A stretch of 63,018 nt of DNA, counting the filler. It is 6 parts of 6 records of this genome, joined end to end, with 100 filler letters (N's around TTAATTAATTAA, not from the genome) between each part and the next. Parts side by side here need not be neighbours in the genome. Positions count along the whole stretch, not along the records: positions 5,332 to 16,613 come from DRR723986_2385; 5 more parts are not named here. The stretch is one strand, 5' to 3'. Shown in pieces: positions 1-63,018 of the stretch. The translations under genes were made by a program, and so were the position numbers. The notes under the pieces are model-generated. The model was given only the letters and a program-made list of their open reading frames with translations, was not told the DNA's origin and searched no databases. How positions within the stretch are numbered: position 1 is the first letter of the stretch; each line of letters starts with the position of its first letter.

Positions 1-591
1 GTGCCGATGTATTTCGTCTACCGCGACGGGAATTACATCAACGCCCTCGGTCAGTCCTTCCGCGATTTCCTGAAGGGTGAGCTGCCGGCGCTGCCCGGCG
101 AAACGCCCACGCTTTCCGATTGGGCCGACCACCTGACGACGGTATTCCCAGAGGCACGGATCAAGAAATTCATTGAGATGCGCGGCGCAGACGGCGGCCC
201 ATGGCGCAGGCTGTGCGCACTGCCTGCCTTCTGGGTGGGGTTGCTCTATGACCAGACGGCGCTGGATGCGGCTTGGGATCTGGTCAAGGGTTGGGACGCT
301 GAAACGCGCGAAGAGATGCGCGTGGCGGCGTCTGTCGAAGGACTTCAGGCCAGTGTGAACGGCATCAGCATGCACGATCTGGCGCGTGAGGCGGTGGCGA
401 TCTCCGAGGCCGGGCTCAAGGCCCGCGCGCGTCCCGGCGCAGGCGGCATGGTGCCCGATGAGACCCATTTCCTGAATGCTCTGAAGGAAAGCATTGAGAC
501 GGGCCACGTGCCAGCAGATGAGCTGCTGGATCACTACAATGGCGATTGGAACGGTGATCTGACGCGGATCTATTCCGGATTTAGCTACTGA
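1..591 (+). CDS. gshA: Glutamate--cysteine ligase (GCS2 family), 5'-truncated
   Basis: Motifs PMYFVYRDG, DWADHLTTVFPEARIKKFIEMRGADGG, LCALPAFWVGLLYD; the ORF is open at the window edge. Confidence 0.92.
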   Translation: MPMYFVYRDGNYINALGQSFRDFLKGELPALPGETPTLSDWADHLTTVFPEARIKKFIEMRGADGGPWRRLCALPAFWVGLLYDQTALDAAWDLVKGWDAETREEMRVAASVEGLQASVNGISMHDLAREAVAISEAGLKARARPGAGGMVPDETHFLNALKESIETGHVPADELLDHYNGDWNGDLTRIYSGFSY

Positions 592-594
592 CGT

Positions 595-1284
595 TCAGAC
601 CCCGCGCGCTTGCTTGTTCTGCTGAATCTGCGGCAAGACGCGGGACGTGTAGTATTGCTTGAAATCGGCCTGCTGCTGAGCGCGCATGGCGGCCTTGATC
701 TCTGGGTCCAGATCTCCCATCAGGGCAGGGTGATCATTGAGACGACGGCGCGGGCCATGCGGATCGGGGCCATAGCCGTTGCGCCCGTTACTTCCCGGCA
801 GGCATAGCAGCACCAACAGCCAGATCGCGCCGATCAGCGGCACCATGGCAATGAAATACCACCAACCGCTGCGATCCGTGTCATGCAACCGCCGGACCAT
901 GGCGGACAGGCCGGGCATGAACAAAAGCAGAAAATGGGCGGCACTGAAGATCCACAGATTATTCATGAACCCCGCCGGCAGCGTGCCATCCTGCTTGAGT
1001 TGCAGCAAGATTTGCGGATTGGCGAAGAAATAGGACATTGCCCCTGCCGATATCGCGATACCTACCAGAAACTGGAACAAGACGAACCACCAGTATTCCG
1101 ACAACGAGGCGCGGCCCGAGAAGGTGAAGCTTTTGCTGTAGCAGGTCTTGATGGCGCCTAAAAATCCCATGGTGTCCTCTGGATCACGAGTCTGTCTGTG
1201 TCTCGTTTGGGCACGGGACTGTGGCCGGAGTGGGGCGGCACCGGGTCTGCTCTTGGGCTTTGGTGGAATGGTTTGATCAGACAT
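595..1284 (-). CDS. DUF805 (YhaH/YhaI-like) inner membrane protein
   Basis: FSGRASLSEYWWF, VRRLHDTDRSGWW and N-x-YGPDP signatures; alternative start at 1170 (AGAGGA upstream). Confidence 0.85.
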   Translation of the reverse strand: MSDQTIPPKPKSRPGAAPLRPQSRAQTRHRQTRDPEDTMGFLGAIKTCYSKSFTFSGRASLSEYWWFVLFQFLVGIAISAGAMSYFFANPQILLQLKQDGTLPAGFMNNLWIFSAAHFLLLFMPGLSAMVRRLHDTDRSGWWYFIAMVPLIGAIWLLVLLCLPGSNGRNGYGPDPHGPRRRLNDHPALMGDLDPEIKAAMRAQQQADFKQYYTSRVLPQIQQNKQARGV

Positions 1285-1375
1285 TTTCCAATTAACGCCA
1301 TGGAACTAATGATTGAACCGTTTGCCGGTTTCGGGTCTCTTACAGGCACAGATTAAGGAACAAGGAGATCTGGAA

Positions 1376-1621
1376 ATGCGCGATTTCTTCATTGGTGCGC
1401 TGGACAAATTGATCACGGTTATCGTGGTCCTGATGATCATAGGCGTAATTGGTGCGTCGCTGTTCACGATGTTCAGCGCGCAGGGCGGCTTCCTGCCCGG
1501 CATTGGTATGCTGATTTTCGGCGGGCTTTATGTGGTTCTGATGGGGGGCATGATGTACCTGTTCCTCGGCATCTACCACAACACCAAGCGGACTGCGGAC
1601 GCGCTGGAAAGCCGAGGCTAA
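1376..1621 (+). CDS. Small hypothetical membrane protein (2 TM, 81 aa)
   Basis: AAGGAG RBS before ATG 1376; two hydrophobic segments, ends IYHNTKRTA. Confidence 0.75.
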   Translation: MRDFFIGALDKLITVIVVLMIIGVIGASLFTMFSAQGGFLPGIGMLIFGGLYVVLMGGMMYLFLGIYHNTKRTADALESRG

Positions 1622-1623
1622 GC

Positions 1624-1911
1624 CTATCTGGCGCCGCCCTTGCCATAATAAGGGGCGGCGTCGATCCTTAGGTCGAGAATGAAGGCGATCACTTTGGTCT
1701 CTGGCATCTCGCAGGGGCGCAACAACGCACCGGACCGGGTGCGATAGAGGTTGAGGCTGATATAGTCGGATCCGCCCAGTTCTTCGGCCACCAGCTTCTG
1801 GCTAGCATCACCGGCAAAGCCCGACTTTACCACCACATAGCGGCGATCATGCGCGGTGCCGGTGAAGGCGCCGAAAGGTAGGGCATCGAAGGCATCCAGG
1901 AAATCCTGCAA
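1624..1911 (-). CDS. Small hypothetical protein with EELGG..YISLNLY..PCEMP motif
   Basis: 95-aa ORF (TTG start) directly downstream of plsY on the same strand. Confidence 0.65.
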   Translation of the reverse strand: MQDFLDAFDALPFGAFTGTAHDRRYVVVKSGFAGDASQKLVAEELGGSDYISLNLYRTRSGALLRPCEMPETKVIAFILDLRIDAAPYYGKGGAR

Positions 1912-1914
1912 GGA

Positions 1915-2526
1915 TCAGCCCTTGCGACCGATCCGGGGTTCCTCACCCGCAATCAGCCGTTTGATATTGGCGTCGTGGCGCATGAAGATCAGTGCCGCCA
2001 GCAGCGCCGTGACCACCCCCGCAGACGGCATTCCAAGGACGCTGACCCAGACCGGCGACAGGGCAGCGGCAACCAGTGCGGAAAGCGAGGAGATGCGGAA
2101 GATGCCCGCGACCAGTGCCCATGTCAGGCAAGCCGCGATGCCCGCAGGCCAGAACAGCGCCAGCAAGGTGCCAAGAAATGTCGCCACCCCCTTACCGCCC
2201 TTGAAGCCCAGAAAGATGGGGAAGCAATGGCCCAGAAAGGCGGCGAAGCCCGCGAGCTGCGCGGCGTCTTCCGCCAACACATAGCGCGCGACCAGCACCG
2301 CGATGCCGCCCTTTCCGGCATCAAGCAGCAATGTCAGCGCGGCGGCGGGCTTGTTTCCGGTGCGCAGCACGTTAGTGGCCCCGATATTACCCGACCCGAT
2401 CTGCCGAATATCACCAAGTCCGAACACCCGCGCCATCACAAGGCCGAAGGGCACGGACCCAAGCAGGTAGGCCAGCATTGCGGTGGCGGCCAAAAGGGCG
2501 GCAGAGGTCTCGATGACTGGCAGCAT
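1915..2526 (-). CDS. plsY: Glycerol-3-phosphate acyltransferase PlsY
   Basis: YLLGSVPFG, GSGNIGATNVLR, GHCFPIF..FKGGKGVAT, RH..NI.RL motifs. Confidence 0.96.
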   Translation of the reverse strand: MLPVIETSAALLAATAMLAYLLGSVPFGLVMARVFGLGDIRQIGSGNIGATNVLRTGNKPAAALTLLLDAGKGGIAVLVARYVLAEDAAQLAGFAAFLGHCFPIFLGFKGGKGVATFLGTLLALFWPAGIAACLTWALVAGIFRISSLSALVAAALSPVWVSVLGMPSAGVVTALLAALIFMRHDANIKRLIAGEEPRIGRKG

Positions 2527-3806
2527 CAGGCGGTCCTTTCAAAGACAGGTGCGCCCGCGACGAGCGTCATCAGCACCTTGCCCTCCATCCGCATTCCGTC
2601 AAAGGGGGTATTTTTCGACTTCGAGTGCAGCGTGAACCGGTCCATCACGAAGGGTGCATTCGGATCGAACAGAACCAGGTCCGCAGGCGCGCCCTCGGCC
2701 AGCGTACCGGTATCGAGACCAAGCCGCCGCGCCGGGTTCAGCGCCATCGCGCGGAACAACTGCGGCAAGGTCAATTGCCCGGCGTGGTAAAGCCGCATGG
2801 CGGCGGGCAGCAGGGTTTCCAGTGCCACGGCGCCCGAGGCCGCGACCTCGAACGGCAGGCGCTTCGATTCTTCGTCCTGCGGGGTATGCATGGAACTGAC
2901 AATATCGATCGTGCCATCGGCCACGGCCTCAACCATGGCCAGCCGGTCATCCTCGGCTCGAAGCGGCGGCTTGACCTTGAAGAAGGTGCGATAGTCGCCC
3001 ACGTCGAATTCATTCAGCGTCAGGTGGTGGATGGACACACCCGCCGTCACGTCCAACCCATCCGCCTTGGCGCGCGAAAGCGCCGGCAGCGCAATTGCCG
3101 TGGTGATCTGATCGGCGTGATAGCGGGCGCGGGTCATCTCGACCAGTGCAAGGTCTCGTTCCAGTCCGATCCGTTCGGCCATGGGCGACACAGCGGGCAG
3201 CCCCTTCAACGACGCGAATTTGCCGGAGGTCACAGCCGCCCCGCCGCTGAGCCCCGGATCTTGCGGATGCATGATGATCAGCGCCCCAAGGCTGCGCGCA
3301 TAGGTCATCGCACGGGTCAGAACCTTGGTATCGGTCACCACATGATCGCAATCGGTGAAGGCGGCAGCGCCTGCATCCAGCAGAAACCCGATCTCGGTCA
3401 TCTCGCGCCCGGCGCGGGCCTTGGTCAGCGCGGCCATCGGCAACATGCGAACGGGGCTGACCTGTTCGCCCCGGCGCTTGACGAATTCCAGCGCCTCGGG
3501 CGTGTCGATGGGGGGCGTGGTGTCGGGCCGAGTAACCATTGTGGTAACCCCGCCCGCCGCCGCAGCAGCGCCAGCGGTGCGGATGCTTTCCTTGTGCCGT
3601 TCGCCTGGTTCGCAGGTCTTTACACCGATGTCGACAATGCCGGGGCCAAGGCATTTGCCGTCTGCGTCGATGACCCGGCCTTCAACCGATGGGGCAGGGC
3701 CGGTGCCGCGCCCTGCAATCAGACCGTCACGGACCAGCAGCCAGCCGGTGGCGTCAGACTGCGCCTCTGGGTCGATCAGGCGGGCGTTTGTGAACAGGAT
3801 GGTCAT
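2526..3806 (-). CDS. pyrC: Dihydroorotase-family protein (probably non-catalytic PyrC'-type)
   Basis: Amidohydrolase fold motifs (AAAGGVTT, KVKPPLR, SKSKNTPFDG), downstream of pyrB; metal-binding HxH is replaced by GVK. Confidence 0.85.
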   Translation of the reverse strand: MTILFTNARLIDPEAQSDATGWLLVRDGLIAGRGTGPAPSVEGRVIDADGKCLGPGIVDIGVKTCEPGERHKESIRTAGAAAAAGGVTTMVTRPDTTPPIDTPEALEFVKRRGEQVSPVRMLPMAALTKARAGREMTEIGFLLDAGAAAFTDCDHVVTDTKVLTRAMTYARSLGALIIMHPQDPGLSGGAAVTSGKFASLKGLPAVSPMAERIGLERDLALVEMTRARYHADQITTAIALPALSRAKADGLDVTAGVSIHHLTLNEFDVGDYRTFFKVKPPLRAEDDRLAMVEAVADGTIDIVSSMHTPQDEESKRLPFEVAASGAVALETLLPAAMRLYHAGQLTLPQLFRAMALNPARRLGLDTGTLAEGAPADLVLFDPNAPFVMDRFTLHSKSKNTPFDGMRMEGKVLMTLVAGAPVFERTA

Positions 3807-4378
3807 GCGTTGCTCTCTCTCAGTTCACGCCGTGCCTTGCGCATCAGGCTGTAAACCCGCTGCGAGTCGTCGATCTGGTGGAAGCCCAGAAACCGGATCG
3901 GCGTGCCGTTGTTACCATGGCGCACGCCCGCGCCGCCCTTCATGTGAAAGATGACCGAACCAGGGTCGCCCTCTTCCCAGACGATGCGGTCCATGTCCTG
4001 CAAGGGCCAGCTTTCCAGCGTCTTCTTGCCGAAGGCATTGCGGGCGATGAAGGCGGTCTGGCTGGTCAGCGTGTACCATGTGCGCCCGCGCAACCACGCG
4101 TCCATCACCAGCCGTCCACCAAGCATCCACAGCCCGACAGCAAGGAAAGGCAGGCCGAAGAGCGGGAAGAAATTGAACGGAAACGGCGCGTCGGTGCCTG
4201 CGGTCATGGCGAAGGCCATGCCGATCCAGAACAGCGAAAAGCCGGTGAAGAAAACGCCCATCAGGGTCAAAGGGTTGATCAGTCCGCGCCAGTTGATGGT
4301 CGCGTGAGGTTGTCCCTGCCAGAGGATTTCCTCATCCGGGGCAAGAATTCCTTGCCAGCTGTCCGCCGGGGCGCTCAT
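3803..4378 (-). CDS. Membrane protein with bacterial PH-like domain
   Basis: EEILWQGQP start, two TM helices, then T-W-Y-T-L-T; ATGA overlaps with both neighbours. Confidence 0.7.
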   Translation of the reverse strand: MSAPADSWQGILAPDEEILWQGQPHATINWRGLINPLTLMGVFFTGFSLFWIGMAFAMTAGTDAPFPFNFFPLFGLPFLAVGLWMLGGRLVMDAWLRGRTWYTLTSQTAFIARNAFGKKTLESWPLQDMDRIVWEEGDPGSVIFHMKGGAGVRHGNNGTPIRFLGFHQIDDSQRVYSLMRKARRELRESNA

Positions 4379-4779
4379 GCAGTGTTTCCTGCGCGGGCCA
4401 TGGCGGCCTCGATCTCGGCCACCAAGCGGGGGCGGTCGGCCATGTATTTCATCAGGTGCTTGTCGCCGGTGCGGGTGATGATCTGCACCGCGCTGCCAAG
4501 GCTGCGCAGCTTGTCGATATCAACCAGCCGGACATGGCGGTTGTCAGGGCCGGACAGGTCGGTTGCGGTCAGCACCCATTCGGCATTGGCCTCGTCCGAG
4601 GCAAGGTAAAAGGCCCGCACCGCAACCGCGAAGAGCCCGCCAACCGCGCCGGTCCAGACATGCGGATTGTCCATGATCCAAAGGACGCCCATGCCAAGCG
4701 CCATGGCAACGGCCGCGATCCAGGCATGTTCGCGCCAATAGGTCATGCGGTCGGCGCGGAAGATGGTGGGGTCAGACAT
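4375..4779 (-). CDS. Hypothetical membrane protein (2 TM plus possible PH-like domain)
   Basis: GAGGA RBS before ATG 4779; overlaps the pyrB stop; two N-terminal hydrophobic helices. Confidence 0.7.
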
Positions 4780-5231
4780 GGGCATCCTCGCGCTCGGCCT
4801 TCAGGTTTCGCGCCAGCAGGTCCATCGCCGCCATGCGCACGGCGACGCCCATTTCAACCTGTTCCTGAATGACGGACCGGTTGATGTCGTCGGCGATGGT
4901 GCCGTCGATCTCCACGCCGCGGTTCATGGGCCCTGGATGCATGACGATGGCGTCGGCCTTGGCGTGCGACAGTTTCTCGGCGTCGAGCCCGAAGCGGTGG
5001 TAGTATTCGCGTTCAGACGGGATAAAGCCGCCGTCCATCCGTTCCCTTTGAAGTCGCAGCATCATAACCACGTCGGCACCGGCCAGCCCTTGACGCATGT
5101 CCTCATAGATCTCGACACCCCAGTCGGAGGCACCTGATGGGATCAGGGTGGGCGGGCCGACCAGCTTGACCCGGTTTTCCATCTTGCCGAGCAAAAGGAT
5201 GTTCGAGCGCGCCACGCGGCTATGGGCGATA
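4772..5231 (-). CDS. pyrB: Aspartate carbamoyltransferase catalytic subunit, 5'-truncated by contig end
   Basis: [42 protein letters not shown]. Confidence 0.96.
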
Positions 5232-5331
5232 NNNNNNNNNNNNNNNNNNNNNNNNNNNNNNNNNNNNNNNNNNNNTTAATTAATTAANNNNNNNNNNNNN
5301 NNNNNNNNNNNNNNNNNNNNNNNNNNNNNNN
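5232..5331. other. Artificial contig-joining spacer
   Basis: 44 N + TTAATTAATTAA + 44 N; genes truncated on both sides. Confidence 0.98.
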
Positions 5332-6552
5332 CCGCCCGCCCGAACCCCAGCGGCCCAAACCACAGCGGTCGAGCCCGCGGCCTCGATCCGGGTGCCGGCC
5401 ACGCGGCTGGATATGCTGATGGATTCCGTGGGCGAATTGGTAACTGTCGAGGCGCGGTTGACAGAACTGGCGCGCCGCAGCCGTGACCCGGCCTTGATGG
5501 CCACCTCAGAAGAGGTCAGCCGCCTGGCCGGGCGCCTGCGCGATGCCACCATGTCGATGCGTATGGTGCCGCTGCGCAGCCTTGTGGCGCGCTTTCGCCG
5601 GCTGATTTTGGGCCTGTCCGATGATCTGGGCAAGCCGGTCGATTTTGTGGTTCTGGGCGAGGATACCGAGCTGGACAAAACCATGATCGAGAAAATGGCC
5701 GATCCCTTGGTGCATATTCTGCGCAATGCCATCGATCATGGGCTGGAGGCCCCCGATGCCCGGCGCGCCACGCAAAAGCCGGCCCGTGGGCGTATTGAAC
5801 TGTCTGCCGAACATGCCGGCGCCGAGGTGCTGGTGCGGGTGCGCGATGATGGCAAAGGCATCAACCCCGAGATCGTGCGCGCCAAAGCCATCGAACGCGG
5901 GCTGATCACCGCCGAGGCGCAGCTGAGCGATGCACAGATTTTCCAGCTGGTGCTCGAGCCGGGGTTTTCCACGGCCGAAACCGTGACCGAACTATCCGGG
6001 CGCGGTGTGGGCATGGATGTGGTGCGCCGCACCATCGACGGGCTGCGCGGCACGATCGATATCGACAGCACGCCGGGGCAGGGCACCACCGTAACCCTGC
6101 GCTTGCCGCTGACATTGGCCATCATCGAGGGGCTGCTCATCGAGGTGGCGGGCGAGCTTTACACCGTGCCCATGGCGGCGGTGAAAGAGATCATCGCCCT
6201 GCCGCGCGAAAAAGAGCAGTTTTCCCAAAGCGCCGATTATCTGGATATCCGCGGCCAATTCGTGCCTTTCGTCCGCCTGCGCCACCTGTTTGGCTGCGAT
6301 GGGGCCAGCCCCATCAGCCAAAATGTGGTGGTTGTGGAAAACGCCGATACCCGCATGGGCGTGGTGGTGGATCGCATCATTGGCACCAACCAGACCGTGA
6401 TCAAACAAATATCGAAATTGCAGGCAGGCGCGCGCGAAATTTCCGGCGCCACGATTTTGGGCGATGGCTCGGTCTCGTTGATCATCGACGTGCCGCAGCT
6501 GGTGGCCAGCGTCAGCCGCAGCCTGCCCCAGCGCAAAGAGGCCGCCGCATGA
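5332..6552 (+). CDS. cheA: Chemotaxis histidine kinase CheA (P3-P4-P5 domains), 5'-truncated
   Basis: SIRVPATRLD, HILRNAIDHGLE, DDGKGI, PGFSTA..SGRGVGMDVV, ISGATILGDG. Confidence 0.96.
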   Translation, partial: PPARTPAAQTTAVEPAASIRVPATRLDMLMDSVGELVTVEARLTELARRSRDPALMATSEEVSRLAGRLRDATMSMRMVPLRSLVARFRRLILGLSDDLGKPVDFVVLGEDTELDKTMIEKMADPLVHILRNAIDHGLEAPDARRATQKPARGRIELSAEHAGAEVLVRVRDDGKGINPEIVRAKAIERGLITAEAQLSDAQIFQLVLEPGFSTAETVTELSGRGVGMDVVRRTIDGLRGTIDIDSTPGQGTTVTLRLPLTLAIIEGLLIEVAGELYTVPMAAVKEIIALPREKEQFSQSADYLDIRGQFVPFVRLRHLFGCDGASPISQNVVVVENADTRMGVVVDRIIGTNQTVIKQISKLQAGAREISGATILGDGSVSLIIDVPQLVASVSRSLPQRKEAAA

Positions 6553-7043
6553 GCACCCCATCGCCCGAGCTGCACGAACACAGCACGCTGACTGCGTTAA
6601 CCTTTACCATTGGCAGTGTGCGCCTGGCCGTGCCTGCCTCGGACCTGCAAGAAATCATGGATCCGCTGCCCATCACCCGGGTGCCGGGCGCCAGCAGCTT
6701 TGCGCCCGCGGTGCTGAATGTGCGCGGGGGCGTGCTGCCATTGGCCGATTTGCGCATTCCGCTGGGCATCGCCCCCACGGGCCCCACCCAGCCCGAAAGC
6801 GTCCGCTTTCTGGTGCTAGAGGTGGGCATGGGCGCCGAACCTGCCACGGTGGTGATCACCGCCGATATGGTGCACGAGGTGATGAGCATTCCAATGGCGC
6901 AGATCGTGCCGTTGCCTGCCACCTCGGGTTGGCCCCCTGAATTTATGCGCGGCATTTTCCGCATCGCTGATGAAAGCTTTGTGCTGCTGCCCGACCTTTC
7001 CGCAATTTTTACCACCATGGCGCAGCGCGCCGTGCATGCCTGA
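6549..7043 (+). CDS. cheW: Chemotaxis scaffold CheW
   Basis: [26 protein letters not shown] overlap with cheA. Confidence 0.88.
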
Positions 7044-7060
7044 ACCAAGGAACCCCTCTT

Positions 7061-8773
7061 ATGCGTTTGACCATCAAAACCAAACTGGCCCTGACCTTTT
7101 TGTCGATTTTTATTCTCTGCGGTGCGGCCATCTTTTTGGCTGTGCGCGGGTTGGATAATACCGGCAAAGCCTTTGGCAAAACTGTCGAGGTGGATGTGCC
7201 CGAATTGCACCTGATCAACAATTTGATCGAGCGTAAAATGCGTGTGCGCACCACTGTGGCGGAATTGCTGATTACCCTGCCAGATGCCCCCGCCGACCAT
7301 ATCGCCAAATTGCAACAGCGCCTGACGGGGCTGGTTGGGCAGGTAGACGAGGGCATAGCCCTGCTGCGCCCCTATGTCAAAGGCGAGGTGGCAACCCTGC
7401 TTGATGAATTCGTGCGCCTGCATGAAATCGCAGCACCCATGGCGCTTGGGATTGTTGGGCAAAAATTAAACGGCAACGAAGATGCCGCCGCGCGCGCCTT
7501 TCATACCGATCACCTGCAGGTCAGCGAAGACATCTACAGCAACCTCGATCAGATGAAAGCCACGATCGAAAATGATCTTTCCGCGCGTTTGAGCGAAACA
7601 CAGGAAACAATCGCCAGTTCGCGAATGAATTTGCTGCTGCTGTCGGCGGTGGCGCTGCTGGTGGGTTTGATTTCTACCGTCATCATCGTGCGCAGCCTGT
7701 CGGTGCGCTTGTCGGCGCTGGTGCGTGTGACCACCGATGTGGCGGGCGGCGATTTGCGCGCCAATATTCAGGCCGATAGCAGCGATGAGATCGGCGAATT
7801 GCAAGGCGCGTTGCGCGATATGGTGCAGCGCCTGCGTGCGATGGTCACAGATGTGAATGCCTCGGTGCGCAGCGTGAATGCGGGGGCGGGCCAAATGGCG
7901 CAGACCTCGGAAGAGCTGTCACAGGGGGCCACCGAACAGGCCTCATCGACCGAAGAGGCCTCGGCCGCGGTGGAACAGATGGCCGCCAATATCAAGCAAA
8001 GCGCCGATAACGCAGCGGTTACAGAAGAAATGGCTACCAAATCAGCCACCGATGCCCGCGCCAGCGGCAAGGCGGTGAACGAGGCCGTGGCTGCCATGCA
8101 AACCATTGCCGAGCGCATTATGATCGTGCAGGAAATCGCGCGCCAAACCGATTTGCTGGCGCTGAACGCGGCGGTCGAGGCGGCCCGCGCAGGCGAACAT
8201 GGCCGCGGCTTTGCCGTGGTGGCCGCCGAAGTGCGCAAACTGGCCGAGCGCAGCCAAACTGCGGCGGCTGAAATTTCCGCGCTGTCGGCCAGCACGGTGA
8301 AAACCGCCACCAGCGCAGGCGAAATGCTGGAAGGCTTGGTGCCCGATATCGAACGCACCTCGGCCTTGGTGACAGAAATCAGCGTGGCCTCGCGCGAATT
8401 GGCCACGGGCTCGGCCCAGATCAACCTGTCGATCCAGCAGCTTGACCGCGTGACCCAGGCCAATACTTCGGCCTCGGAAGAGCTGTCGTCCAGCGCCAAT
8501 GAACTGGCCGATCTGTCGCGCGAGCTGTCGCATACGATGGCGTTTTTCAAGCTGGATGGCCAGGCGCCCGCTGAAACCCCCAGCCTGGCCCCCGCAGCGC
8601 CAATGGCAAACCCCTTTGCCAAACCCCGCGCCAAGGCGGGTGCAGCTGCGCCCAAACTGGCCACCTCGGGCGGGCGTGCCAAACCGCGCGATATGGCCGA
8701 TGGCGGGTTTTCCTTCGATCTGGGCGAAGGCGATACGCTGGACCGGCAGTTTGAACGTGCCAATGTGGCCTAA
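7061..8773 (+). CDS. Methyl-accepting chemotaxis protein (TM, periplasmic helical sensor, TM, HAMP, signalling domain)
   Basis: [40 protein letters not shown] hairpin tip; HAMP DEIGEL; two TM segments. Confidence 0.95.
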
Positions 8774-8788
8774 GCCGGGGATTTGCCT

Positions 8789-9289
8789 GTGAACGAGTGT
8801 CACGAAATCGTCTCTTTCACCATCGACCGGGCCACCTATGGTGTTCCGGTCGGCCGGGTGCGGGAAATTCTCGATATCTGTCCGGTCTCGCCGGTGCCGC
8901 GTGCGCCCGATTACGTGATGGGGCTGATTGATGTGCGCGGCGAGAATATCCCGGTGATCGACATGCGCAGCCTGCTGCGCCTGCCTGCCGCCGAAGATAC
9001 GCCGCAAACCCGGTTTTTGGTGGCGCAGATGCACCAGCACGGCAAAGACTGCGTGCTGGGCATCCGCACCGACCGCGTGATCGAGGTGGCGCGTCTGGAT
9101 GACGACACGCTGCGCCCCATGGCCGAGGCCGAATTGCTGGGCTGGAGCGGTGCCGCCGTGGGCGCGATTGGCCGCCGCAACGGTGAAATCATCAGCATTC
9201 TCGATCTGGATAACCTTTTTGCCGAGGTGCCCAATGCCGTTCTGGCGCAGCAGGCCGGGGCGCCAGACGATACCCAAGGGGTGCAATAG
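8789..9289 (+). CDS. cheW: Chemotaxis scaffold CheW (second copy)
   Basis: VREIL..VPRAPDYVMGLIDVRGENIPVIDMR; GTG start with GGGGA RBS. Confidence 0.92.
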   Translation: MNECHEIVSFTIDRATYGVPVGRVREILDICPVSPVPRAPDYVMGLIDVRGENIPVIDMRSLLRLPAAEDTPQTRFLVAQMHQHGKDCVLGIRTDRVIEVARLDDDTLRPMAEAELLGWSGAAVGAIGRRNGEIISILDLDNLFAEVPNAVLAQQAGAPDDTQGVQ

Positions 9290-9292
9290 CCC

Positions 9293-10135
9293 ATGCCACT
9301 TGCCAAAATTGAAGATGCCAATGCCCGGTTTCGTGCCGCGATCCGGGCATTGACGGGCATTGAATTGCCCGCGCAGAAAATACCAATGATCGAACAGCGC
9401 TTGCGCAAACGGGTGATGCATTGGGGCCATAGCAGCACCGAAAGCTATATGGCAGCACTTTTGGCAGGCGAAATGGATCAGGCAGAACTGGCCCTCGTGG
9501 TGGATTTGATGACCACCAACACCACCAGCTTTTTTCGCGAGGCCGAGCATTTTCAAATCTTGCGCGATGATCTGTTGCCACAGCTTTTGCGCCCGGTGCG
9601 CGGCCAGCGCCCCAGGCTGAAACTATGGAGCGCGGCCAGCTCGGAAGGGGCCGAGGCCTATTCGCTGGCCATGGTGCTGGCCGAGGCCAACCGCCAGGGC
9701 AACCGGTTTGACTGGGCGATTTTGGGCACCGATCTTTCGGGTCGGATGATCGAAAAGGCCACATCGGCCATTTATGCGCCCGACCAGCTGACAGGTATTC
9801 CCGTTGATCTGGCGCGGCGCTATTTGATGCATGCATCCAGCGGGCCCATGGCCGGCAAGCTGCGCATCGTGCCCGAATTGCGCGCCCGCGTGCGGTTTCA
9901 CCAGATGAACCTGATGGACGAGAAATACCCCGTAGATCCCGATGTTCACGTGGTTTTTTTGCGCAACATCTTAATTTATTTCGACGCCCCCACCAAAGCC
10001 GCCGTGATCGAACGGGTCACGCGCCATTTGCGCCCCGGTGGCTATTTGTTTGTGGGTCATTCCGAAAGCATGGTGGTGCGCCACCCCGAGTTGGCACAGA
10101 TCGTGCCTACGGTGTTTCAAAAGGTGTCTGAATGA
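9293..10135 (+). CDS. cheR: Chemotaxis methyltransferase CheR
   Basis: TTNTTSFFRE, WSAASSEGAEAYSLAM, FLRNILIYFD, VGHSES. Confidence 0.95.
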   Translation: MPLAKIEDANARFRAAIRALTGIELPAQKIPMIEQRLRKRVMHWGHSSTESYMAALLAGEMDQAELALVVDLMTTNTTSFFREAEHFQILRDDLLPQLLRPVRGQRPRLKLWSAASSEGAEAYSLAMVLAEANRQGNRFDWAILGTDLSGRMIEKATSAIYAPDQLTGIPVDLARRYLMHASSGPMAGKLRIVPELRARVRFHQMNLMDEKYPVDPDVHVVFLRNILIYFDAPTKAAVIERVTRHLRPGGYLFVGHSESMVVRHPELAQIVPTVFQKVSE

Positions 10136-11277
10136 ATAGTAAAGCTGCGCCGCTGCGTGTTTTGGTTGTAGACGATTCCGCCTCGGCGCGGGTGATGCTG
10201 CGCCAGATCATCGAATCCGATCCCGCCCTCGAGGTGCAGGCCTTGGCCGAAGATGCCTTCGCCGCCGCGCGCATTATGGCCAACAGCTTGCCCGATGTGA
10301 TCTTGCTGGATCTTGAAATGCCCAAAATGGATGGCATCACGTTTTTGCGCAAAATCATGGCGCAGCGCCCTTTGCCGGTGGTCATTTGCTCGTCGTTGAA
10401 TGCCGATGGCGCGCGGCGCAGCGTCGAGGCGATGGAGGCGGGCGCCATCGACGTTATCCGCAAGCCCGAAAAAGCAGATCGTGAAAAATTCGAAGAGGCG
10501 CGCGCCACCATTTGTGATGCCTTGATCGCCGCTGCATTAGCTGCGCGCCAGGGGGTGCGGGTTTCGGCCAGGCTGCCTGGGGGCGGGGCAGGGGCGGCAG
10601 CGCCTGTGCCGCTGCGATCCACCCCGCGCCTGTCTGCCGATGAAATCTTGCCCGCCCCCAGCGCCCTGCGGCCACCGCCGCCCACGCAGCCGGTTGTCTG
10701 CATTGGTGCCTCGACCGGCGGCACCGAGGCGCTTAGCCAGATCCTGTGTGATCTACCCCCCGATGCCCCGGCAATCGTGGTGGTGCAGCACATGCCAAAG
10801 GGCTTTACCGCGGCCTTTTCGGCACGGTTAAACGGCCTGGCCCAGATCGAGGTGCTGGAAGCCACCGAGGGGCTGGCGGTGAAACAGGGGCGCTGCATCA
10901 TTGCCGCGGGCGACAGCCATATGTTGCTGCGCCGCAGTGGCACCGCGTATCGGGTCGAGCTATCAAATGGCCCCGCCGTCAGCCGGCACAGGCCATCGGT
11001 TGATGTGTTGTTTCGCAGCGCCGCACAGGCCGCTGGCGCCAATGCCTTGGGCATTTTGCTGACCGGCATGGGCGTGGACGGCGCCCAATGTCTGGGCGAG
11101 ATGATGCGCGCAGGCGCCCATACGATTGCCCAAAACGAAGAAACCTGCGTGGTCTATGGCATGCCGCGCGAGGCGGTGCAGCTGGGCCATGCCCGCCAGG
11201 TGCTGGGCCTGCCCCGCATCAGCGGCGCAATCACCGGATTTGCCCGGCTACATGGCAGCAAAGCCGAGGTGGTATGA
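10132..11277 (+). CDS. cheB: Chemotaxis response regulator protein-glutamate methylesterase CheB
   Basis: Receiver domain (VVDDS, LLDLEMP) plus GASTGG, VQHMP, RPSVDVLF, TGMGVDG. Confidence 0.96.
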   Translation: MNSKAAPLRVLVVDDSASARVMLRQIIESDPALEVQALAEDAFAAARIMANSLPDVILLDLEMPKMDGITFLRKIMAQRPLPVVICSSLNADGARRSVEAMEAGAIDVIRKPEKADREKFEEARATICDALIAAALAARQGVRVSARLPGGGAGAAAPVPLRSTPRLSADEILPAPSALRPPPPTQPVVCIGASTGGTEALSQILCDLPPDAPAIVVVQHMPKGFTAAFSARLNGLAQIEVLEATEGLAVKQGRCIIAAGDSHMLLRRSGTAYRVELSNGPAVSRHRPSVDVLFRSAAQAAGANALGILLTGMGVDGAQCLGEMMRAGAHTIAQNEETCVVYGMPREAVQLGHARQVLGLPRISGAITGFARLHGSKAEVV

Positions 11278-13040
11278 TGCGTGATGGCAGCTTTTTCATC
11301 CCTCAGCCGCAACCCTCTTTGGCTGAAAGCCTGGCATGGATGGGCCAGTTTCGTGCCGCGCTCGAGCAGGTGTTTTCAGAGGCGGGCGACAATCTGGGCC
11401 AGGCCCTGGCCAATTTGGGGGCATTGAGCGGGCAGTTTCGCCAATTGGAAACCACCCTCGGCCCCCAGGCCGAAGCGGCGCTGGTGGGCTTGATCGATGA
11501 GATCACCGCCCATCTGGCCGATCTGCAGGACGATTGCGGCGCTTTTACATCGGTGTCAGATAAGCTGCGCAAATCGGTTGCAGCCATCGCGCAGCAGGTG
11601 CGCGAGCTGGATAATGTGGTGCGCACCATCGCCAATATTTCCATCAATGCGCGCATCCAGGGCAACAGCCTGGTGCCGCCGCGCCCGCAGGTGGTGGCCT
11701 TTATCGAACGGCTGGCGGCGATGTCGCAGGAATCGGAAACGATTTTGGCGGAAATCAACGATGCCATGGCCTCGGTCGGGCTGGATATGGGCGCGATGGC
11801 GGATGGCCAGCGCGATTTGGTGCGCGAATTAACCCAAACCGTCTTTCCCGCGATCGAGGGCTTCACCCGCATGTCGCAGGATATGCACAACAGCCAGGGC
11901 GATATTCAGCAGGCCTCGGCCGAGCTGGCAGGCCAGGCGCAAAAGATCGAGGCGCAGGTGGGGCAGCTGATTGTGGCGCTGCAAATCGGCGATTCCACGC
12001 GCCAGCGTCTGGAACGGGCCGAAGACACGCTGGGCCAGGCCATGGCGCAAGAAGACACCGGGGTGAAACCGCTGGCGCATCTGGCACTGGCGCTTGAACA
12101 GGGGGCGCTGGGCGCCGCCGAGGGCCAGCTGACGCAGGCCCTGGATGCGTTGCGCGCCTTGGGCCAGCACGCCCGCGCGGTGCTGTCTGGCCCGGCCACA
12201 GCTGCGATCACCGGCAATGCATTCCTGGCCCAAACCGCCCCCCACAACGCCCGCCAACGGCTGGCCAAAAGCCTGCAGGTGAACGACCAGCGCTTTGCCG
12301 CGCTCAAAACGCGGGCGGGTGCGGTGCAAGAGCGGCTTGGCGTGATCTTGCGCCACGAGGCCACGCTGCGCCGCATCGCGCAGGAAATTCGCCTGTCTGG
12401 GGTGAATGCGGTGATCATCTGCGCGAAACTGGGCGAAGATGGCCGGGCCTTGCGCGAATTGGCCCATTGGCTGCGCGATCTGACCGATGCCAGCGATGCG
12501 ATCATCGCGCATTTGCAGGGCATTCTAGCGCAGGCGCGCGACAGCCTGCATCAGCTGACCGAGGCGCGCATTGGCCGGCTCGAGCAGCTGTTGCAGATCT
12601 TTGCGCAGGCCTCGGAAAATCTGGACCACTTGTTGCAAGGGGCCGCCGCCGATGTGGGCAAAACCGCCAAAGAATTTGCCCATAGCGCGGTGGTATTGCC
12701 GCAGCATTTGTCTAATGCCACCGATTTGCTGGACGGGTTGCAGGCCCAAATCGCCCAGAGGCGCCCCGCCCAGGCGCAGCTGGAACAGGGCCTGGCGCTG
12801 ATGCCCCAGCCCCTGCCCGAAACGCTGGGCGCCGCCCCGCTTGGCCCGGTTTTGCAGCAGCTTTATGCGCTTTATACCATGCAGGCTGAACGCCAGATTC
12901 ACAGCCAGGTCATTGATGGCTATACCCAGCCTGTGCCCGATGCCCCCCAACCTGCCCCCCAACCTGCGCGCAAGGCGGTGCCAGCCCCGCCGCCTGAGCC
13001 CACCGGGGAAAATGACGATCTGGAAGATATTTTCTTTTAA
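11274..13040 (+). CDS. Uncharacterised soluble coiled-coil chemotaxis protein (degenerate MCP-like, CheZ-like motifs), 588 aa
   Basis: ATGA overlap with cheB; no TM; two degenerate MCP-tip motifs, GDSTRQ motif, Pro-rich linker and DDLEDIFF tail. Confidence 0.75.
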   Translation: MMRDGSFFIPQPQPSLAESLAWMGQFRAALEQVFSEAGDNLGQALANLGALSGQFRQLETTLGPQAEAALVGLIDEITAHLADLQDDCGAFTSVSDKLRKSVAAIAQQVRELDNVVRTIANISINARIQGNSLVPPRPQVVAFIERLAAMSQESETILAEINDAMASVGLDMGAMADGQRDLVRELTQTVFPAIEGFTRMSQDMHNSQGDIQQASAELAGQAQKIEAQVGQLIVALQIGDSTRQRLERAEDTLGQAMAQEDTGVKPLAHLALALEQGALGAAEGQLTQALDALRALGQHARAVLSGPATAAITGNAFLAQTAPHNARQRLAKSLQVNDQRFAALKTRAGAVQERLGVILRHEATLRRIAQEIRLSGVNAVIICAKLGEDGRALRELAHWLRDLTDASDAIIAHLQGILAQARDSLHQLTEARIGRLEQLLQIFAQASENLDHLLQGAAADVGKTAKEFAHSAVVLPQHLSNATDLLDGLQAQIAQRRPAQAQLEQGLALMPQPLPETLGAAPLGPVLQQLYALYTMQAERQIHSQVIDGYTQPVPDAPQPAPQPARKAVPAPPPEPTGENDDLEDIFF

Positions 13041-13067
13041 AAACAGGTGGTTTTACGGCAATCTTGT

Positions 13068-13100
13068 GGGGCAGGGCAGGTTTTTCTGCCTTGCCCCTTT
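13068..13100 (+). terminator. Probable Rho-independent terminator of the che operon
   Basis: GGGGCAGGGCAG / CTGCCTTGCCCC stem (one G-U pair) followed by TTT. Confidence 0.6.
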
Positions 13101-13147
13101 CCTTGCGCAAGACAGCGGTTAATCTGGCGCCAAAGCGGAGATATGCC

Positions 13148-14578
13148 ATGACCGATAAGCGCCCACAGGGGCTAGACCCTGCCAGCCCCGATGCCTTTCG
13201 TCAGGCGGCGCATCAGGTGTTGGACGCCTGTCTTGACCAGCTGTTTGCGGCAGCCCAGCACCCCTGGCAGCCCGTGCCTGCCGATGTGGTGGCGCGCTAT
13301 CAAATCACCGGCGCATCGATCGGGGAACAGGCGCTGGCCGCGCGATTGGTGCAAGATGTCTTGCCCTATGGCACCGGCAACACCCACCCGCGGTTTTTTG
13401 GCTGGGTGCATGGCACCGGGCTGGCTGTGGGGCTGATGTCGGAATTGGTGGCAGCCACCATGAATGCCAATGTCGGCGGCCGCGATCATGGGGCGGTTTA
13501 CACCGAACGCGCGGTGATCGATTGGGCGCGCGGTGTTTTTGGCTTTCCGCAAGGGGCCAGCGGCGTGCTGGTCAGTGGCACCAGCCAGGCCACGGTGATT
13601 GCGCTAGCGGCGGCGCGGGTGCGCGCCTTGGGGGCGGATGTGCGCAAAACCGGGCAGGGCGGGCGGCGCCTGGTCGCCTATGCCGGGGCAGGGGTGCATA
13701 ATGCCACCAAAAAGGCGATCGAGCTGTTGGGCATTGGCGCGGATAATCTGCGCGCCATTCCCGAAACCGATCAGGGCATGGATCTGGCCGCGCTCGCGGC
13801 GGCTGTGGCGGCAGATCGTGCGGCGGGGGCTGTGCCATTTGCCGTGGTGGGCACCGCAGGTTCGGTTGATCTGGGGCGCTTTGATGATTTGAACCGCCTG
13901 GCTGATCTGGCGGCAAAACATGGGCTTTGGCTGCATGTGGATGGGGCATTTGGGGCCTGGGCGCGGCTGGCTGGCGCCCCGTGGGATGGGCTGGTGGCGG
14001 GGATCGAGCGCGCCGATAGCCTGGCCTGTGATTTTCACAAATGGATGTATGTGCCCTATGATTGCGGCATGGTTTTGCTGCGCAACGAGGACGAACACCG
14101 CGCCGCTTTCGCCGCGCGCCCCTCGTATCTGCAGGGCCAAGACCGGGGTTTGGCCGGGGGCGACCCGTGGTTTTGCGACTATGGCATTGATCTGTCGCGG
14201 GGCAACCGCGGCCTAAAGGTATGGGCGGCGCTGATGGCCTATGGGCCCGATCGTTTGGGCGCAGCCATCGCTGACAATTGCGAGCGTGCCGCGCAAATGG
14301 GGCAGTTGGTGCAGGCCAGCCCGCATATGGCGCTGATGGCGCCGGTGGTGTCGAACCTGTGCGTATTTACCGCCGATACCCGCCTGCCACCGGCCGAACA
14401 AAGCGCGCTGAACACAAAGATCGCCCAAGATCTGCAATTGGCAGGCGAGGCAGTATTTTCTACCGTTACGCTGAACGGCATCACCGCCTTGCGCGCAGCG
14501 ATCACCAACCATCGCACCCGGCCAGAGGATATTACCCTGGCCATCGCCGCTGTCGAACGCGCGCGCGCGGGCGGCTAG
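13148..14578 (+). CDS. Group II PLP-dependent amino-acid decarboxylase (aromatic/glutamate decarboxylase family)
   Basis: HPRFFGWV, WLHVDGAFG, DFHKW (PLP lysine), LRAAITNHRT. Confidence 0.88.
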   Translation: MTDKRPQGLDPASPDAFRQAAHQVLDACLDQLFAAAQHPWQPVPADVVARYQITGASIGEQALAARLVQDVLPYGTGNTHPRFFGWVHGTGLAVGLMSELVAATMNANVGGRDHGAVYTERAVIDWARGVFGFPQGASGVLVSGTSQATVIALAAARVRALGADVRKTGQGGRRLVAYAGAGVHNATKKAIELLGIGADNLRAIPETDQGMDLAALAAAVAADRAAGAVPFAVVGTAGSVDLGRFDDLNRLADLAAKHGLWLHVDGAFGAWARLAGAPWDGLVAGIERADSLACDFHKWMYVPYDCGMVLLRNEDEHRAAFAARPSYLQGQDRGLAGGDPWFCDYGIDLSRGNRGLKVWAALMAYGPDRLGAAIADNCERAAQMGQLVQASPHMALMAPVVSNLCVFTADTRLPPAEQSALNTKIAQDLQLAGEAVFSTVTLNGITALRAAITNHRTRPEDITLAIAAVERARAGG

Positions 14579-15045
14579 ACGCTGGCCTCTTTGACAGATT
14601 GCATGGAAACATGGGTCGAGGTCGAGGCGACATAGGGCAGGGCCGATATCACCTCGCCCAGCACCTGGCGATAGCTTTGGATATCGCGGGTGCGCACCTT
14701 GATCAGGTAGTCGAAACTGCCCGCGATCATATGGCATTGCTCGATTTCGGGCACTTTCAGCACCGCATTGTTAAAGGCTGACAGCGCTTTTTCTGTGGTT
14801 TCGCTCAGCTTGACCTCGGCAAAGGCCACATGTTCCAGCCCCAGTTTCTGCGGGTTCAACACGGCGCGAAACCCGGCGATATAGCCCTGATCCTGCAGGC
14901 GCTTTACACGCACCTGCGCGGGGCTTTTCGACAGGCCCACACGGCGCGCCAGATCGGCGATCGACATGCGCCCGTCCATCGACAATTCGCGCAGAATCTT
15001 TTGGTCGATCCGGTCTAATTCATCGGGGGTTGCGCCAAAGATCAT
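14575..15045 (-). CDS. putR: Lrp/AsnC-family regulator, divergent from putA (PutR)
   Basis: LDRIDQKIL..GRMSIADLARRVGLSKSP HTH; CHMIAGSFDYL; position opposite putA. Confidence 0.85.
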   Translation of the reverse strand: MIFGATPDELDRIDQKILRELSMDGRMSIADLARRVGLSKSPAQVRVKRLQDQGYIAGFRAVLNPQKLGLEHVAFAEVKLSETTEKALSAFNNAVLKVPEIEQCHMIAGSFDYLIKVRTRDIQSYRQVLGEVISALPYVASTSTHVSMQSVKEASV

Positions 15046-15239
15046 ATTCTCGCCCTTAAAAATGCCAATAATAAAGACTATCGTTTTGCATAAAGGAAAT
15101 CAACAGGACAAACGCCTGTGAAAATGGCGCTATTCTATTGCTGAACGGGCCAAAAGGCTGGATATACCGCATCAGGCCAGCCTGCCGCCCGCTTTCCACC
15201 TTTTTGCAGCCCCCCCGCGGGCTTTTTCAGGATGCCGCC

Positions 15240-16613
15240 ATGACCCGTTTGCCCGCCCTGCGTTCTGCCATGAGCGCCGCCCGCCATATCGATGAAGATG
15301 CCCAGCTTGCCCGCCTGCAGCAGGCCCATGCCCCCAGTGCCGCGCAACGCGCTGCGGCCCATGACAGGGCGTGCGCGCTGGTGCGCGATATTCGCGGCGC
15401 CGACACCCCTGGGCTGATGGAGGTGTTTTTGTCGGAATATGGGCTGTCGACCAAAGAGGGCGTGGCGCTGATGTGCCTGGCCGAGGCGCTGCTGCGGGTG
15501 CCTGACCGCGAAACCATGGATGACCTGATCGAAGATAAGATTGCGCCATCGGAATGGGGGGCGCATCTGGGGCGCTCGTCCTCGTCTTTGGTGAATGCCT
15601 CGACCTGGGCATTGATGCTGACGGGCAAAGTGCTGCAAGAGGAACAATCGCCGGGCTTGGTGCATGTGTTGCACGGGGCCATAAAACGCCTGGGCGAGCC
15701 TGTTATCCGCTCGGCTGTGGCGCGGGCGATGAAGGAATTGGGCCAGCAATTTGTGTTGGGCCAAACCATTTCCGAGGCGGTCAAACGCGGCCAGGCGCGC
15801 GCCAAGCTGGGCTATACCTATTCCTATGACATGTTGGGCGAAGCGGCGCTGACGGCCGAAGACGCGGCCAGCTATCACGCGGCCTATGCCGATGCGATTG
15901 CGCAGCTGGCGGCGCAGTGCGTGTCTGAAGATATCCGTGCAAACCCCGGAATTTCCATCAAATTATCGGCCATTCACCCGCGCTATGAAGAGGGCAAGAA
16001 AGCCCGCGTTATGGCCGAGCTGGTGCCCGCCACGCTAGAGCTGGCATTGCTGGCGCGCAATGCAGGCATGGGGCTGAATATCGATGCAGAAGAGGCAGAC
16101 AGGCTGGATCTGTCGCTGGATGTGATCGAGGCGGTGCTGCGCGACCCGCGGCTGGCCGGCTGGGATGGGTTTGGCGTGGTGGTGCAGGCCTATGGAAAAC
16201 GCGCCCCCGAGGTGCTGGATTGGCTTTACGCCTTGGCAGATAGCCTTGATCGCAAAATCATGGTGCGCCTGGTCAAAGGCGCCTATTGGGATAGCGAGAT
16301 CAAGCGCGCGCAGGTGGAGGGGCTGAAAACCTTTCCGGTCTACACCCGCAAGGTGGCAACCGACGTGTCTTATCTGTGCTGCGCCTCGAAACTGCTGGGT
16401 ATGACCGATCGGATCTATCCGCAATTTGCCACCCATAACGCCCATACCGTGGCCGCAATTCTAGAAATGGCAGCGGATCAGACCGACAGTTTCGAATTCC
16501 AGCGCTTGCATGGCATGGGCGAGGCGCTGCACGAATTGGTGCGCAAAACCGCGCAAACCCGCTGCCGCATTTATGCCCCTGTGGGCGCGCATCGCGATTT
16601 GCTGGCCTATCTG
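15240..16613 (+). CDS. putA: Bifunctional proline dehydrogenase/P5C dehydrogenase PutA, 3'-truncated
   Basis: EGVALMCLAEALLRVPD, YSYDMLGEAA, RLVKGAYWDSEIK, QFATHNAHT, FQRLHGMGE. Confidence 0.96.
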
Positions 16614-16713
16614 NNNNNNNNNNNNNNNNNNNNNNNNNNNNNNNNNNNNNNNNNNNNTTAATTAATTAANNNNNNNNNNNNNNNNNNNNNNNNNNNNNNN
16701 NNNNNNNNNNNNN
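16614..16713. other. Artificial contig-joining spacer
   Basis: N run + TTAATTAATTAA + N run. Confidence 0.98.
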
Positions 16714-16720
16714 GGGGGGT

Positions 16721-16770
16721 GCGGGGGGCAGAGCCCCCCGCGGGTCGTCGCCGCAAGGCGGCGAAACCCC
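16721..16770. repeat. GC-rich tandem hairpins (REP-like) at the contig edge upstream of dnaN
   Basis: GCGGGGGGC-AGA-GCCCCCCGC perfect inverted repeat, then TCGTCGCC-GCAA-GGCGGCGA. Confidence 0.5.
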
Positions 16771-16918
16771 GAAACTCCCGCGCCGCGCCGCTCTTTATCG
16801 GGTTTTTTCCACCCGCCCCATTGACGTCGGCCCGGCATTGGGGACACTCGAAAAAACACTTGTGCTTGCGGGCAGACAGGCTACCCTCACCGCCCCGCAT
16901 ACCGTCGGAGCCAGGGAC

Positions 16919-18037
16919 ATGAAAATCAGTATCGAACGCGCGGCGCTGCTTAAGGCCGTATCGCAGGCCCAGTCCGTTGTGGAACGCCGCAACACCATCC
17001 CGATCCTGGCCAATGTGCTGATCGAAGCCGAAGGCGACACCGCCAGTTTCCGTGCGACCGACCTTGATATCGAGGTGGTGGACAAGACCTCCGCCGTGGT
17101 CGAACGCCCAGGTGCCACGACCGTCTCTGCCGTCACCCTGCACGAGATCGTGCGCAAGCTGCCCGACGGTGCTCTGGTGCAGCTGTCCGATGACGGCACC
17201 TCCGGCCGATTGGAAGTGAACGCCGGCCGGTCCTCCTTCCAGCTGGCGACCCTCCCGCGTGAGGATTTTCCGGTCATGACCTCCTCGGAATACAGCGCCA
17301 ATTTCTCGGCCAAGGCACCCGATCTGCGGCGTCTCTTCGACAAGTCGAAATTCGCCATCTCGACCGAGGAAACCCGCTATTACCTCAACGGCGTCTACAT
17401 GCATGTGGCCCAGGGCGAAAACGGTCAGGCGCTGCGCTGTGTGGCGACCGATGGCCACCGGCTGGCCCGCGTCGACATGCCCCTGCCACAGGGTGCCGAG
17501 AACATGCCCGGTGTTATCGTCCCCCGCAAGACGGTGGGGGAACTACGCAAGCTGCTGGACGATGACGAGATGAAGATTGCGGTGTCCGTCTCGGAAACCA
17601 AGGTGCGTTTCGCGACCCCCGACATCACCCTGACCTCCAAGGTCATCGACGGCACCTTCCCCGATTACACCCGCGTCATTCCAATGGGCAACACCCGCCG
17701 GATGGAGGTCGATGCCAGCGAGTTTGCCAAGGCGGTCGACCGCGTGGCGACGGTGTCATCCGAACGGTCCCGCGCGGTGAAACTGTCGCTGGACGAAGAC
17801 CGCTTGGTTCTGTCGGTGAACGCCCCCGACAGCGGCGCGGCGGAGGAAGAGCTTGCCGTGGCCTATGGCGATGAAAAGCTGGAGATCGGGTTCAATGCCA
17901 AATACCTGCTGGAAATCGCCAGCCAGGTGGACCGCGAAAACGCCGTGTTCCTGTTCAATTCCTCCGGCGATCCGACCCTGATGCGCGAAGGCAATGATAC
18001 CAGTGCGGTGTATGTCGTGATGCCGATGCGTGTCTGA
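16919..18037 (+). CDS. dnaN: DNA polymerase III beta sliding clamp
   Basis: VERRNTIPIL, ATDLD, RYYLNG, ATDGHRL, FPDY, VVMPMRV. Confidence 0.98.
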   Translation: MKISIERAALLKAVSQAQSVVERRNTIPILANVLIEAEGDTASFRATDLDIEVVDKTSAVVERPGATTVSAVTLHEIVRKLPDGALVQLSDDGTSGRLEVNAGRSSFQLATLPREDFPVMTSSEYSANFSAKAPDLRRLFDKSKFAISTEETRYYLNGVYMHVAQGENGQALRCVATDGHRLARVDMPLPQGAENMPGVIVPRKTVGELRKLLDDDEMKIAVSVSETKVRFATPDITLTSKVIDGTFPDYTRVIPMGNTRRMEVDASEFAKAVDRVATVSSERSRAVKLSLDEDRLVLSVNAPDSGAAEEELAVAYGDEKLEIGFNAKYLLEIASQVDRENAVFLFNSSGDPTLMREGNDTSAVYVVMPMRV

Positions 18038-18042
18038 GGGGG

Positions 18043-18094
18043 ACGATTTTTGAAAAATCGTGCCTCCGGCGGGAGTATTTGAACCAAGAAGAAG
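18043..18094. repeat. Intergenic palindrome plus REP-like element between dnaN and recF
   Basis: ACGATTTTT-G-AAAAATCGT followed by GCCTCCGGCGGGAGTATTTGAACCAAGAAGAAG, which resembles Rhodobacteraceae intergenic repeats (from memory). Confidence 0.45.
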
Positions 18095-18103
18095 GAGAGG
18101 CGC

Positions 18104-19222
18104 ATGGCGGGCACGTATGTGCGGGCGCTGAGCCTCTCGCATTTCCGATCCCATAGACGGGCAGCGATGGCGCTGGACGGGCGGCCCGTGGCGCTCTTTG
18201 GTCCCAATGGCGCGGGCAAGACCAATATCCTTGAAGCAGTTTCGCTGCTGTCCCCCGGGCGCGGCTTGCGGCGCGCGGCGGCCGAGGAAATGGCGCGCAG
18301 GCCCGAAGCGCTCGGCTGGAAGATCAGGGCCGAACTCGTGACCGGTGACCGGTTTCACGAACTGGAGATGGGGGCCGAGGCGGGGCAATCCCGCAGCCTC
18401 AGGATCGACGGCAAGTCCGAACCCCAACTGGCGCTGGCAGGGCTCGCGCGGATCGTCTGGCTGATCCCGGCGCAGGACCGGTTGTGGATCGAGGGGGCCG
18501 AGGGGCGGCGGCGATTTCTCGACCGGATGACCATGAGCTTTTTCCCCGATCACGGCGAGGCCGTGCTGACCCACGAAAAGGCCATGCGCGAACGCAACCG
18601 GATGCTGAAAGACATGGTGCGCGATGCCATGTGGTTCGAGGCCGTCGAAGCGCAGATGTCGGGTGCCGCAGCGCGGATCGTCCACCACCGGGCCCAAGCG
18701 GTGGCACGTCTGGCTGCCGCGCAGGATGGGGCCGAGACCGCCTTTCCCGCCGCGACCCTGACCTTGATGGAGGGAGAGGGAAGCGAAGGATTGACCACGG
18801 CGGATGACTTCGCCACCGCGCATATGCAGTCCCGTGCCCGCGACATGGCCGCAGGCCGCAGCCTCATCGGACCGCATCGCAGCGATCTGGGGGCGATCTA
18901 CACCACCAAACAGACCGAAGCGCGGCTTTGCTCCACGGGTGAACAGAAGGCGCTGCTGATCTCGCTGATCCTTGCCAATGCCCGCGCACTGAAGGCCGAG
19001 ACCGGGACCGCGCCGCTTGTGCTGCTGGACGAGGTTGCGGCGCATCTGGACGCAGGCCGTCGTGCATCGCTGTTCGACGAGATCTGTGCGCTTGGTGGGC
19101 AAGCATGGATGACCGGCACAGGGCCGGAACTGTTCGCGGAACTGGTCGACCGGGCGCAGGCGTTTGAAGTAACCGAAACGGATGGGCAATCCGCCGTCCG
19201 GGAATGGGAGGGTTTGTCATGA
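18104..19222 (+). CDS. recF: DNA replication/repair protein RecF
   Basis: Walker A GPNGAGKTN, GPHRSDL, CSTGEQK, LLDEVAAHLD. Confidence 0.97.
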   Translation: MAGTYVRALSLSHFRSHRRAAMALDGRPVALFGPNGAGKTNILEAVSLLSPGRGLRRAAAEEMARRPEALGWKIRAELVTGDRFHELEMGAEAGQSRSLRIDGKSEPQLALAGLARIVWLIPAQDRLWIEGAEGRRRFLDRMTMSFFPDHGEAVLTHEKAMRERNRMLKDMVRDAMWFEAVEAQMSGAAARIVHHRAQAVARLAAAQDGAETAFPAATLTLMEGEGSEGLTTADDFATAHMQSRARDMAAGRSLIGPHRSDLGAIYTTKQTEARLCSTGEQKALLISLILANARALKAETGTAPLVLLDEVAAHLDAGRRASLFDEICALGGQAWMTGTGPELFAELVDRAQAFEVTETDGQSAVREWEGLS

Positions 19223-19653
19223 CTCCGCAGCGCATCACCCTTGTCACCCTCGGTGTCGCCGACATGGCGCGGTCACGCGCGTTCTATGAGACGCTTGGCT
19301 GGGAAAGGCACCCCGAAAGCCAGAAGGCGGTGACGTTCTATCAGGCCAACGGATTTGCCTTCGGGCTGTTCGGGTTAGAGGATCTGGCGAAGGATCAGGG
19401 GCGGCCAGACGCACAGCTTGGGACAGGGGCTGCAACCCTCGCCCAGACCTTTGCAACCGAGGCCGAGGTGGACGCCGCCTATTCCCGCGCCCTGACCGCC
19501 GGTGCAACAGCGCTGAAAGCCCCGGAAAAGGTGTTCTGGGGCGGCTATTCGGGCTATTTCGCAGACCCGGACGGGCATGTGTGGGAACTTGCGATGAACC
19601 CGTTCTGGCCTCTGAACGCCGATGGCAGCCTGACCTTGCCCAATGCGGATTGA
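19219..19653 (+). CDS. VOC/glyoxalase-family protein
   Basis: ITLVTLGVADM..FY, FWGGYSGYFADPDGHVWE. Confidence 0.88.
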   Translation: MTPQRITLVTLGVADMARSRAFYETLGWERHPESQKAVTFYQANGFAFGLFGLEDLAKDQGRPDAQLGTGAATLAQTFATEAEVDAAYSRALTAGATALKAPEKVFWGGYSGYFADPDGHVWELAMNPFWPLNADGSLTLPNAD

Positions 19654-20176
19654 AACGATCCCCGAACACGCGCTTTCAGCGGACATCGACACCGCCATCG
19701 GCGCGCTGATGGATGCGGGTTTTGGTGAGGAGGCGGGGTTTCGCGGGCAGTCGTTCCATAAGATGCGCCATCACCTCCGCATCGTCGGTTGGCAGGACGG
19801 GCAGATGATCGGCCATGTCGCCATGCAGTTGCGGGCAATCCGGGCCAACAACGCGGCCCTGACCATCGCCGCGATTGGCGAGGTTGCGGTCCATCCCGCG
19901 CATCAAGGCAAGGGGATCGGCAGCGCCCTGATGCGACGGGCGATCGGCACAGCCAAGGACACTGTGGCAGAATTCGCCATGCTGTTTGGCCACCCCGGCC
20001 TCTATGCGCCGCTTGGCTTTTGCAATCAGCCCAATCGGCTGACTTATGTCACGTGGGCAAACCACACCCCCCGCGATGTTGTCACCGATACAATCGAAAG
20101 CTTGATGGTGCTTCCGCTCGGCTCTACGCACTGGGACGAGACCGCCGAGATCAACCTCTGCGGACCGCTGTTCTAA
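19643..20176 (+). CDS. GNAT-family N-acetyltransferase
   Basis: VAVHPAHQGKGIGSALM acetyl-CoA motif; LY..LGF. Confidence 0.85.
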   Translation: MRIETIPEHALSADIDTAIGALMDAGFGEEAGFRGQSFHKMRHHLRIVGWQDGQMIGHVAMQLRAIRANNAALTIAAIGEVAVHPAHQGKGIGSALMRRAIGTAKDTVAEFAMLFGHPGLYAPLGFCNQPNRLTYVTWANHTPRDVVTDTIESLMVLPLGSTHWDETAEINLCGPLF

Positions 20177-20185
20177 GAGGACCCC

Positions 20186-20806
20186 ATGACGCTGACCTTC
20201 GCGCAGGCCGCGCTTTACGCCGGGGCATTGTTCGTGCTGTTCCTGACGCCCGGCCCGGTGTGGCTGGCACTGGCGGCGCGCACATTGGCGCATGGAGTGG
20301 CTGGGGCTTTGCCGCTGATCCTGGGTGTTGCGCTTGGCGATGTGGCCTGGAGCCTGCTTGCCATCCTGGGGCTCAGCTGGGTCGTGCAAAGCTATGCCGG
20401 CATCATGGTGGTCCTGCGCTGGTTGGCGGTTGTCGTTTTCGCGCTGATGGGGCTGCTGATCATTCGCCACGCGGATCGGGGCATCGAGGCCGACAGCCGC
20501 CTGAACCGCAAAGGCGCGTGGGCCGGGTTCGTGGCCGGGCTTGCCGCCATCCTCGCCAATCCCAAGGCGGTGCTGTTCTACATGGGGATGCTGCCCGGCT
20601 TCTTCGATCTGACTGCCCTGACAGGCACGGATATCGCGGTGATCGCCGCCATTTCCATGTGCGTTCCGGTGATGGGTAACCTGATGTTCGCCATTTTTGT
20701 GGATCGTGCGCGGCGGCTGATCACTTCGCCCGGCGCCCTGAAACGCACCAACCAGATCGCGGGCAGCCTGCTGATCGGGGTGGCAGTGATCATTGCGCTG
20801 ACCTGA
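20186..20806 (+). CDS. LysE/RhtB-family amino-acid exporter
   Basis: TPGP and NPKA motifs; multiple TM helices. Confidence 0.88.
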   Translation: MTLTFAQAALYAGALFVLFLTPGPVWLALAARTLAHGVAGALPLILGVALGDVAWSLLAILGLSWVVQSYAGIMVVLRWLAVVVFALMGLLIIRHADRGIEADSRLNRKGAWAGFVAGLAAILANPKAVLFYMGMLPGFFDLTALTGTDIAVIAAISMCVPVMGNLMFAIFVDRARRLITSPGALKRTNQIAGSLLIGVAVIIALT

Positions 20807-20874
20807 TGGCGCAGGCCCATTACAAGATCGTCCCACACCACCGCAATTAGCCACCTAAATCTTGTGTCACACCC

Positions 20875-20903
20875 GTGACATTCCCTGCCACGGAACGTAT
20901 AAG
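20875..20903 (+). promoter_or_regulatory. Putative sigma70 promoter of gyrB
   Basis: GTGACA-N17-TATAAG upstream of ATG 20932. Confidence 0.5.
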
Positions 20904-20931
20904 AAGTAGACAAGAAAAACAGGGGTCATCC

Positions 20932-21780
20932 ATGGCCGAAAACGCGCAGGCACCAGTCGAATACGGTGCGGATTCTATCAAGGTTCTCAAAGGGTTGGAG
21001 GCCGTCCGCAAACGCCCCGGTATGTATATCGGGGATACGGATGACGGGTCCGGTCTGCACCACATGGTGTATGAGGTCGTAGACAACGGCATTGACGAGG
21101 CTTTGGCCGGCCACGCCGACGCCGTGACGGTGACGATTCACGCCGACAATTCGGTCTCGGTCCGTGACAACGGGCGCGGGATTCCCGTGGGCATCCACGA
21201 GGAAGAAGGCGTCAGCGCGGCAGAGGTCATCATGACCCAACTGCACGCGGGCGGTAAATTCGACGACAACGCTTACAAGGTGTCGGGCGGCTTGCACGGC
21301 GTCGGCGTTTCGGTGGTGAACGCCCTGTCTGACTGGCTGGACCTGCGGATCTGGCGCGATGGCAAGGAACACTATGCCCGGTTCGAAGGCGGCTTTACCG
21401 TCAAGCACTTGGAAGTGGTCGGCGACGCCAATGGCGAGAAGGGCACCGAAGTCCGCTTCATGGCCTCGACCGGCACGTTCTCGAACCTCGAATATGTCTT
21501 CAAGACGCTGGAAAACAGGCTGCGCGAACTCGCGTTCCTGAATTCCGGCGTGCGGATCATCTTGAACGACCTGCGCCCGGCTGAACCGCTACGGTCCGAA
21601 CTGTTCTATGAAGGCGGCGTCAAGGAATTCGTCCGCTATCTGGACCGGTCCAAGCAATCCGCGATGCAGGAACCGATCTTCATCACCGGCATCCGCGACG
21701 ATATCGAGATTGAAGCGGCGCTGTGGTGGAATGACAGCTACCACGAAACGGTGCTGCCCTTCACCAACAACATCCCGCAG
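20932..21780 (+). CDS. gyrB: DNA gyrase subunit B, 3'-truncated
   Basis: [50 protein letters not shown]. Confidence 0.97.
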
Positions 21781-21880
21781 NNNNNNNNNNNNNNNNNNNN
21801 NNNNNNNNNNNNNNNNNNNNNNNNTTAATTAATTAANNNNNNNNNNNNNNNNNNNNNNNNNNNNNNNNNNNNNNNNNNNN
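21781..21880. other. Artificial contig-joining spacer
   Basis: N run + TTAATTAATTAA + N run. Confidence 0.98.
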
Positions 21881-21881
21881 T

Positions 21882-21953
21882 ACTTCCCGATCAAATTTCA
21901 AGCTGAACCGGACCGCTGCCCTCGCCGAGTTGCGCCAGTTGCTTGCAGGCTAG
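21882..21953 (+). CDS. Possible C-terminal fragment of an unidentified gene cut by the contig edge
   Basis: Reads TSRSNFKLNRTAALAELRQLLAG-stop; too short to assign. Confidence 0.25.
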   Translation, partial: TSRSNFKLNRTAALAELRQLLAG

Positions 21954-22054
21954 GAGTTGGGTTTAGGCCAAGCCTTATATTTATTTGCATTGTTGTGACA
22001 CCCCCCTTGTTAGAAGCCCCTAATCTTTTTGACCTTGTTCAGGGCTTCTCATTG

Positions 22055-23218
22055 CTAGGAAGGACGTTGGCTTGCTTTGGCGATGAAAAACAGAAGTGTC
22101 GCCACCACAAGCACAGCAACTGACGCTATGGGCAGAGCAACAGGGCCAAAAGCTTCGTACACCGCGCCACCGCCTGCCGCACCCAACCCTTGTCCGCCAA
22201 AAAACGCAGAAGCGTTGAGTGCGAGGGCCAGTTGCGCGCGTGGACCTGCAGTTTCCATCAGTCGTGCCTGCAAAGGGGCAAGGCAAAGGGCCCAGCCGAC
22301 ACCAAAAAAGATGAACGCCGGGTAGGACAGCCAGTAAAAATGCGGTGCAACCCATAAGATCAAGAAACAGAAGGCTGTAAACACAAGACCGCCAAGGATC
22401 GTCCCATCGCGCCCAAGCAGGCGCACCAAATGTGAGGAGAAAGCATTGCCTATGACCGACGCGATACCTGCTGCCAGCAGGGCCGTCGTGAGGGCCGTGC
22501 GTGGCGCGCCGCCCACTTCGACAAACCAGAACGCGATCATCGCGTAAGTGATGAAACCGCCACAGATCAGCAAAAGTGTGGTGGCAATGGTCAGTGATGT
22601 GGCGCGATCAGAAAGGACGGCCAACATTGCCGAAAATGAAGCCCGCGTGCCACGTACGCCACCCGGAACGCCGACAGCTACACCCACTGCGGCGACAAAT
22701 GCCGCTCCTGCTGCAACGAACCAAGCCGCACGCCAACCCGCAAATTCGGCTACCGCACTAGATATCGGCAGCGCCACAACCAGCGACGCCGTAAGCCCGC
22801 CAAAGACCACAGACATCGCAGCAGGCCGCTGCGCATCTGTTACCAATGACGCAGCAATCACCGAGGCCGTGGGCATGACCGAGGCTGCCCCCAAGGCCAT
22901 GGCAACACGTGCGGCCATCGCCTGTTCCCAGTTTTGCGCAAATCCAAGTGCCAAGCCGCCACACCCCAGCAAGGCCAGCGAGGCGAACAACACCGCGCGG
23001 CGATCCCAATGGCCGATCAGAACCTGTGCGACCAATGCACCAACCGCAAGCGAGAAGGAAAAGGCCCAAACCAGTGCCGCGACTTCCTCGGCAGTAATGC
23101 CCAAACCTGACCGCATTTCGACCTGTACGGCGATTATGGCAAGTGAACCCCAGCTTGCGCAGAGTTGACAAAATCCAAGCAGGATCAGAATTGGCCAGGC
23201 GCGTCCCATAGGTTTCAT
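22055..23218 (-). CDS. MFS transporter (DHA1/AraJ-like efflux)
   Basis: About 12 hydrophobic helices; motif A-like GHWDRR; AARVAMALG; start at 23218 or 23209. Confidence 0.85.
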   Translation of the reverse strand: MKPMGRAWPILILLGFCQLCASWGSLAIIAVQVEMRSGLGITAEEVAALVWAFSFSLAVGALVAQVLIGHWDRRAVLFASLALLGCGGLALGFAQNWEQAMAARVAMALGAASVMPTASVIAASLVTDAQRPAAMSVVFGGLTASLVVALPISSAVAEFAGWRAAWFVAAGAAFVAAVGVAVGVPGGVRGTRASFSAMLAVLSDRATSLTIATTLLLICGGFITYAMIAFWFVEVGGAPRTALTTALLAAGIASVIGNAFSSHLVRLLGRDGTILGGLVFTAFCFLILWVAPHFYWLSYPAFIFFGVGWALCLAPLQARLMETAGPRAQLALALNASAFFGGQGLGAAGGGAVYEAFGPVALPIASVAVLVVATLLFFIAKASQRPS

Positions 23219-23293
23219 TCCCTCGATTGGTTCGTTTGCGTGGCGTGATGGGGTGCACATACCCCAAGGTCATCAAGCCTTTCTTATAATTTT

Positions 23294-23344
23294 ATACTGC
23301 TACGTATTTTAATGTTCTTGCAAGCTTAAAATACTGTAAGGTAC
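23294..23344. promoter_or_regulatory. Two candidate TetR operators between the MFS and TetR genes
   Basis: ATAC-TGCTAC-GTAT (23294-23307) and ATAC-TGTAAG-GTAC (23331-23344). Confidence 0.5.
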
Positions 23345-23350
23345 TTATTT

Positions 23351-24004
23351 ATGAGCAACAACACTGACAAACCAGCCCGCGGACGGCCAAGAACTTTGCA
23401 ACGAGAGCATGTGCTCAAGATTGCGGTGGAAAGTTACTGGACCGATGGACTGACAGGTGTTTCGATAGAAGAGATTTGCCGCCGAGCAGGAGTCTCCAAG
23501 CCGGGGGTTTATCGGGAGTTTGGTAACGAAGACGGGTTAAAACAGGCCGCCTTGGAAAGGTATCAGTCGACTATCTTGGCACCGCTCGCAGATATTTTGA
23601 CCGATGATTTGCCCTTTGAACAGGCATTGAGGAAATTGACTGACTTTGTTCTCTTGGATCGCAAGGCCCACGGACTGCCTGCTGGCTGCTTGCAGGTTAC
23701 TACGTGTCGTAGCAAGCAAACCCTAGGAAAGCGAACTCGAGAGAGTGCACATAAATTTAGCGATCAAACCCTAATGGGTCTTGAACAGTGGATAGACCGG
23801 GCGAAATCAAAAGGGCAGTTTGCAGTCGAGATACCTACGCGGACCGCAGCACTGTACGTTGATGCTCAGATCGCAACTGCGATGGAACTCCAACAGCAAG
23901 GCGTGACCCAAAAAGAGTTGGAGCGTGTTTTCAAGCTGGCTCTTACTGTATTTTTTGAGAAAAGGCGTCCTATTCTGGACCAGATTTTCAGTGAGTTCGT
24001 TTGA
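23351..24004 (+). CDS. TetR/AcrR-family regulator
   Basis: RGRPR, SIEEICRRAGVSKPGVYREFG HTH; divergent from the MFS gene. Confidence 0.9.
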   Translation: MSNNTDKPARGRPRTLQREHVLKIAVESYWTDGLTGVSIEEICRRAGVSKPGVYREFGNEDGLKQAALERYQSTILAPLADILTDDLPFEQALRKLTDFVLLDRKAHGLPAGCLQVTTCRSKQTLGKRTRESAHKFSDQTLMGLEQWIDRAKSKGQFAVEIPTRTAALYVDAQIATAMELQQQGVTQKELERVFKLALTVFFEKRRPILDQIFSEFV

Positions 24005-24551
24005 CGATTCTGTCCTCTACTGAATTGAGCTCTTCAGGTGTGAAAAGAGATTGGAGCGCGCTTTTTGCTTCAACAGCGGACCGTGGCGCGGCCGCATTGA
24101 ACGTCCGCTTCGTCAGCTCTGCCGACCTTCATCAACGAAAAAGGTGTTGTCAGAACAAACCGACTTCAGACGGGCACGACGGTCGCATAGCCTCGCCGGA
24201 TCACAAAACGCAGTCCGTTTTGATATTTCGAAACCAGGCCGGAGATCATCCGCCAGGCGGTCATACTTTACCAGCGCTTTGCGCTTTGGCGTCGGAGACG
24301 GGTTCGAATTTGGCGGGCCGCACCGCCATTTCCTTTTAATAACAAAAACTTACATGCACCGCCTGGTTTTCATCAGGGGTTTAAAAACGCAGCATAACGT
24401 GCTGCGCGTCCCGGCTGAGCATGGGTTTTTGTCTGGTCAGTTGCACGAGGCTGATGTCTTTTGGGATATGCGGCGCCCAATGCATCATGCCCTATCGCGG
24501 CTCAGAAAGAATTGAGGCACCCAATCGGCATATAGCGGCGATAGCATGGTC

Positions 24552-26531
24552 TTACACCGCCATACCAATCATTCGACCGTCGCGGAACGCTGCCGCAGCC
24601 AGCCTTGGTGCGGCGGCATCGCCCACGGGGCGCACATCAATATTGCGGGCGCGTAAGTCTTCTAAAAGGGTCGCATCACATCTATTTGACGTGGCCAGCA
24701 CCAACGAGGCCGCGGGGATATGGGTTTCTTCGCCTGTCAGCAGCGACACCACACGCGCACCCTGCGCAGACCATTGGGTTATCGCAGTTTCGGTGATGAA
24801 ACGAACGCCAAGCCGGGCCAATGTCTGGCGGGCGTTGAAATCGGTTGCGCTGCGGCTCAGGTCGCGGGCGATCATGGCATCGGGGGTAAGTATGGTTACC
24901 TGATGACCTTGTTCCGCCAGATGCCACGCTGTTCCGATGCCTTTCCAGTGCCCCCCTTCGTCAAGCAGAAGCACGTGATCGCCAAGGCGGGCGGCGCGGC
25001 CCATCACGTCTTCGGTGGACCAGACATTGCCTGCCCCTATGCCAGGCAGTTCCGCGACCTGTGGCAGGGCCTTTTGAAACCCGCGACCCGCTGGCAAAGA
25101 GCCGGTGGCAAGGATCACCACATCGGCGGCCAGCGCGGTAATTTCACCGGCCTCCATGTAGCTGTTAAACCAGATCTCGACCCCCAGTTTGGTTAACTGC
25201 CGCTCATACCATGCGATCAGGTCTGTAATCTGGGCGCGGCGTGGTTGCTTGCCGGCAAAGCGGAATTGCCCACCCAGCTCTGGCCCTGCCTCGGCCAGTG
25301 TCACCCGGTGGCCGCGTTCAGCGGCAACGCGCGCGGCCTCTAGCCCGGCGGGGCCAGCGCCGATCACCAGCACAGTGCGCGGGGCCGGGGCAGGGGTGAA
25401 TCGGTCGCCGCCCCAGGCGTATTCATGCCCGGCTGACGGATTGATCAGGCATGAGATATAATAATCCCGGCTGCGCCGCCCCCAGCATTGCTGATTGCAG
25501 GAAATACAGCCGCGAATATCGTCTGTGCGCCCCTGGGCTGCCTTGTTTGCCAGATGCGGATCGGCGATTTGCCCGCGCACGATAGATACCAGATCAGCTT
25601 GGCCCGCACCCAAAAGCGTATTTGCGTTCTCAGGCGTGCGAATGCCCGCCTCGGCCGTCACCCTTGCGCGCAACCCCGCCTGTTTCAGGCGCTCGGCCAG
25701 ATCGACACCTAGGTTTTCAGGGTATTGAAAGCTGGGGATGATTTTTTGAAAATCTACATAACTGCCGGCGCCGACGGTGACATAATCCATCAGCCCTTGC
25801 GCATCGTGCAGGCGCAAGATGTCGACCATCTCGTCGCGCGTTGGAAAGACACCTGTGTTTGGATCGTCCGAGATCGCCAGCCCGATGATGAAGGTTTCGC
25901 CACAGGCGCTGCGGATGCGGCGCAGCACTTCGCGTGAAAACCGGGTGCGGTTTTCCAGGCTGCCGCCCCATTTGTCGCCGCGCTGGTTTGAAAATGGCGT
26001 CCAGAATTGATCGAGTAATGAATGATAGGCCGCCCACACCTCGACCCCGTCGAAACCGGCCTTCTGACAGCGGATCGCGGCCTGCACAAAGGCGTCGATT
26101 GTTTCTTCGATCTCATCCTCTGACATGGCGCGGCTGCCATCATTGTCATGGTAGCTTGGCCCGCCCGAGGGCGACCAATTCGCATGCCACGAGTTATCCC
26201 AATCGCCATGCGCGCCGATATGGTAGAGCTGCTGGATCATCACTGCGCCTTGCGCCTGACAGGCCTGCGTGATGCGCTTGAAATGCGGTATCACGTCATC
26301 TGTGCTGGGGCGGAAATTGCCCCGCGTCAGCACGGCCGCGGGGTGGACGGGCATCGGCTCTACCACGATCATAGCGGCACCGCCGCGCGCGCGTTCAAGG
26401 TAATAGCCAAGGTGTTGATCACCGGGCAGGCCGTCGTTGGCCATGTTGGCCGTATGCGCGCCAAAGACAATACGGTTGCGCAGCGTCTTGTGGCGCAGGG
26501 GCAGTGGCTGGAACAGGTGTTTGAAACTCAT
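24552..26531 (-). CDS. NADH:flavin oxidoreductase / OYE-like flavo-iron-sulfur protein (TMADH/DCR/StcD architecture)
   Basis: LRNRIV, ERARGGA, WGGSLENRTRF, CISCNQQC..C cluster, GAGPAG. Confidence 0.88.
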   Translation of the reverse strand: MSFKHLFQPLPLRHKTLRNRIVFGAHTANMANDGLPGDQHLGYYLERARGGAAMIVVEPMPVHPAAVLTRGNFRPSTDDVIPHFKRITQACQAQGAVMIQQLYHIGAHGDWDNSWHANWSPSGGPSYHDNDGSRAMSEDEIEETIDAFVQAAIRCQKAGFDGVEVWAAYHSLLDQFWTPFSNQRGDKWGGSLENRTRFSREVLRRIRSACGETFIIGLAISDDPNTGVFPTRDEMVDILRLHDAQGLMDYVTVGAGSYVDFQKIIPSFQYPENLGVDLAERLKQAGLRARVTAEAGIRTPENANTLLGAGQADLVSIVRGQIADPHLANKAAQGRTDDIRGCISCNQQCWGRRSRDYYISCLINPSAGHEYAWGGDRFTPAPAPRTVLVIGAGPAGLEAARVAAERGHRVTLAEAGPELGGQFRFAGKQPRRAQITDLIAWYERQLTKLGVEIWFNSYMEAGEITALAADVVILATGSLPAGRGFQKALPQVAELPGIGAGNVWSTEDVMGRAARLGDHVLLLDEGGHWKGIGTAWHLAEQGHQVTILTPDAMIARDLSRSATDFNARQTLARLGVRFITETAITQWSAQGARVVSLLTGEETHIPAASLVLATSNRCDATLLEDLRARNIDVRPVGDAAAPRLAAAAFRDGRMIGMAV

Positions 26532-27262
26532 CTGCCGCTCTCCAGTTGGTCCAAGCCGCTACGCAAGGCATCGCGCATCCCGCAGTTTTCAAGCGTTTGG
26601 CGCAAGCGTTGGTTAAAGCCGCCCGGTGTATTCAAGGCCTCGACAACACTGCCTGCCTGCGTATTGGCCAAGCTTGACGTTACGAGGTGGCGTAAAAACG
26701 CATCACCGCGTTCTGGGTCTGCGACCCGGGTTGAAAGCCAGGCGGTTGTATCCTCAACCAGCCGCGCGACGGGCGAAAGCACCGCCTGCGCGCTGATATA
26801 AGCCGCCATCTCTGCATCATTTTCGATCATGTAAACCGTGTTGGCCGGTGCAACCAGCGCGCGCACCAGATCACCGTTGCCCTGAACCAACACGGGCGAG
26901 CCGCCCGCCGCGATGCCGGGAAAGGGCAGCATCACCGCCAAGGCTCGCGCCGGCGCAACCATGGCAGCGACCGTTTCCAGCGATACGCCCCCCATCAGCG
27001 AAATCACCTGTTGGTCGGCGCGAAATGACAGGCCATGTAAAATGCCAGGCGCCGCGTCAGCCATGAGCGCCACGAGAATAACGTTGCTTTGATCTAGCAC
27101 CTCTTGGTTTGAGGCCACGCAGACATTGTTGAATTCCTTAGCCAGGGCCTGTGCGTGATGCGCGCTGCGTTCGCAAACGGCAATCTGATGCCCATCTCCA
27201 GCGATCCCGCGAACTACCGCTGATGCAATCGTGCCCGTTCCTATAACCCCGATCCGCATCAT
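26528..27262 (-). CDS. Pyrroline-5-carboxylate-reductase-like NAD(P)-dependent oxidoreductase
   Basis: Rossmann [23 protein letters not shown] (S/TPGG motif); ATGA-coupled on both sides. Confidence 0.78.
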
Positions 27263-28287
27263 TTTGCCCCCCATGTATCTGACAACCGATACCCCTCGGG
27301 CCAGGGGTCGGACGGATCCAGCATGTGTTGGTGGATGCCGGTGATCCAGCCGCGCCCCGAGATTTCAGGAATAATGGCCGCGCGATCACCCGCCTTGGTT
27401 TCGCCAAGTATCGTGCCGGAAAAGGTTGATCCGATCAGCGAATGCGCGGTCAGACGATCGCCTTTTTTCATCACGCCGCGGGCGTGCAGCAGCGCCATGC
27501 GCGCCGATAGCGCGGTGCCCGTTGGCGAGCGATCAACCTTGCCAGGTTGGATGGCCACCGCAGCGCCAGTTTCCAGGCCCGCAGGCCCAGCGGTAAGAGG
27601 CCCGGCAAAGAGGCAGAAAGAGATATGTCGCCAATCCTGGTTCTCGGGGTGGCGAAAGCCCAGCTGTTCGTTGGCCGCATTTGTAATGCGCACACCCAGC
27701 TTGGCGATGTCATGTGCCTCGCTGGCATTCAGCGAAAACCCAAGTGCCGCCGCATCGACCACCACAAAACTATCGCCGCCATAGGCCGTATCTACGCGCA
27801 GCGTGCCCAGGCCTGCGACCTCTAGGCTTTGGTCAAGCTCGGCGGCAAAGGATGGCACGTTTTGCACATGGATACGTTCGGCCTTGCCGTTTCGGCAATC
27901 TGCCCGCACACGCACCAGCCCACCGGGTGCTTCCAGCACCATGTGGGTTTCCGGCTCGACCATCGGCACAAGGCCCGCATCCAAAAGCACGGTTGATACG
28001 CAGATCGCATTCGAGCCAGACATCGGCGGCGTGTCTTCGGGTTCCATGATGATCCATGCCACCTGTGCATCGGGATGTTTGGGTGGCACCAAAAGGTTGA
28101 CGTGCCGAAACACGCCGCCGCGTGGTTCGTTCAGCATAAAGTTGCGCAAGCTCTGATCCCGTGCGATCCAGTGGCTTTGCTCCCAGATGGTGTCGCCGGG
28201 GGGCGGCAAAACACCACCGACGATCACATCGCCAACCTCGCCCTCGGCATGCGCCGAGATCACATGGATGGTCTTGGTTGCGCGCAT
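27259..28287 (-). CDS. Proline-racemase-family protein, Ser/Thr type (trans-3-hydroxy-L-proline dehydratase-like)
   Basis: HAEGE, EPRG, PMSGSN and DRSPTGT in place of MCGH/DRSPCGT. Confidence 0.85.
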
Positions 28288-28288
28288 C

Positions 28289-30334
28289 TTAGATATCCTT
28301 GAGCAATCGCAGCGCGTCATAGATCGCCGCATGGGTGTTGCGTGCGCTGACCGCGTCACCGATGCGAAACAGCTGGAAGCTGCCTTTGGCGTTGCGGGTC
28401 ACGTCCTGCGGGCGGCCTTGGGTCAGCGCGTCGTGATCGACCGCACCACCATTCGATGACAGGGGCTTTAGCGCGAAATAAAGATCATCCAGCGGCAGGG
28501 TGCCGTAGTTTACCACGATCTGGTCATAGGTCTTTTCACTGGTGTAATCGCTATAGTCTGTGCCGATTGTCGCCTTCAGGCGGTTGCCATCCTTTTGCAC
28601 AGCCTTCAGGCGGCGTGTGACAGTGAATGTCACGTCCTTATCTTGCAGCGCCCGCATATAGGGCACAAGGTTCATCGCCATAACCTCGGGGGCAAAGCTG
28701 CGATCGGGGGTCATCACCTCGACATGTGCGCCCGCTTTTGCGGCAACCTCGGCAGCCATCAGACCGGCGTGATCGCCCGCTTCGTCAAAGATCAGCACGT
28801 CTTGGCCGGGCTTTACATCGCCCGAGATGATATCCCACGACGACACGACCAAGGGCTGATCGGCGCGGTCTTCGAAAAGGCCCGTATTGGGCATGCCGCC
28901 GGTGGCCACAATCACCACATCGGGGTTCAGCGCGGTCACATCCGCCACCTCGGCCCAAGTGTTGAAATGAAATGCCACATCGCGCGCGGCACATTGCGCC
29001 ATGCGCCAGTCGATGATGCTGATCATCTCGCGGCGGCGCGGGTTTTGCGCGGTCAGGCGAACTTGGCCACCGGGGTCGGGCTGGGCCTCGAACACTGTCA
29101 CATGATGGCCGCGTTCGGCGGCGACGCGGGCGGCTTCCAAACCGGCGGGGCCCGCGCCAATGACGACCACCTTTTTCAAGGTTTCCGCCGGCGGTATCGC
29201 ATGCGGCATGGTTTCCTCGCGCCCTGTTGCAGGGTTGTGGATGCACAGGGCCATGCCGCCTTGATAGATGCGGTCCAAACAATAGGTTGCGCCAACACAG
29301 GGGCGGATGTCATCTTCGCGCCCCTCCATGATCTTTTTCACCACATGCGGGTCGGCCATATGGGCGCGGGTCATCCCGACCATATCCAGCAGGCCTGCGG
29401 CGATGGCATGGCGCGCGGTCGCCACATCGGGGATCTTTGCGGCATGGAAGGTGGGCATGCCGGTTGCCGCCTTGACCGCGCCTGCGAAATCCAGATGCGG
29501 GGCGTTTTTCATGCCCTGCACCGGGATCACATCTGTCATCGCCGGATCGGTATGGATGCGTCCACGGATCACGTTCAGGAAATCGACCATGCCGCTATTG
29601 GCCAGTTTCTTTGAAATCTCGATGCCCTCTGCGGCGGTAATGCCGCCGGCCTCGGCCTCGTCTGCTGTGTAGCGCAGGCCAATGATGAACTCGTTGCCCA
29701 CACGTTTGCGGATGCCGCCAAGCACGTCCATCAGCAGCTGCATGCGAGTATCCAGTGTTTGCCCGCCGTAAGGCCCCTCTAGATCGTTGGTCAATGGCGA
29801 CCAGAATTGATCGAGCAGGTGGCCATAGACCTGCAGCTCGATGCCATCCATCCCGCCCTCTTTCATGCGTTCGGTGGCATCGGCAAAATCGGTGATGATG
29901 CGTTCAATATCCCAATCTTCGGCACGTTTGGGAAAGGCGCGATGCGCCGGTTCGCGGTGCATGGTTGACGATATCGATGGCAGCCAATCGCCCTTATCCC
30001 AGCGTGTCCGCCGCCCAAGATGGGTCAACTGGATCATCACCGCACAGCCATGATCGTGGCAGGCATCGGTGAGCCGTTTGATATGGGGCACCACCTCGTC
30101 TTTATAGGCTAAGATGTTGTTGAATACCGGCGGGCTGTCTTTGGACACGGCAGCAGAGCCTGCCGTCATGGCCAGTGCCACACCCGCCTTGGCCCGTTCC
30201 GCATGATAGGCGGTGTAGCGCCCCTTGGGCATGCCATCTTCGGGATAGGCCGGTTCGTGGCTGGTGGTCATGATGCGATTGCGCAGCGTTAGGTGTTTCA
30301 ACTGATAGGGCTGAAGAAGGGGGTCGGTCGACAT
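28289..30334 (-). CDS. stcD: StcD/HpbA-like flavoprotein (N-methylproline demethylase-like NADH:flavin oxidoreductase)
   Basis: [60 protein letters not shown]. Confidence 0.78.
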
Positions 30335-30373
30335 GTCGGGCCTCTTGGATGACTGATGGCACTATTCGAAAAA

Positions 30374-30410
30374 TGTTCATATGTGTCAAATAAAAGATCA
30401 CTAGTGTCTA
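30374..30410. promoter_or_regulatory. Candidate tandem operator between stcD-like gene and TetR
   Basis: TGTTCATATGTGTCAA and AGATCACTAGTGTCTA; GTGTC cores at 30383 and 30404 (21 bp apart). Confidence 0.45.
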
Positions 30411-30451
30411 TTTTCCTTGTGAACACCCGCCCCTGCAGCTACACTGGCCTG

Positions 30452-31105
30452 ATGAGCGTGCAGGCAGATCCCACCATTTCCGACGAAAAAACCACCGGCT
30501 GGCGTGGCTCGCGCGATGTGTGGGTGGCTGCCGCGCGGCAGGCGCTTATTGCCTCTGGTGTGGATGCTGTAAAAATTCAGCCGCTGGCCCAAAACCTGCA
30601 AATTGCGCGCACCAGCTTTTATTGGTTCTTCAAGGACCGTAAGGCGCTTTTGGATGCGTTATTGGAAGAATGGGATGCTAAGAACACAGGCGCCTTCATT
30701 GATGCCTGTGGCGCCTATGCAGAAACCATTTCCGAGGCGGTTTTGAACCTGATCGCGGTTTTCCATGATGAGGCACTTTTTGAGCCGCAGCTGGATTTTG
30801 CGATACGTGGCTGGGCGCACAAATCTGACGCGGCGGCCGCACGTGTGCACCAGGCCGATGAGGCCCGGCTGACTGCTATTCGAGAGATGTTTGCGCGTTT
30901 TGGGTTTGCCGAGAATGAGGCAGATGTGCGGGCGCGGACCGTCTATTTGACCCAGATAGGCTATATTTCCATGCAAGTTTCCGAGACTGCGGCTGTGCGG
31001 ATTGCCAGAACACCCGGATATGTGAAAACCTTTTGCGGGCAAGACCCCAGCGCAGGCGAATTGGCGCGTTTTTACGCACGCTTGCGGTTCACCCCGGCAG
31101 CATAG
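30452..31105 (+). CDS. TetR-family regulator (HpbR-like), divergent from the stcD-like operon
   Basis: GWRGS..W, GVDAVKIQPLA..IARTSFYWFF HTH. Confidence 0.85.
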   Translation: MSVQADPTISDEKTTGWRGSRDVWVAAARQALIASGVDAVKIQPLAQNLQIARTSFYWFFKDRKALLDALLEEWDAKNTGAFIDACGAYAETISEAVLNLIAVFHDEALFEPQLDFAIRGWAHKSDAAAARVHQADEARLTAIREMFARFGFAENEADVRARTVYLTQIGYISMQVSETAAVRIARTPGYVKTFCGQDPSAGELARFYARLRFTPAA

Positions 31106-31282
31106 GTTTAAAGAACGCGCCGCTTTGGCGGTGCAGGGCAAGGGTGGGTTGGGCGGGGCGCGCTGCGCGCATTTTCGGCTATAGGGCCGATGGGCTGGAC
31201 GAGCCGATGCAGGGCGGCCTGCCCTTTCCCGCCTGCACAGATGCGGCGGTGGCAGACATTGCCACCCGTTACGCCAGCCGGC

Positions 31283-31538
31283 CTAAAGCAGCCCGGCCTC
31301 TTGCAGCACTTTACGCGCCACGCGAAAGCATTCCATCCCCTGTGGAACGCCACAATATATGGCCACCACGTGGATAATGGCGCGAATTTCTTCTGGGGTG
31401 ACGCCGTTGTTCAGCGCGCCTTTGCAGTGGATTTCCCATTCATGCATCTTGCCCAAGGCGCCGATCATGGACAGGTTCATCATGCTGCGGGTTTTGGCAT
31501 CGATCACCTCATCGCCCCAGCCAAAGCCCCAGCACCAG
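31283..31538 (-). CDS. Carboxymuconolactone decarboxylase (CMD/AhpD-like) family protein, 5'-truncated
   Basis: WCWGFGWG..KTRSMMNL, GALNNGVT.EEI, AIYCGVP. Confidence 0.8.
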
Positions 31539-31638
31539 NNNNNNNNNNNNNNNNNNNNNNNNNNNNNNNNNNNNNNNNNNNNTTAATTAATTAANNNNNN
31601 NNNNNNNNNNNNNNNNNNNNNNNNNNNNNNNNNNNNNN
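31539..31638. other. Artificial contig-joining spacer
   Basis: N run + TTAATTAATTAA + N run. Confidence 0.98.
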
Positions 31639-31851
31639 GTCATCCTCGCCCCAATGGGGGTGGGTGCAGCAGGTATTCGTCCACAGGCCGGGCGTGTGGT
31701 ATTTCACCGAGGCGCGTTTTTGCAGCAGCACCCTGTCGCCATCGGTGACAAAAATCGAAATCGCCTTGTGGCGCAGCCCGCGGCGGTGCACATCGACCTT
31801 ATCAAGCGGCTTCAGCGCGCCATTTTCCCAAGCTGGAATAAGCCATTTCAT
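31639..31851 (-). CDS. idi: Isopentenyl-diphosphate delta-isomerase (type I), 3'-truncated
   Basis: VHRRGLRHKAISIF, LLQKRA, WTNTCCTHP. Confidence 0.92.
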
Positions 31852-33035
31852 GTGTAGCTTGCCTTTACCAACCCGCTGAGATGCAACAGGTTTTTGATGC
31901 CGATGCGCAAATGCGCCATGGGCCGTGCCGCCACCAGCTGTTTGTTCATATAGGCCTCGAATGTCAGGCGCTGCACATCGATATCATGGCACAGGCTGAC
32001 GAAGCGCTCGCGCCGGTCGTCCGAGCGGTAATAGGCGTCTTGCATGCGCCGCAGCACTTTGAACACCATGCCGTGCTGGCGCATGAATAGCTTGCGCGCC
32101 AGTTTCAGATCGCGCGCGCGGCCGCTTGCCAAAAAGGCCTGCGCGGCGGTGGCGGCCACCCGGCCCCCCGCCATGGCGTAATATATGCCCTCGCCCGAGC
32201 TGGGGGCCACCACGCCCGCAGCATCGCCTGCCAGCACCACATCGCGGCCATTGTCCCAGGCCGCCAAGGGCTGCAGGGGTATGGGCGCGCCCTCGCGGCG
32301 GATGGTTTCGCAGCCGGCCAGCCCAGCCATATCGCGCAGGCGGGCGGTGGCCTGTTTCAGATCTGTGCTGCTTTCTTCGGTGCCCATGCCAACGCTGGCG
32401 CTGGGGCCATGGGGAAAGACCCAGCCGTAAAAATCGGTTGATATCGCGCCATCGTAGATGACATCGCAGCGCGTGGGGTCGTAATTGGCATTTGCAGGCG
32501 GCGCTTTGATGATTTCGTGATAGGCGATGACATAAGGAATTTTATCGCCTCCCGGCACCTCGGCGCGGGCCACAGTGCTGCGCGCGCCATCTGCGCCAAT
32601 CACCAGCCGGGTGCGGCTGTGGCGCTCTTGCCCGCTGTCTTTGTCGCGCCAGATCACCCGGGTGCCGGCGCTATCGCGTTCGATGCGCACAAAGGTGCCG
32701 GTCAGCCGATCGGCCCCGTTTTGCTGGGCGCGGGCGCGCAGATATTCGTCGAAATCTTCGCGATCAACCATGCCGACAAAGCCATTTTCAATGGCGATAT
32801 CCACCGCCCGGCCCGTGGGCGAGATCATGCGGGCGGTAGAGATGCGCGCCACGATCAAATGATCTGGAATGGCGAAATCGGCAATAAGCCGGGGTGGAAT
32901 GGCCCCACCGCAGGGCTTGATGCGCCCGGCCCGATCAAGCAGCGCCACCTTATGCCCGGCGCGTGCCAGATCATCGGCCGCGGTGGCGCCCGATGGCCCA
33001 CCGCCCACAATGAAAACATCGTAATCCATGCTCAT
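31848..33035 (-). CDS. bchP: Geranylgeranyl reductase
   Basis: VGGGPSG, KPCGGAIP, FYGWVFPH, GDAAG..GEGIYYA. Confidence 0.95.
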   Translation of the reverse strand: MSMDYDVFIVGGGPSGATAADDLARAGHKVALLDRAGRIKPCGGAIPPRLIADFAIPDHLIVARISTARMISPTGRAVDIAIENGFVGMVDREDFDEYLRARAQQNGADRLTGTFVRIERDSAGTRVIWRDKDSGQERHSRTRLVIGADGARSTVARAEVPGGDKIPYVIAYHEIIKAPPANANYDPTRCDVIYDGAISTDFYGWVFPHGPSASVGMGTEESSTDLKQATARLRDMAGLAGCETIRREGAPIPLQPLAAWDNGRDVVLAGDAAGVVAPSSGEGIYYAMAGGRVAATAAQAFLASGRARDLKLARKLFMRQHGMVFKVLRRMQDAYYRSDDRRERFVSLCHDIDVQRLTFEAYMNKQLVAARPMAHLRIGIKNLLHLSGLVKASYT

Positions 33036-34312
33036 TCCCCTGCTACCAGCTGGGGGCGGCTGGCGCCGCCCATGATTGTTGCCGCCATGACGGCTGCGGC
33101 CAAAAACAGCAGCGCCTGCAGGCTGAAAACCGCGCCAAAGGCGTCGTTTGGTGCCAAAAAGTGGCGTGCGATATCCACCAGCGCCGCGCCCGCCAGCCCG
33201 CCAAAGCCTGCGGCAATGGCCTGCGAGGCGCCCCACAGCCCCATGCGCGTGCCTTCGCGCTGGCCGCCGCCTTCGCCGGCCAGCTGCATCATGGCGCTGA
33301 TCGCGGCCACGGCGAATATGCCGTTAAACAGGCCCAGCCCGATGACCAGCATTTGAAAGGGCACGGCCAGATGCGGGGCCAGAGTGATGGCCCCCAGCAT
33401 GGCGGCCGAGCCCACGCAGCCCAGCATCACCCATGTGCGTGGCGTGCCGATACCAAGGCCCGATGACATCAGGCCAACCGCCAGCATGCCTGTAAACACG
33501 CCGCCATTTTGCGCGCCCGACAGCCGCGTGCTTTCGCCTGGTGTATAGCCAAAGGCAAGGCCGGCGTAGGGCTCGAGTATCAGCTCTTGCATGAAATAGG
33601 CGGTCATCGACAGGAAAACGAAGATGGTGAAATTGCGCGCTTTTGGGTCAGCCCAGGCCTCGGCCAGGGCTGCGGCAAAGGGGGTGTTGGGGCGCGCGCC
33701 TTGCGCATGATCGGGGCGCAGGCCACGTTCGATGCCGGCCACGGCCAGCGCGGTCAGCGCCAGCGCCCCCAGGCAGACTGCGGCCACCACCCACAACAGC
33801 CGCGTGTGGCTGTAAGGGTCTAGCACGCTGCCCACGGTAATGGCGGTCAGCGCGATGCCTGCGATCATCATAAGCCAGGTAATCATTGCGGCGGCGGGGC
33901 GGCGTTTGGGGGCGGTGGCCGCCGCCAAAAGCGCCAAAAGCGATGTGCCCGAGGCGCCAACGCCCAGCCCAATCACCGCATAGCACAGCACCGACAGCGC
34001 CAAGCCTGCGCCAAAATGCGTGGCCAGCAGCGGAATGGCCGCAGCGCTGCCCATGCCGCCCGCGGCCAGCAGCGCCATGCCGCCCACAATCCAGCGGGTG
34101 CGATGGCCGCCCTTATCGGCCATATGGCCCCATTTGGGGCGGGTGATTTGCACCGCGTAATGCAGCGCCACCAATAAGCCCGGCACGATGGCCGCCAGCG
34201 ATAATTCTACCACCATCAGGCGGTTCAGGGTGGATGTCATCAACACCACAATCGCGCCAAGGCAGGCCTGAACCAGCCCCAAACGCATGATTTGCAGCCA
34301 GCTTAACGTCAC
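33032..34312 (-). CDS. pucC: PucC-family (BCD) MFS protein between bchG and bchP
   Basis: RLGLVQ..STLNRLMVVE, ELILEPYAG, GLWGASQA. Confidence 0.85.
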   Translation of the reverse strand: MTLSWLQIMRLGLVQACLGAIVVLMTSTLNRLMVVELSLAAIVPGLLVALHYAVQITRPKWGHMADKGGHRTRWIVGGMALLAAGGMGSAAAIPLLATHFGAGLALSVLCYAVIGLGVGASGTSLLALLAAATAPKRRPAAAMITWLMMIAGIALTAITVGSVLDPYSHTRLLWVVAAVCLGALALTALAVAGIERGLRPDHAQGARPNTPFAAALAEAWADPKARNFTIFVFLSMTAYFMQELILEPYAGLAFGYTPGESTRLSGAQNGGVFTGMLAVGLMSSGLGIGTPRTWVMLGCVGSAAMLGAITLAPHLAVPFQMLVIGLGLFNGIFAVAAISAMMQLAGEGGGQREGTRMGLWGASQAIAAGFGGLAGAALVDIARHFLAPNDAFGAVFSLQALLFLAAAVMAATIMGGASRPQLVAGE

Positions 34313-35205
34313 AGTGCCATCCCCCGCAGCGCATGGGCTGCCACCATCATACCCAAAACATAAGGGCCCACGCCCGTGCCATTAAACCATGGCGCGCGCG
34401 CAGCTGGCGCCTGGCGCCAGCGCCCCAGCGCCCAGATCTGCACGCCAATCCCCAGGCCGATCAGCCCGGCATGCAAGGCCGCGCCCCAGATCAGCAGCAA
34501 GGCCACCACCACCAGCTGCGACAGCACCATCACTGTGCCCGCCACGGTGGCCGCGTCGGTTGGGCCTAAAACCACCGGTAGCGATTTCAGGCCCATCTGC
34601 CTGTCGCCTTCGATGGCCTTGAAATCGTTGATTGTCATGATGCCATGGGCGCCCAGCCCATAAAGCAATGCGATGGCGGTAATTTCAAACTGTGGTGCTG
34701 TGCCCAGCACCACCACGGCGCCTGTCCACCAGGGCAGGGCCTCGTAACTCAGGCCCACCAGCCCCGGCCCCCACCAGCCCGAGCGTTTGGCGCGCAATGG
34801 CTTGGCCGAATAGGCCCAGGCCGCCGCCACGGCGGCCAATGTGGCGCCAAAGCCCCATGGCCCCAGCCAGCTGCCCACCCAGAGCGCCAGTGCGCTCATG
34901 GCCCATGCCACATATAGGCCCAAACGCCCCGGAATGCGCCCCGAGGGGATCGGGCGGTTTGGCTCGTTTATCGCATCGACATGGCGGTCACACCAATCAT
35001 TGGCAGCCTGGCTCATGCCACAAACAATGGGGCCCGCCAGCACGATGCCCACCACCCCCAGGCGCCAATCGGCCCAGGTGCCGCCCGCCGCGATCAAGCC
35101 ACAAAGATAGGCCCACATGGGCGGAAACCATGTAACGGGCTTGATCAGCTCTAGCAGGGCCAAAGGCTGCAGGCGGGGTGCATGTATATGATCTGTGACA
35201 CTCAT
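34309..35205 (-). CDS. bchG: Bacteriochlorophyll synthase
   Basis: KPVTWFPPMWA, NDWCDRHVDAINEPNRPIPSG, NDFKAIEGD. Confidence 0.95.
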   Translation of the reverse strand: MSVTDHIHAPRLQPLALLELIKPVTWFPPMWAYLCGLIAAGGTWADWRLGVVGIVLAGPIVCGMSQAANDWCDRHVDAINEPNRPIPSGRIPGRLGLYVAWAMSALALWVGSWLGPWGFGATLAAVAAAWAYSAKPLRAKRSGWWGPGLVGLSYEALPWWTGAVVVLGTAPQFEITAIALLYGLGAHGIMTINDFKAIEGDRQMGLKSLPVVLGPTDAATVAGTVMVLSQLVVVALLLIWGAALHAGLIGLGIGVQIWALGRWRQAPAARAPWFNGTGVGPYVLGMMVAAHALRGMAL

Positions 35206-35259
35206 GTGTAAATCTTGACTGTCAATTGCGAGTCTCGCAAGTGTAAAGTTTGATTTACA
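35183..35259. promoter_or_regulatory. PpsR/CrtJ operators at the bchG start
   Basis: TGT-N12-ACA at 35183-35200 and 35242-35259 (TGTAAAgtttgaTTTACA); near-match at 35207-35224. Confidence 0.8.
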
Positions 35260-35857
35260 TATGGCTATTTGCCGGATGGGGCAAAATTTCAAAGCGGCAG
35301 CAGGCATCGCCGCAGGCCATGCAGCTGGTTTCGCGGGCCTGTGCGGCGGGCCAGATCAGCGCGGAAAACAGCGTTTGAAACACCGCGGCATGCCAGTGGC
35401 AACTGGGGGCATTGGCCGGGGGCGCGGCCATGGCCAGCGGGTTTTGGTGCAGCTCAAGGCCCAAGGGCCTGCGCTGTGCAACCCGCAGTTGGCCGCTGCC
35501 TGCAAATGTCCAGGCGTGCTGCAAGATCGCGCGCGTCAGCAGCCGGGCGCCCCATGTGGCAGGCAGGGCGCGCAGCAGTGCTTGTGCGGGGCGCGGAATG
35601 CGATTGGCCAAAATATAGCGCCCCGTGCCCACACCTGCCGCCCATTGCAGCGCCGGGGCGCCTGTGCCCAAATGCCGGGTGACGGCGTTGTGAAACCGGG
35701 CCACGGTGGCTTGTGCCACCATGCCATGGGCGGCGGGGGGCTGGGCCAGCCCGGCCTGCGCCAGCAAGGCGGCCGTGGCGCCGGGGCCAAGGCTGCTGTG
35801 CAGCAGGGGCAGGTGCTGCAAAATGGCGTTTGGGCCGATATGTGCGGTGGCGTGCAT
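35255..35857 (-). CDS. bchJ: BchJ (V4R-domain protein)
   Basis: IGPNAIL, YILANRIP, HAWTFAGSG, CHWHAAVF, C.A.G...CRF. Confidence 0.9.
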   Translation of the reverse strand: MHATAHIGPNAILQHLPLLHSSLGPGATAALLAQAGLAQPPAAHGMVAQATVARFHNAVTRHLGTGAPALQWAAGVGTGRYILANRIPRPAQALLRALPATWGARLLTRAILQHAWTFAGSGQLRVAQRRPLGLELHQNPLAMAAPPANAPSCHWHAAVFQTLFSALIWPAAQARETSCMACGDACCRFEILPHPANSHM

Positions 35858-35859
35858 GG

Positions 35860-37488
35860 CTATTGCGCTGCAACGCCTGGGCCTTTTTCGGTGGCGGCAC
35901 TGCGGGTGGCGGCGCGGGCCTTGCCCTGGGCGCGCAGGGCGGCGCGGCGTTCGTCTGCGCGCCGCTTGATATCGGCCGAGGCCTGCCAATCGGCCATCTG
36001 GGCATCGGCGATGGTGCGGTTCATGTCAAAGCCAAAATCCAGATTGTCGCGCGGTGTCATGCTGAAATATCCATGTTTGCCAAGGTCATAGAATTGCCGC
36101 TGCACCCCGGCGCGGAAAAATGCCTTTAGGCAGCCCAGCAGATATTTGCGCCGGTATCCTGTGCCGCGCCATGGGTAGTGAAACAGCGCTTTTTTCATGT
36201 AAAAGCGGCGGTAGTTTTTCAGCACCCCTTCCAAAAGCGCGCCCCGGGTCATGGATTTGGGCTTCATGATTGGGGTGACGAAATTGTATTTCGAGTAATC
36301 AAAAACCTCGACCTGATCGCGCAGTTCCTGAAACAGCGGGGTGAAGGGCCAGGGCGTATACATCGACCAATTGGCCAAATCTGGCTGCCAATCCCAGGCC
36401 ATGCGGTAAGTTTCTTCCAGGGTTTCCGGGGTTTCGTTATCGAGGCCCACGATGAATTGCGCCTCGGTGAAAATATCGGCCTCGCGCAGCAGGCGAATGG
36501 CCTCTTTGTTTTGGGCGACGGTGGTTTCCTTGTTGAACTGATCCAGCTTCATCTGCGCGGCCGCCTCGGTGCCAAGGCTGACATGCACCAGCCCGGCCTT
36601 GCGATAAAGGCCCAGCAATTCCTTGTCGCGCATAATATCGGTGACGCGGGTGTTGATGCCCCATTGCACCCGGTCTGGCAGGTTGCGGGCGATCAATTCG
36701 TTGCAGAATTCGATGAATTTGCGGCGGTTGATTGTGGGTTCTTCATCGGCCAGAATGAAAAAGCCAACGCCATGATTTTCAACCAAATCTTCGATTTCAT
36801 CGACCACTTTCTTGGGGTCGCGCACGCGGTAGTCGCGCCAGAATTTCCACTGGCTGCAGAAGCTGCAGGTAAAGGGACAGCCGCGCGCCATGCTGGGGAT
36901 GGCCACGCGCCGGTTCAGCGGGACATAGATGTATTTTTCCCATTCCAAGAGCGACCAATCGGGTGTGATGGCGTCTAGCTCTTTCACCGTAGGCGCGGCG
37001 GGGGTGGCCACAATTTCGCCCCCCTCGATATAGGCCAGCCCTTTGATCTTGCGGCGGTTTTTGGGCCATTCCCCGGCTTGAACCGCGTGCATCAGCGCTG
37101 TGAGAATTTCCTCGCCTTCGCCGCGCACGATCACGTCGATCCAGGGCGCCTCGGACAGCACTTGGCGATACATAAAGGTGGCATGCACCCCGCCCAGAAC
37201 ACGCAAGGCATTTGGCGCCGCGCTTTGGGCAATTTTCAGCACTTCTTCGGCCACATAGATCGAAGGTGTGATCGCGGTGGTGCCCACCACATCGGGCTGC
37301 AAATCGGCCAGCTGTTGGTGCAGGCTGTCATCGCTGATGTTGTTTGTCATCGCATCGATGAAATGCACATCGTCAAAGCCCGCGCTTTTCAGCGCGCCTG
37401 CCAGATAGGCCACCCAGGCCGGGGGCCAGTTGCCGGCAATTTCCGCACCGCCTGAATGGTAATTCGGGTGTACAAAGACGATTCTCAT
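35860..37488 (-). CDS. bchE: Anaerobic Mg-protoporphyrin IX monomethyl ester cyclase (B12-binding radical SAM)
   Basis: [35 protein letters not shown]. Confidence 0.95.
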
Positions 37489-37504
37489 GTGCAACTCCCT
37501 TATG

Positions 37505-37522
37505 TGTCAGGGTATCGTTACA
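37505..37522. promoter_or_regulatory. PpsR operator (bchE proximal)
   Basis: TGTCAGGGTATCGTTACA = TGT-N12-ACA. Confidence 0.8.
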
Positions 37523-37541
37523 CGTGCCGCCGTTTCGGGCC

Positions 37542-37555
37542 TTGATTTACATCAA
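37542..37555. promoter_or_regulatory. FnrL box upstream of bchE
   Basis: Perfect TTGAT-TTAC-ATCAA. Confidence 0.88.
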
Positions 37556-37558
37556 AAA

Positions 37559-37576
37559 TGTAAACCAAAGATTACA
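37559..37576. promoter_or_regulatory. PpsR operator (bchE distal)
   Basis: TGTAAACCAAAGATTACA = TGT-N12-ACA. Confidence 0.8.
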
Positions 37577-37582
37577 GTTGGT

Positions 37583-38986
37583 TTAATCGTCGTCTTTGCT
37601 AAGCATGCCGTATTTGCGCAGCTTTACATAAAGTGATTGGCGCGACAGGCCCAGCATTTCAGCTGCCGCCACGCGGTTGTTGCGCGTCAGCTCGATCGCG
37701 GTTTCGATGCAGATCTTTTCGATCACATCGGTGGTTTCCGATACGATGTCTTTCAGCGTTGAAGAGCCGACCAGCTCGACAATATTCGACATGTTTGACT
37801 CGGGCGTGGCGGTTTGATCGACGCGCACGGTCGAGGCGTTGGTGGCATTGCGAAACACCAGCGCCATCACCGGTTCAAATTGGTCGTCCAGCCAGGTGGC
37901 AGAAATTTCCACCGGCAATTGCGTGCCAAAATCGGTTTTGATCTTGGTGGCATACATGCGCAGCTGCCCGGCGCGGCGGGCGTTATCCAGCAATACGCGC
38001 AGATCCACCGTGCCGCGGCCCAAAAACTCGGCCACAGAGCGGCCTTTGATCGCGCTATTGGCGGGAAAATCGGTGAGGTTCAAAAAGGTCTCCCCAGCCG
38101 CCAGTATGGTGCCATCGCGATCGGTGAAAACGATGGCATCGACCCCTTTGAGAAACAGCTGTCGCAGCCCGCTGATCAGCTGCCCATCGCCCACGGTGCC
38201 CTCGACCGTATCAGACAGGCGCAGCATCGCCAGCTGCTCGCCCGATGCGCGGAAAATCTTGCCGGTCAGCTGCAGGCTGCGCTGGGTGTTGCGGGTTTCA
38301 AAGCTGCGGATATCGCCGGCGCTGGAATGGTTGCCGTTATCGATGACAGACAGCAGGCTTTCGCGCGAAAACCCTTTGAAAAACCGTGAAAGTGGCTGGT
38401 TGATCATATCCGAGCGCGAATAACCCAGCAATTGCGCTGCGCCATGGTTGATATCAACGATGGCGCCGCTGCCGATGGCCACCAGCGCCACCGCCTCGTC
38501 GGTGAAATCCATCAAGATGCGATAGCGCGTGTCAATTTCGCGCTGGGCCTCATAGTCGCGTTCCAGCGCGATTTGGGCGTTCAGCAGTTGTTGCTGAATT
38601 TCCATGATCGAGCGCTGATCTTCGCCGGTCAGCAAAAACTTGGGCTCATTCGGCATTTTATGCAGCGCATAGCGAATGGGCACGGTATGGTTTGGGCCCA
38701 ATTCATGGATCAATTCCAGCCATGCGGCAGGGCGGCGCGATGGGGTGGTGGGGCTTTGCGCCAGGGCCTCTAGCTTTTCGGTCAGCCGGCGTGCCGATGC
38801 CGCGCCAAGCTGGTTTGCCAGGTGTGTGCCCACCCAGCTGGCGCATAAATCTGCGCTAAATGTTTCGGGCTTGGCCAGCGCTGATACGATCAAACCATCG
38901 GCAGAAATGACCACGCACACATCTGCAAAGCTCGTCAAAACGGCGCCTAGGAATGACTCCTCATGCAGAGCGGATGATGCGTTCAT
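37583..38986 (-). CDS. ppsR: Photopigment repressor PpsR/CrtJ
   Basis: PAS domains, QQQLLNAQIALERDY Q-linker, IEKICIETA..AAEMLGLSRQSLYVKL HTH; start at 38986 or 39010. Confidence 0.95.
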   Translation of the reverse strand: MNASSALHEESFLGAVLTSFADVCVVISADGLIVSALAKPETFSADLCASWVGTHLANQLGAASARRLTEKLEALAQSPTTPSRRPAAWLELIHELGPNHTVPIRYALHKMPNEPKFLLTGEDQRSIMEIQQQLLNAQIALERDYEAQREIDTRYRILMDFTDEAVALVAIGSGAIVDINHGAAQLLGYSRSDMINQPLSRFFKGFSRESLLSVIDNGNHSSAGDIRSFETRNTQRSLQLTGKIFRASGEQLAMLRLSDTVEGTVGDGQLISGLRQLFLKGVDAIVFTDRDGTILAAGETFLNLTDFPANSAIKGRSVAEFLGRGTVDLRVLLDNARRAGQLRMYATKIKTDFGTQLPVEISATWLDDQFEPVMALVFRNATNASTVRVDQTATPESNMSNIVELVGSSTLKDIVSETTDVIEKICIETAIELTRNNRVAAAEMLGLSRQSLYVKLRKYGMLSKDDD

Positions 38987-39086
38987 TTGAGTGACCGCTT
39001 CCTTTCGCAAGCAGTTTTACATTGGGCTGCGCGGCCCTTTTTGCCGTGCCAAGGGTGCGCTGTGGCATAAACGCTTAGAGCAAATG

Positions 39087-39884
39087 TCAACCCGCGGCAA
39101 CCGCCGCATTCGCTAAGCCGCATATTTGCAGTGCGGTTTTTACATCTGCGGTTACATGATCAGCACGTGTTTGTTTTCTTAGCGCTTCATGGGCTGCTTG
39201 GGTGTGGTTGGCCACGGCCAGGCCGCCGCCCAAAACGATGGGAACGGCCGGGTGCGCCGAACTGCGAATGGTGGCAATCATTTGGCTGCATTCCGTGATA
39301 ACAGATTTGTTCGATGCGGAAATGAACACGGATTGAAAGCGCGATGTTTCCAAGAGCGGGGCAATCGCCTTGATATCGGGTAGCAGCCCCACCTTTACCG
39401 AAACCCCCGCGCGCCGAATCTGGCTGGCGGCCACCATCGCGCCGATGCTGTGCTGTTCGCCCGGGGGCAGCAGCAGCAGCACGCGGTCGTTATTCTGGCG
39501 GCTGGTTTTGTCAGAGCTCCAGTTGCTGCTGATATCGCGCAGCAGCAGTTGCAGGCGGGAAATTGCCAGGGTGGCATCAAGAATGTTTATCTCGCCATCA
39601 TGCCAAGAGGTGCCAATCTCGTGCACGGCGGCAGGCAGGTAGATATCCACAACCGCCTCGGCGCACATGCGCCGGCGTTTCATGTAATCGAAAACCTGGG
39701 TGGCGGTATCGGCATCGCCGCGATAGGCCAGCTGCACCAAAAGCGTCCGAAATTCGGCATTGGGGGCTGTGTTGGGGGTGCAGTTGTTACGCGTCAGTTC
39801 CGACACCACGCGCAGCGCCAGGCGCTGCACCAGCTGCTGATCACCTTGTTGGGCCAGCTTTGGGGCTTCCATCAAACAGGGCAT
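39087..39884 (-). CDS. ppaA: B12-binding antirepressor PpaA/AerR
   Basis: IGTSW, PGEQHSIG (ExHxxG) cobalamin motif; AAGGAG RBS; adjacent to ppsR. Confidence 0.88.
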   Translation of the reverse strand: MPCLMEAPKLAQQGDQQLVQRLALRVVSELTRNNCTPNTAPNAEFRTLLVQLAYRGDADTATQVFDYMKRRRMCAEAVVDIYLPAAVHEIGTSWHDGEINILDATLAISRLQLLLRDISSNWSSDKTSRQNNDRVLLLLPPGEQHSIGAMVAASQIRRAGVSVKVGLLPDIKAIAPLLETSRFQSVFISASNKSVITECSQMIATIRSSAHPAVPIVLGGGLAVANHTQAAHEALRKQTRADHVTADVKTALQICGLANAAVAAG

Positions 39885-39975
39885 GGCAGATCTCCTTATC
39901 TGCACGCGGTCCAGCACCAAGCCCCTGCGTGGGTGGACGTAACGTCAACTATAGTGTCTACGCGTGGGGCATTTT

Positions 39976-39993
39976 TGTCAAAGAAAAATTACA
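39976..39993. promoter_or_regulatory. PpsR operator (ppaA side)
   Basis: TGTCAAAGAAAAATTACA. Confidence 0.8.
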
Positions 39994-40118
39994 TCATGCG
40001 CCTCGTGTGGGCACTCTGGCTTGGTTGTTTTGAAAAAATCTAATTAAAAACAATAACATAATGGCATATTTTTCGCACAATTCTGTGTGGTTGAATTATC
40101 TGACACTTTGCGGCAAAG

Positions 40119-48010
<7,892 letters not shown>

Positions 48011-48011
<1 letters not shown>

Positions 48012-48685
48012 TGCACAAACTGCCTGCCACCCACAGCTATGAAACCACCCGCGCCCAGGTGGCGGGGTATTTCGATGGCACCGCCACGCGCGTGTGGGAA
48101 CGCCTGACATCTGACGCCCCCGTCAGCCGCATTCGCCAAACGGTGCGGGCGGGGCGCGATAACATGCGCGCGTTGATGCTGGCGCAACTGCCGGCAGATC
48201 TTGGCGGGGCCAGGGTGCTGGATGCCGGCTGTGGCACGGGCGCTGCATGCGAGGCGCTGGCGGCACGCGGTGCCGATGTGCTGGGCATCGATATCTCGCC
48301 CAAGCTGGTGACAATCGCGCAGCGCCGTATGCCGGCAGGCCTGCCCGGCCGGGTAGATCTGCGCGCAGGCGATATGTTGGCCAGCGATCTGGGCCAGTTT
48401 GACTATGTCATCGCGATGGACAGCTTGATTTATTACACCCGCCCCGATTTGCAGCAGGCCTTGCAGGCGCTTTCCGCGCGCGCGCCGCATGTTGTGTTTA
48501 CCGTGGCGCCCCGCACCCCGCTGTTGCAGCTGATGTGGCACGCCGGCAAAGCCTTTCCGCGCGCCGATCGCTCGCCGCGGATGGTGCCGCAAGACTGGCG
48601 GCGTTTGCAGCTGCCGGGGCTGGGCCGGGTTGGGCGCATATCCAGCGGCTTTTACATTTCCGAATGTCTCGAGGTGCGGCGATGA
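48011..48685 (+). CDS. bchM: Mg-protoporphyrin IX methyltransferase
   Basis: YFD.TA..WERLTS, VLDAGCGTG, MDSLIYY, GFYISE. Confidence 0.95.
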
Positions 48686-50118
48686 TCCTGTCCAAGCGCC
48701 TTTTGCAGTCGTTGGGCACATCTTGGCTGCCCTTTGCCGACGCGGCCAGCGAGGGCCTGCCGCTGTCGCAGATCTTGCGGCTGAGCCTGTTTCAGATCTC
48801 GGTTGGTATGGCCTCGGTTTTGCTGCTGGGCACGCTGAACCGGGTGATGATTGTGGAAATGTCGATTGCTGCCTCTTTGGTGGCCATCATGATTGCCCTG
48901 CCAGTGCTGGTGGCGCCCTTTCGGGCGTTTTTGGGCTTTCGTTCAGATACCCACCGCTCGGCCATCGGGTGGAAACGGGTGCCTTATCTGTGGTTTGGCT
49001 CGCTTTGGCAATTTGGCGGGCTGGCGGTGATGCCCTTTGCCCTGATCGTTTTGACCGGTGACAATGTGCATGAATTGGCCTTTGCCGGCGAGGTGCTGGT
49101 GGCCTTGGCGTTTTTGATGACGGGCCTTGGCCTGCATATGACCCAAACCGCCGGCATTGCGCTGGCCGCGGACCGCGCCGACGATGAAAACCGCCCCCGC
49201 GTGGTGGCCTTGCTTTATGTCACCTTTTTGGCAGGCATGGCGATCTCATCGCTGATTGTGGGCTTTTTGCTGCGTGATTTCAGCGAATTGCAGCTGATCC
49301 GTGTGGTGCAGGGCAGTGCCCTGGCCACGCTGCTGCTGAATATCGTGGCCTTGTGGAAACAAGAAAAGCTGGTGCCGCAGGCCAAAGCCGAACGCGCCCA
49401 GCCGCGCCCGGCCTTCAAGGCGGCTTGGGCCGATTATCTGGCCGGTGGCCAAGCGGGCCGCCTGTTGGCGGTGGTGTTTTTTGGCGGTCTGGCCTTCAAC
49501 ATGCAAGACGTGCTGCTAGAGCCCTATGGCGGCGAGGTGCTGGGCCTGCCCGTGGCGGCCACAACCGCGCTGACGGCGATTTGGTCGGTTGGGGCGCTGT
49601 TGGGCTTTGGCCTGGCCGCACGCTGGCTGGCGCGTGCGACCGACCCATACCGCATCGCCGCGCGGGGCCTTTTGGTGGGGATTGCCGCGTTTTCGGCGGT
49701 GATATTCTCGGCCCCCCTGGCGCAATCGGCCGTGTTTTTCTTTGGCGCCTTTGGCGTGGGGCTAGGGCTGGGGCTGTTTTCTGTCTCTACCCTGACGGCG
49801 GCGATGGAAATGCCGCGTTTGGGCATCGTTGGGGGTGGCCTGGCGCTGGGCGCATGGGGGGCGGCGCAGGCCACGGCAGCGGGGCTTTCCACCATCATCG
49901 GCGGCACCTTGCGCGATGTGGTGCAAGGCTTGGCCGATCTGGGCCGCCTGGGCCCGGCGCTGACCGGGCCAGAGACGGGCTATTCGGTCGTTTATCATTT
50001 GGAAATCGGGCTGCTGTTTCTCACGCTTTTGGTGCTGGGCCCGCTTGTTCGCAACCGCATTCACAAACTTAACCAAACAACGAACCGTCGGATCGGCCTG
50101 GCCGATTTCCCGACATGA
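48682..50118 (+). CDS. lhaA: LH1 assembly protein LhaA (PucC family)
   Basis: LPFADAAS, GTLNRVMIVE, MQDVLLEPYGG, GAWGAAQAT; between bchM and puhA. Confidence 0.9.
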   Translation: MILSKRLLQSLGTSWLPFADAASEGLPLSQILRLSLFQISVGMASVLLLGTLNRVMIVEMSIAASLVAIMIALPVLVAPFRAFLGFRSDTHRSAIGWKRVPYLWFGSLWQFGGLAVMPFALIVLTGDNVHELAFAGEVLVALAFLMTGLGLHMTQTAGIALAADRADDENRPRVVALLYVTFLAGMAISSLIVGFLLRDFSELQLIRVVQGSALATLLLNIVALWKQEKLVPQAKAERAQPRPAFKAAWADYLAGGQAGRLLAVVFFGGLAFNMQDVLLEPYGGEVLGLPVAATTALTAIWSVGALLGFGLAARWLARATDPYRIAARGLLVGIAAFSAVIFSAPLAQSAVFFFGAFGVGLGLGLFSVSTLTAAMEMPRLGIVGGGLALGAWGAAQATAAGLSTIIGGTLRDVVQGLADLGRLGPALTGPETGYSVVYHLEIGLLFLTLLVLGPLVRNRIHKLNQTTNRRIGLADFPT

Positions 50119-50132
50119 CCTGAAGGAGGACT

Positions 50133-50930
50133 ATGATGGATACCCCATATGGTTGGATTTTCTTTGCAAATGTCGATCTGGCGCAGGTGGCACTTTACCT
50201 GTTCTGGCTGTTTTTCGCGGGGTTGATCTACTACATCCAACGCGAGAACATGCGCGAAGGCTATCCGCTGGAAAACGAAGATGGCAGCGCTGCGCAGTCG
50301 TTCTTTTCGCTGCCCGAGCAGAAAACCTTTGATCTGCCCCACGATCGTGGCACCTACATCGTGCCAGATTACCAGCGTGAAGCGCGGGAATTGGCCCTGG
50401 CGCCCACGGCTGCGTCGGGCGGGTTTCCCTATGCGCCCACGGGCGATGCCCTGCGCGATGGTGTGGGCCCGGCGGCCTGGGCTGCGCGGCGGGACGAGGC
50501 GGAACTGGATGGCCATGGCCATGCCAAGATTCAGCCCATGTCAAAGGTGGGCGGCTTTGCCGTGGCCGCAGGGCGCGACCCGCGCGGTTTGCCGGTGAAA
50601 TGCCACGATCTGCAATCGCCCGGCGTGGTCAGCGATATCTGGGTTGATGTGCCCGAACAGCTGGTGCGCTACCTCGAGGTTACGCTGACCGGCGGTGGCA
50701 CGCGCCTGGTGCCGATGCCGATGGCGCGGATCAAATCTGATGCAGTCATCGTGAATGCGCTGGATTCGGTGTCGTTTGCCGACATTCCCACCACCGCATC
50801 TGATGCGCAGGTGACAAAGCTTGAGGAAGAAAAGATCTCGGCCTTTGTGGCGGGTGGCTACATGTACACCGCCGACAAGCGCCCCTCGAAGCTGAAAGCC
50901 CTGGGTCAGATTCTGGGCAACCCGTCCTAA
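50133..50930 (+). CDS. puhA: Photosynthetic reaction centre H subunit
   Basis: [44 protein letters not shown]. Confidence 0.96.
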
Positions 50931-50957
50931 CCCAACGCACTGAAAAAGGAGCCGGCC

Positions 50958-51632
50958 ATGCCACATGATGATTTTGCCTTCGAACCCGTAAAGGGGTTGC
51001 CAGAACAGCCCCCCATGGACGAGCAGATTTTATGGCAGGGCCGGCCCGATACCTGGCGCCTGGCGCGCGAGGCGTTCAAGCTGGGCTGGATCAGCGCTTA
51101 TTTCCTGGTGGTCATTGCCTGGCGCTTTAGCGTTGGGGTGATCGAGGGCGGTGTGGCAGGCGGTTTTGCCTATGGTCTGCCCTATGCGCTGCTGTGGGCT
51201 GCGGCTGCGTCGGTTGTTTTGGGGCTGGCATGGGTTCAGGCCCGCAGCACCGTTTACACCATCACAACCGCCCGCGTTGCCATGCGCATTGGTGCGGCGC
51301 TGAATGTCACGCTGAACATTCCTTTCCGGCAATTGGCCGCGGCTGATCTTAGCGAAACGCGCAGCGGTCTGGGCACGATCGCGCTGGAAACGCTGGGCGA
51401 GACGCGGTTTTCCTATCTGGTGCTTTGGCCCCATTGCCGGCCCTGGCACGTCAGCCGCACCCAGCCTGCGCTGCGCGCCATCCCCGATGCAAGGGCCGTG
51501 GCGCAGATTTTGGCCGATGCCGCCGAGGCGCGCGTGGCCCAGCCTGTTTTGGCCAAAACCACACCCAACACCGCCCGCCCCGCAGGTGGGCCCAAAGGTG
51601 GGCCCGAAGGTGGGCTGGTGGCCGCCGAATAA
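50958..51632 (+). CDS. puhB: Photosynthetic complex assembly protein PuhB
   Basis: HDDFAFEPV.GLP, ILWQGRP, YTITTARV, LWPH.RPW. Confidence 0.92.
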   Translation: MPHDDFAFEPVKGLPEQPPMDEQILWQGRPDTWRLAREAFKLGWISAYFLVVIAWRFSVGVIEGGVAGGFAYGLPYALLWAAAASVVLGLAWVQARSTVYTITTARVAMRIGAALNVTLNIPFRQLAAADLSETRSGLGTIALETLGETRFSYLVLWPHCRPWHVSRTQPALRAIPDARAVAQILADAAEARVAQPVLAKTTPNTARPAGGPKGGPEGGLVAAE

Positions 51633-51653
51633 CCTGTGAGAAAAGGACAAGCC

Positions 51654-52148
51654 ATGGCCAGTATCGACAGCCAAACCAGCCGCCGCCCCGCATTCAAGCG
51701 GGCCGATCAAAATGACATGATCCCGCTGGGCCTGGTGCGCGCCATGTTTGGTGTGGCGGCGATTACCTTGGCGCTGGTGTCCTATGCCAGCTTTACGGGC
51801 AAGCCCAAAGTCGCCGTGCCGGCCGAGGCGCCGATCGTTGCGCAATGGCCCCTGCGGCTGATTGGCGGCGATGCGCAATCGGTTGTGGTGCAAGATGCGG
51901 CTGGCAAGGTGCTGGCCGATCTGCCCCATGGGGGCTTTATTACCGTGGTTCAAAACGGGCTGGCCACAATGCGCCGCCGCCATGGCATAGACCCAACCCT
52001 GCCCATTCGCATCGTCAAATTTGAAAACGGCCGTCTGGCCGCCCTGGACGATTACACCGAATTCCGCGTCGAGCTGACGGCTTTTGGCACGGATAACCAA
52101 GCCGCTTTCGAGCGCCTGCTGGCGGCCAACGTGCCGGCGCAGAACTGA
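51654..52148 (+). CDS. puhC: Photosynthetic complex assembly protein PuhC
   Basis: GGFI..V, GRL...D, EL.AFG.DN..AF. Confidence 0.9.
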   Translation: MASIDSQTSRRPAFKRADQNDMIPLGLVRAMFGVAAITLALVSYASFTGKPKVAVPAEAPIVAQWPLRLIGGDAQSVVVQDAAGKVLADLPHGGFITVVQNGLATMRRRHGIDPTLPIRIVKFENGRLAALDDYTEFRVELTAFGTDNQAAFERLLAANVPAQN

Positions 52149-52178
52149 CCCAAAAGCAAAAATAATCGGGAGAAAACA

Positions 52179-52475
52179 ATGTCACTATTTAGAAAACGTA
52201 TCGAAAAGGTGCCTTGTACCGTTGAAGTCAGCCACCGTTTCGAAAGCCTGCATGCCCATGTGCGCTTTGATGATGGGTCCGTCATTCACCCCGGTGACGA
52301 GGTGTTGGTCGAGGGGCCGCCGGTATTGGCGGCATGGGGCGAGGTGATCGAAGAGCACCGCACAGCCCAAATCACCCGCGCCAGCGCGCTTGAACGCTTA
52401 TGGACCCGCCTGACAGGAGATCTGGAATTCATCGAACTGTGTGAATTTTCCTTCTCCGAGGAGATGACAGTATGA
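52179..52475 (+). CDS. bciE: Aerobic cyclase accessory protein BciE (by position and size)
   Basis: 98 aa, ATGA-coupled to acsF; HRFESLHAHV, PGDEV, ELCEFSFS. Confidence 0.75.
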   Translation: MSLFRKRIEKVPCTVEVSHRFESLHAHVRFDDGSVIHPGDEVLVEGPPVLAAWGEVIEEHRTAQITRASALERLWTRLTGDLEFIELCEFSFSEEMTV

Positions 52476-53566
52476 ATATGCACGCCACCACCCACGATGA
52501 ATTGCACGCCGAAATTTCCGACCGGTTCGACACCACGGCCATGGCCACGGAAACAACGCTGCTGAACCCGCGGTTTTACACCACCGATTTCGATGAATTA
52601 GACCGTATCGATGTAAGCCCTGTGCGCAAAGATTGGGATGTGTTGCTAGACCAAATGCGCAGCGACCCCAACAAGGGCCATTTCAAGAAAAATGCCGATT
52701 GGGACCAGATCGACTGGGATGGAATGGACCCCGAGCTGCGCGCCGAATTTATTGATTTTCTGGTATCCAGCTGCACCGCCGAATTTTCGGGCTGCGTGCT
52801 GTATAAAGAAATGAAGCGCCGCGGCAGTAACCCCGATATCTGCGAGCTGTTTTCGCTGATGTCGCGCGACGAGGCCCGCCATGCAGGCTTTATCAACGAT
52901 GCCCTGCGCGAGGCTGGTGTGGCGGTGAATTTGGGCTTTTTGACCAAGGCCAAGAAATACACCTATTTCCGGCCGAAATTTATCTATTATGCCACCTATC
53001 TGTCGGAAAAAATTGGCTACGCGCGCTATATCACCATCTATCGCCACCTCGAGGCCAACCCCGAGCAGCGCTTTCACCCGATTTTCAAGTGGTTCAAAGA
53101 ATGGTGCAATGACGAATTCAGCCATGGCGAGGCCTTTGCCCTGCTGATGCGCACCGACCCCAAAATTACCGAAAGCTTTGTGAATAAACTGTGGATCCGG
53201 TTCTTTTTGGTGGCGGTCTATTCCACCATGTGGGTGCGCGATCATGCGCGGGTGCATTTTCACAATGCTTTGGGTGTGGATATCGATTGGTATGACCAAG
53301 AGGTATTTGCCAAAACCTCGGTCATTGCGCGCCAGGTGTTTCCGGTAGAGCTGGATATCGACCACCCCGCCTGGATCCCCAACCTGAAACGGATCGAACG
53401 GGCCTTTCGCAAAATCGAGGCGGGCCATGCCCGTGGCGGTATCGGCGGGTGGCTGTCAAAGGTGGCGGGCGGTGCGCAGGCGGGGCTGGCGTTTGTGCGC
53501 CTTTATACGCTGCCGGTGCGCAAAAATAAGCTGCCCGCCTCGGTGCGGCTGCAGCCGATGTATTGA
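52472..53566 (+). CDS. acsF: O2-dependent Mg-protoporphyrin monomethyl ester cyclase
   Basis: PRFYTTDF, AEFSG, RDEARH, SEKIGY, DEFSH di-iron ligands. Confidence 0.96.
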   Translation: MNMHATTHDELHAEISDRFDTTAMATETTLLNPRFYTTDFDELDRIDVSPVRKDWDVLLDQMRSDPNKGHFKKNADWDQIDWDGMDPELRAEFIDFLVSSCTAEFSGCVLYKEMKRRGSNPDICELFSLMSRDEARHAGFINDALREAGVAVNLGFLTKAKKYTYFRPKFIYYATYLSEKIGYARYITIYRHLEANPEQRFHPIFKWFKEWCNDEFSHGEAFALLMRTDPKITESFVNKLWIRFFLVAVYSTMWVRDHARVHFHNALGVDIDWYDQEVFAKTSVIARQVFPVELDIDHPAWIPNLKRIERAFRKIEAGHARGGIGGWLSKVAGGAQAGLAFVRLYTLPVRKNKLPASVRLQPMY

Positions 53567-53617
53567 TGTAACCCGGGCGCTTGCCCCGGCAGGCGCCCCC
53601 GATAAAGGAGCAGAGAT

Positions 53618-54457
53618 TTGTGGCACGCACACTGGATCGCAGCCCCGGCCGCGCTGTTCCTGTGGTGGTTTGCCACCGGCATTTTGCTGTGGCGCGTGCA
53701 CCGCGCCGATCGCGGCGATGCCGACCAGCATCTGAATTCGGTGCTGTATTCCCTGCCGCTGTTGGTGCTGGGGGGCTATGGCGTGGCCCATTCGCTGGGC
53801 GATACCGGCCGCTTTGGGGTGTGGGTGGCGTTTTTGTCGGCCATGATGATCTGGGCTTGGGCGGAACTGGCGTTTTTGTCTGGCGTGATCACCGGCCCAA
53901 ACAAGGCGCCCTGCCCGCAGGGGCTGGATGGCCAAGGCCGGTTTCGCGCGGCCTTTTTGGCCGTGGCATGGCACGAATTGCTGCTGGCGCTGGCGCTGGC
54001 GGTTTTGGCCTATGTGTCCAGGGGGGCCGAAAACAGCTTTGCCTTTTGGACCTTTGCAGTGCTCTTTGCGGCGCGCATCTCGGCCAAGCTGAACCTCTTT
54101 TTGGGCGTGCCGCGCATCAATGTGCATTTCCTGCCCAAACCCATATCGCATCTGGCCAGCTATTTTCGCACCGGCCCGATCACCGCGTTTTTCCCGGTAT
54201 CCGTTACCCTGCTGGCCCTTGGCCTTGGGTGTTTTCTAGAGCGGCTGATGGCCGCGCATTCCGCGCAGACACAAGGCGCCTTGTTGGGCTTTTTGCTGCT
54301 GAGCATCTTAACCGCGCTGGCGCTATTGGAACATTGGTTCATGGTGTGGCGCTTTCGCGACGATCGGTTGTGGAGCTGGCTGATTGGCCCCGCCGCCCGC
54401 CGCCGCGCCCATACTGTCGAGACAACGATTACAAAGAGGACTGAACATGGACTTTGA
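53618..54457 (+). CDS. puhE: Photosynthetic complex assembly protein PuhE
   Basis: [33 protein letters not shown]. Confidence 0.9.
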
Positions 54458-55016
54458 TGATTTTTTCAGCGGCCAACTCGAGCAGCTGCGCCAAGAGGGC
54501 AATTATCGCGTGTTCACGGAAGTAGAGCGTAAATGCGGGCAATTCCCGCAAGTGCGCCATTTCAACGATGACGGGGTTCAAGACGTCACCGTGTGGTGCT
54601 CGAACGATTATCTGGGCATGGGCCACCACCCCGATGTGATCGACAGCATGGTGCGCACGGCGCAGGCCTGCGGCACCGGGGCAGGGGGCACGCGCAACAT
54701 TTCGGGCAATAACCACCTGCATCGCCTGCTGGAACAGGAATTGGCCGATCTGCACGGCAAAGAGCAGGCATTGCTGTTTACCTCGGGCTATGTGTCGAAC
54801 TGGGCGGCTTTGTCTACCTTGGGTGCGCGCATTCCCGGCGCGGTGATTTTGTCTGACGAAATGAACCACGCCAGCATGATCGAAGGCATCCGCCACAGCC
54901 GCGCCGACAAAGTGCTGTGGAAGCACAACGATTGGCGCGATCTTGATCGCAAATTAAAGGCGGTTGGCGATCGGCCAAAAATTGTGGCCTTTGAATCGGT
55001 CTATTCGATGGATGGC
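54447..55016 (+). CDS. hemA: 5-aminolevulinate synthase, 3'-truncated
   Basis: [36 protein letters not shown]. Confidence 0.95.
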
Positions 55017-55116
55017 NNNNNNNNNNNNNNNNNNNNNNNNNNNNNNNNNNNNNNNNNNNNTTAATTAATTAANNNNNNNNNNNNNNNNNNNNNNNNNNNN
55101 NNNNNNNNNNNNNNNN
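55017..55116. other. Artificial contig-joining spacer
   Basis: N run + TTAATTAATTAA + N run. Confidence 0.98.
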
Positions 55117-55463
55117 TTGACCGTGTCGAACCCCCATTCGCCGGTGGCGAAATCGGTGATCACGCGGCCCCATCCGCGAAATCCGTCTTCCACATCGCCG
55201 CCGCCCTCGGGATGCGCATAGATGCCATCGGCATTGGCCTGCCACGCCTCCAGCAGCACGTCCTTTACCGGGCTGCCGGTGCCGTCGATCACGACGCCCT
55301 CGACGCGGATGCGTTCGCCCTTGGCATTGGGGCCAGCAATGTCCCAGCCCAGTTCCTGCCGGTAGATGTCAAAACCGGCAGCCCCCGGAGCAAGCCCGAT
55401 ATGGACGTAAGGCCCGGCGGTCTGAGAGGCGGTTTCTTTCAGATAACCAAGTGCTTGTGTCAT
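55117..55463 (-). CDS. pcaG: Protocatechuate 3,4-dioxygenase alpha subunit, 3'-truncated
   Basis: ETASQTAGPYVHIGL, EAWQANADG. Confidence 0.94.
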
Positions 55464-56191
55464 CAGTTCCCCTCCAGCCGGTTTTCGAACATGGTTGACC
55501 GCCGCCCGCGCAGCACGATGTCGAACTTGTAGGCGATGCTATCGAGCGGGATCGACGCGTTGCGGTCGAGCGCGGCGATCAGCTGACCGATGGCGGCCTT
55601 GTCGCGGATCGTGTTGACGATCGGGCAGGTGGCAATCAGCGGGTCGCCTTCGAAATACATCTGGGTGATCAGCCGCTGCGTCCAGGCATAGCCGAAGACC
55701 GACACATGGATATGCGCGGGCCGCCAGTCATTGACCCAGTTGCGCCACGGATAGGCACCGGGTTTGACCGTGCGGAAGAAGTAATAGCCGTTTTCGTCCG
55801 TAACGGTCCGACCGCAGCCGCCAAAATTGGGGTCGATCGGCGCCAGATAGGTATCTTTCTTGTGGCGATACCGCCCGCCCGCATTGGCCTGCCAGACCTC
55901 GACCAGCGTGTTTGGCACCGGCCGGCCGTTTTCATCCAGCACCCGGCCATGGACGACGATCCGCTCGCCGATCGCGCTTTCGCCGGGCTGCGCGTAGTTC
56001 TTGATCAGGTCTTTATCCAGCGGGTCGATATCACTGTGTCCGAACCGAGGGCCGGTAATCTCTCCCACGGAATTCTGCAACGAAATCAGCGAATATTGCG
56101 GGCTGCGAGAAACGCTGGTCTTGTAGTCCTTGTCATAGGCGGGGGGATGCCACATCCGGTCCCGCTGATAGTATTCGCCTGGCTTGGTCAT
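55463..56191 (-). CDS. pcaH: Protocatechuate 3,4-dioxygenase beta subunit
   Basis: [30 protein letters not shown]. Confidence 0.96.
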
Positions 56192-56238
56192 TGCGGCGCT
56201 CCTCCTTCAAGGTTGGGAAATGTTGCGCGTTTCCCGGA

Positions 56239-56616
56239 TTATTCCTGTTCCATTTCGGCATAGGTCTGTTTGGCCAGTTTCAGCGCGTGATTGGCGCGCG
56301 GGACACCGGCGTAGATGGCCACATGCTGGAAGGTTTCCAGCACGTCCTCTTTGCTGGCCCCGGTCCGCGCAGTGGCGCGGATATGCATGGGGATTTCCTC
56401 GAAATTGCCAAGGGCTGCCAGCAAGGCCAGCGTCAGCATGGACCGTTCGCGGTCGCTGATCCCGTCCGATGCCCAGACCGTGCCCCAGGCCCCTTCGGTG
56501 ATCAGGGTCTGAAAGGGCTCGTCAAAGGCGGTCTTGGCGGCCTCGGCCCGGTCCACATGGGCATCGCCAAGGATCTTGCGGCGCACCTTCATGCCGTTAT
56601 CAAAGCGTTCAGACAT
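56239..56616 (-). CDS. pcaC: 4-carboxymuconolactone decarboxylase
   Basis: RR.ILGDAHVD, AWGTVW, AIYAGVP. Confidence 0.93.
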   Translation of the reverse strand: MSERFDNGMKVRRKILGDAHVDRAEAAKTAFDEPFQTLITEGAWGTVWASDGISDRERSMLTLALLAALGNFEEIPMHIRATARTGASKEDVLETFQHVAIYAGVPRANHALKLAKQTYAEMEQE

Positions 56617-57397
56617 CGGTGTGCTCCTTCACGAAAGGCGTCAACAGGGCAGCATAGGCGGCAGGATCTTCGACGCAAGGCAGGTGGCCCGCGCCGTCGA
56701 TCACCTCGAATTGGCTGCCTGCGATCATCGCGGCGGTGCCCTGCACCAGATCGGGTGGGCTGGCCCCGTCTGCGCTGCCGGCGATGGCCAGTGCAGGCAG
56801 GCTCAGACCGCGCGTTATGTCCGACAGGTCGGCCCCCGCGATGGCGTGGCAGCAACCGATATAGCCCGTCGCGGGCGTCCGGGTCAGCATGTTGCGCCAG
56901 GCGGTCAGTTCGGGGCGGTTAAGGAAGGTTGGGGAGAACCAACGTTCCATGACCGCGTCGGCCAGAGCTTCGATCCCGCCCGCGCGGATCGCGTCGATAC
57001 GGGTCTGCCACATGGCGGCGTCCCCCATCTTGGCGGCAGTGTTGGACAGCACCAGTGCGCGGATCAGATCGGGCCTGCGCGCGGCAAGCCCCTGACCGAT
57101 CATGCCGCCGATGGACAGTCCCACGAAGACACAGGCCGTCACGCCCAACCCGTCCAGCAGCGCCTCGGTGTCGGTGACAAGATCGTCCATGGCATAGGGG
57201 GCCGGGGGGCAATCAGACAGCCCGTGCCCGCGCTTGTCGAAGCGGATCAGCCGCAAACCGCTGGGCAGCAGCGGCAGCAGTTGATCCCACAGCCGCAGAT
57301 CGGTGCCGAGCGAGTTTGCAAACACCACCGGAACCCCGGCCGGATCCCCGTCCTCGCGCCAGTTCAACCGCACCCCGTTTGCCGTCATCACCTGCAT
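56609..57397 (-). CDS. pcaD: 3-oxoadipate enol-lactonase
   Basis: NSLGTD, DKRGHG, GLSIGG nucleophile elbow, AGHLP. Confidence 0.93.
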   Translation of the reverse strand: MQVMTANGVRLNWREDGDPAGVPVVFANSLGTDLRLWDQLLPLLPSGLRLIRFDKRGHGLSDCPPAPYAMDDLVTDTEALLDGLGVTACVFVGLSIGGMIGQGLAARRPDLIRALVLSNTAAKMGDAAMWQTRIDAIRAGGIEALADAVMERWFSPTFLNRPELTAWRNMLTRTPATGYIGCCHAIAGADLSDITRGLSLPALAIAGSADGASPPDLVQGTAAMIAGSQFEVIDGAGHLPCVEDPAAYAALLTPFVKEHTDV

Positions 57398-58566
57398 CAG
57401 AACGGCAACCCCACATAGTTCGTGGCCATCACCTTCTGCGCATCGCGATTGTCGCGCAGGAAGGCGATATCGGCCTGCTGCATCTTCAGGTCGAAGTCGT
57501 TCATATCCGGGAAACGGTGCAACAGCGTCGTCATCCACCAGCTGAACCGTTCCGCCTTCCAGATCCGCGCCAATGCCTTTTCCGAGTAGCGATCCAGGCC
57601 CTCGGCGTCCTTGTCCTCATACATCTGCACCAGCCCGTGATAGAGATAGTAGATGTCAGAGGCGGCCGTGTTCAGCCCCTTGGCCCCGGTCGGCGGCACG
57701 ATATGGGCCGCGTCCCCGCACAGGAACAGCCGACCCCATCGCATCGGCTCGGTCACGAAACTGCGCAAGGGCGCGATGCTTTTCTCGATCGAGGGACCGG
57801 TGACAAGCGTATCGGCAACCTCGGCGGGAACGCGGCGCTTCAGCTCTTCCCAAAAGGCGTCATCCGTCCAGTCCGCGGGGCTGTCGGACAGTGAACACTG
57901 GATGTAGTAGCGGCTGAGATTGGCATTGCGCATGGAACACAGGGCAAAGCCGCGATCCGAATTGGAATAGATCAGTTCGTCATTGACCGGGGGCGTTTCC
58001 GACAGGATGCCAAGCCAGCCGAAGGGATAGACCTTTTCATACTCCTTGCGGACGGTCAGCGGGATGGTCTGGCGGCTGACCCCGTGGAACCCGTCGCAGC
58101 CCGCCACGTAGTCGCAGTCGATCCGGCGGCTTTGACCGCCCTCGGAATAGGTCACGTACGGCGCGTCGCTGTCGGCATCGTGGATCACCACGTCTTCGAC
58201 GTTGAAGATGGTGCGCGCGCCTGCTGCTTCCCGCGCATCATAGAGATCGCGGGTCACTTCGGTTTGCCCATAGAGAACCACGGCCTCTCCGGTCAGATCC
58301 TTGAAGTTGATGCCGAACATCTGGTTTCCATCGGCGATCAACGTGCCGTCATGGATAAAACATTCGCGGTCCAGCCGGTCGGCAACGCCTGCGTCACGCA
58401 TCAGGCTGACAAACCCGGTTTCCAGAATGCCCGCCCGGATACGCCCCAGCACATAATCGCGGGTCTTGCGTTCCAGAACGACGGCGTCGATGCCCTTGCG
58501 ATGCAGAAGCTGCCCCAGCAACAGCCCGGACGGCCCTCCGCCAATAATCACCACCTGGCTGCGCAT
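57397..58566 (-). CDS. pobA: 4-hydroxybenzoate 3-monooxygenase
   Basis: GGGPSG, RIRAG, GCDGFHG, GDAAHIVPPTGAKGLN, NYVGLPF. Confidence 0.97.
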   Translation of the reverse strand: MRSQVVIIGGGPSGLLLGQLLHRKGIDAVVLERKTRDYVLGRIRAGILETGFVSLMRDAGVADRLDRECFIHDGTLIADGNQMFGINFKDLTGEAVVLYGQTEVTRDLYDAREAAGARTIFNVEDVVIHDADSDAPYVTYSEGGQSRRIDCDYVAGCDGFHGVSRQTIPLTVRKEYEKVYPFGWLGILSETPPVNDELIYSNSDRGFALCSMRNANLSRYYIQCSLSDSPADWTDDAFWEELKRRVPAEVADTLVTGPSIEKSIAPLRSFVTEPMRWGRLFLCGDAAHIVPPTGAKGLNTAASDIYYLYHGLVQMYEDKDAEGLDRYSEKALARIWKAERFSWWMTTLLHRFPDMNDFDLKMQQADIAFLRDNRDAQKVMATNYVGLPF

Positions 58567-58611
58567 GATATCCTCCCCTGGATTCAGACTAGACCTGTTG
58601 TGATGGATTTA

Positions 58612-58627
58612 GCATAACTGTTTATGC
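58612..58627. promoter_or_regulatory. Palindrome in the pobA-pcaQ intergenic region (candidate PcaQ site)
   Basis: GCATAA-CTGT-TTATGC. Confidence 0.45.
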
Positions 58628-58675
58628 GTGAAAATTGACATATCGGCCAATATGCTTTCCCAAATGGATAACAAT

Positions 58676-59599
58676 ATGATCCGCAGCCGGATCAAACTGC
58701 GCCACATCCAGTGCTTCTCCGAGGCCGTGCGGCAGGGCAGCCTGAAGCGCGCGGCGGATCGGCTGAACCTGACACAGCCGGCGATGTCCAAAACCTTGAA
58801 GGAGCTTGAACAGATCCTTGGCAAGGTGCTGCTGATCCGCAACCGGGCGGGGGTCAGCCTGACCGATGCCGGACAGGTCTTTGCCCATTTCGCGGATATG
58901 AGCCTGTCCGCATTGGATCACGGGCTGGATGGCATCGCGCAATTGGATAGGGCAGGCAAACGCGCCGAGATCAGTATAGGCGCGCTGCCCTCGGTCGCGG
59001 CGGCGCTGCTGCCGCGCGCCGTGGCACAGTTCGAACGCCTGTCGCCCACGTCGTCGCTGCGCATTCTGGACGGGCCGATTGCCTATCTGGTTGACCAGCT
59101 CAGGAACGGCGCGGTCAGCATGGTGATCGGGCGGCTTGGCGATCCGTCGATCATGCAGAACCTCAGCTTCACGCAGCTTTATCAGGAAGAGGTGGATTTC
59201 GTCGTGCGGCCCGGTCATCCCCTGCTGGAGGCCCCCCGGCTGGAAGATATCGTGAACTGGCCGGTGATCTACCCGCCCGCCGCCGCTGCGATCCGGCCAT
59301 TGGTGGAACGGTTTCTGATCGGCCACGGCATCGGCGTGCCCCCGAAGGCGCTGGAAACCGTTTCGGGTGCGTTTGGCCGTGTTTACACACGCGAAAGCGA
59401 CGCGGTGTGGATTATCTCTCGCGGAGTGGTCTGGAATGAATTGGCCGAGGGGCGGCTGATGCGGTTGCCGTTCGACACCGGCCTGACGCGTGGCCCTGTC
59501 GGGCTGCTGCGCCGTGAGGATGCGGACCAAGGGGCGGAGGAGGGGTTATTCATGACAGCCCTGACCAGAGCGATAGGGCAGATGCGGCTGGCGGAGTGA
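58676..59599 (+). CDS. pcaQ: LysR-family pca regulator PcaQ
   Basis: RIKLRH, TQPAMSKTLKELE, IGALPSV, VIGRL, DAVWIIS; divergent from pobA-pca. Confidence 0.9.
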   Translation: MIRSRIKLRHIQCFSEAVRQGSLKRAADRLNLTQPAMSKTLKELEQILGKVLLIRNRAGVSLTDAGQVFAHFADMSLSALDHGLDGIAQLDRAGKRAEISIGALPSVAAALLPRAVAQFERLSPTSSLRILDGPIAYLVDQLRNGAVSMVIGRLGDPSIMQNLSFTQLYQEEVDFVVRPGHPLLEAPRLEDIVNWPVIYPPAAAAIRPLVERFLIGHGIGVPPKALETVSGAFGRVYTRESDAVWIISRGVVWNELAEGRLMRLPFDTGLTRGPVGLLRREDADQGAEEGLFMTALTRAIGQMRLAE

Positions 59600-59735
59600 T
59601 CTTGCCTGCTTCGCGGGGCCGTACAGTTTGGCCGCACCACCGCTCGGCGTAGCGACGCCATGGCGAAACAGGGCTGACAGGGGCACAATGGCGGCGCTAC
59701 TGTCGTCATCCACGGCAGACAATCGGACAGGCACA

Positions 59736-60608
59736 ATGGCGATCTACAATCTCGGCTCGATCAATATCGACCATTCCTACCGCATGGCTCATCTTCCCTC
59801 TCCCGGTGAAACCATCGCGGCCCACAGCCTGATCACCGGCTTGGGGGGCAAGGGGGCGAACCAGTCCATCGCCATCGCGCGGGCAGGGGGGACCGTGCGT
59901 CATATCGGGGCCATCGGGCCCGAGGGCCAGTGGACGGTGGACCGGCTTGCCGCGGACGGGGTGGATGTGTCCCGCGTGGTCTGCGCGGACACGCCGACGG
60001 GACATGCGATCATCGCGGTGGATGATGCGGCAGAGAATGCGATCATCCTCTTTCCCGGCGCCAACCGGCAGGTGACACCCGAACAGGTCTCTGATGCGCT
60101 GTCAGGGGCGCAGCCCGGCGATTGGCTCTTGTTGCAGAATGAGACCAGCGCCGGGGTCGAGGCCGCCAAGCTGGCGCGCAGCAAGGGGCTGCGGGTCTGC
60201 TATTGCGCCGCGCCTTTCGACAGCGCCGCCGTGCGAGAGATCCTGCCGTTCACCGACCTTCTGTCAGTCAATGAACTTGAAGAGACGCAGCTGGTCGCCG
60301 ATCTGCCCGCAGGGTCAATGGATGGCATCGACCGGCTGGTCACCTATGGCCGTCGTGGCGCAGCCTTTATTGGCAGCGACGGCAGCTCGACACGGGTAGA
60401 GGCGTTCAAGGTCACGCCGGTTGACACCACCGGCGCGGGCGACACGTTTCTGGGCTACGCCCTGGCCGGGATCGACGCAGGCGCACCGAGGGGCGCGGCC
60501 CTGTCGCGGGCCGCTGCCGCTGCGGCCATGCAGGTCACGCGCCCCGGTGCGGCAGAGGCTATTCCGATGGGGGACGAGGTGGATACATTCCTGAAGGATC
60601 GCCCTTAA
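59736..60608 (+). CDS. rbsK: Ribokinase / PfkB-family sugar kinase
   Basis: GSINID, GGKGANQ, LLQNE, DTTGAGDTF. Confidence 0.82.
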   Translation: MAIYNLGSINIDHSYRMAHLPSPGETIAAHSLITGLGGKGANQSIAIARAGGTVRHIGAIGPEGQWTVDRLAADGVDVSRVVCADTPTGHAIIAVDDAAENAIILFPGANRQVTPEQVSDALSGAQPGDWLLLQNETSAGVEAAKLARSKGLRVCYCAAPFDSAAVREILPFTDLLSVNELEETQLVADLPAGSMDGIDRLVTYGRRGAAFIGSDGSSTRVEAFKVTPVDTTGAGDTFLGYALAGIDAGAPRGAALSRAAAAAAMQVTRPGAAEAIPMGDEVDTFLKDRP

Positions 60609-61603
60609 ACCGCGTTTTGACCCTTCGCTTCTCGCGGCGTCATACCGGTCCAGCCGCGAAAGGCGCGATAAAAGGAGTTGGGGTCGCGGAAGGCCAGCAG
60701 ATAGGAAATCTCTTCGATGCTCACATCGTTGCGGCGCAGATAGAGCAGGGACAGCTCTGTTCGCGTGGCATTGAGCACGGATTGAAAGCTGGTGTTCTCC
60801 TCGCTCAGCCGGCGGTGCAGGCTTCTGGTGCTGAGGCCGAGATGGCTGCCCACGGCTTCTGCCGTGGCACGGCCCGCAGGCAGCATCTCGATCAGCGCCG
60901 CGCGCACCCGGTCGGCACAGGCTTGCCGCCGCCCAAGGGCATCGAGGTCGCGATGCAGGCGCGGTTCGAACATCTGCCAAAGGTCGTCGTCATGGCTGAT
61001 AAGCGACCGTTCGGCATCCTCTTCGGACAGGTGCAGCCGGTTGCCCTGCCCATAGTGCACCGCACAGCCCAGATAGGCCTGCAACCGCGCCCGGTCGCCA
61101 TCATAGCCGGCCAGATCCACCTTTGCCGGAATCACCGGCTCTCCGGTTAGATTGCGCAGCATATTGACGAGGAAGACGATCTCGAAAACGGCGAGGCTGT
61201 CGGGCAGAGGATCGCCCGCCGAAAGCGAGGCGAAACGCAGGACCATCCCCTGCGGGTCTCGGTGGAAGTCCAGCCGGAACGGCCCTGCCAGCGGCTTGAA
61301 CAGGGACAACCGTTGAAAGCCGATCTCGACCGTGGGGCTACAGGAAAAGGCGAAAAGCGCAGGGATGAACTGGCCCGCAGAGCTCACCATAGCCAGATCG
61401 AAAGCCATCTCGCCGCTGGCAAACTCTGCCTCCGCCGCGCGCCACAGGTCGAAGAATTGTGCCGCTGTCACGCCGCGCCCTTCATTCGAAAAGAAGTCGC
61501 GGGGCATTCCGGCGCGGGCCAGAACCCGTTCGGGCGATAGTTTCAGGCCAAGGCAAAGGCGTTCCATGTGCTTTGCGATGGGAAATCGGTCTGGGTTGGA
61601 CAT
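60605..61603 (-). CDS. AraC-family transcriptional regulator
   Basis: LGLSTRSLHRRL..TSF, EISYLLAF.DPNSFYRAF.GWTG.TP. Confidence 0.9.
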   Translation of the reverse strand: MSNPDRFPIAKHMERLCLGLKLSPERVLARAGMPRDFFSNEGRGVTAAQFFDLWRAAEAEFASGEMAFDLAMVSSAGQFIPALFAFSCSPTVEIGFQRLSLFKPLAGPFRLDFHRDPQGMVLRFASLSAGDPLPDSLAVFEIVFLVNMLRNLTGEPVIPAKVDLAGYDGDRARLQAYLGCAVHYGQGNRLHLSEEDAERSLISHDDDLWQMFEPRLHRDLDALGRRQACADRVRAALIEMLPAGRATAEAVGSHLGLSTRSLHRRLSEENTSFQSVLNATRTELSLLYLRRNDVSIEEISYLLAFRDPNSFYRAFRGWTGMTPREAKGQNAV

Positions 61604-61702
61604 GCGGGCTCCGGCGTGGGGATCGCCAAAGTATACGGCTATGGTGGCTCAGGAACACTTGCAAATCCTGCCAACTGGCCGGCAATCCGCGCCAATCCGG
61701 CC

Positions 61703-62623
61703 TTACCCCGGATCTCCGCCGCTGCCCGCGCTGGCCAGATAGGGATCGAGGCTGCGCGTGAAGGCGTCGATGAAATCCAGCACGATGGGTGTTCGGCTGC
61801 CGGTTGCCGGGCGCAGGATCGTCAGACGGTGGTGGATTGGCGGCGTGAAGGGGCGGATGACAACGCCTTGTCCTTCGAACTGCGCGGCATCCAATGCGCT
61901 GACGACAGAGGCACCCATGCCCTCGGCCACGATGGTGCAGGCGGCCGTGAACTGACGTACTTCGATCCAGGAATTGATCTCGACACCATAGTTGGAAAAC
62001 GCCCGGCTTAGCCGGTGAAAGAAGCGGCTGTCGCGGCGGGTATGAATCATCTTTTCCTGCGCAAGGTCGATCGGAGTGATCTGGGTTTTCCCGGCCAGCC
62101 TGTGGCCCTCGGGCAGAATGCAGACCGAACGGATCAGCACATCGCTGCTTTCGGTGGCGGGGTGGCCGGGGAAGGCGTCGGTGATGCCGCAATCATATTG
62201 CTCGCCGATGATCCATTCCAGAATGCGTTCGGGCCGGTCTGGTTCCAACGTCACCGTGACGCCGGGCCGGTCCGCCAGAAAGCGCATCAGGACGCCGGGC
62301 AGATGGCTGGTGGCAAATCCGGGCAGGCAGGCGATGCGGATGTGCCCCGCCGTGCGTTCGGTCAGGTCGCGGCGCAGATCCTCAAGATGGTCGAGCCCGT
62401 CGAGAACCCGCCGCACCTCGGTCAGCAGATAGCGCGACTCACTGGTCGGATGCAGCAGGCCCTGTCGTCGCTCGAACAGGTCGAACCCGATGGATCTGGA
62501 GAAGTCAGACAGCAATCTGCTGACTGCGGGCTGAGACACGCCAAGCGCCTGAGCCGCCTTTGTGACATTGCCGGTTTCCGCGACGGCGCGGAAGGCTTCC
62601 AGTTGTCTAAGCTGAAATTTCAA
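61703..62623 (-). CDS. LysR-family transcriptional regulator
   Basis: LRQLEAF..VTKAA.LGVSQPAVSRL; TTG start. Confidence 0.9.
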   Translation of the reverse strand: MKFQLRQLEAFRAVAETGNVTKAAQALGVSQPAVSRLLSDFSRSIGFDLFERRQGLLHPTSESRYLLTEVRRVLDGLDHLEDLRRDLTERTAGHIRIACLPGFATSHLPGVLMRFLADRPGVTVTLEPDRPERILEWIIGEQYDCGITDAFPGHPATESSDVLIRSVCILPEGHRLAGKTQITPIDLAQEKMIHTRRDSRFFHRLSRAFSNYGVEINSWIEVRQFTAACTIVAEGMGASVVSALDAAQFEGQGVVIRPFTPPIHHRLTILRPATGSRTPIVLDFIDAFTRSLDPYLASAGSGGDPG

Positions 62624-62676
62624 TAGGTTACCCGTCTTTCTGCTGTTGCGAAAGAAACTGTTTTCCAGCGCAGCAT

Positions 62677-62691
62677 ATAATACAATGTTAT
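62677..62691. promoter_or_regulatory. LysR recognition box
   Basis: ATAA-TACAATG-TTAT (T-N11-A with dyad) between the divergent LysR and ugpB genes. Confidence 0.65.
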
Positions 62692-62783
62692 GAACTAAGG
62701 AATAAAAAATTCACTTGAATTATTTCAGCCCCTCGCGAAAGCTGCCGCGCATAACAGCTGCATTTCTGTCAGGGAGAGAAGAA

Positions 62784-63018
62784 ATGACCTTCACCAAGAC
62801 GCTACTGGCGAGTTCCGCCCTCGTGGGCCTGATGGCCGGGGCCGCCGCCGCACAGACCGAGATTCATTGGTGGCACGCCATGGGCGGCGCCAATGGCGAG
62901 CGGATCGACCGCATGGCGACCGAGTTCAATGCCATGCAGTCCGATTACGTGATCGTGCCGACCTACAAGGGCAACTACACCGAGACCATGACCGCCGCCA
63001 TCGCCGCCTTCCGCGCCG
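62784..63018 (+). CDS. ugpB: sn-glycerol-3-phosphate ABC transporter substrate-binding protein, 3'-truncated
   Basis: Not in the ORF track (no stop). Reads MTFTKTLLASSALVGLMAGAAAA-QTEIHWWHAMGG..FN..Q..YKGNY.ETM.AAIAAFRA; GGGAG RBS. Confidence 0.85.
   Translation, partial: MTFTKTLLASSALVGLMAGAAAAQTEIHWWHAMGGANGERIDRMATEFNAMQSDYVIVPTYKGNYTETMTAAIAAFRA

Follow-up and report, generated by a model that had tools for sequence, protein, structure and literature searches.

CheZ (E. coli 1KMI, A. caulinodans) is a 214-aa homodimer with a DxxxQ motif on a long helix in a four-helix bundle and a flexible linker that ends in an acidic-hydrophobic C-terminal peptide. In its mechanism, the Gln places the attacking water and the Asp contacts CheY. 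Directly ahead of this Asp, CheZ has the sequence AxxFQ (PMC7750401). CheT of the alphaproteobacterium Sinorhizobium meliloti, whose gene closes a che operon, is described in PMC12654446 as a DXXXQ phosphatase without clear sequence homology to CheZ.

Published accounts present TlpC of Rhodobacter (Cereibacter) sphaeroides as an atypical cytoplasmic chemoreceptor with a cluster-organizing role, and their passages on TlpC do not name it as a phosphatase. According to PMC6829392, TlpC is located in the cytoplasmic CheOp3 cluster and not in the polar array of its own operon, binds itself, CheA3, and CheW4 (the latter two in two-hybrid tests), and leaves the cytoplasmic cluster diffuse when it is deleted. 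The description in PMC3964821 gives it no sensory, HAMP, or methylation region, and published models put it upstream of CheA3 or CheA4 (PMC6829392 and PMC10924463). Another relevant group, the McpA/CttP-like receptors of F7 systems (PA0180, VCA1088), is described in PMC7184735. There, these receptors are incorporated into an array that is not their own, F7 arrays form without them, and their genes adjoin cheB or precede cheY-cheA in clusters reported to lack cheZ. Their C terminus is conserved and is reported not to be a pentapeptide, and the P. aeruginosa McpA tails are reported to bind no CheR.

We analyzed a 63,018-nt stretch of DNA (the window), in which a plus-strand che operon reads cheA-cheW-mcp-cheW-cheR-cheB-tlpC orthologue. 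Pfam searches identified the 3' part of cheA (5392..6552; H-kinase_dim, HATPase_c, and CheW domains), whose 5' part is missing through an N gap, a first cheW (6549..7043), a canonical membrane MCP gene with HAMP and MCPsignal domains (7061..8773), a second cheW (8783..9289), and cheR (9293..10135); cheB (10132..11277) was identified by ORF reading and Pfam. The last gene (11274..13040) encodes 588 aa, and its ATG at 11274 shares ATGA with the overlapping cheB stop. A terminator-like hairpin lies 3' of it (13068..13097; shuffled sequences gave a mean of 0.5 sites, compared with 2 overlapping ones here). We rejected a longer ORF of 650 aa starting at 11088, which overlaps cheB; full-length homologues are mostly about 550 to 610 aa. 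Based on gene order and the extra cheW, compared with the F8-class order given in PMC8429497, the operon would belong to the F8 chemosensory class. At 50 of 55 loci, cheB is directly upstream of the tlpC-family gene, and 3 of the other 5 are at a contig edge.

The 5' end that the operon lacks here corresponds to STAS-cheY in the nearest genome (G001, 99% complete). The sequence-only reading had seen no cheZ, cheX, or cheC in the operon, and this holds for the 5' part in G001 as well. A search of the whole G001 genome gave no CheZ, CheX, or CheC match. G001 has one che system with 3 CheW domains. It has one CheA-type P5 domain and thus no CheA3/CheA4 pair. With no second or third che system, it offers the protein no CheA3/CheW4 cluster to join, unlike R. 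sphaeroides.

Judged by its sequence, the 588-aa protein is the orthologue of TlpC. It is 29% identical to WS8N TlpC (EGJ23084.1) over 565 columns (E 2e-50) and 30% identical to a TlpC-family protein of ATCC 17025 (E 3e-52). TlpC (WS8N EGJ23084.1; 2.4.1 ABA77732.1) has a similar length (580 aa) and is likewise encoded by the final gene behind cheB, and three Cereibacter loci (L003, L005, and L006) read cheY-cheA-cheW-cheW-cheR-cheB-tlpC. The window's operon differs from the R. sphaeroides tlpC operon in having mcp between the two cheW genes. WS8N TlpC keeps the motifs of the window protein as ALQAGDSARQR, YTVPEEREIH, and DLADIFF, with D237, Q241, and E538 corresponding to D240, Q244, and E539. 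The sequence-only reading had not recognized the orthology to this named and studied protein; the protein itself is thus known, and what looks new is its anatomy.

We found that the protein consists of two paralogous repeats. Alignment of one half with the other spans 223 columns (probability, 95.6%; E 1.2e-8), and the two degenerate receptor tips noticed in the sequence are true paralogous repeats. Repeat 1 (residues 16 to 258; 11319..12047), delimited by the model helices and the alignment of the halves, contains an N-terminal helix, a receptor-like hairpin, and a DxxxQ helix at its end. The N-terminal helix carries the conserved pattern E31-x-x-F34-x-x-x-G38-x-x-L41 (11364..11396), which, from the hairpin register, should sit beside the DxxxQ helix. 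Degenerate tip 1 (N125-A-R ... F143; 11625..11702), identified from the homologue alignment and the alignment of the halves, begins with TIANISINARIQG (residues 118 to 130; 11625-11663). The DxxxQ helix, ALQIGDSTRQRLE (11976..12014), has D240 at 11991-11993 and Q244 at 12003-12005. Repeat 2 (residues 261 to 508; 12054..12797) keeps the MCP hairpin better than repeat 1. Its tip, QEIRLSG...WLRDL (residues 370 to 403; 12381..12482), has conserved R373, N378, C383, G387, G390, and R401 and is a likely docking surface for CheW or CheA-P5. The repeat 2 positions equivalent to DxxxQ are Q490 and A494, and neither is conserved.

After repeat 2 come a single YTMxxERxxH helix, here YTMQAERQIH (12873..12902), and a flexible tail. 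The tail comprises a Pro-rich linker (12927..13007; pLDDT 51 to 67, without secondary structure) and the acidic-hydrophobic C-terminal peptide ENDDLEDIFF (13008..13037), which resembles CheZ tails. The two tips, the DxxxQ motif, YTMQAERQIH, and the linker with its ENDDLEDIFF end had all been pointed out beforehand and lie at the positions given there. The soluble character also agrees with that reading: by eye there is no hydrophobic or transmembrane run, and Pfam detected no HAMP or sensory domain.

The computations show that the two receptor-derived hairpins form one chain folded as a long four-helix bundle, the covalent counterpart of a receptor dimer. The predicted model has a pLDDT of 90. 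In fold searches with this model, the matches were designed four-helix bundles, TTYH channels, and helical toxin folds, with Z values usual for helical bundles. Generic helical bundles filled the lists; CheZ was not among them, which counts neither for nor against it. The matches cover both repeats (model range, about 83 to 444), which is consistent with a single-chain bundle. The tlpC-family profile matches the Thermotoga maritima MCP 2ch7 (E 2e-21), pointing to descent from an MCP signaling hairpin. MCPsignal was absent above the Pfam cut-off from the 588-aa protein and from all 25 relatives; below it, the domain was matched in 16 of 25. Pfam and NCBIfam scans of the protein itself gave coiled-coil noise alone (DUF948, MCE). 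The C-terminal CheR/CheB pentapeptide, a canonical MCP feature, is absent from the 588-aa protein.

We next consider conservation in 142 aligned homologues (34 near and 108 far, the latter at about 20% identity), taken from the best 150 of 4,298 matches after 6 fragments of <500 aa and 2 close copies were dropped. Among these homologues of the best 150, Q237, D240, Q244, N378, and E539 are invariant (142/142), followed by R540 (141/142), R245 (140/142), G239 and R243 (138/142 each), H543 (135/142), and Y534 (133/142). The motifs are thus more than a chance occurrence. Both receptor tips drift, but Q237, D240, Q244, and E539 stay invariant, as catalytic residues typically do. By eye, about 130 of 143 C termini from the same best 150 matches carry the acidic-hydrophobic tail, and 13 end otherwise. 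The CheR/CheB pentapeptide x-[HFYW]-x-x-[HFYW] was seen, again by eye, in none of these 143, so we discarded the tail as a CheR pentapeptide. Conservation of D240/Q244, the YTMxxER helix, and the tail had been proposed as a check on the original reading, and a pentapeptide tether as its refutation; the former is borne out in this set and the latter is not seen. Of 30 loci found by a search with the YTM pattern, 7 encode unrelated proteins. A class-wide genome search, limited to 5 scored candidates per genome, gave at least 6 of 251 and was kept out of any reasoning on co-occurrence.

How closely does the family resemble CheZ? In the best local alignment of the family profile (588 columns) with the CheZ profile, D240/Q244 fall on CheZ D143/Q147, and the family consensus residues A235, T242, L246, and V249 match conserved CheZ A138, T145, I149, and V152. 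This direct match has a probability of 1.3% (E 0.039), which counts against a phosphatase. Pfam CheZ (PF04344) gave no match in the 588-aa protein, and in relatives it matched below the cut-off in 4 of 10 and 2 of 13, at a size equal to the coiled-coil noise of unrelated ORFs. The Ala of AxxFQ is kept in the TlpC family. In contrast, CheZ Q142, invariant in 28 of 28 CheZ sequences, is replaced by Gly in 138 of the 142 homologues (best 150 of 4,298), so that the window protein reads QIGD where CheZ and the McpA-like relatives have FQD. No counterpart of YTMxxERxxH was identified in CheZ, and profile comparison gave no match between the N-terminal T-E-x-x-F helix and CheZ helix 1, whose equivalence we had considered. 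Unlike the CheZ homodimer, the window protein is a 588-aa single-chain pseudo-dimer with receptor-type tips and the extra YTMxxERxxH helix. CheT, to our knowledge, has no receptor hairpins.

Proteins with the architecture of McpA/CttP-like receptors bridge this gap. They share the module of DxxxQ, Y-x-x-x-x-E/Q, and tail with the TlpC family but, unlike the window protein, carry a hydrophobic segment at the N terminus and a single hairpin, whose tip is canonical; they are thus presumably homodimers. These single-hairpin receptors align to the TlpC family at 99.4% in profile comparison. Their C-terminal module matched CheZ at 82.8% (E 9e-6), a value that is partly circular since 7 of the 8 sequences in the module alignment were chosen by QFQDxxxQ. 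Against the PDB, the module ranked E. coli CheZ (1kmi_Z) 6th of 177,635 (E 0.21). Among proteins selected by QFQDxxxQ alone, all 10 inspected also had an acidic tail and the Y-x-x-x-x-E/Q helix. One of them is a 175-aa protein, encoded between cheB and cheY, that consists of the module alone (folded by itself, its pLDDT was 49 and the fold search was uninformative). An orphan group of 570 to 600 aa has the module with unrecognizable tips. The architecture of the McpA-like proteins and their gene order (L124 and L155) suggest that they are PA0180 orthologues. The sequence-only reading had missed that McpA-like receptors have this module too.

We propose that the 588-aa protein is probably a CheZ-type phosphatase of CheY-P that docks to arrays and retains one active site. 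From sequence analysis, this function is plausible given the conservation, the CheZ register, the relatives that form a bridge to CheZ, and the absence of other phosphatases, and the soluble, duplicated, degenerate hairpin, the pseudo-dimer, the conserved DxxxQ, and the non-pentapeptide tail of the original reading are all supported. The hairpin tips would dock the protein to CheW or CheA-P5 in the array, and the tail would capture CheY-P, presumably from the cognate 121-aa CheY of its own chemosensory system. Q244 would position the attacking water and D240 would contact CheY, as in CheZ. Repeat 1 keeps D240-x-x-x-Q244 and repeat 2 has lost it; E539/R540/H543 would complete one composite site with the DxxxQ helix from the other repeat. 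The YTMxxERxxH helix is thus proposed as the second half of the active site, and a single composite site would account for the loss of the second copy of each motif after duplication.

Some data count against a phosphatase. G001 has FliG, but Pfam matched neither FliM nor flagellin in it, and its system may therefore act on something other than a working flagellum. A model without an extra phosphatase reaches half-times of less than about 7 s through the CheY6 sink. We also counted the CheOp3 localization and the cluster-structure phenotype of TlpC on this side. That phenotype, together with the reported binding of TlpC to itself, CheW4, and CheA3 (PMC6829392), would fit a pseudo-dimeric mimic of a receptor that uses its tips to cap, cross-link, or compact arrays, its conserved polar residues and tail binding a receiver domain or another partner without catalysis. 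Tip 2 retains MCP character, and residues can be invariant for binding as well as for catalysis. However, these residues lie at the opposite end of the bundle, some 100 residues away from the tips, and the module persists without a hairpin in the 175-aa protein and with unrecognizable tips in the orphan group. The reported formation of F7 arrays without McpA-like receptors (PMC7184735) also argues against this structural role, which we consider rather unlikely.

The position behind cheB at 50 of 55 loci and the reported binding of CheR by CheT (PMC12654446) raise the idea that the tail tethers CheR or CheB and that the conserved Q/E residues serve either as sites of modification or in the regulation of CheB. 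The absence of the pentapeptide by eye from all 143 C termini (best 150 of 4,298) and the reported failure of P. aeruginosa McpA tails to bind CheR (PMC7184735) make such an adaptation helper improbable. A cytoplasmic sensor or regulator that steers the kinase or phosphatase domain of CheA through its tips, as proposed in R. sphaeroides, agrees with the models that place TlpC upstream of CheA3 or CheA4. We regard it as improbable too, given that Pfam and the description in PMC3964821 show no sensory, HAMP, or methylation region, G001 has TlpC yet a single CheA-type P5 domain, and the conserved residues sit away from the signaling tip.

The match of the most conserved TlpC residues to the CheZ catalytic motif suggests a role for the relatives too. 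We tentatively suggest, with some doubt, that TlpC, its Cereibacter paralogue (probably TlpS), the McpA/CttP-like receptors of F7 systems without cheZ, the small module-only proteins, and the orphan group may make up one unrecognized superfamily of CheZ-type phosphatases that have receptor hairpins as their framework. Receptor tips would carry them to arrays, where they would be the missing terminators of F8 and early F7 systems, and they would point to a common origin of the CheZ hairpin and the chemoreceptor signaling hairpin. In studies of TlpC since 2002, no biochemical function has emerged; published descriptions state that R. sphaeroides lacks CheZ as well as a phosphatase for CheY3-P or CheY4-P; and the conserved McpA-like C terminus has been called important yet is unexplained. 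If our proposal is true, many proteins now labeled as chemoreceptors or as hypothetical proteins in rhizobia, sphingomonads, Rhodobacteraceae, and gammaproteobacteria would be signal terminators, and the published models of R. sphaeroides signaling would be missing one reaction.

As a single sequence, the window protein (588 aa, 11274-13040, + strand) gave only coiled-coil noise in Pfam and NCBIfam scans. We built a profile from 75 close homologues and found that it matched 4,298 representatives at E <= 0.001 and 246 at 1e-30. One match was named "transducer, TlpC," which led us to the TlpC proteins of R. sphaeroides strains WS8N and 2.4.1. R. sphaeroides TlpC and the window protein share 29% identity across 565 aligned columns (E 2e-50), and three Cereibacter loci (L003, L005, and L006) have the order cheY-cheA-cheW-cheW-cheR-cheB-tlpC. 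Based on this alignment and the gene order after cheB, we concluded that the window protein is, by sequence, a TlpC orthologue. It is thus of a kind already known: it belongs to the TlpC family and falls outside the CheZ family in the Pfam sense. R. sphaeroides TlpC is described, in the available text, as a 580-aa protein encoded in CheOp2 that lacks transmembrane, HAMP, and methylation regions (PMC3964821, PMC6829392, PMC10924463; context, PMC2924250). In the same texts, it localises to the cytoplasmic cluster, which becomes diffuse when TlpC is lost, and its two-hybrid partners are CheW4, CheA3, and TlpC itself. A second TlpC-like gene of Cereibacter azotoformans lies in another che cluster (L045 9818-11650, +), flanked by two mcp genes, and its product retains LQIGDTTRQR, YTMAAER, and the acidic tail. 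From the cheOp1 gene order, we take this paralogue to be probably TlpS.

The tlpC start overlaps the cheB stop (ATGA), and a terminator-like hairpin lies 3' of tlpC in the window. Upstream, the order is cheA (3' part), cheW, a membrane MCP, cheW, cheR, and cheB; the 5' end of the operon is missing because of an N gap. Runs of N lie near 5300-5390, 16640, and 17430, and the first takes out cheY and the 5' part of cheA. In the nearest genome, G001, the orthologue is 96% identical to the window protein and the operon opens with a STAS protein followed by a 121-aa cheY. This STAS-domain gene (115 aa, L059 7639-7986, +) has a CheS-like position, and its product could provide a second termination route. 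Judged by gene order only (available text of PMC8429497), the operon of the window protein is putatively of class F8. We found cheB directly upstream of the TlpC-like gene in 50 of 55 loci. The homologue on an Agrobacterium plasmid (L001 11359-13089, +) is on the opposite strand, with a ParA-family gene between it and cheB. The genes 3' of the operon in the window are ordinary: a pyridoxal-dependent decarboxylase found by Pfam (13148-14578, +) and, read by eye, an Lrp-type regulator (14575-15045, -) and a divergent putA-like gene (15138 onward, +).

The TlpC-family profile matched T. maritima MCP structures at E 2e-21, and receptor descent of the family is therefore solid. None of 25 tested relatives passed the Pfam MCPsignal cut-off, and 16 gave matches below it. 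The first half of the family alignment aligns to the second across 223 columns, tips in register (95.6%, E 1.2e-8). The AlphaFold model (pLDDT 90) contains two long hairpins, and its structural matches to single-chain four-helix bundles cover both. The aligned halves and the model support a covalent form of the pseudo-dimer proposed in the sequence-only reading. Repeat 2 is followed by a pair of short helices that carries YTMxxERxxH, then by a disordered linker rich in Pro, and finally by the acidic tail; every motif named in that reading is present at its position.

We assessed conservation in 142 homologues (34 near and 108 far), taken from the best 150 of 4,298 matches after removal of 6 fragments and 2 close copies. 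In this set, Q237, D240, Q244, N378, and E539 are invariant and R243, R245, G239, R540, H543, and Y534 are nearly so. WS8N TlpC and the L045 paralogue retain these residues. The repeat 2 counterparts of D240/Q244 are Q490/A494, and no position in residues 418-534 reaches 80% conservation among the 108 far homologues from the same best 150. What survives is one DxxxQ helix and one YTM helix, each from a different half, and we infer that they form a single composite site. Separately, C383 (12420-12422), beside hairpin tip 2, is Cys in 134 of these 142 homologues and Ala in canonical MCPs; a redox or packing role is possible.

D143 and Q147, the known phosphatase motif of CheZ according to the available text of PMC7750401, were invariant in 28 CheZ sequences. 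The best alignment of the TlpC-family and CheZ profiles placed D240/Q244 exactly on D143/Q147 (probability, 1.3%; E 0.039). In contrast to the invariant Q142 of CheZ, the window protein has Gly at that position. A DNA pattern for YTMxxERxxH hit 45 of 301 genomes (reversed control, 1 of 301), and 30 fetched loci comprised 10 TlpC-like proteins, 12 orphan proteins, 1 single-hairpin receptor (402 aa, FQFQDRVSQR), and 7 unrelated sequences. The orphans (L121-L123 and L132-L140; 570-600 aa, Q-Y/F-D-D-I-x-x-Q-R motif) matched TlpC at 99.1% and CheZ at 18%. They are full-length relatives with unrecognisable receptor tips and DIELF tails, their genes are mostly not in che operons, and members of the L122 cluster carry Magnetococcales annotation.

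A QFQDxxxQ pattern hit 10 of 201 genomes (control, 0). Ten of the 11 loci were inspected and encoded nine single-hairpin MCPs and one module-only protein; the eleventh was the 402-aa receptor. The Y-x-x-x-x-E/Q helix and acidic tail, absent from the search pattern, were present in 10/10 inspected proteins. The module-only protein, X (175 aa; L152 8171-8698, +, G633:C26), consists of an LQFQDATRQ helix, a YTTSKER helix, and an acidic tail, and is encoded in a cheW-cheA-cheR-cheB-X-cheY-cheD cluster. The single-hairpin proteins matched the TlpC family at 99.4%, and their C-terminal module matched CheZ at 82.8%, a value that is partly circular because 7/8 rows were chosen by motif. Pfam CheZ matches in relatives fell below the cut-off (4/10 and 2/13) and were no stronger than noise. 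Taken together, the bridging relatives appear, by sequence comparison, to bridge the gap between the TlpC family and CheZ. By architecture and gene order, the single-hairpin proteins fit the McpA-like receptors as described in the available text of PMC7184735. Those receptors adjoin cheB or precede cheY-cheA in clusters without cheZ, have a conserved, non-pentapeptide C-terminus whose role that text calls unclear, are not needed for their own array, and are present in another.

In G001 (99% complete), CheZ, CheX, and CheC had zero matches, and all three CheW-type domains lie within the operon of the TlpC orthologue. A BLAST search with E. coli CheZ, which is of low sensitivity, gave 0 matches in the 55 TlpC-like loci. 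Besides its complete che operon, G001 has FliG and lacks Pfam matches to FliM and flagellin, so the output of the che system there is uncertain; a divergent, decaying, or unassembled flagellar system is possible. According to the available text of PMC2924250, R. sphaeroides CheY3-P and CheY4-P have half-lives of 36 and 38 s, no phosphatase is known for either, and a CheY6 sink fills this decay gap in modelling.

A non-catalytic scaffold is a distinctly less probable reading of the window protein than the phosphatase that we favour. An adaptation tether is improbable, and a role as a CheA regulator is slightly more improbable still.

Within the open full-text literature available, we found no statement of a CheZ motif or phosphatase role for TlpC or McpA-like receptors, and earlier notice is possible. 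The computed basis for our reading of the window protein is duplication, conservation, register, and gene context. We lean toward an array-docking CheZ-type phosphatase, with docking, substrate, and catalysis as predicted properties. According to this model, the hairpin tips would bind CheW or CheA-P5, the tail would capture CheY-P, and D240/Q244 together with E539 would catalyse hydrolysis, so that the window protein would work like CheZ.

Follow-up and report, generated by a model that had tools for sequence, protein, structure and literature searches.

A candidate repressor-controlled operon for funnelling proline derivatives into L-proline in a marine Roseobacter-type contig

Why should genes resembling an N-methylproline demethylase, a 3-hydroxyproline dehydratase, a cyclic-imine reductase and a second flavoprotein stand together behind one TetR-family regulator? 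They lie in a window of 63,018 nucleotides, the whole stretch of DNA that was analysed. This window consists of contigs strung together with N-TTAATTAATTAA-N linkers, and the operon occupies a 9,658-bp contig (21881-31538); the photosynthesis genes beside it are therefore not true neighbours. The contig is of marine Roseobacter type, and the products of its repressor-controlled four-gene operon most likely convert N-methylated and 3-hydroxylated forms of proline into proline itself. The reading preferred here, a TetR-controlled catabolic operon funnelling proline derivatives into L-proline, is given a probability of roughly 0.55.

The initial annotation had described a TetR gene divergent from four tightly coupled genes, and all five are present where it placed them. 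The four coupled genes run on the minus strand: an HpbA orthologue (28289-30334), a racemase-family gene (27259-28287), a ProC-like reductase gene (26528-27262) and a second FMN/4Fe-4S flavoprotein gene, here called Flavo2 (24552-26531). The junction between the first two reads TAA-g-ATG, and both downstream junctions are ATGA overlaps. Alignments to solved structures place the start of the racemase-family gene at ATG 28287, which is M25 of the listed reading frame (27259-28359, minus strand). Starting the ProC-like gene at M5 of its listed frame (26528-27274, minus strand) produces the overlap with the upstream stop codon.

On the plus strand, the regulator gene (30452-31105) encodes a TetR_N domain (Pfam). 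Its listed frame opens at 30356; the true start is most likely ATG 30452, which keeps both the frame and the TetR_N domain. The divergent control region (30335-30451) contains a promoter-like site for the operon, recognised by consensus match only: TTGACA-17 nt-AATAGT on the minus strand (30389-30361), with 10 of 12 matches. A search of this region for an operator palindrome gave none that was convincing. The regulator shares 82% identity with its TetR counterpart next to this operon on plasmid pSMR1-6. In the conservation sample of 80 loci anchored on Flavo2, a divergent TetR (45-67% identical to that of the window) occurs in 45 and is the only other conserved neighbour besides the operon genes. 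The operon itself has no transporter gene, and the adjoining MFS gene is not conserved in these loci.

The first gene encodes a protein of about 680 residues with Oxidored_FMN and Pyr_redox_2/FAD-type domains (Pfam), the fold of an amine dehydrogenase built from an FMN (old-yellow-enzyme) domain and an FAD/ADP domain. It had been called StcD/HpbA-like, and it is indeed 72.8% identical to Paracoccus plasmid genes annotated as hpbA, N-methyl-L-proline demethylase; the figure refers to these annotated homologues, not to the genetically studied Pden_1197. The pSMR1-6 copy is 89% identical. Three cysteines are present (CVGATYC...C), and all 70 orthologues share the motif C-V-G-A-T/N-Y/F-C...C without exception; the four-cysteine cluster motif is complete only in the distal flavoprotein. 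The function of HpbA rests on the genetics in Paracoccus denitrificans described in PMC3950512. By orthology, the window's protein would be an N-methyl-L-proline (imino acid) demethylase, oxidising the N-methyl group to give formaldehyde and the free imino acid, and it probably also acts on the 3-hydroxy analogue.

The second gene is predicted to encode a trans-3-hydroxy-L-proline dehydratase. Its product matches Pro_racemase (PF05544) over its full length with 440 bits and scores 632.1 bits against the NCBIfam equivalog NF047722, whose cut-off is 550, while no proline racemase or 4-hydroxyproline epimerase model reaches its own cut-off. PDB 4K7G, a "3-hydroxyproline dehydratase", is matched with E = 7e-149. 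Serine and threonine do replace the usual Cys/Cys pair, as had been proposed: the serine codon is TCT at 28018-28020, within MSGSN, and the threonine codon is ACG at 27520-27522, within DRSPTGT (27514-27534). Numbered from the true start, they fall at positions 90 and 256, just like Ser90/Thr256 of the solved dehydratase B9K4G4 described in eLife (PMC4113996). Equivalog model and catalytic residues together suggest that the enzyme would convert trans-3-hydroxy-L-proline into delta1-pyrroline-2-carboxylate.

Is this arrangement a fixed unit? The four-gene order recurs in 11 of the 80 Flavo2 loci and on plasmid pSMR1-6 (Pseudosulfitobacter), where an OCD gene also stands beside the TetR gene. 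To this extent the order is conserved; the four genes are no fixed unit. The window's operon is one combination from a modular family, in which a TetR gene faces an optional MttB gene, HpbA, an optional dehydratase, an optional ProC-like gene and Flavo2. The constant pair is HpbA and Flavo2, with Flavo2 immediately behind HpbA in 61 of the 80 loci; dehydratase and reductase are optional inserts. The most frequent combination is MttB-HpbA-ProC-Flavo2 (25/80), followed by MttB-HpbA-Flavo2 (10/80), HpbA-dehydratase-ProC-Flavo2 (9/80, and two more with MttB in front) and HpbA-dehydratase-Flavo2 (4/80, and two with MttB). The family is widespread, mainly in Roseobacter-group bacteria, and shares a flavoprotein with no assigned substrate. 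A first-step betaine demethylase is part of many sibling loci (MttB in 42/80, a Rieske protein with its reductase in 4/80). The window's contig has no MttB, no Rieske demethylase (HpbBC) and no enolase-type betaine racemase.

The dehydratase can also be followed separately, in a sample of 76 loci. HpbA lies directly upstream of it in nine, from different genera, and divergent from it in one, which links demethylation to 3-hydroxyproline dehydration. HpbA-dehydratase pairs also occur without Flavo2. In one genome, an OCD gene and a TetR gene face such a pair, OCD being a known family of pyrroline-2-carboxylate reductases according to PMC4113996. N-methyl-3-hydroxyproline is a plausible candidate substrate. 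The papers found on 3-hydroxystachydrine or N-methyl-hydroxyproline come from plant and human metabolomics; none of them deals with marine osmolytes or bacterial catabolism.

A clearly less probable explanation is that one operon holds two independent funnels. HpbA would only demethylate N-methyl-L-proline from proline betaine, and the dehydratase and reductase would separately recover free trans-3-hydroxy-L-proline from sources such as collagen or algal glycoproteins. On this reading N-methyl-3-hydroxyproline would play no part, and the genes would be co-regulated only because both routes reach L-proline. The dehydratase does behave as a movable insert. On the HpbA tree, adjacency to it changes at least 12 times (six changes are forced by well-supported branches), near-identical HpbA proteins occur both with and without it, and HpbA is not specialised. 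These points also count against the preferred reading. The window's dehydratase also falls into the same orthologous group as those of ordinary hydroxyproline clusters, and one that is 89% identical to it has no HpbA nearby. Among 75 dehydratase loci, a second racemase-family paralogue is nearby in 16, and an enolase-superfamily gene is directly upstream in nine, five of which also have an MLD2-type reductase downstream. Against separate funnels, the two nearest genomes have one TetR and one TRAP transporter facing HpbA-dehydratase, without Flavo2, for which the simplest reading is two steps acting on one imported substrate. HpbA-linked dehydratases are, moreover, partly clustered on the dehydratase tree: the well-supported clade of the window's enzyme has seven members, of which five are HpbA-linked.

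If the operon funnels proline derivatives into L-proline, as preferred here, the third gene would supply the reductase. Its product has an F420_oxidored domain (PF03807), the N-terminal domain of ProC. The proposed ProC-like character holds at the level of fold: the AlphaFold model (pLDDT 95.5) finds P5C reductases (2AHR, PYCR1) as best Foldseek matches, with a TM of 0.84 and 14-21% identity. None of the ProC equivalog cut-offs is reached; the best model, PRK06476, gives 136.8 bits against 254, and TIGR00112 gives 44 against 197. Fold and position suggest that the enzyme may reduce delta1-pyrroline-2-carboxylate, or a cyclic imine related to it, to L-proline with NAD(P)H. Several points count against this step. 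The gene is as frequent without the dehydratase (32/58 loci) as with it (13/22) and so is not tied to it, which calls for another or a broader role; and we know of no P5C-reductase-family enzyme that reduces pyrroline-2-carboxylate. In nine loci, moreover, the dehydratase is present but the ProC-like gene is missing, and the 10 kb around them showed no other known reductase. The window's contig carries neither an OCD/mu-crystallin (PF02423) nor an Ldh/MLD2-family gene.

Flavo2 combines the same Pfam domains as HpbA, Oxidored_FMN and Pyr_redox_2/FAD-type. It is a paralogue, as first supposed, with 35% identity to the HpbA orthologue and the full four-cysteine motif CISCNQQC...C. All 76 orthologues retain this 4Fe-4S motif, which lies between the FMN and FAD/ADP domains. 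As in trimethylamine dehydrogenase, there is a single GxGxx[GA] motif, at residue 391. An assignment as 2,4-dienoyl-CoA reductase or enoate reductase was rejected, there being no second GxGxxG (the NAD(P)H site) and the aligned stretch differing from the FadH motif. By sequence, Flavo2 is closer in type to the dehydrogenases than to the NAD(P)H reductases. All 120 homologues among the matches listed have generic names. In an unbiased second sample, which took roughly one genome per genus (301 in all), 148 genomes have HpbA and 15 have Flavo2 (at least 64% identity); in 14 of these 15, Flavo2 follows HpbA on the same strand at a distance of no more than 3 kb. A sister clade (59-62% identity) has an aldehyde dehydrogenase beside it in 8 of 16 loci and MttB in 4 of 16. 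The role of Flavo2 is independent of 3-hydroxyproline, because 58 of the 80 loci have no dehydratase. It would pass electrons through FMN and the 4Fe-4S cluster to an external acceptor, and beside HpbA it could oxidise a further N-alkyl or cyclic amine, acting either as another demethylase or as a maker of cyclic imine for the reductase. The proposed course of demethylation, dehydration and reduction is supported in part, by the HpbA orthology, NF047722 and the P5C-reductase fold; the reductase and Flavo2 are not tied to the dehydratase.

It is also conceivable, if unlikely, that Flavo2 and the ProC-like enzyme form a redox couple. Flavo2 would oxidise a ring C-N bond of an imino acid, for instance a D-proline derivative or another that is of no use as it stands. 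From the resulting cyclic imine, for which pyrroline-2-carboxylate is one candidate, the reductase would form L-proline, and the dehydratase would merely feed the imine pool. Flavo2 or its close relatives do adjoin four kinds of NAD(P)H imine-reductase-type genes: a ProC-like gene (near Flavo2 in 45/80 loci), a different ProC subfamily (18-20% identical) in Rhizobium and Aminobacter, an Ldh/MLD2-family gene in R. leguminosarum and locus L038, and OCD in locus L025 and pSMR1-6. The aldehyde dehydrogenases beside the sister clade are also what would be expected for a product in amino-aldehyde/cyclic imine equilibrium. However, 35 of 80 Flavo2 loci have no ProC-like gene and no other known reductase detected within 10 kb, no D-imino acid source is evident (an enolase-superfamily racemase homologue occurs in 1/80 loci), and the known D-proline dehydrogenases are flavoproteins of a different family.

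Six-membered-ring or other analogues (N-methylpipecolate, hydroxypipecolate, pipecolate betaine) are very improbable substrates: P5C reductases and known pyrroline-2-carboxylate reductases also take piperideine carboxylates, and PDB entries of human PYCR1 with L-pipecolic acid are among the fold matches, but the dehydratase exceeds the equivalog cut-off of a proline-specific enzyme and the HpbA orthologue shares 73% identity with proteins annotated as N-methyl-L-proline demethylases.

The operon had been put forward as new, and a literature search found no paper describing the four genes together. Its parts can be compared with several known systems. The ProC-like protein shares with ProC/PYCR1 the two-domain fold (TM 0.84) and a conserved T-P-G-G stretch; it differs in its low identity, in scoring below all ProC equivalog cut-offs and in its catabolic operon setting.

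Flavo2 shares with the trimethylamine/histamine dehydrogenase family (PDB 1DJN, 3K30) the three-domain layout, the four-cysteine motif and the lack of a second dinucleotide-binding motif. Identity is low (E = 7e-55), and in the pairwise alignment Thr27, Pro59, Phe261 and Arg353 of Flavo2 take the places of Cys30, Tyr60, Trp264 and Trp355. We take Cys30 to be the covalent FMN link and the other three to be the aromatic bowl; by this alignment, both the cysteine for 6-S-cysteinyl FMN and the methylammonium bowl are missing.

Sibling operons that start with an MttB-family methyltransferase (PF06253) resemble the aerobic cobalamin-dependent betaine demethylation system MtgBCDE (Mausz et al. 2025, PMC12478193), also in having no corrinoid-protein gene nearby. 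The window's operon has no MttB, and the methyltransferase function of the HpbA-linked MttB clade is a predicted one.

The bacterial trans-3-hydroxy-L-proline pathway consists of a dehydratase and a pyrroline-2-carboxylate reductase of the OCD or MLD2 family (Zhao et al. 2014, PMC4113996), and the main text of that paper contains none of the terms "Oxidored_FMN", "demethylase" or "F420". The window likewise has a Ser/Thr dehydratase, like B9K4G4, followed by an NAD(P)H reductase gene. It differs in that this reductase has the P5C-reductase fold and is neither OCD nor MLD2, and in that the dehydratase lies within a demethylase operon. Watanabe et al. (2014, PMC3958920) reportedly also worked on this pathway.

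The pathway for proline betaine and hydroxyproline betaine in Paracoccus denitrificans comprises, as described by Kumar et al. (2014, PMC3950512), HpbD, HpbB1C1/B2C2, HpbA and PutA. Both systems have an HpbA-type flavoprotein at the N-methylproline step and end in L-proline, and the window's divergent TetR is orthologous to the TetR beside annotated Paracoccus hpbA (53% identity). The window differs in having no enolase-type betaine racemase or Rieske demethylase, related loci using MttB instead, and in three additions, namely the dehydratase, the ProC-like reductase and Flavo2. Read in this way, the operon would be a variant of the known proline-betaine and hydroxyproline pathways.

The operon (24552-31105) consists of four genes on the minus strand that face a TetR gene. 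In operon order, these are an HpbA orthologue (28289-30334), a racemase homologue (27259-28359), a ProC-like gene (26528-27274), and a second flavoprotein gene, Flavo2 (24552-26531). Both flavoproteins combine Oxidored_FMN with Pyr_redox_2/FAD-type domains in Pfam. The racemase homologue matches Pro_racemase (440 bits), the ProC-like protein matches F420_oxidored, and the divergent gene (30356-31105, plus strand) carries TetR_N. This open reading frame and Pfam analysis confirmed the five genes described in the initial annotation. The residue coordinates given there were exact: the serine is encoded by TCT at 28018-28020, and the threonine of DRSPTGT (27514-27534) lies at 27520-27522.

Judged by alignment with solved structures, the racemase homologue truly starts at M25 of its open reading frame (ATG at 28287). 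The gene junctions, in operon order, are TAA-g-ATG, ATGA, and ATGA; therefore the four genes are translationally coupled. On the minus strand, a promoter-like site (30389-30361, TTGACA-17-AATAGT) is a mere consensus match. Read from the in-frame ATG at 30452, TetR has 217 amino acids and retains TetR_N. A search for operators returned only weak, non-conserved palindromes.

The window consists of six contigs joined end to end and is not continuous DNA. It contains N(44)-TTAATTAATTAA-N(44) linkers at 5232-5331, 16614-16713, 21781-21880, 31539-31638, and 55017-55116, and the linker word is counted five times in the window versus zero across 100 shuffles. Because the linkers stand at contig joins, gene neighbourhoods that span those points are not real. 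The operon's contig covers 9,658 bp (21881-31538). The dnaN-recF-gyrB genes to its left and the bacteriochlorophyll genes to its right belong to separate contigs, and their nearness to the operon is an artefact of the join. A "genomic island next to photosynthesis genes" at 16.6-31.3 kb, with flanks 96-97% identical to the nearest genome, was dropped because its boundaries are contig linkers, and a "truncated gyrB" is merely a contig end.

On its own contig, the operon is adjoined by a divergent pair (22055-24004) consisting of an MFS transporter gene (22055-23260, minus strand) and a second TetR gene (23351-24004, plus strand). Neighbour comparison did not find this pair conserved next to the operon in other genomes. 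An open reading frame without a family lies at 24051-24515, and a partial CMD-family gene (31262-31538) forms the right end of the contig. The latter shows 95-99% identity to two contig ends of the nearest genome; the nearest relative's assembly is broken at the same spot, and the remainder of the operon's contig has no match above 75% there. On contig E, the bacteriochlorophyll genes (31848-37494: geranylgeranyl-reductase-like, PucC-family, UbiA-family synthase, and B12/radical-SAM cyclase-like) lie in a region with 97% identity to the nearest genome. Contig C (16714-21780, dnaN-recF-gyrB) reaches only 72-75% DNA identity, in contrast to 5332-16613 and 31639-35926, which match at 96-97%. This difference might reflect a mixture of two related organisms in the assembly or mis-binning of contig C.

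The HpbA orthologue shares 72.8% identity with Paracoccus plasmid genes that bear the annotation "hpbA: N-methyl-L-proline N-demethylase". According to the accessible text of PMC3950512, a P. denitrificans hpbA mutant cannot grow on N-methyl-L-proline or proline betaine, and HpbA was assigned by genetics. The motif C-V-G-A-T/N-Y/F-C...C, with Ala at the position where cluster motifs usually have their second Cys, occurs in all 70 aligned HpbA orthologues. Of the four 4Fe-4S motif cysteines, only three are thus present in 70 of 70 HpbA-type proteins (28289-30334 in the window, and comparison loci L001-L006, L021, and L025-L112). The racemase homologue scores 632 bits on the trans-3-hydroxy-L-proline dehydratase model NCBIfam NF047722 (cut-off 550); on the racemase and epimerase models it stays below cut-off. 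It matches PDB 4K7G, "3-hydroxyproline dehydratase", with E = 7e-149; the 4K7G protein, B9K4G4, carries Ser90/Thr256 in the accessible part of the eLife study (PMC4113996).

The ProC-like protein is only remotely related to canonical ProC; it scores 137 bits against a cut-off of 254, and its best solved relative (E = 4e-11) covers the N-terminal half only. A model built from 40 orthologues (pLDDT 95.5) superposes on full-length P5C reductases with a TM score of 0.84 at 14-21% identity. Flavo2 is 35% identical to the HpbA orthologue. It has one GxGxxG motif, as in trimethylamine dehydrogenase and unlike 2,4-dienoyl-CoA reductase, and all four cluster cysteines are found in 76 of 76 Flavo2 orthologues. 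Among the Flavo2 homologues listed, 120 of 120 bear generic names only.

Conservation was examined around Flavo2 in one genome per species, giving 80 loci with Flavo2 identities of 49-85%. Neighbours were scored by local tblastn with the window's proteins and references from annotated plasmids. The commonest form is MttB-HpbA-ProC-Flavo2 (25 loci), where MttB is of the betaine methyltransferase family. Flavo2 stands alone in 11 loci, 5 of which have less than 6 kb of upstream sequence, and MttB-HpbA-Flavo2 is found in 10. The four-gene order of the window, HpbA-dehydratase-ProC-Flavo2, recurs in 9 loci, in 2 more with MttB in front, and on plasmid pSMR1-6 of Pseudosulfitobacter pseudonitzschiae. 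The remaining forms are HpbA-dehydratase-Flavo2 (4), MttB-HpbA-dehydratase-Flavo2 (2), HpbA-ProC-Flavo2 (4), ProC-Flavo2 (3, all truncated), HpbA-Flavo2 (3), MttB-Flavo2 (2), and five single forms (5). Overall, HpbA is in the operon in 61 loci, the ProC-like gene in 45, MttB in 42, and the dehydratase in 22.

When the neighbouring open reading frames were all clustered de novo, the sole additional conserved neighbour was a divergently oriented TetR (45 of the 80 loci); no conserved transporter or corrinoid-protein gene emerged. The window's TetR shares 45-67% identity with all 45 of these and 53% with the TetR next to the annotated Paracoccus hpbA. Plasmid pSMR1-6 carries the same TetR (82% identity) and the same four genes, with amino-acid identities by local tblastn of 89% (HpbA), 90% (dehydratase), 81% (ProC-like), and 83% (Flavo2). 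There, a gene for OCD, a known pyrroline-2-carboxylate reductase family, adjoins TetR.

Other settings of these genes are varied. Neighbourhoods of ProC-like homologues in six relatives contain HpbA and MttB in one case, and otherwise genes with no evident relation to the operon (cupin, 2OG oxygenase, gyrB, or RTX protein), so they were uninformative. Stand-alone Flavo2 loci contain an ABC transporter with OCD, a TTT transporter, a creatinase-like peptidase, a sulfatase, and others; no shared theme was found among them, and the rare neighbours examined were unrelated genes only. Two rhizobial plasmids, R. leguminosarum pR132501 (L006) and Aminobacter pSR7 (L008), encode Flavo2 relatives of 63-65% identity with a different ProC subfamily. 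Their further neighbours are a ProU-type ABC transporter, Ldh/MLD2, HpbA-like with ETF, or MttB with a corrinoid protein and an enolase-superfamily gene.

A family-wide, unbiased sample of 301 genomes, about one per genus, contains HpbA (E <= 1e-200) in 148, or about half of the sampled genera, and Flavo2 (E <= 1e-200) in 43. Flavo2 is at least 64% identical in 15 genomes. By coordinate comparison, 14 of these 15 have it on the HpbA strand, at most 3 kb downstream; in the fifteenth, a 490-contig assembly, the two are on different contigs. The other 28 matches (58-62% identity) form a sister clade and are near HpbA in only 4 cases. Among 16 sister-clade loci (L187-L202), 8 have an adjacent aldehyde dehydrogenase, 4 have an adjacent MttB, and 6 include a homocysteine S-methyltransferase. 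The sister clade probably represents another unstudied amine or betaine locus.

The dehydratase was surveyed separately in 76 loci (at least 57% identity). In 9 of them HpbA lies immediately upstream, and in 1 it is divergent. One locus was dropped and the remaining 75 were classed for the tree: 9 are HpbA-linked, 9 have an enolase-superfamily gene directly upstream, 16 have a second racemase-family paralogue within 6 kb, and 41 are other. Since some contigs are common to the dehydratase and Flavo2 samples (e.g., L113 = L029 and L165 = L074), the two are not independent. The upstream enolase-superfamily gene is found in nine genera (L133, L135, L137, L138, L140, L169, L170, L174, and L183). 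In five of these nine loci (L133, L135, L138, L140, and one more), an Ldh/MLD2-type gene lies downstream, and this arrangement looks like a combined cis/trans-3-hydroxyproline cluster.

In the two nearest genomes, HpbA (84% amino-acid identity) and the dehydratase (75-77%) lie opposite TetR and TRAP transporter genes; neither the ProC-like gene nor Flavo2 was found in them. In one genome (L115), OCD-TetR faces HpbA-dehydratase. The HpbA-dehydratase pair recurs, and at times it makes up a whole two-gene operon served by a single regulator and a single transporter. This two-gene operon is the best evidence that HpbA may be able to deliver trans-3-hydroxy-L-proline, that is, that N-methyl-3-hydroxyproline would be a substrate.

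In the HpbA tree (70 rows), at least 12 changes in dehydratase adjacency are required, and well-supported branches force 6 of these. Near-identical HpbAs can differ in whether a dehydratase accompanies them (L062 and L057), so HpbA is not specialised for these operons. In the dehydratase tree, the HpbA-linked label must change at least 5 times; the window's dehydratase falls in a well-supported clade of 7, of which 5 are HpbA-linked. Across the operon family, HpbA and Flavo2 under a dedicated TetR are the constant pair, with MttB, the dehydratase, and the ProC-like gene as interchangeable modules.

The initial annotation proposed demethylation, dehydration, and reduction to proline of a substrate such as N-methyl-3-hydroxyproline. 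That reading is partly supported: the recurring HpbA-dehydratase pairing links demethylation to dehydration. The position of the ProC-like gene after the dehydratase, with OCD in a comparable place in sibling loci, fits pyrroline-2-carboxylate reduction. However, the ProC-like gene is equally common without a dehydratase (32/58 loci) as with one (13/22), so this reduction cannot be its only role. For Flavo2, domain features and sister-clade neighbours point to a putative oxidative cleavage of a C-N bond, with electrons passing to an external acceptor. Production of a cyclic imine is also conceivable, since Flavo2 is repeatedly paired with four kinds of imine-reductase-type genes.

Jointly, HpbA, dehydratase, and reductase may form a dedicated pathway for trans-3-hydroxy-N-methyl-L-proline or, with MttB in siblings, 3-hydroxyproline betaine. 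The P5C-reductase-fold enzyme would then be a new third pyrroline-2-carboxylate reductase family, and Flavo2 a new substrate class of trimethylamine-dehydrogenase-type enzyme. This combined reading is tentative, with a probability of roughly 0.3. If it is true, Flavo2 broadens the range of methylated imino acids harvested by marine Roseobacters.

Phytoplankton and Roseobacter-group bacteria exchange methylated nitrogen osmolytes as a major currency. Seven metagenome studies (seawater, marine, and plastic-surface) include 13 DNA runs in which the 6.5-kb stretch is near intact (94-98% of sampled words); 4 of these runs may be the source sample itself. In three RNA-library studies, short low-depth contigs, possibly DNA carry-over, cover parts of Flavo2, HpbA, and TetR. 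They hint only weakly at expression; a transcript cannot be demonstrated from contigs, and uncovered parts are uninformative. Three enzyme functions named in no database are worth testing: Flavo2, a flavoprotein tied to HpbA; the ProC-like protein, a P5C-reductase fold in catabolic use; and a 3-hydroxyproline dehydratase recruited into demethylase operons. Since the operon is present in cultured strains and a plasmid, the hypothesis is directly testable. Candidate cultured carriers are Pseudosulfitobacter pseudonitzschiae SMR1 (plasmid pSMR1-6), Thalassovita litoralis DSM 29506, Thalassobius vesicularis CC-AMW-E, Leisingera sp. ANG59, and Paracoccus sp. M683.

No paper on this operon was found in the accessible literature on 3-hydroxyproline betaine, N-methyl-hydroxyproline, and proline betaine with MttB or Roseobacter, subscription journals being outside this coverage. 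The accessible text of a Paracoccus choline-degradation preprint mentions stachydrine and not hpbA paralogues. The eLife racemase-superfamily network study reports OCD and MLD2 reductases beside these dehydratases; "Oxidored_FMN", "demethylase", and "F420" are absent from its main text, figures and supplements apart (PMC4113996). Homarine catabolism was rejected, as the published homABCDER operon, in the accessible part of its description, uses different enzymes (PMC13236597). Trimethylamine dehydrogenase has a covalent-FMN Cys and an aromatic bowl, whereas Flavo2 has neither, the aligned residues being Thr, Pro, Phe, and Arg. Relative to known proline-betaine/hydroxyproline catabolism, the operon is a new variant, from a modular, widespread, and uncharacterised operon family.
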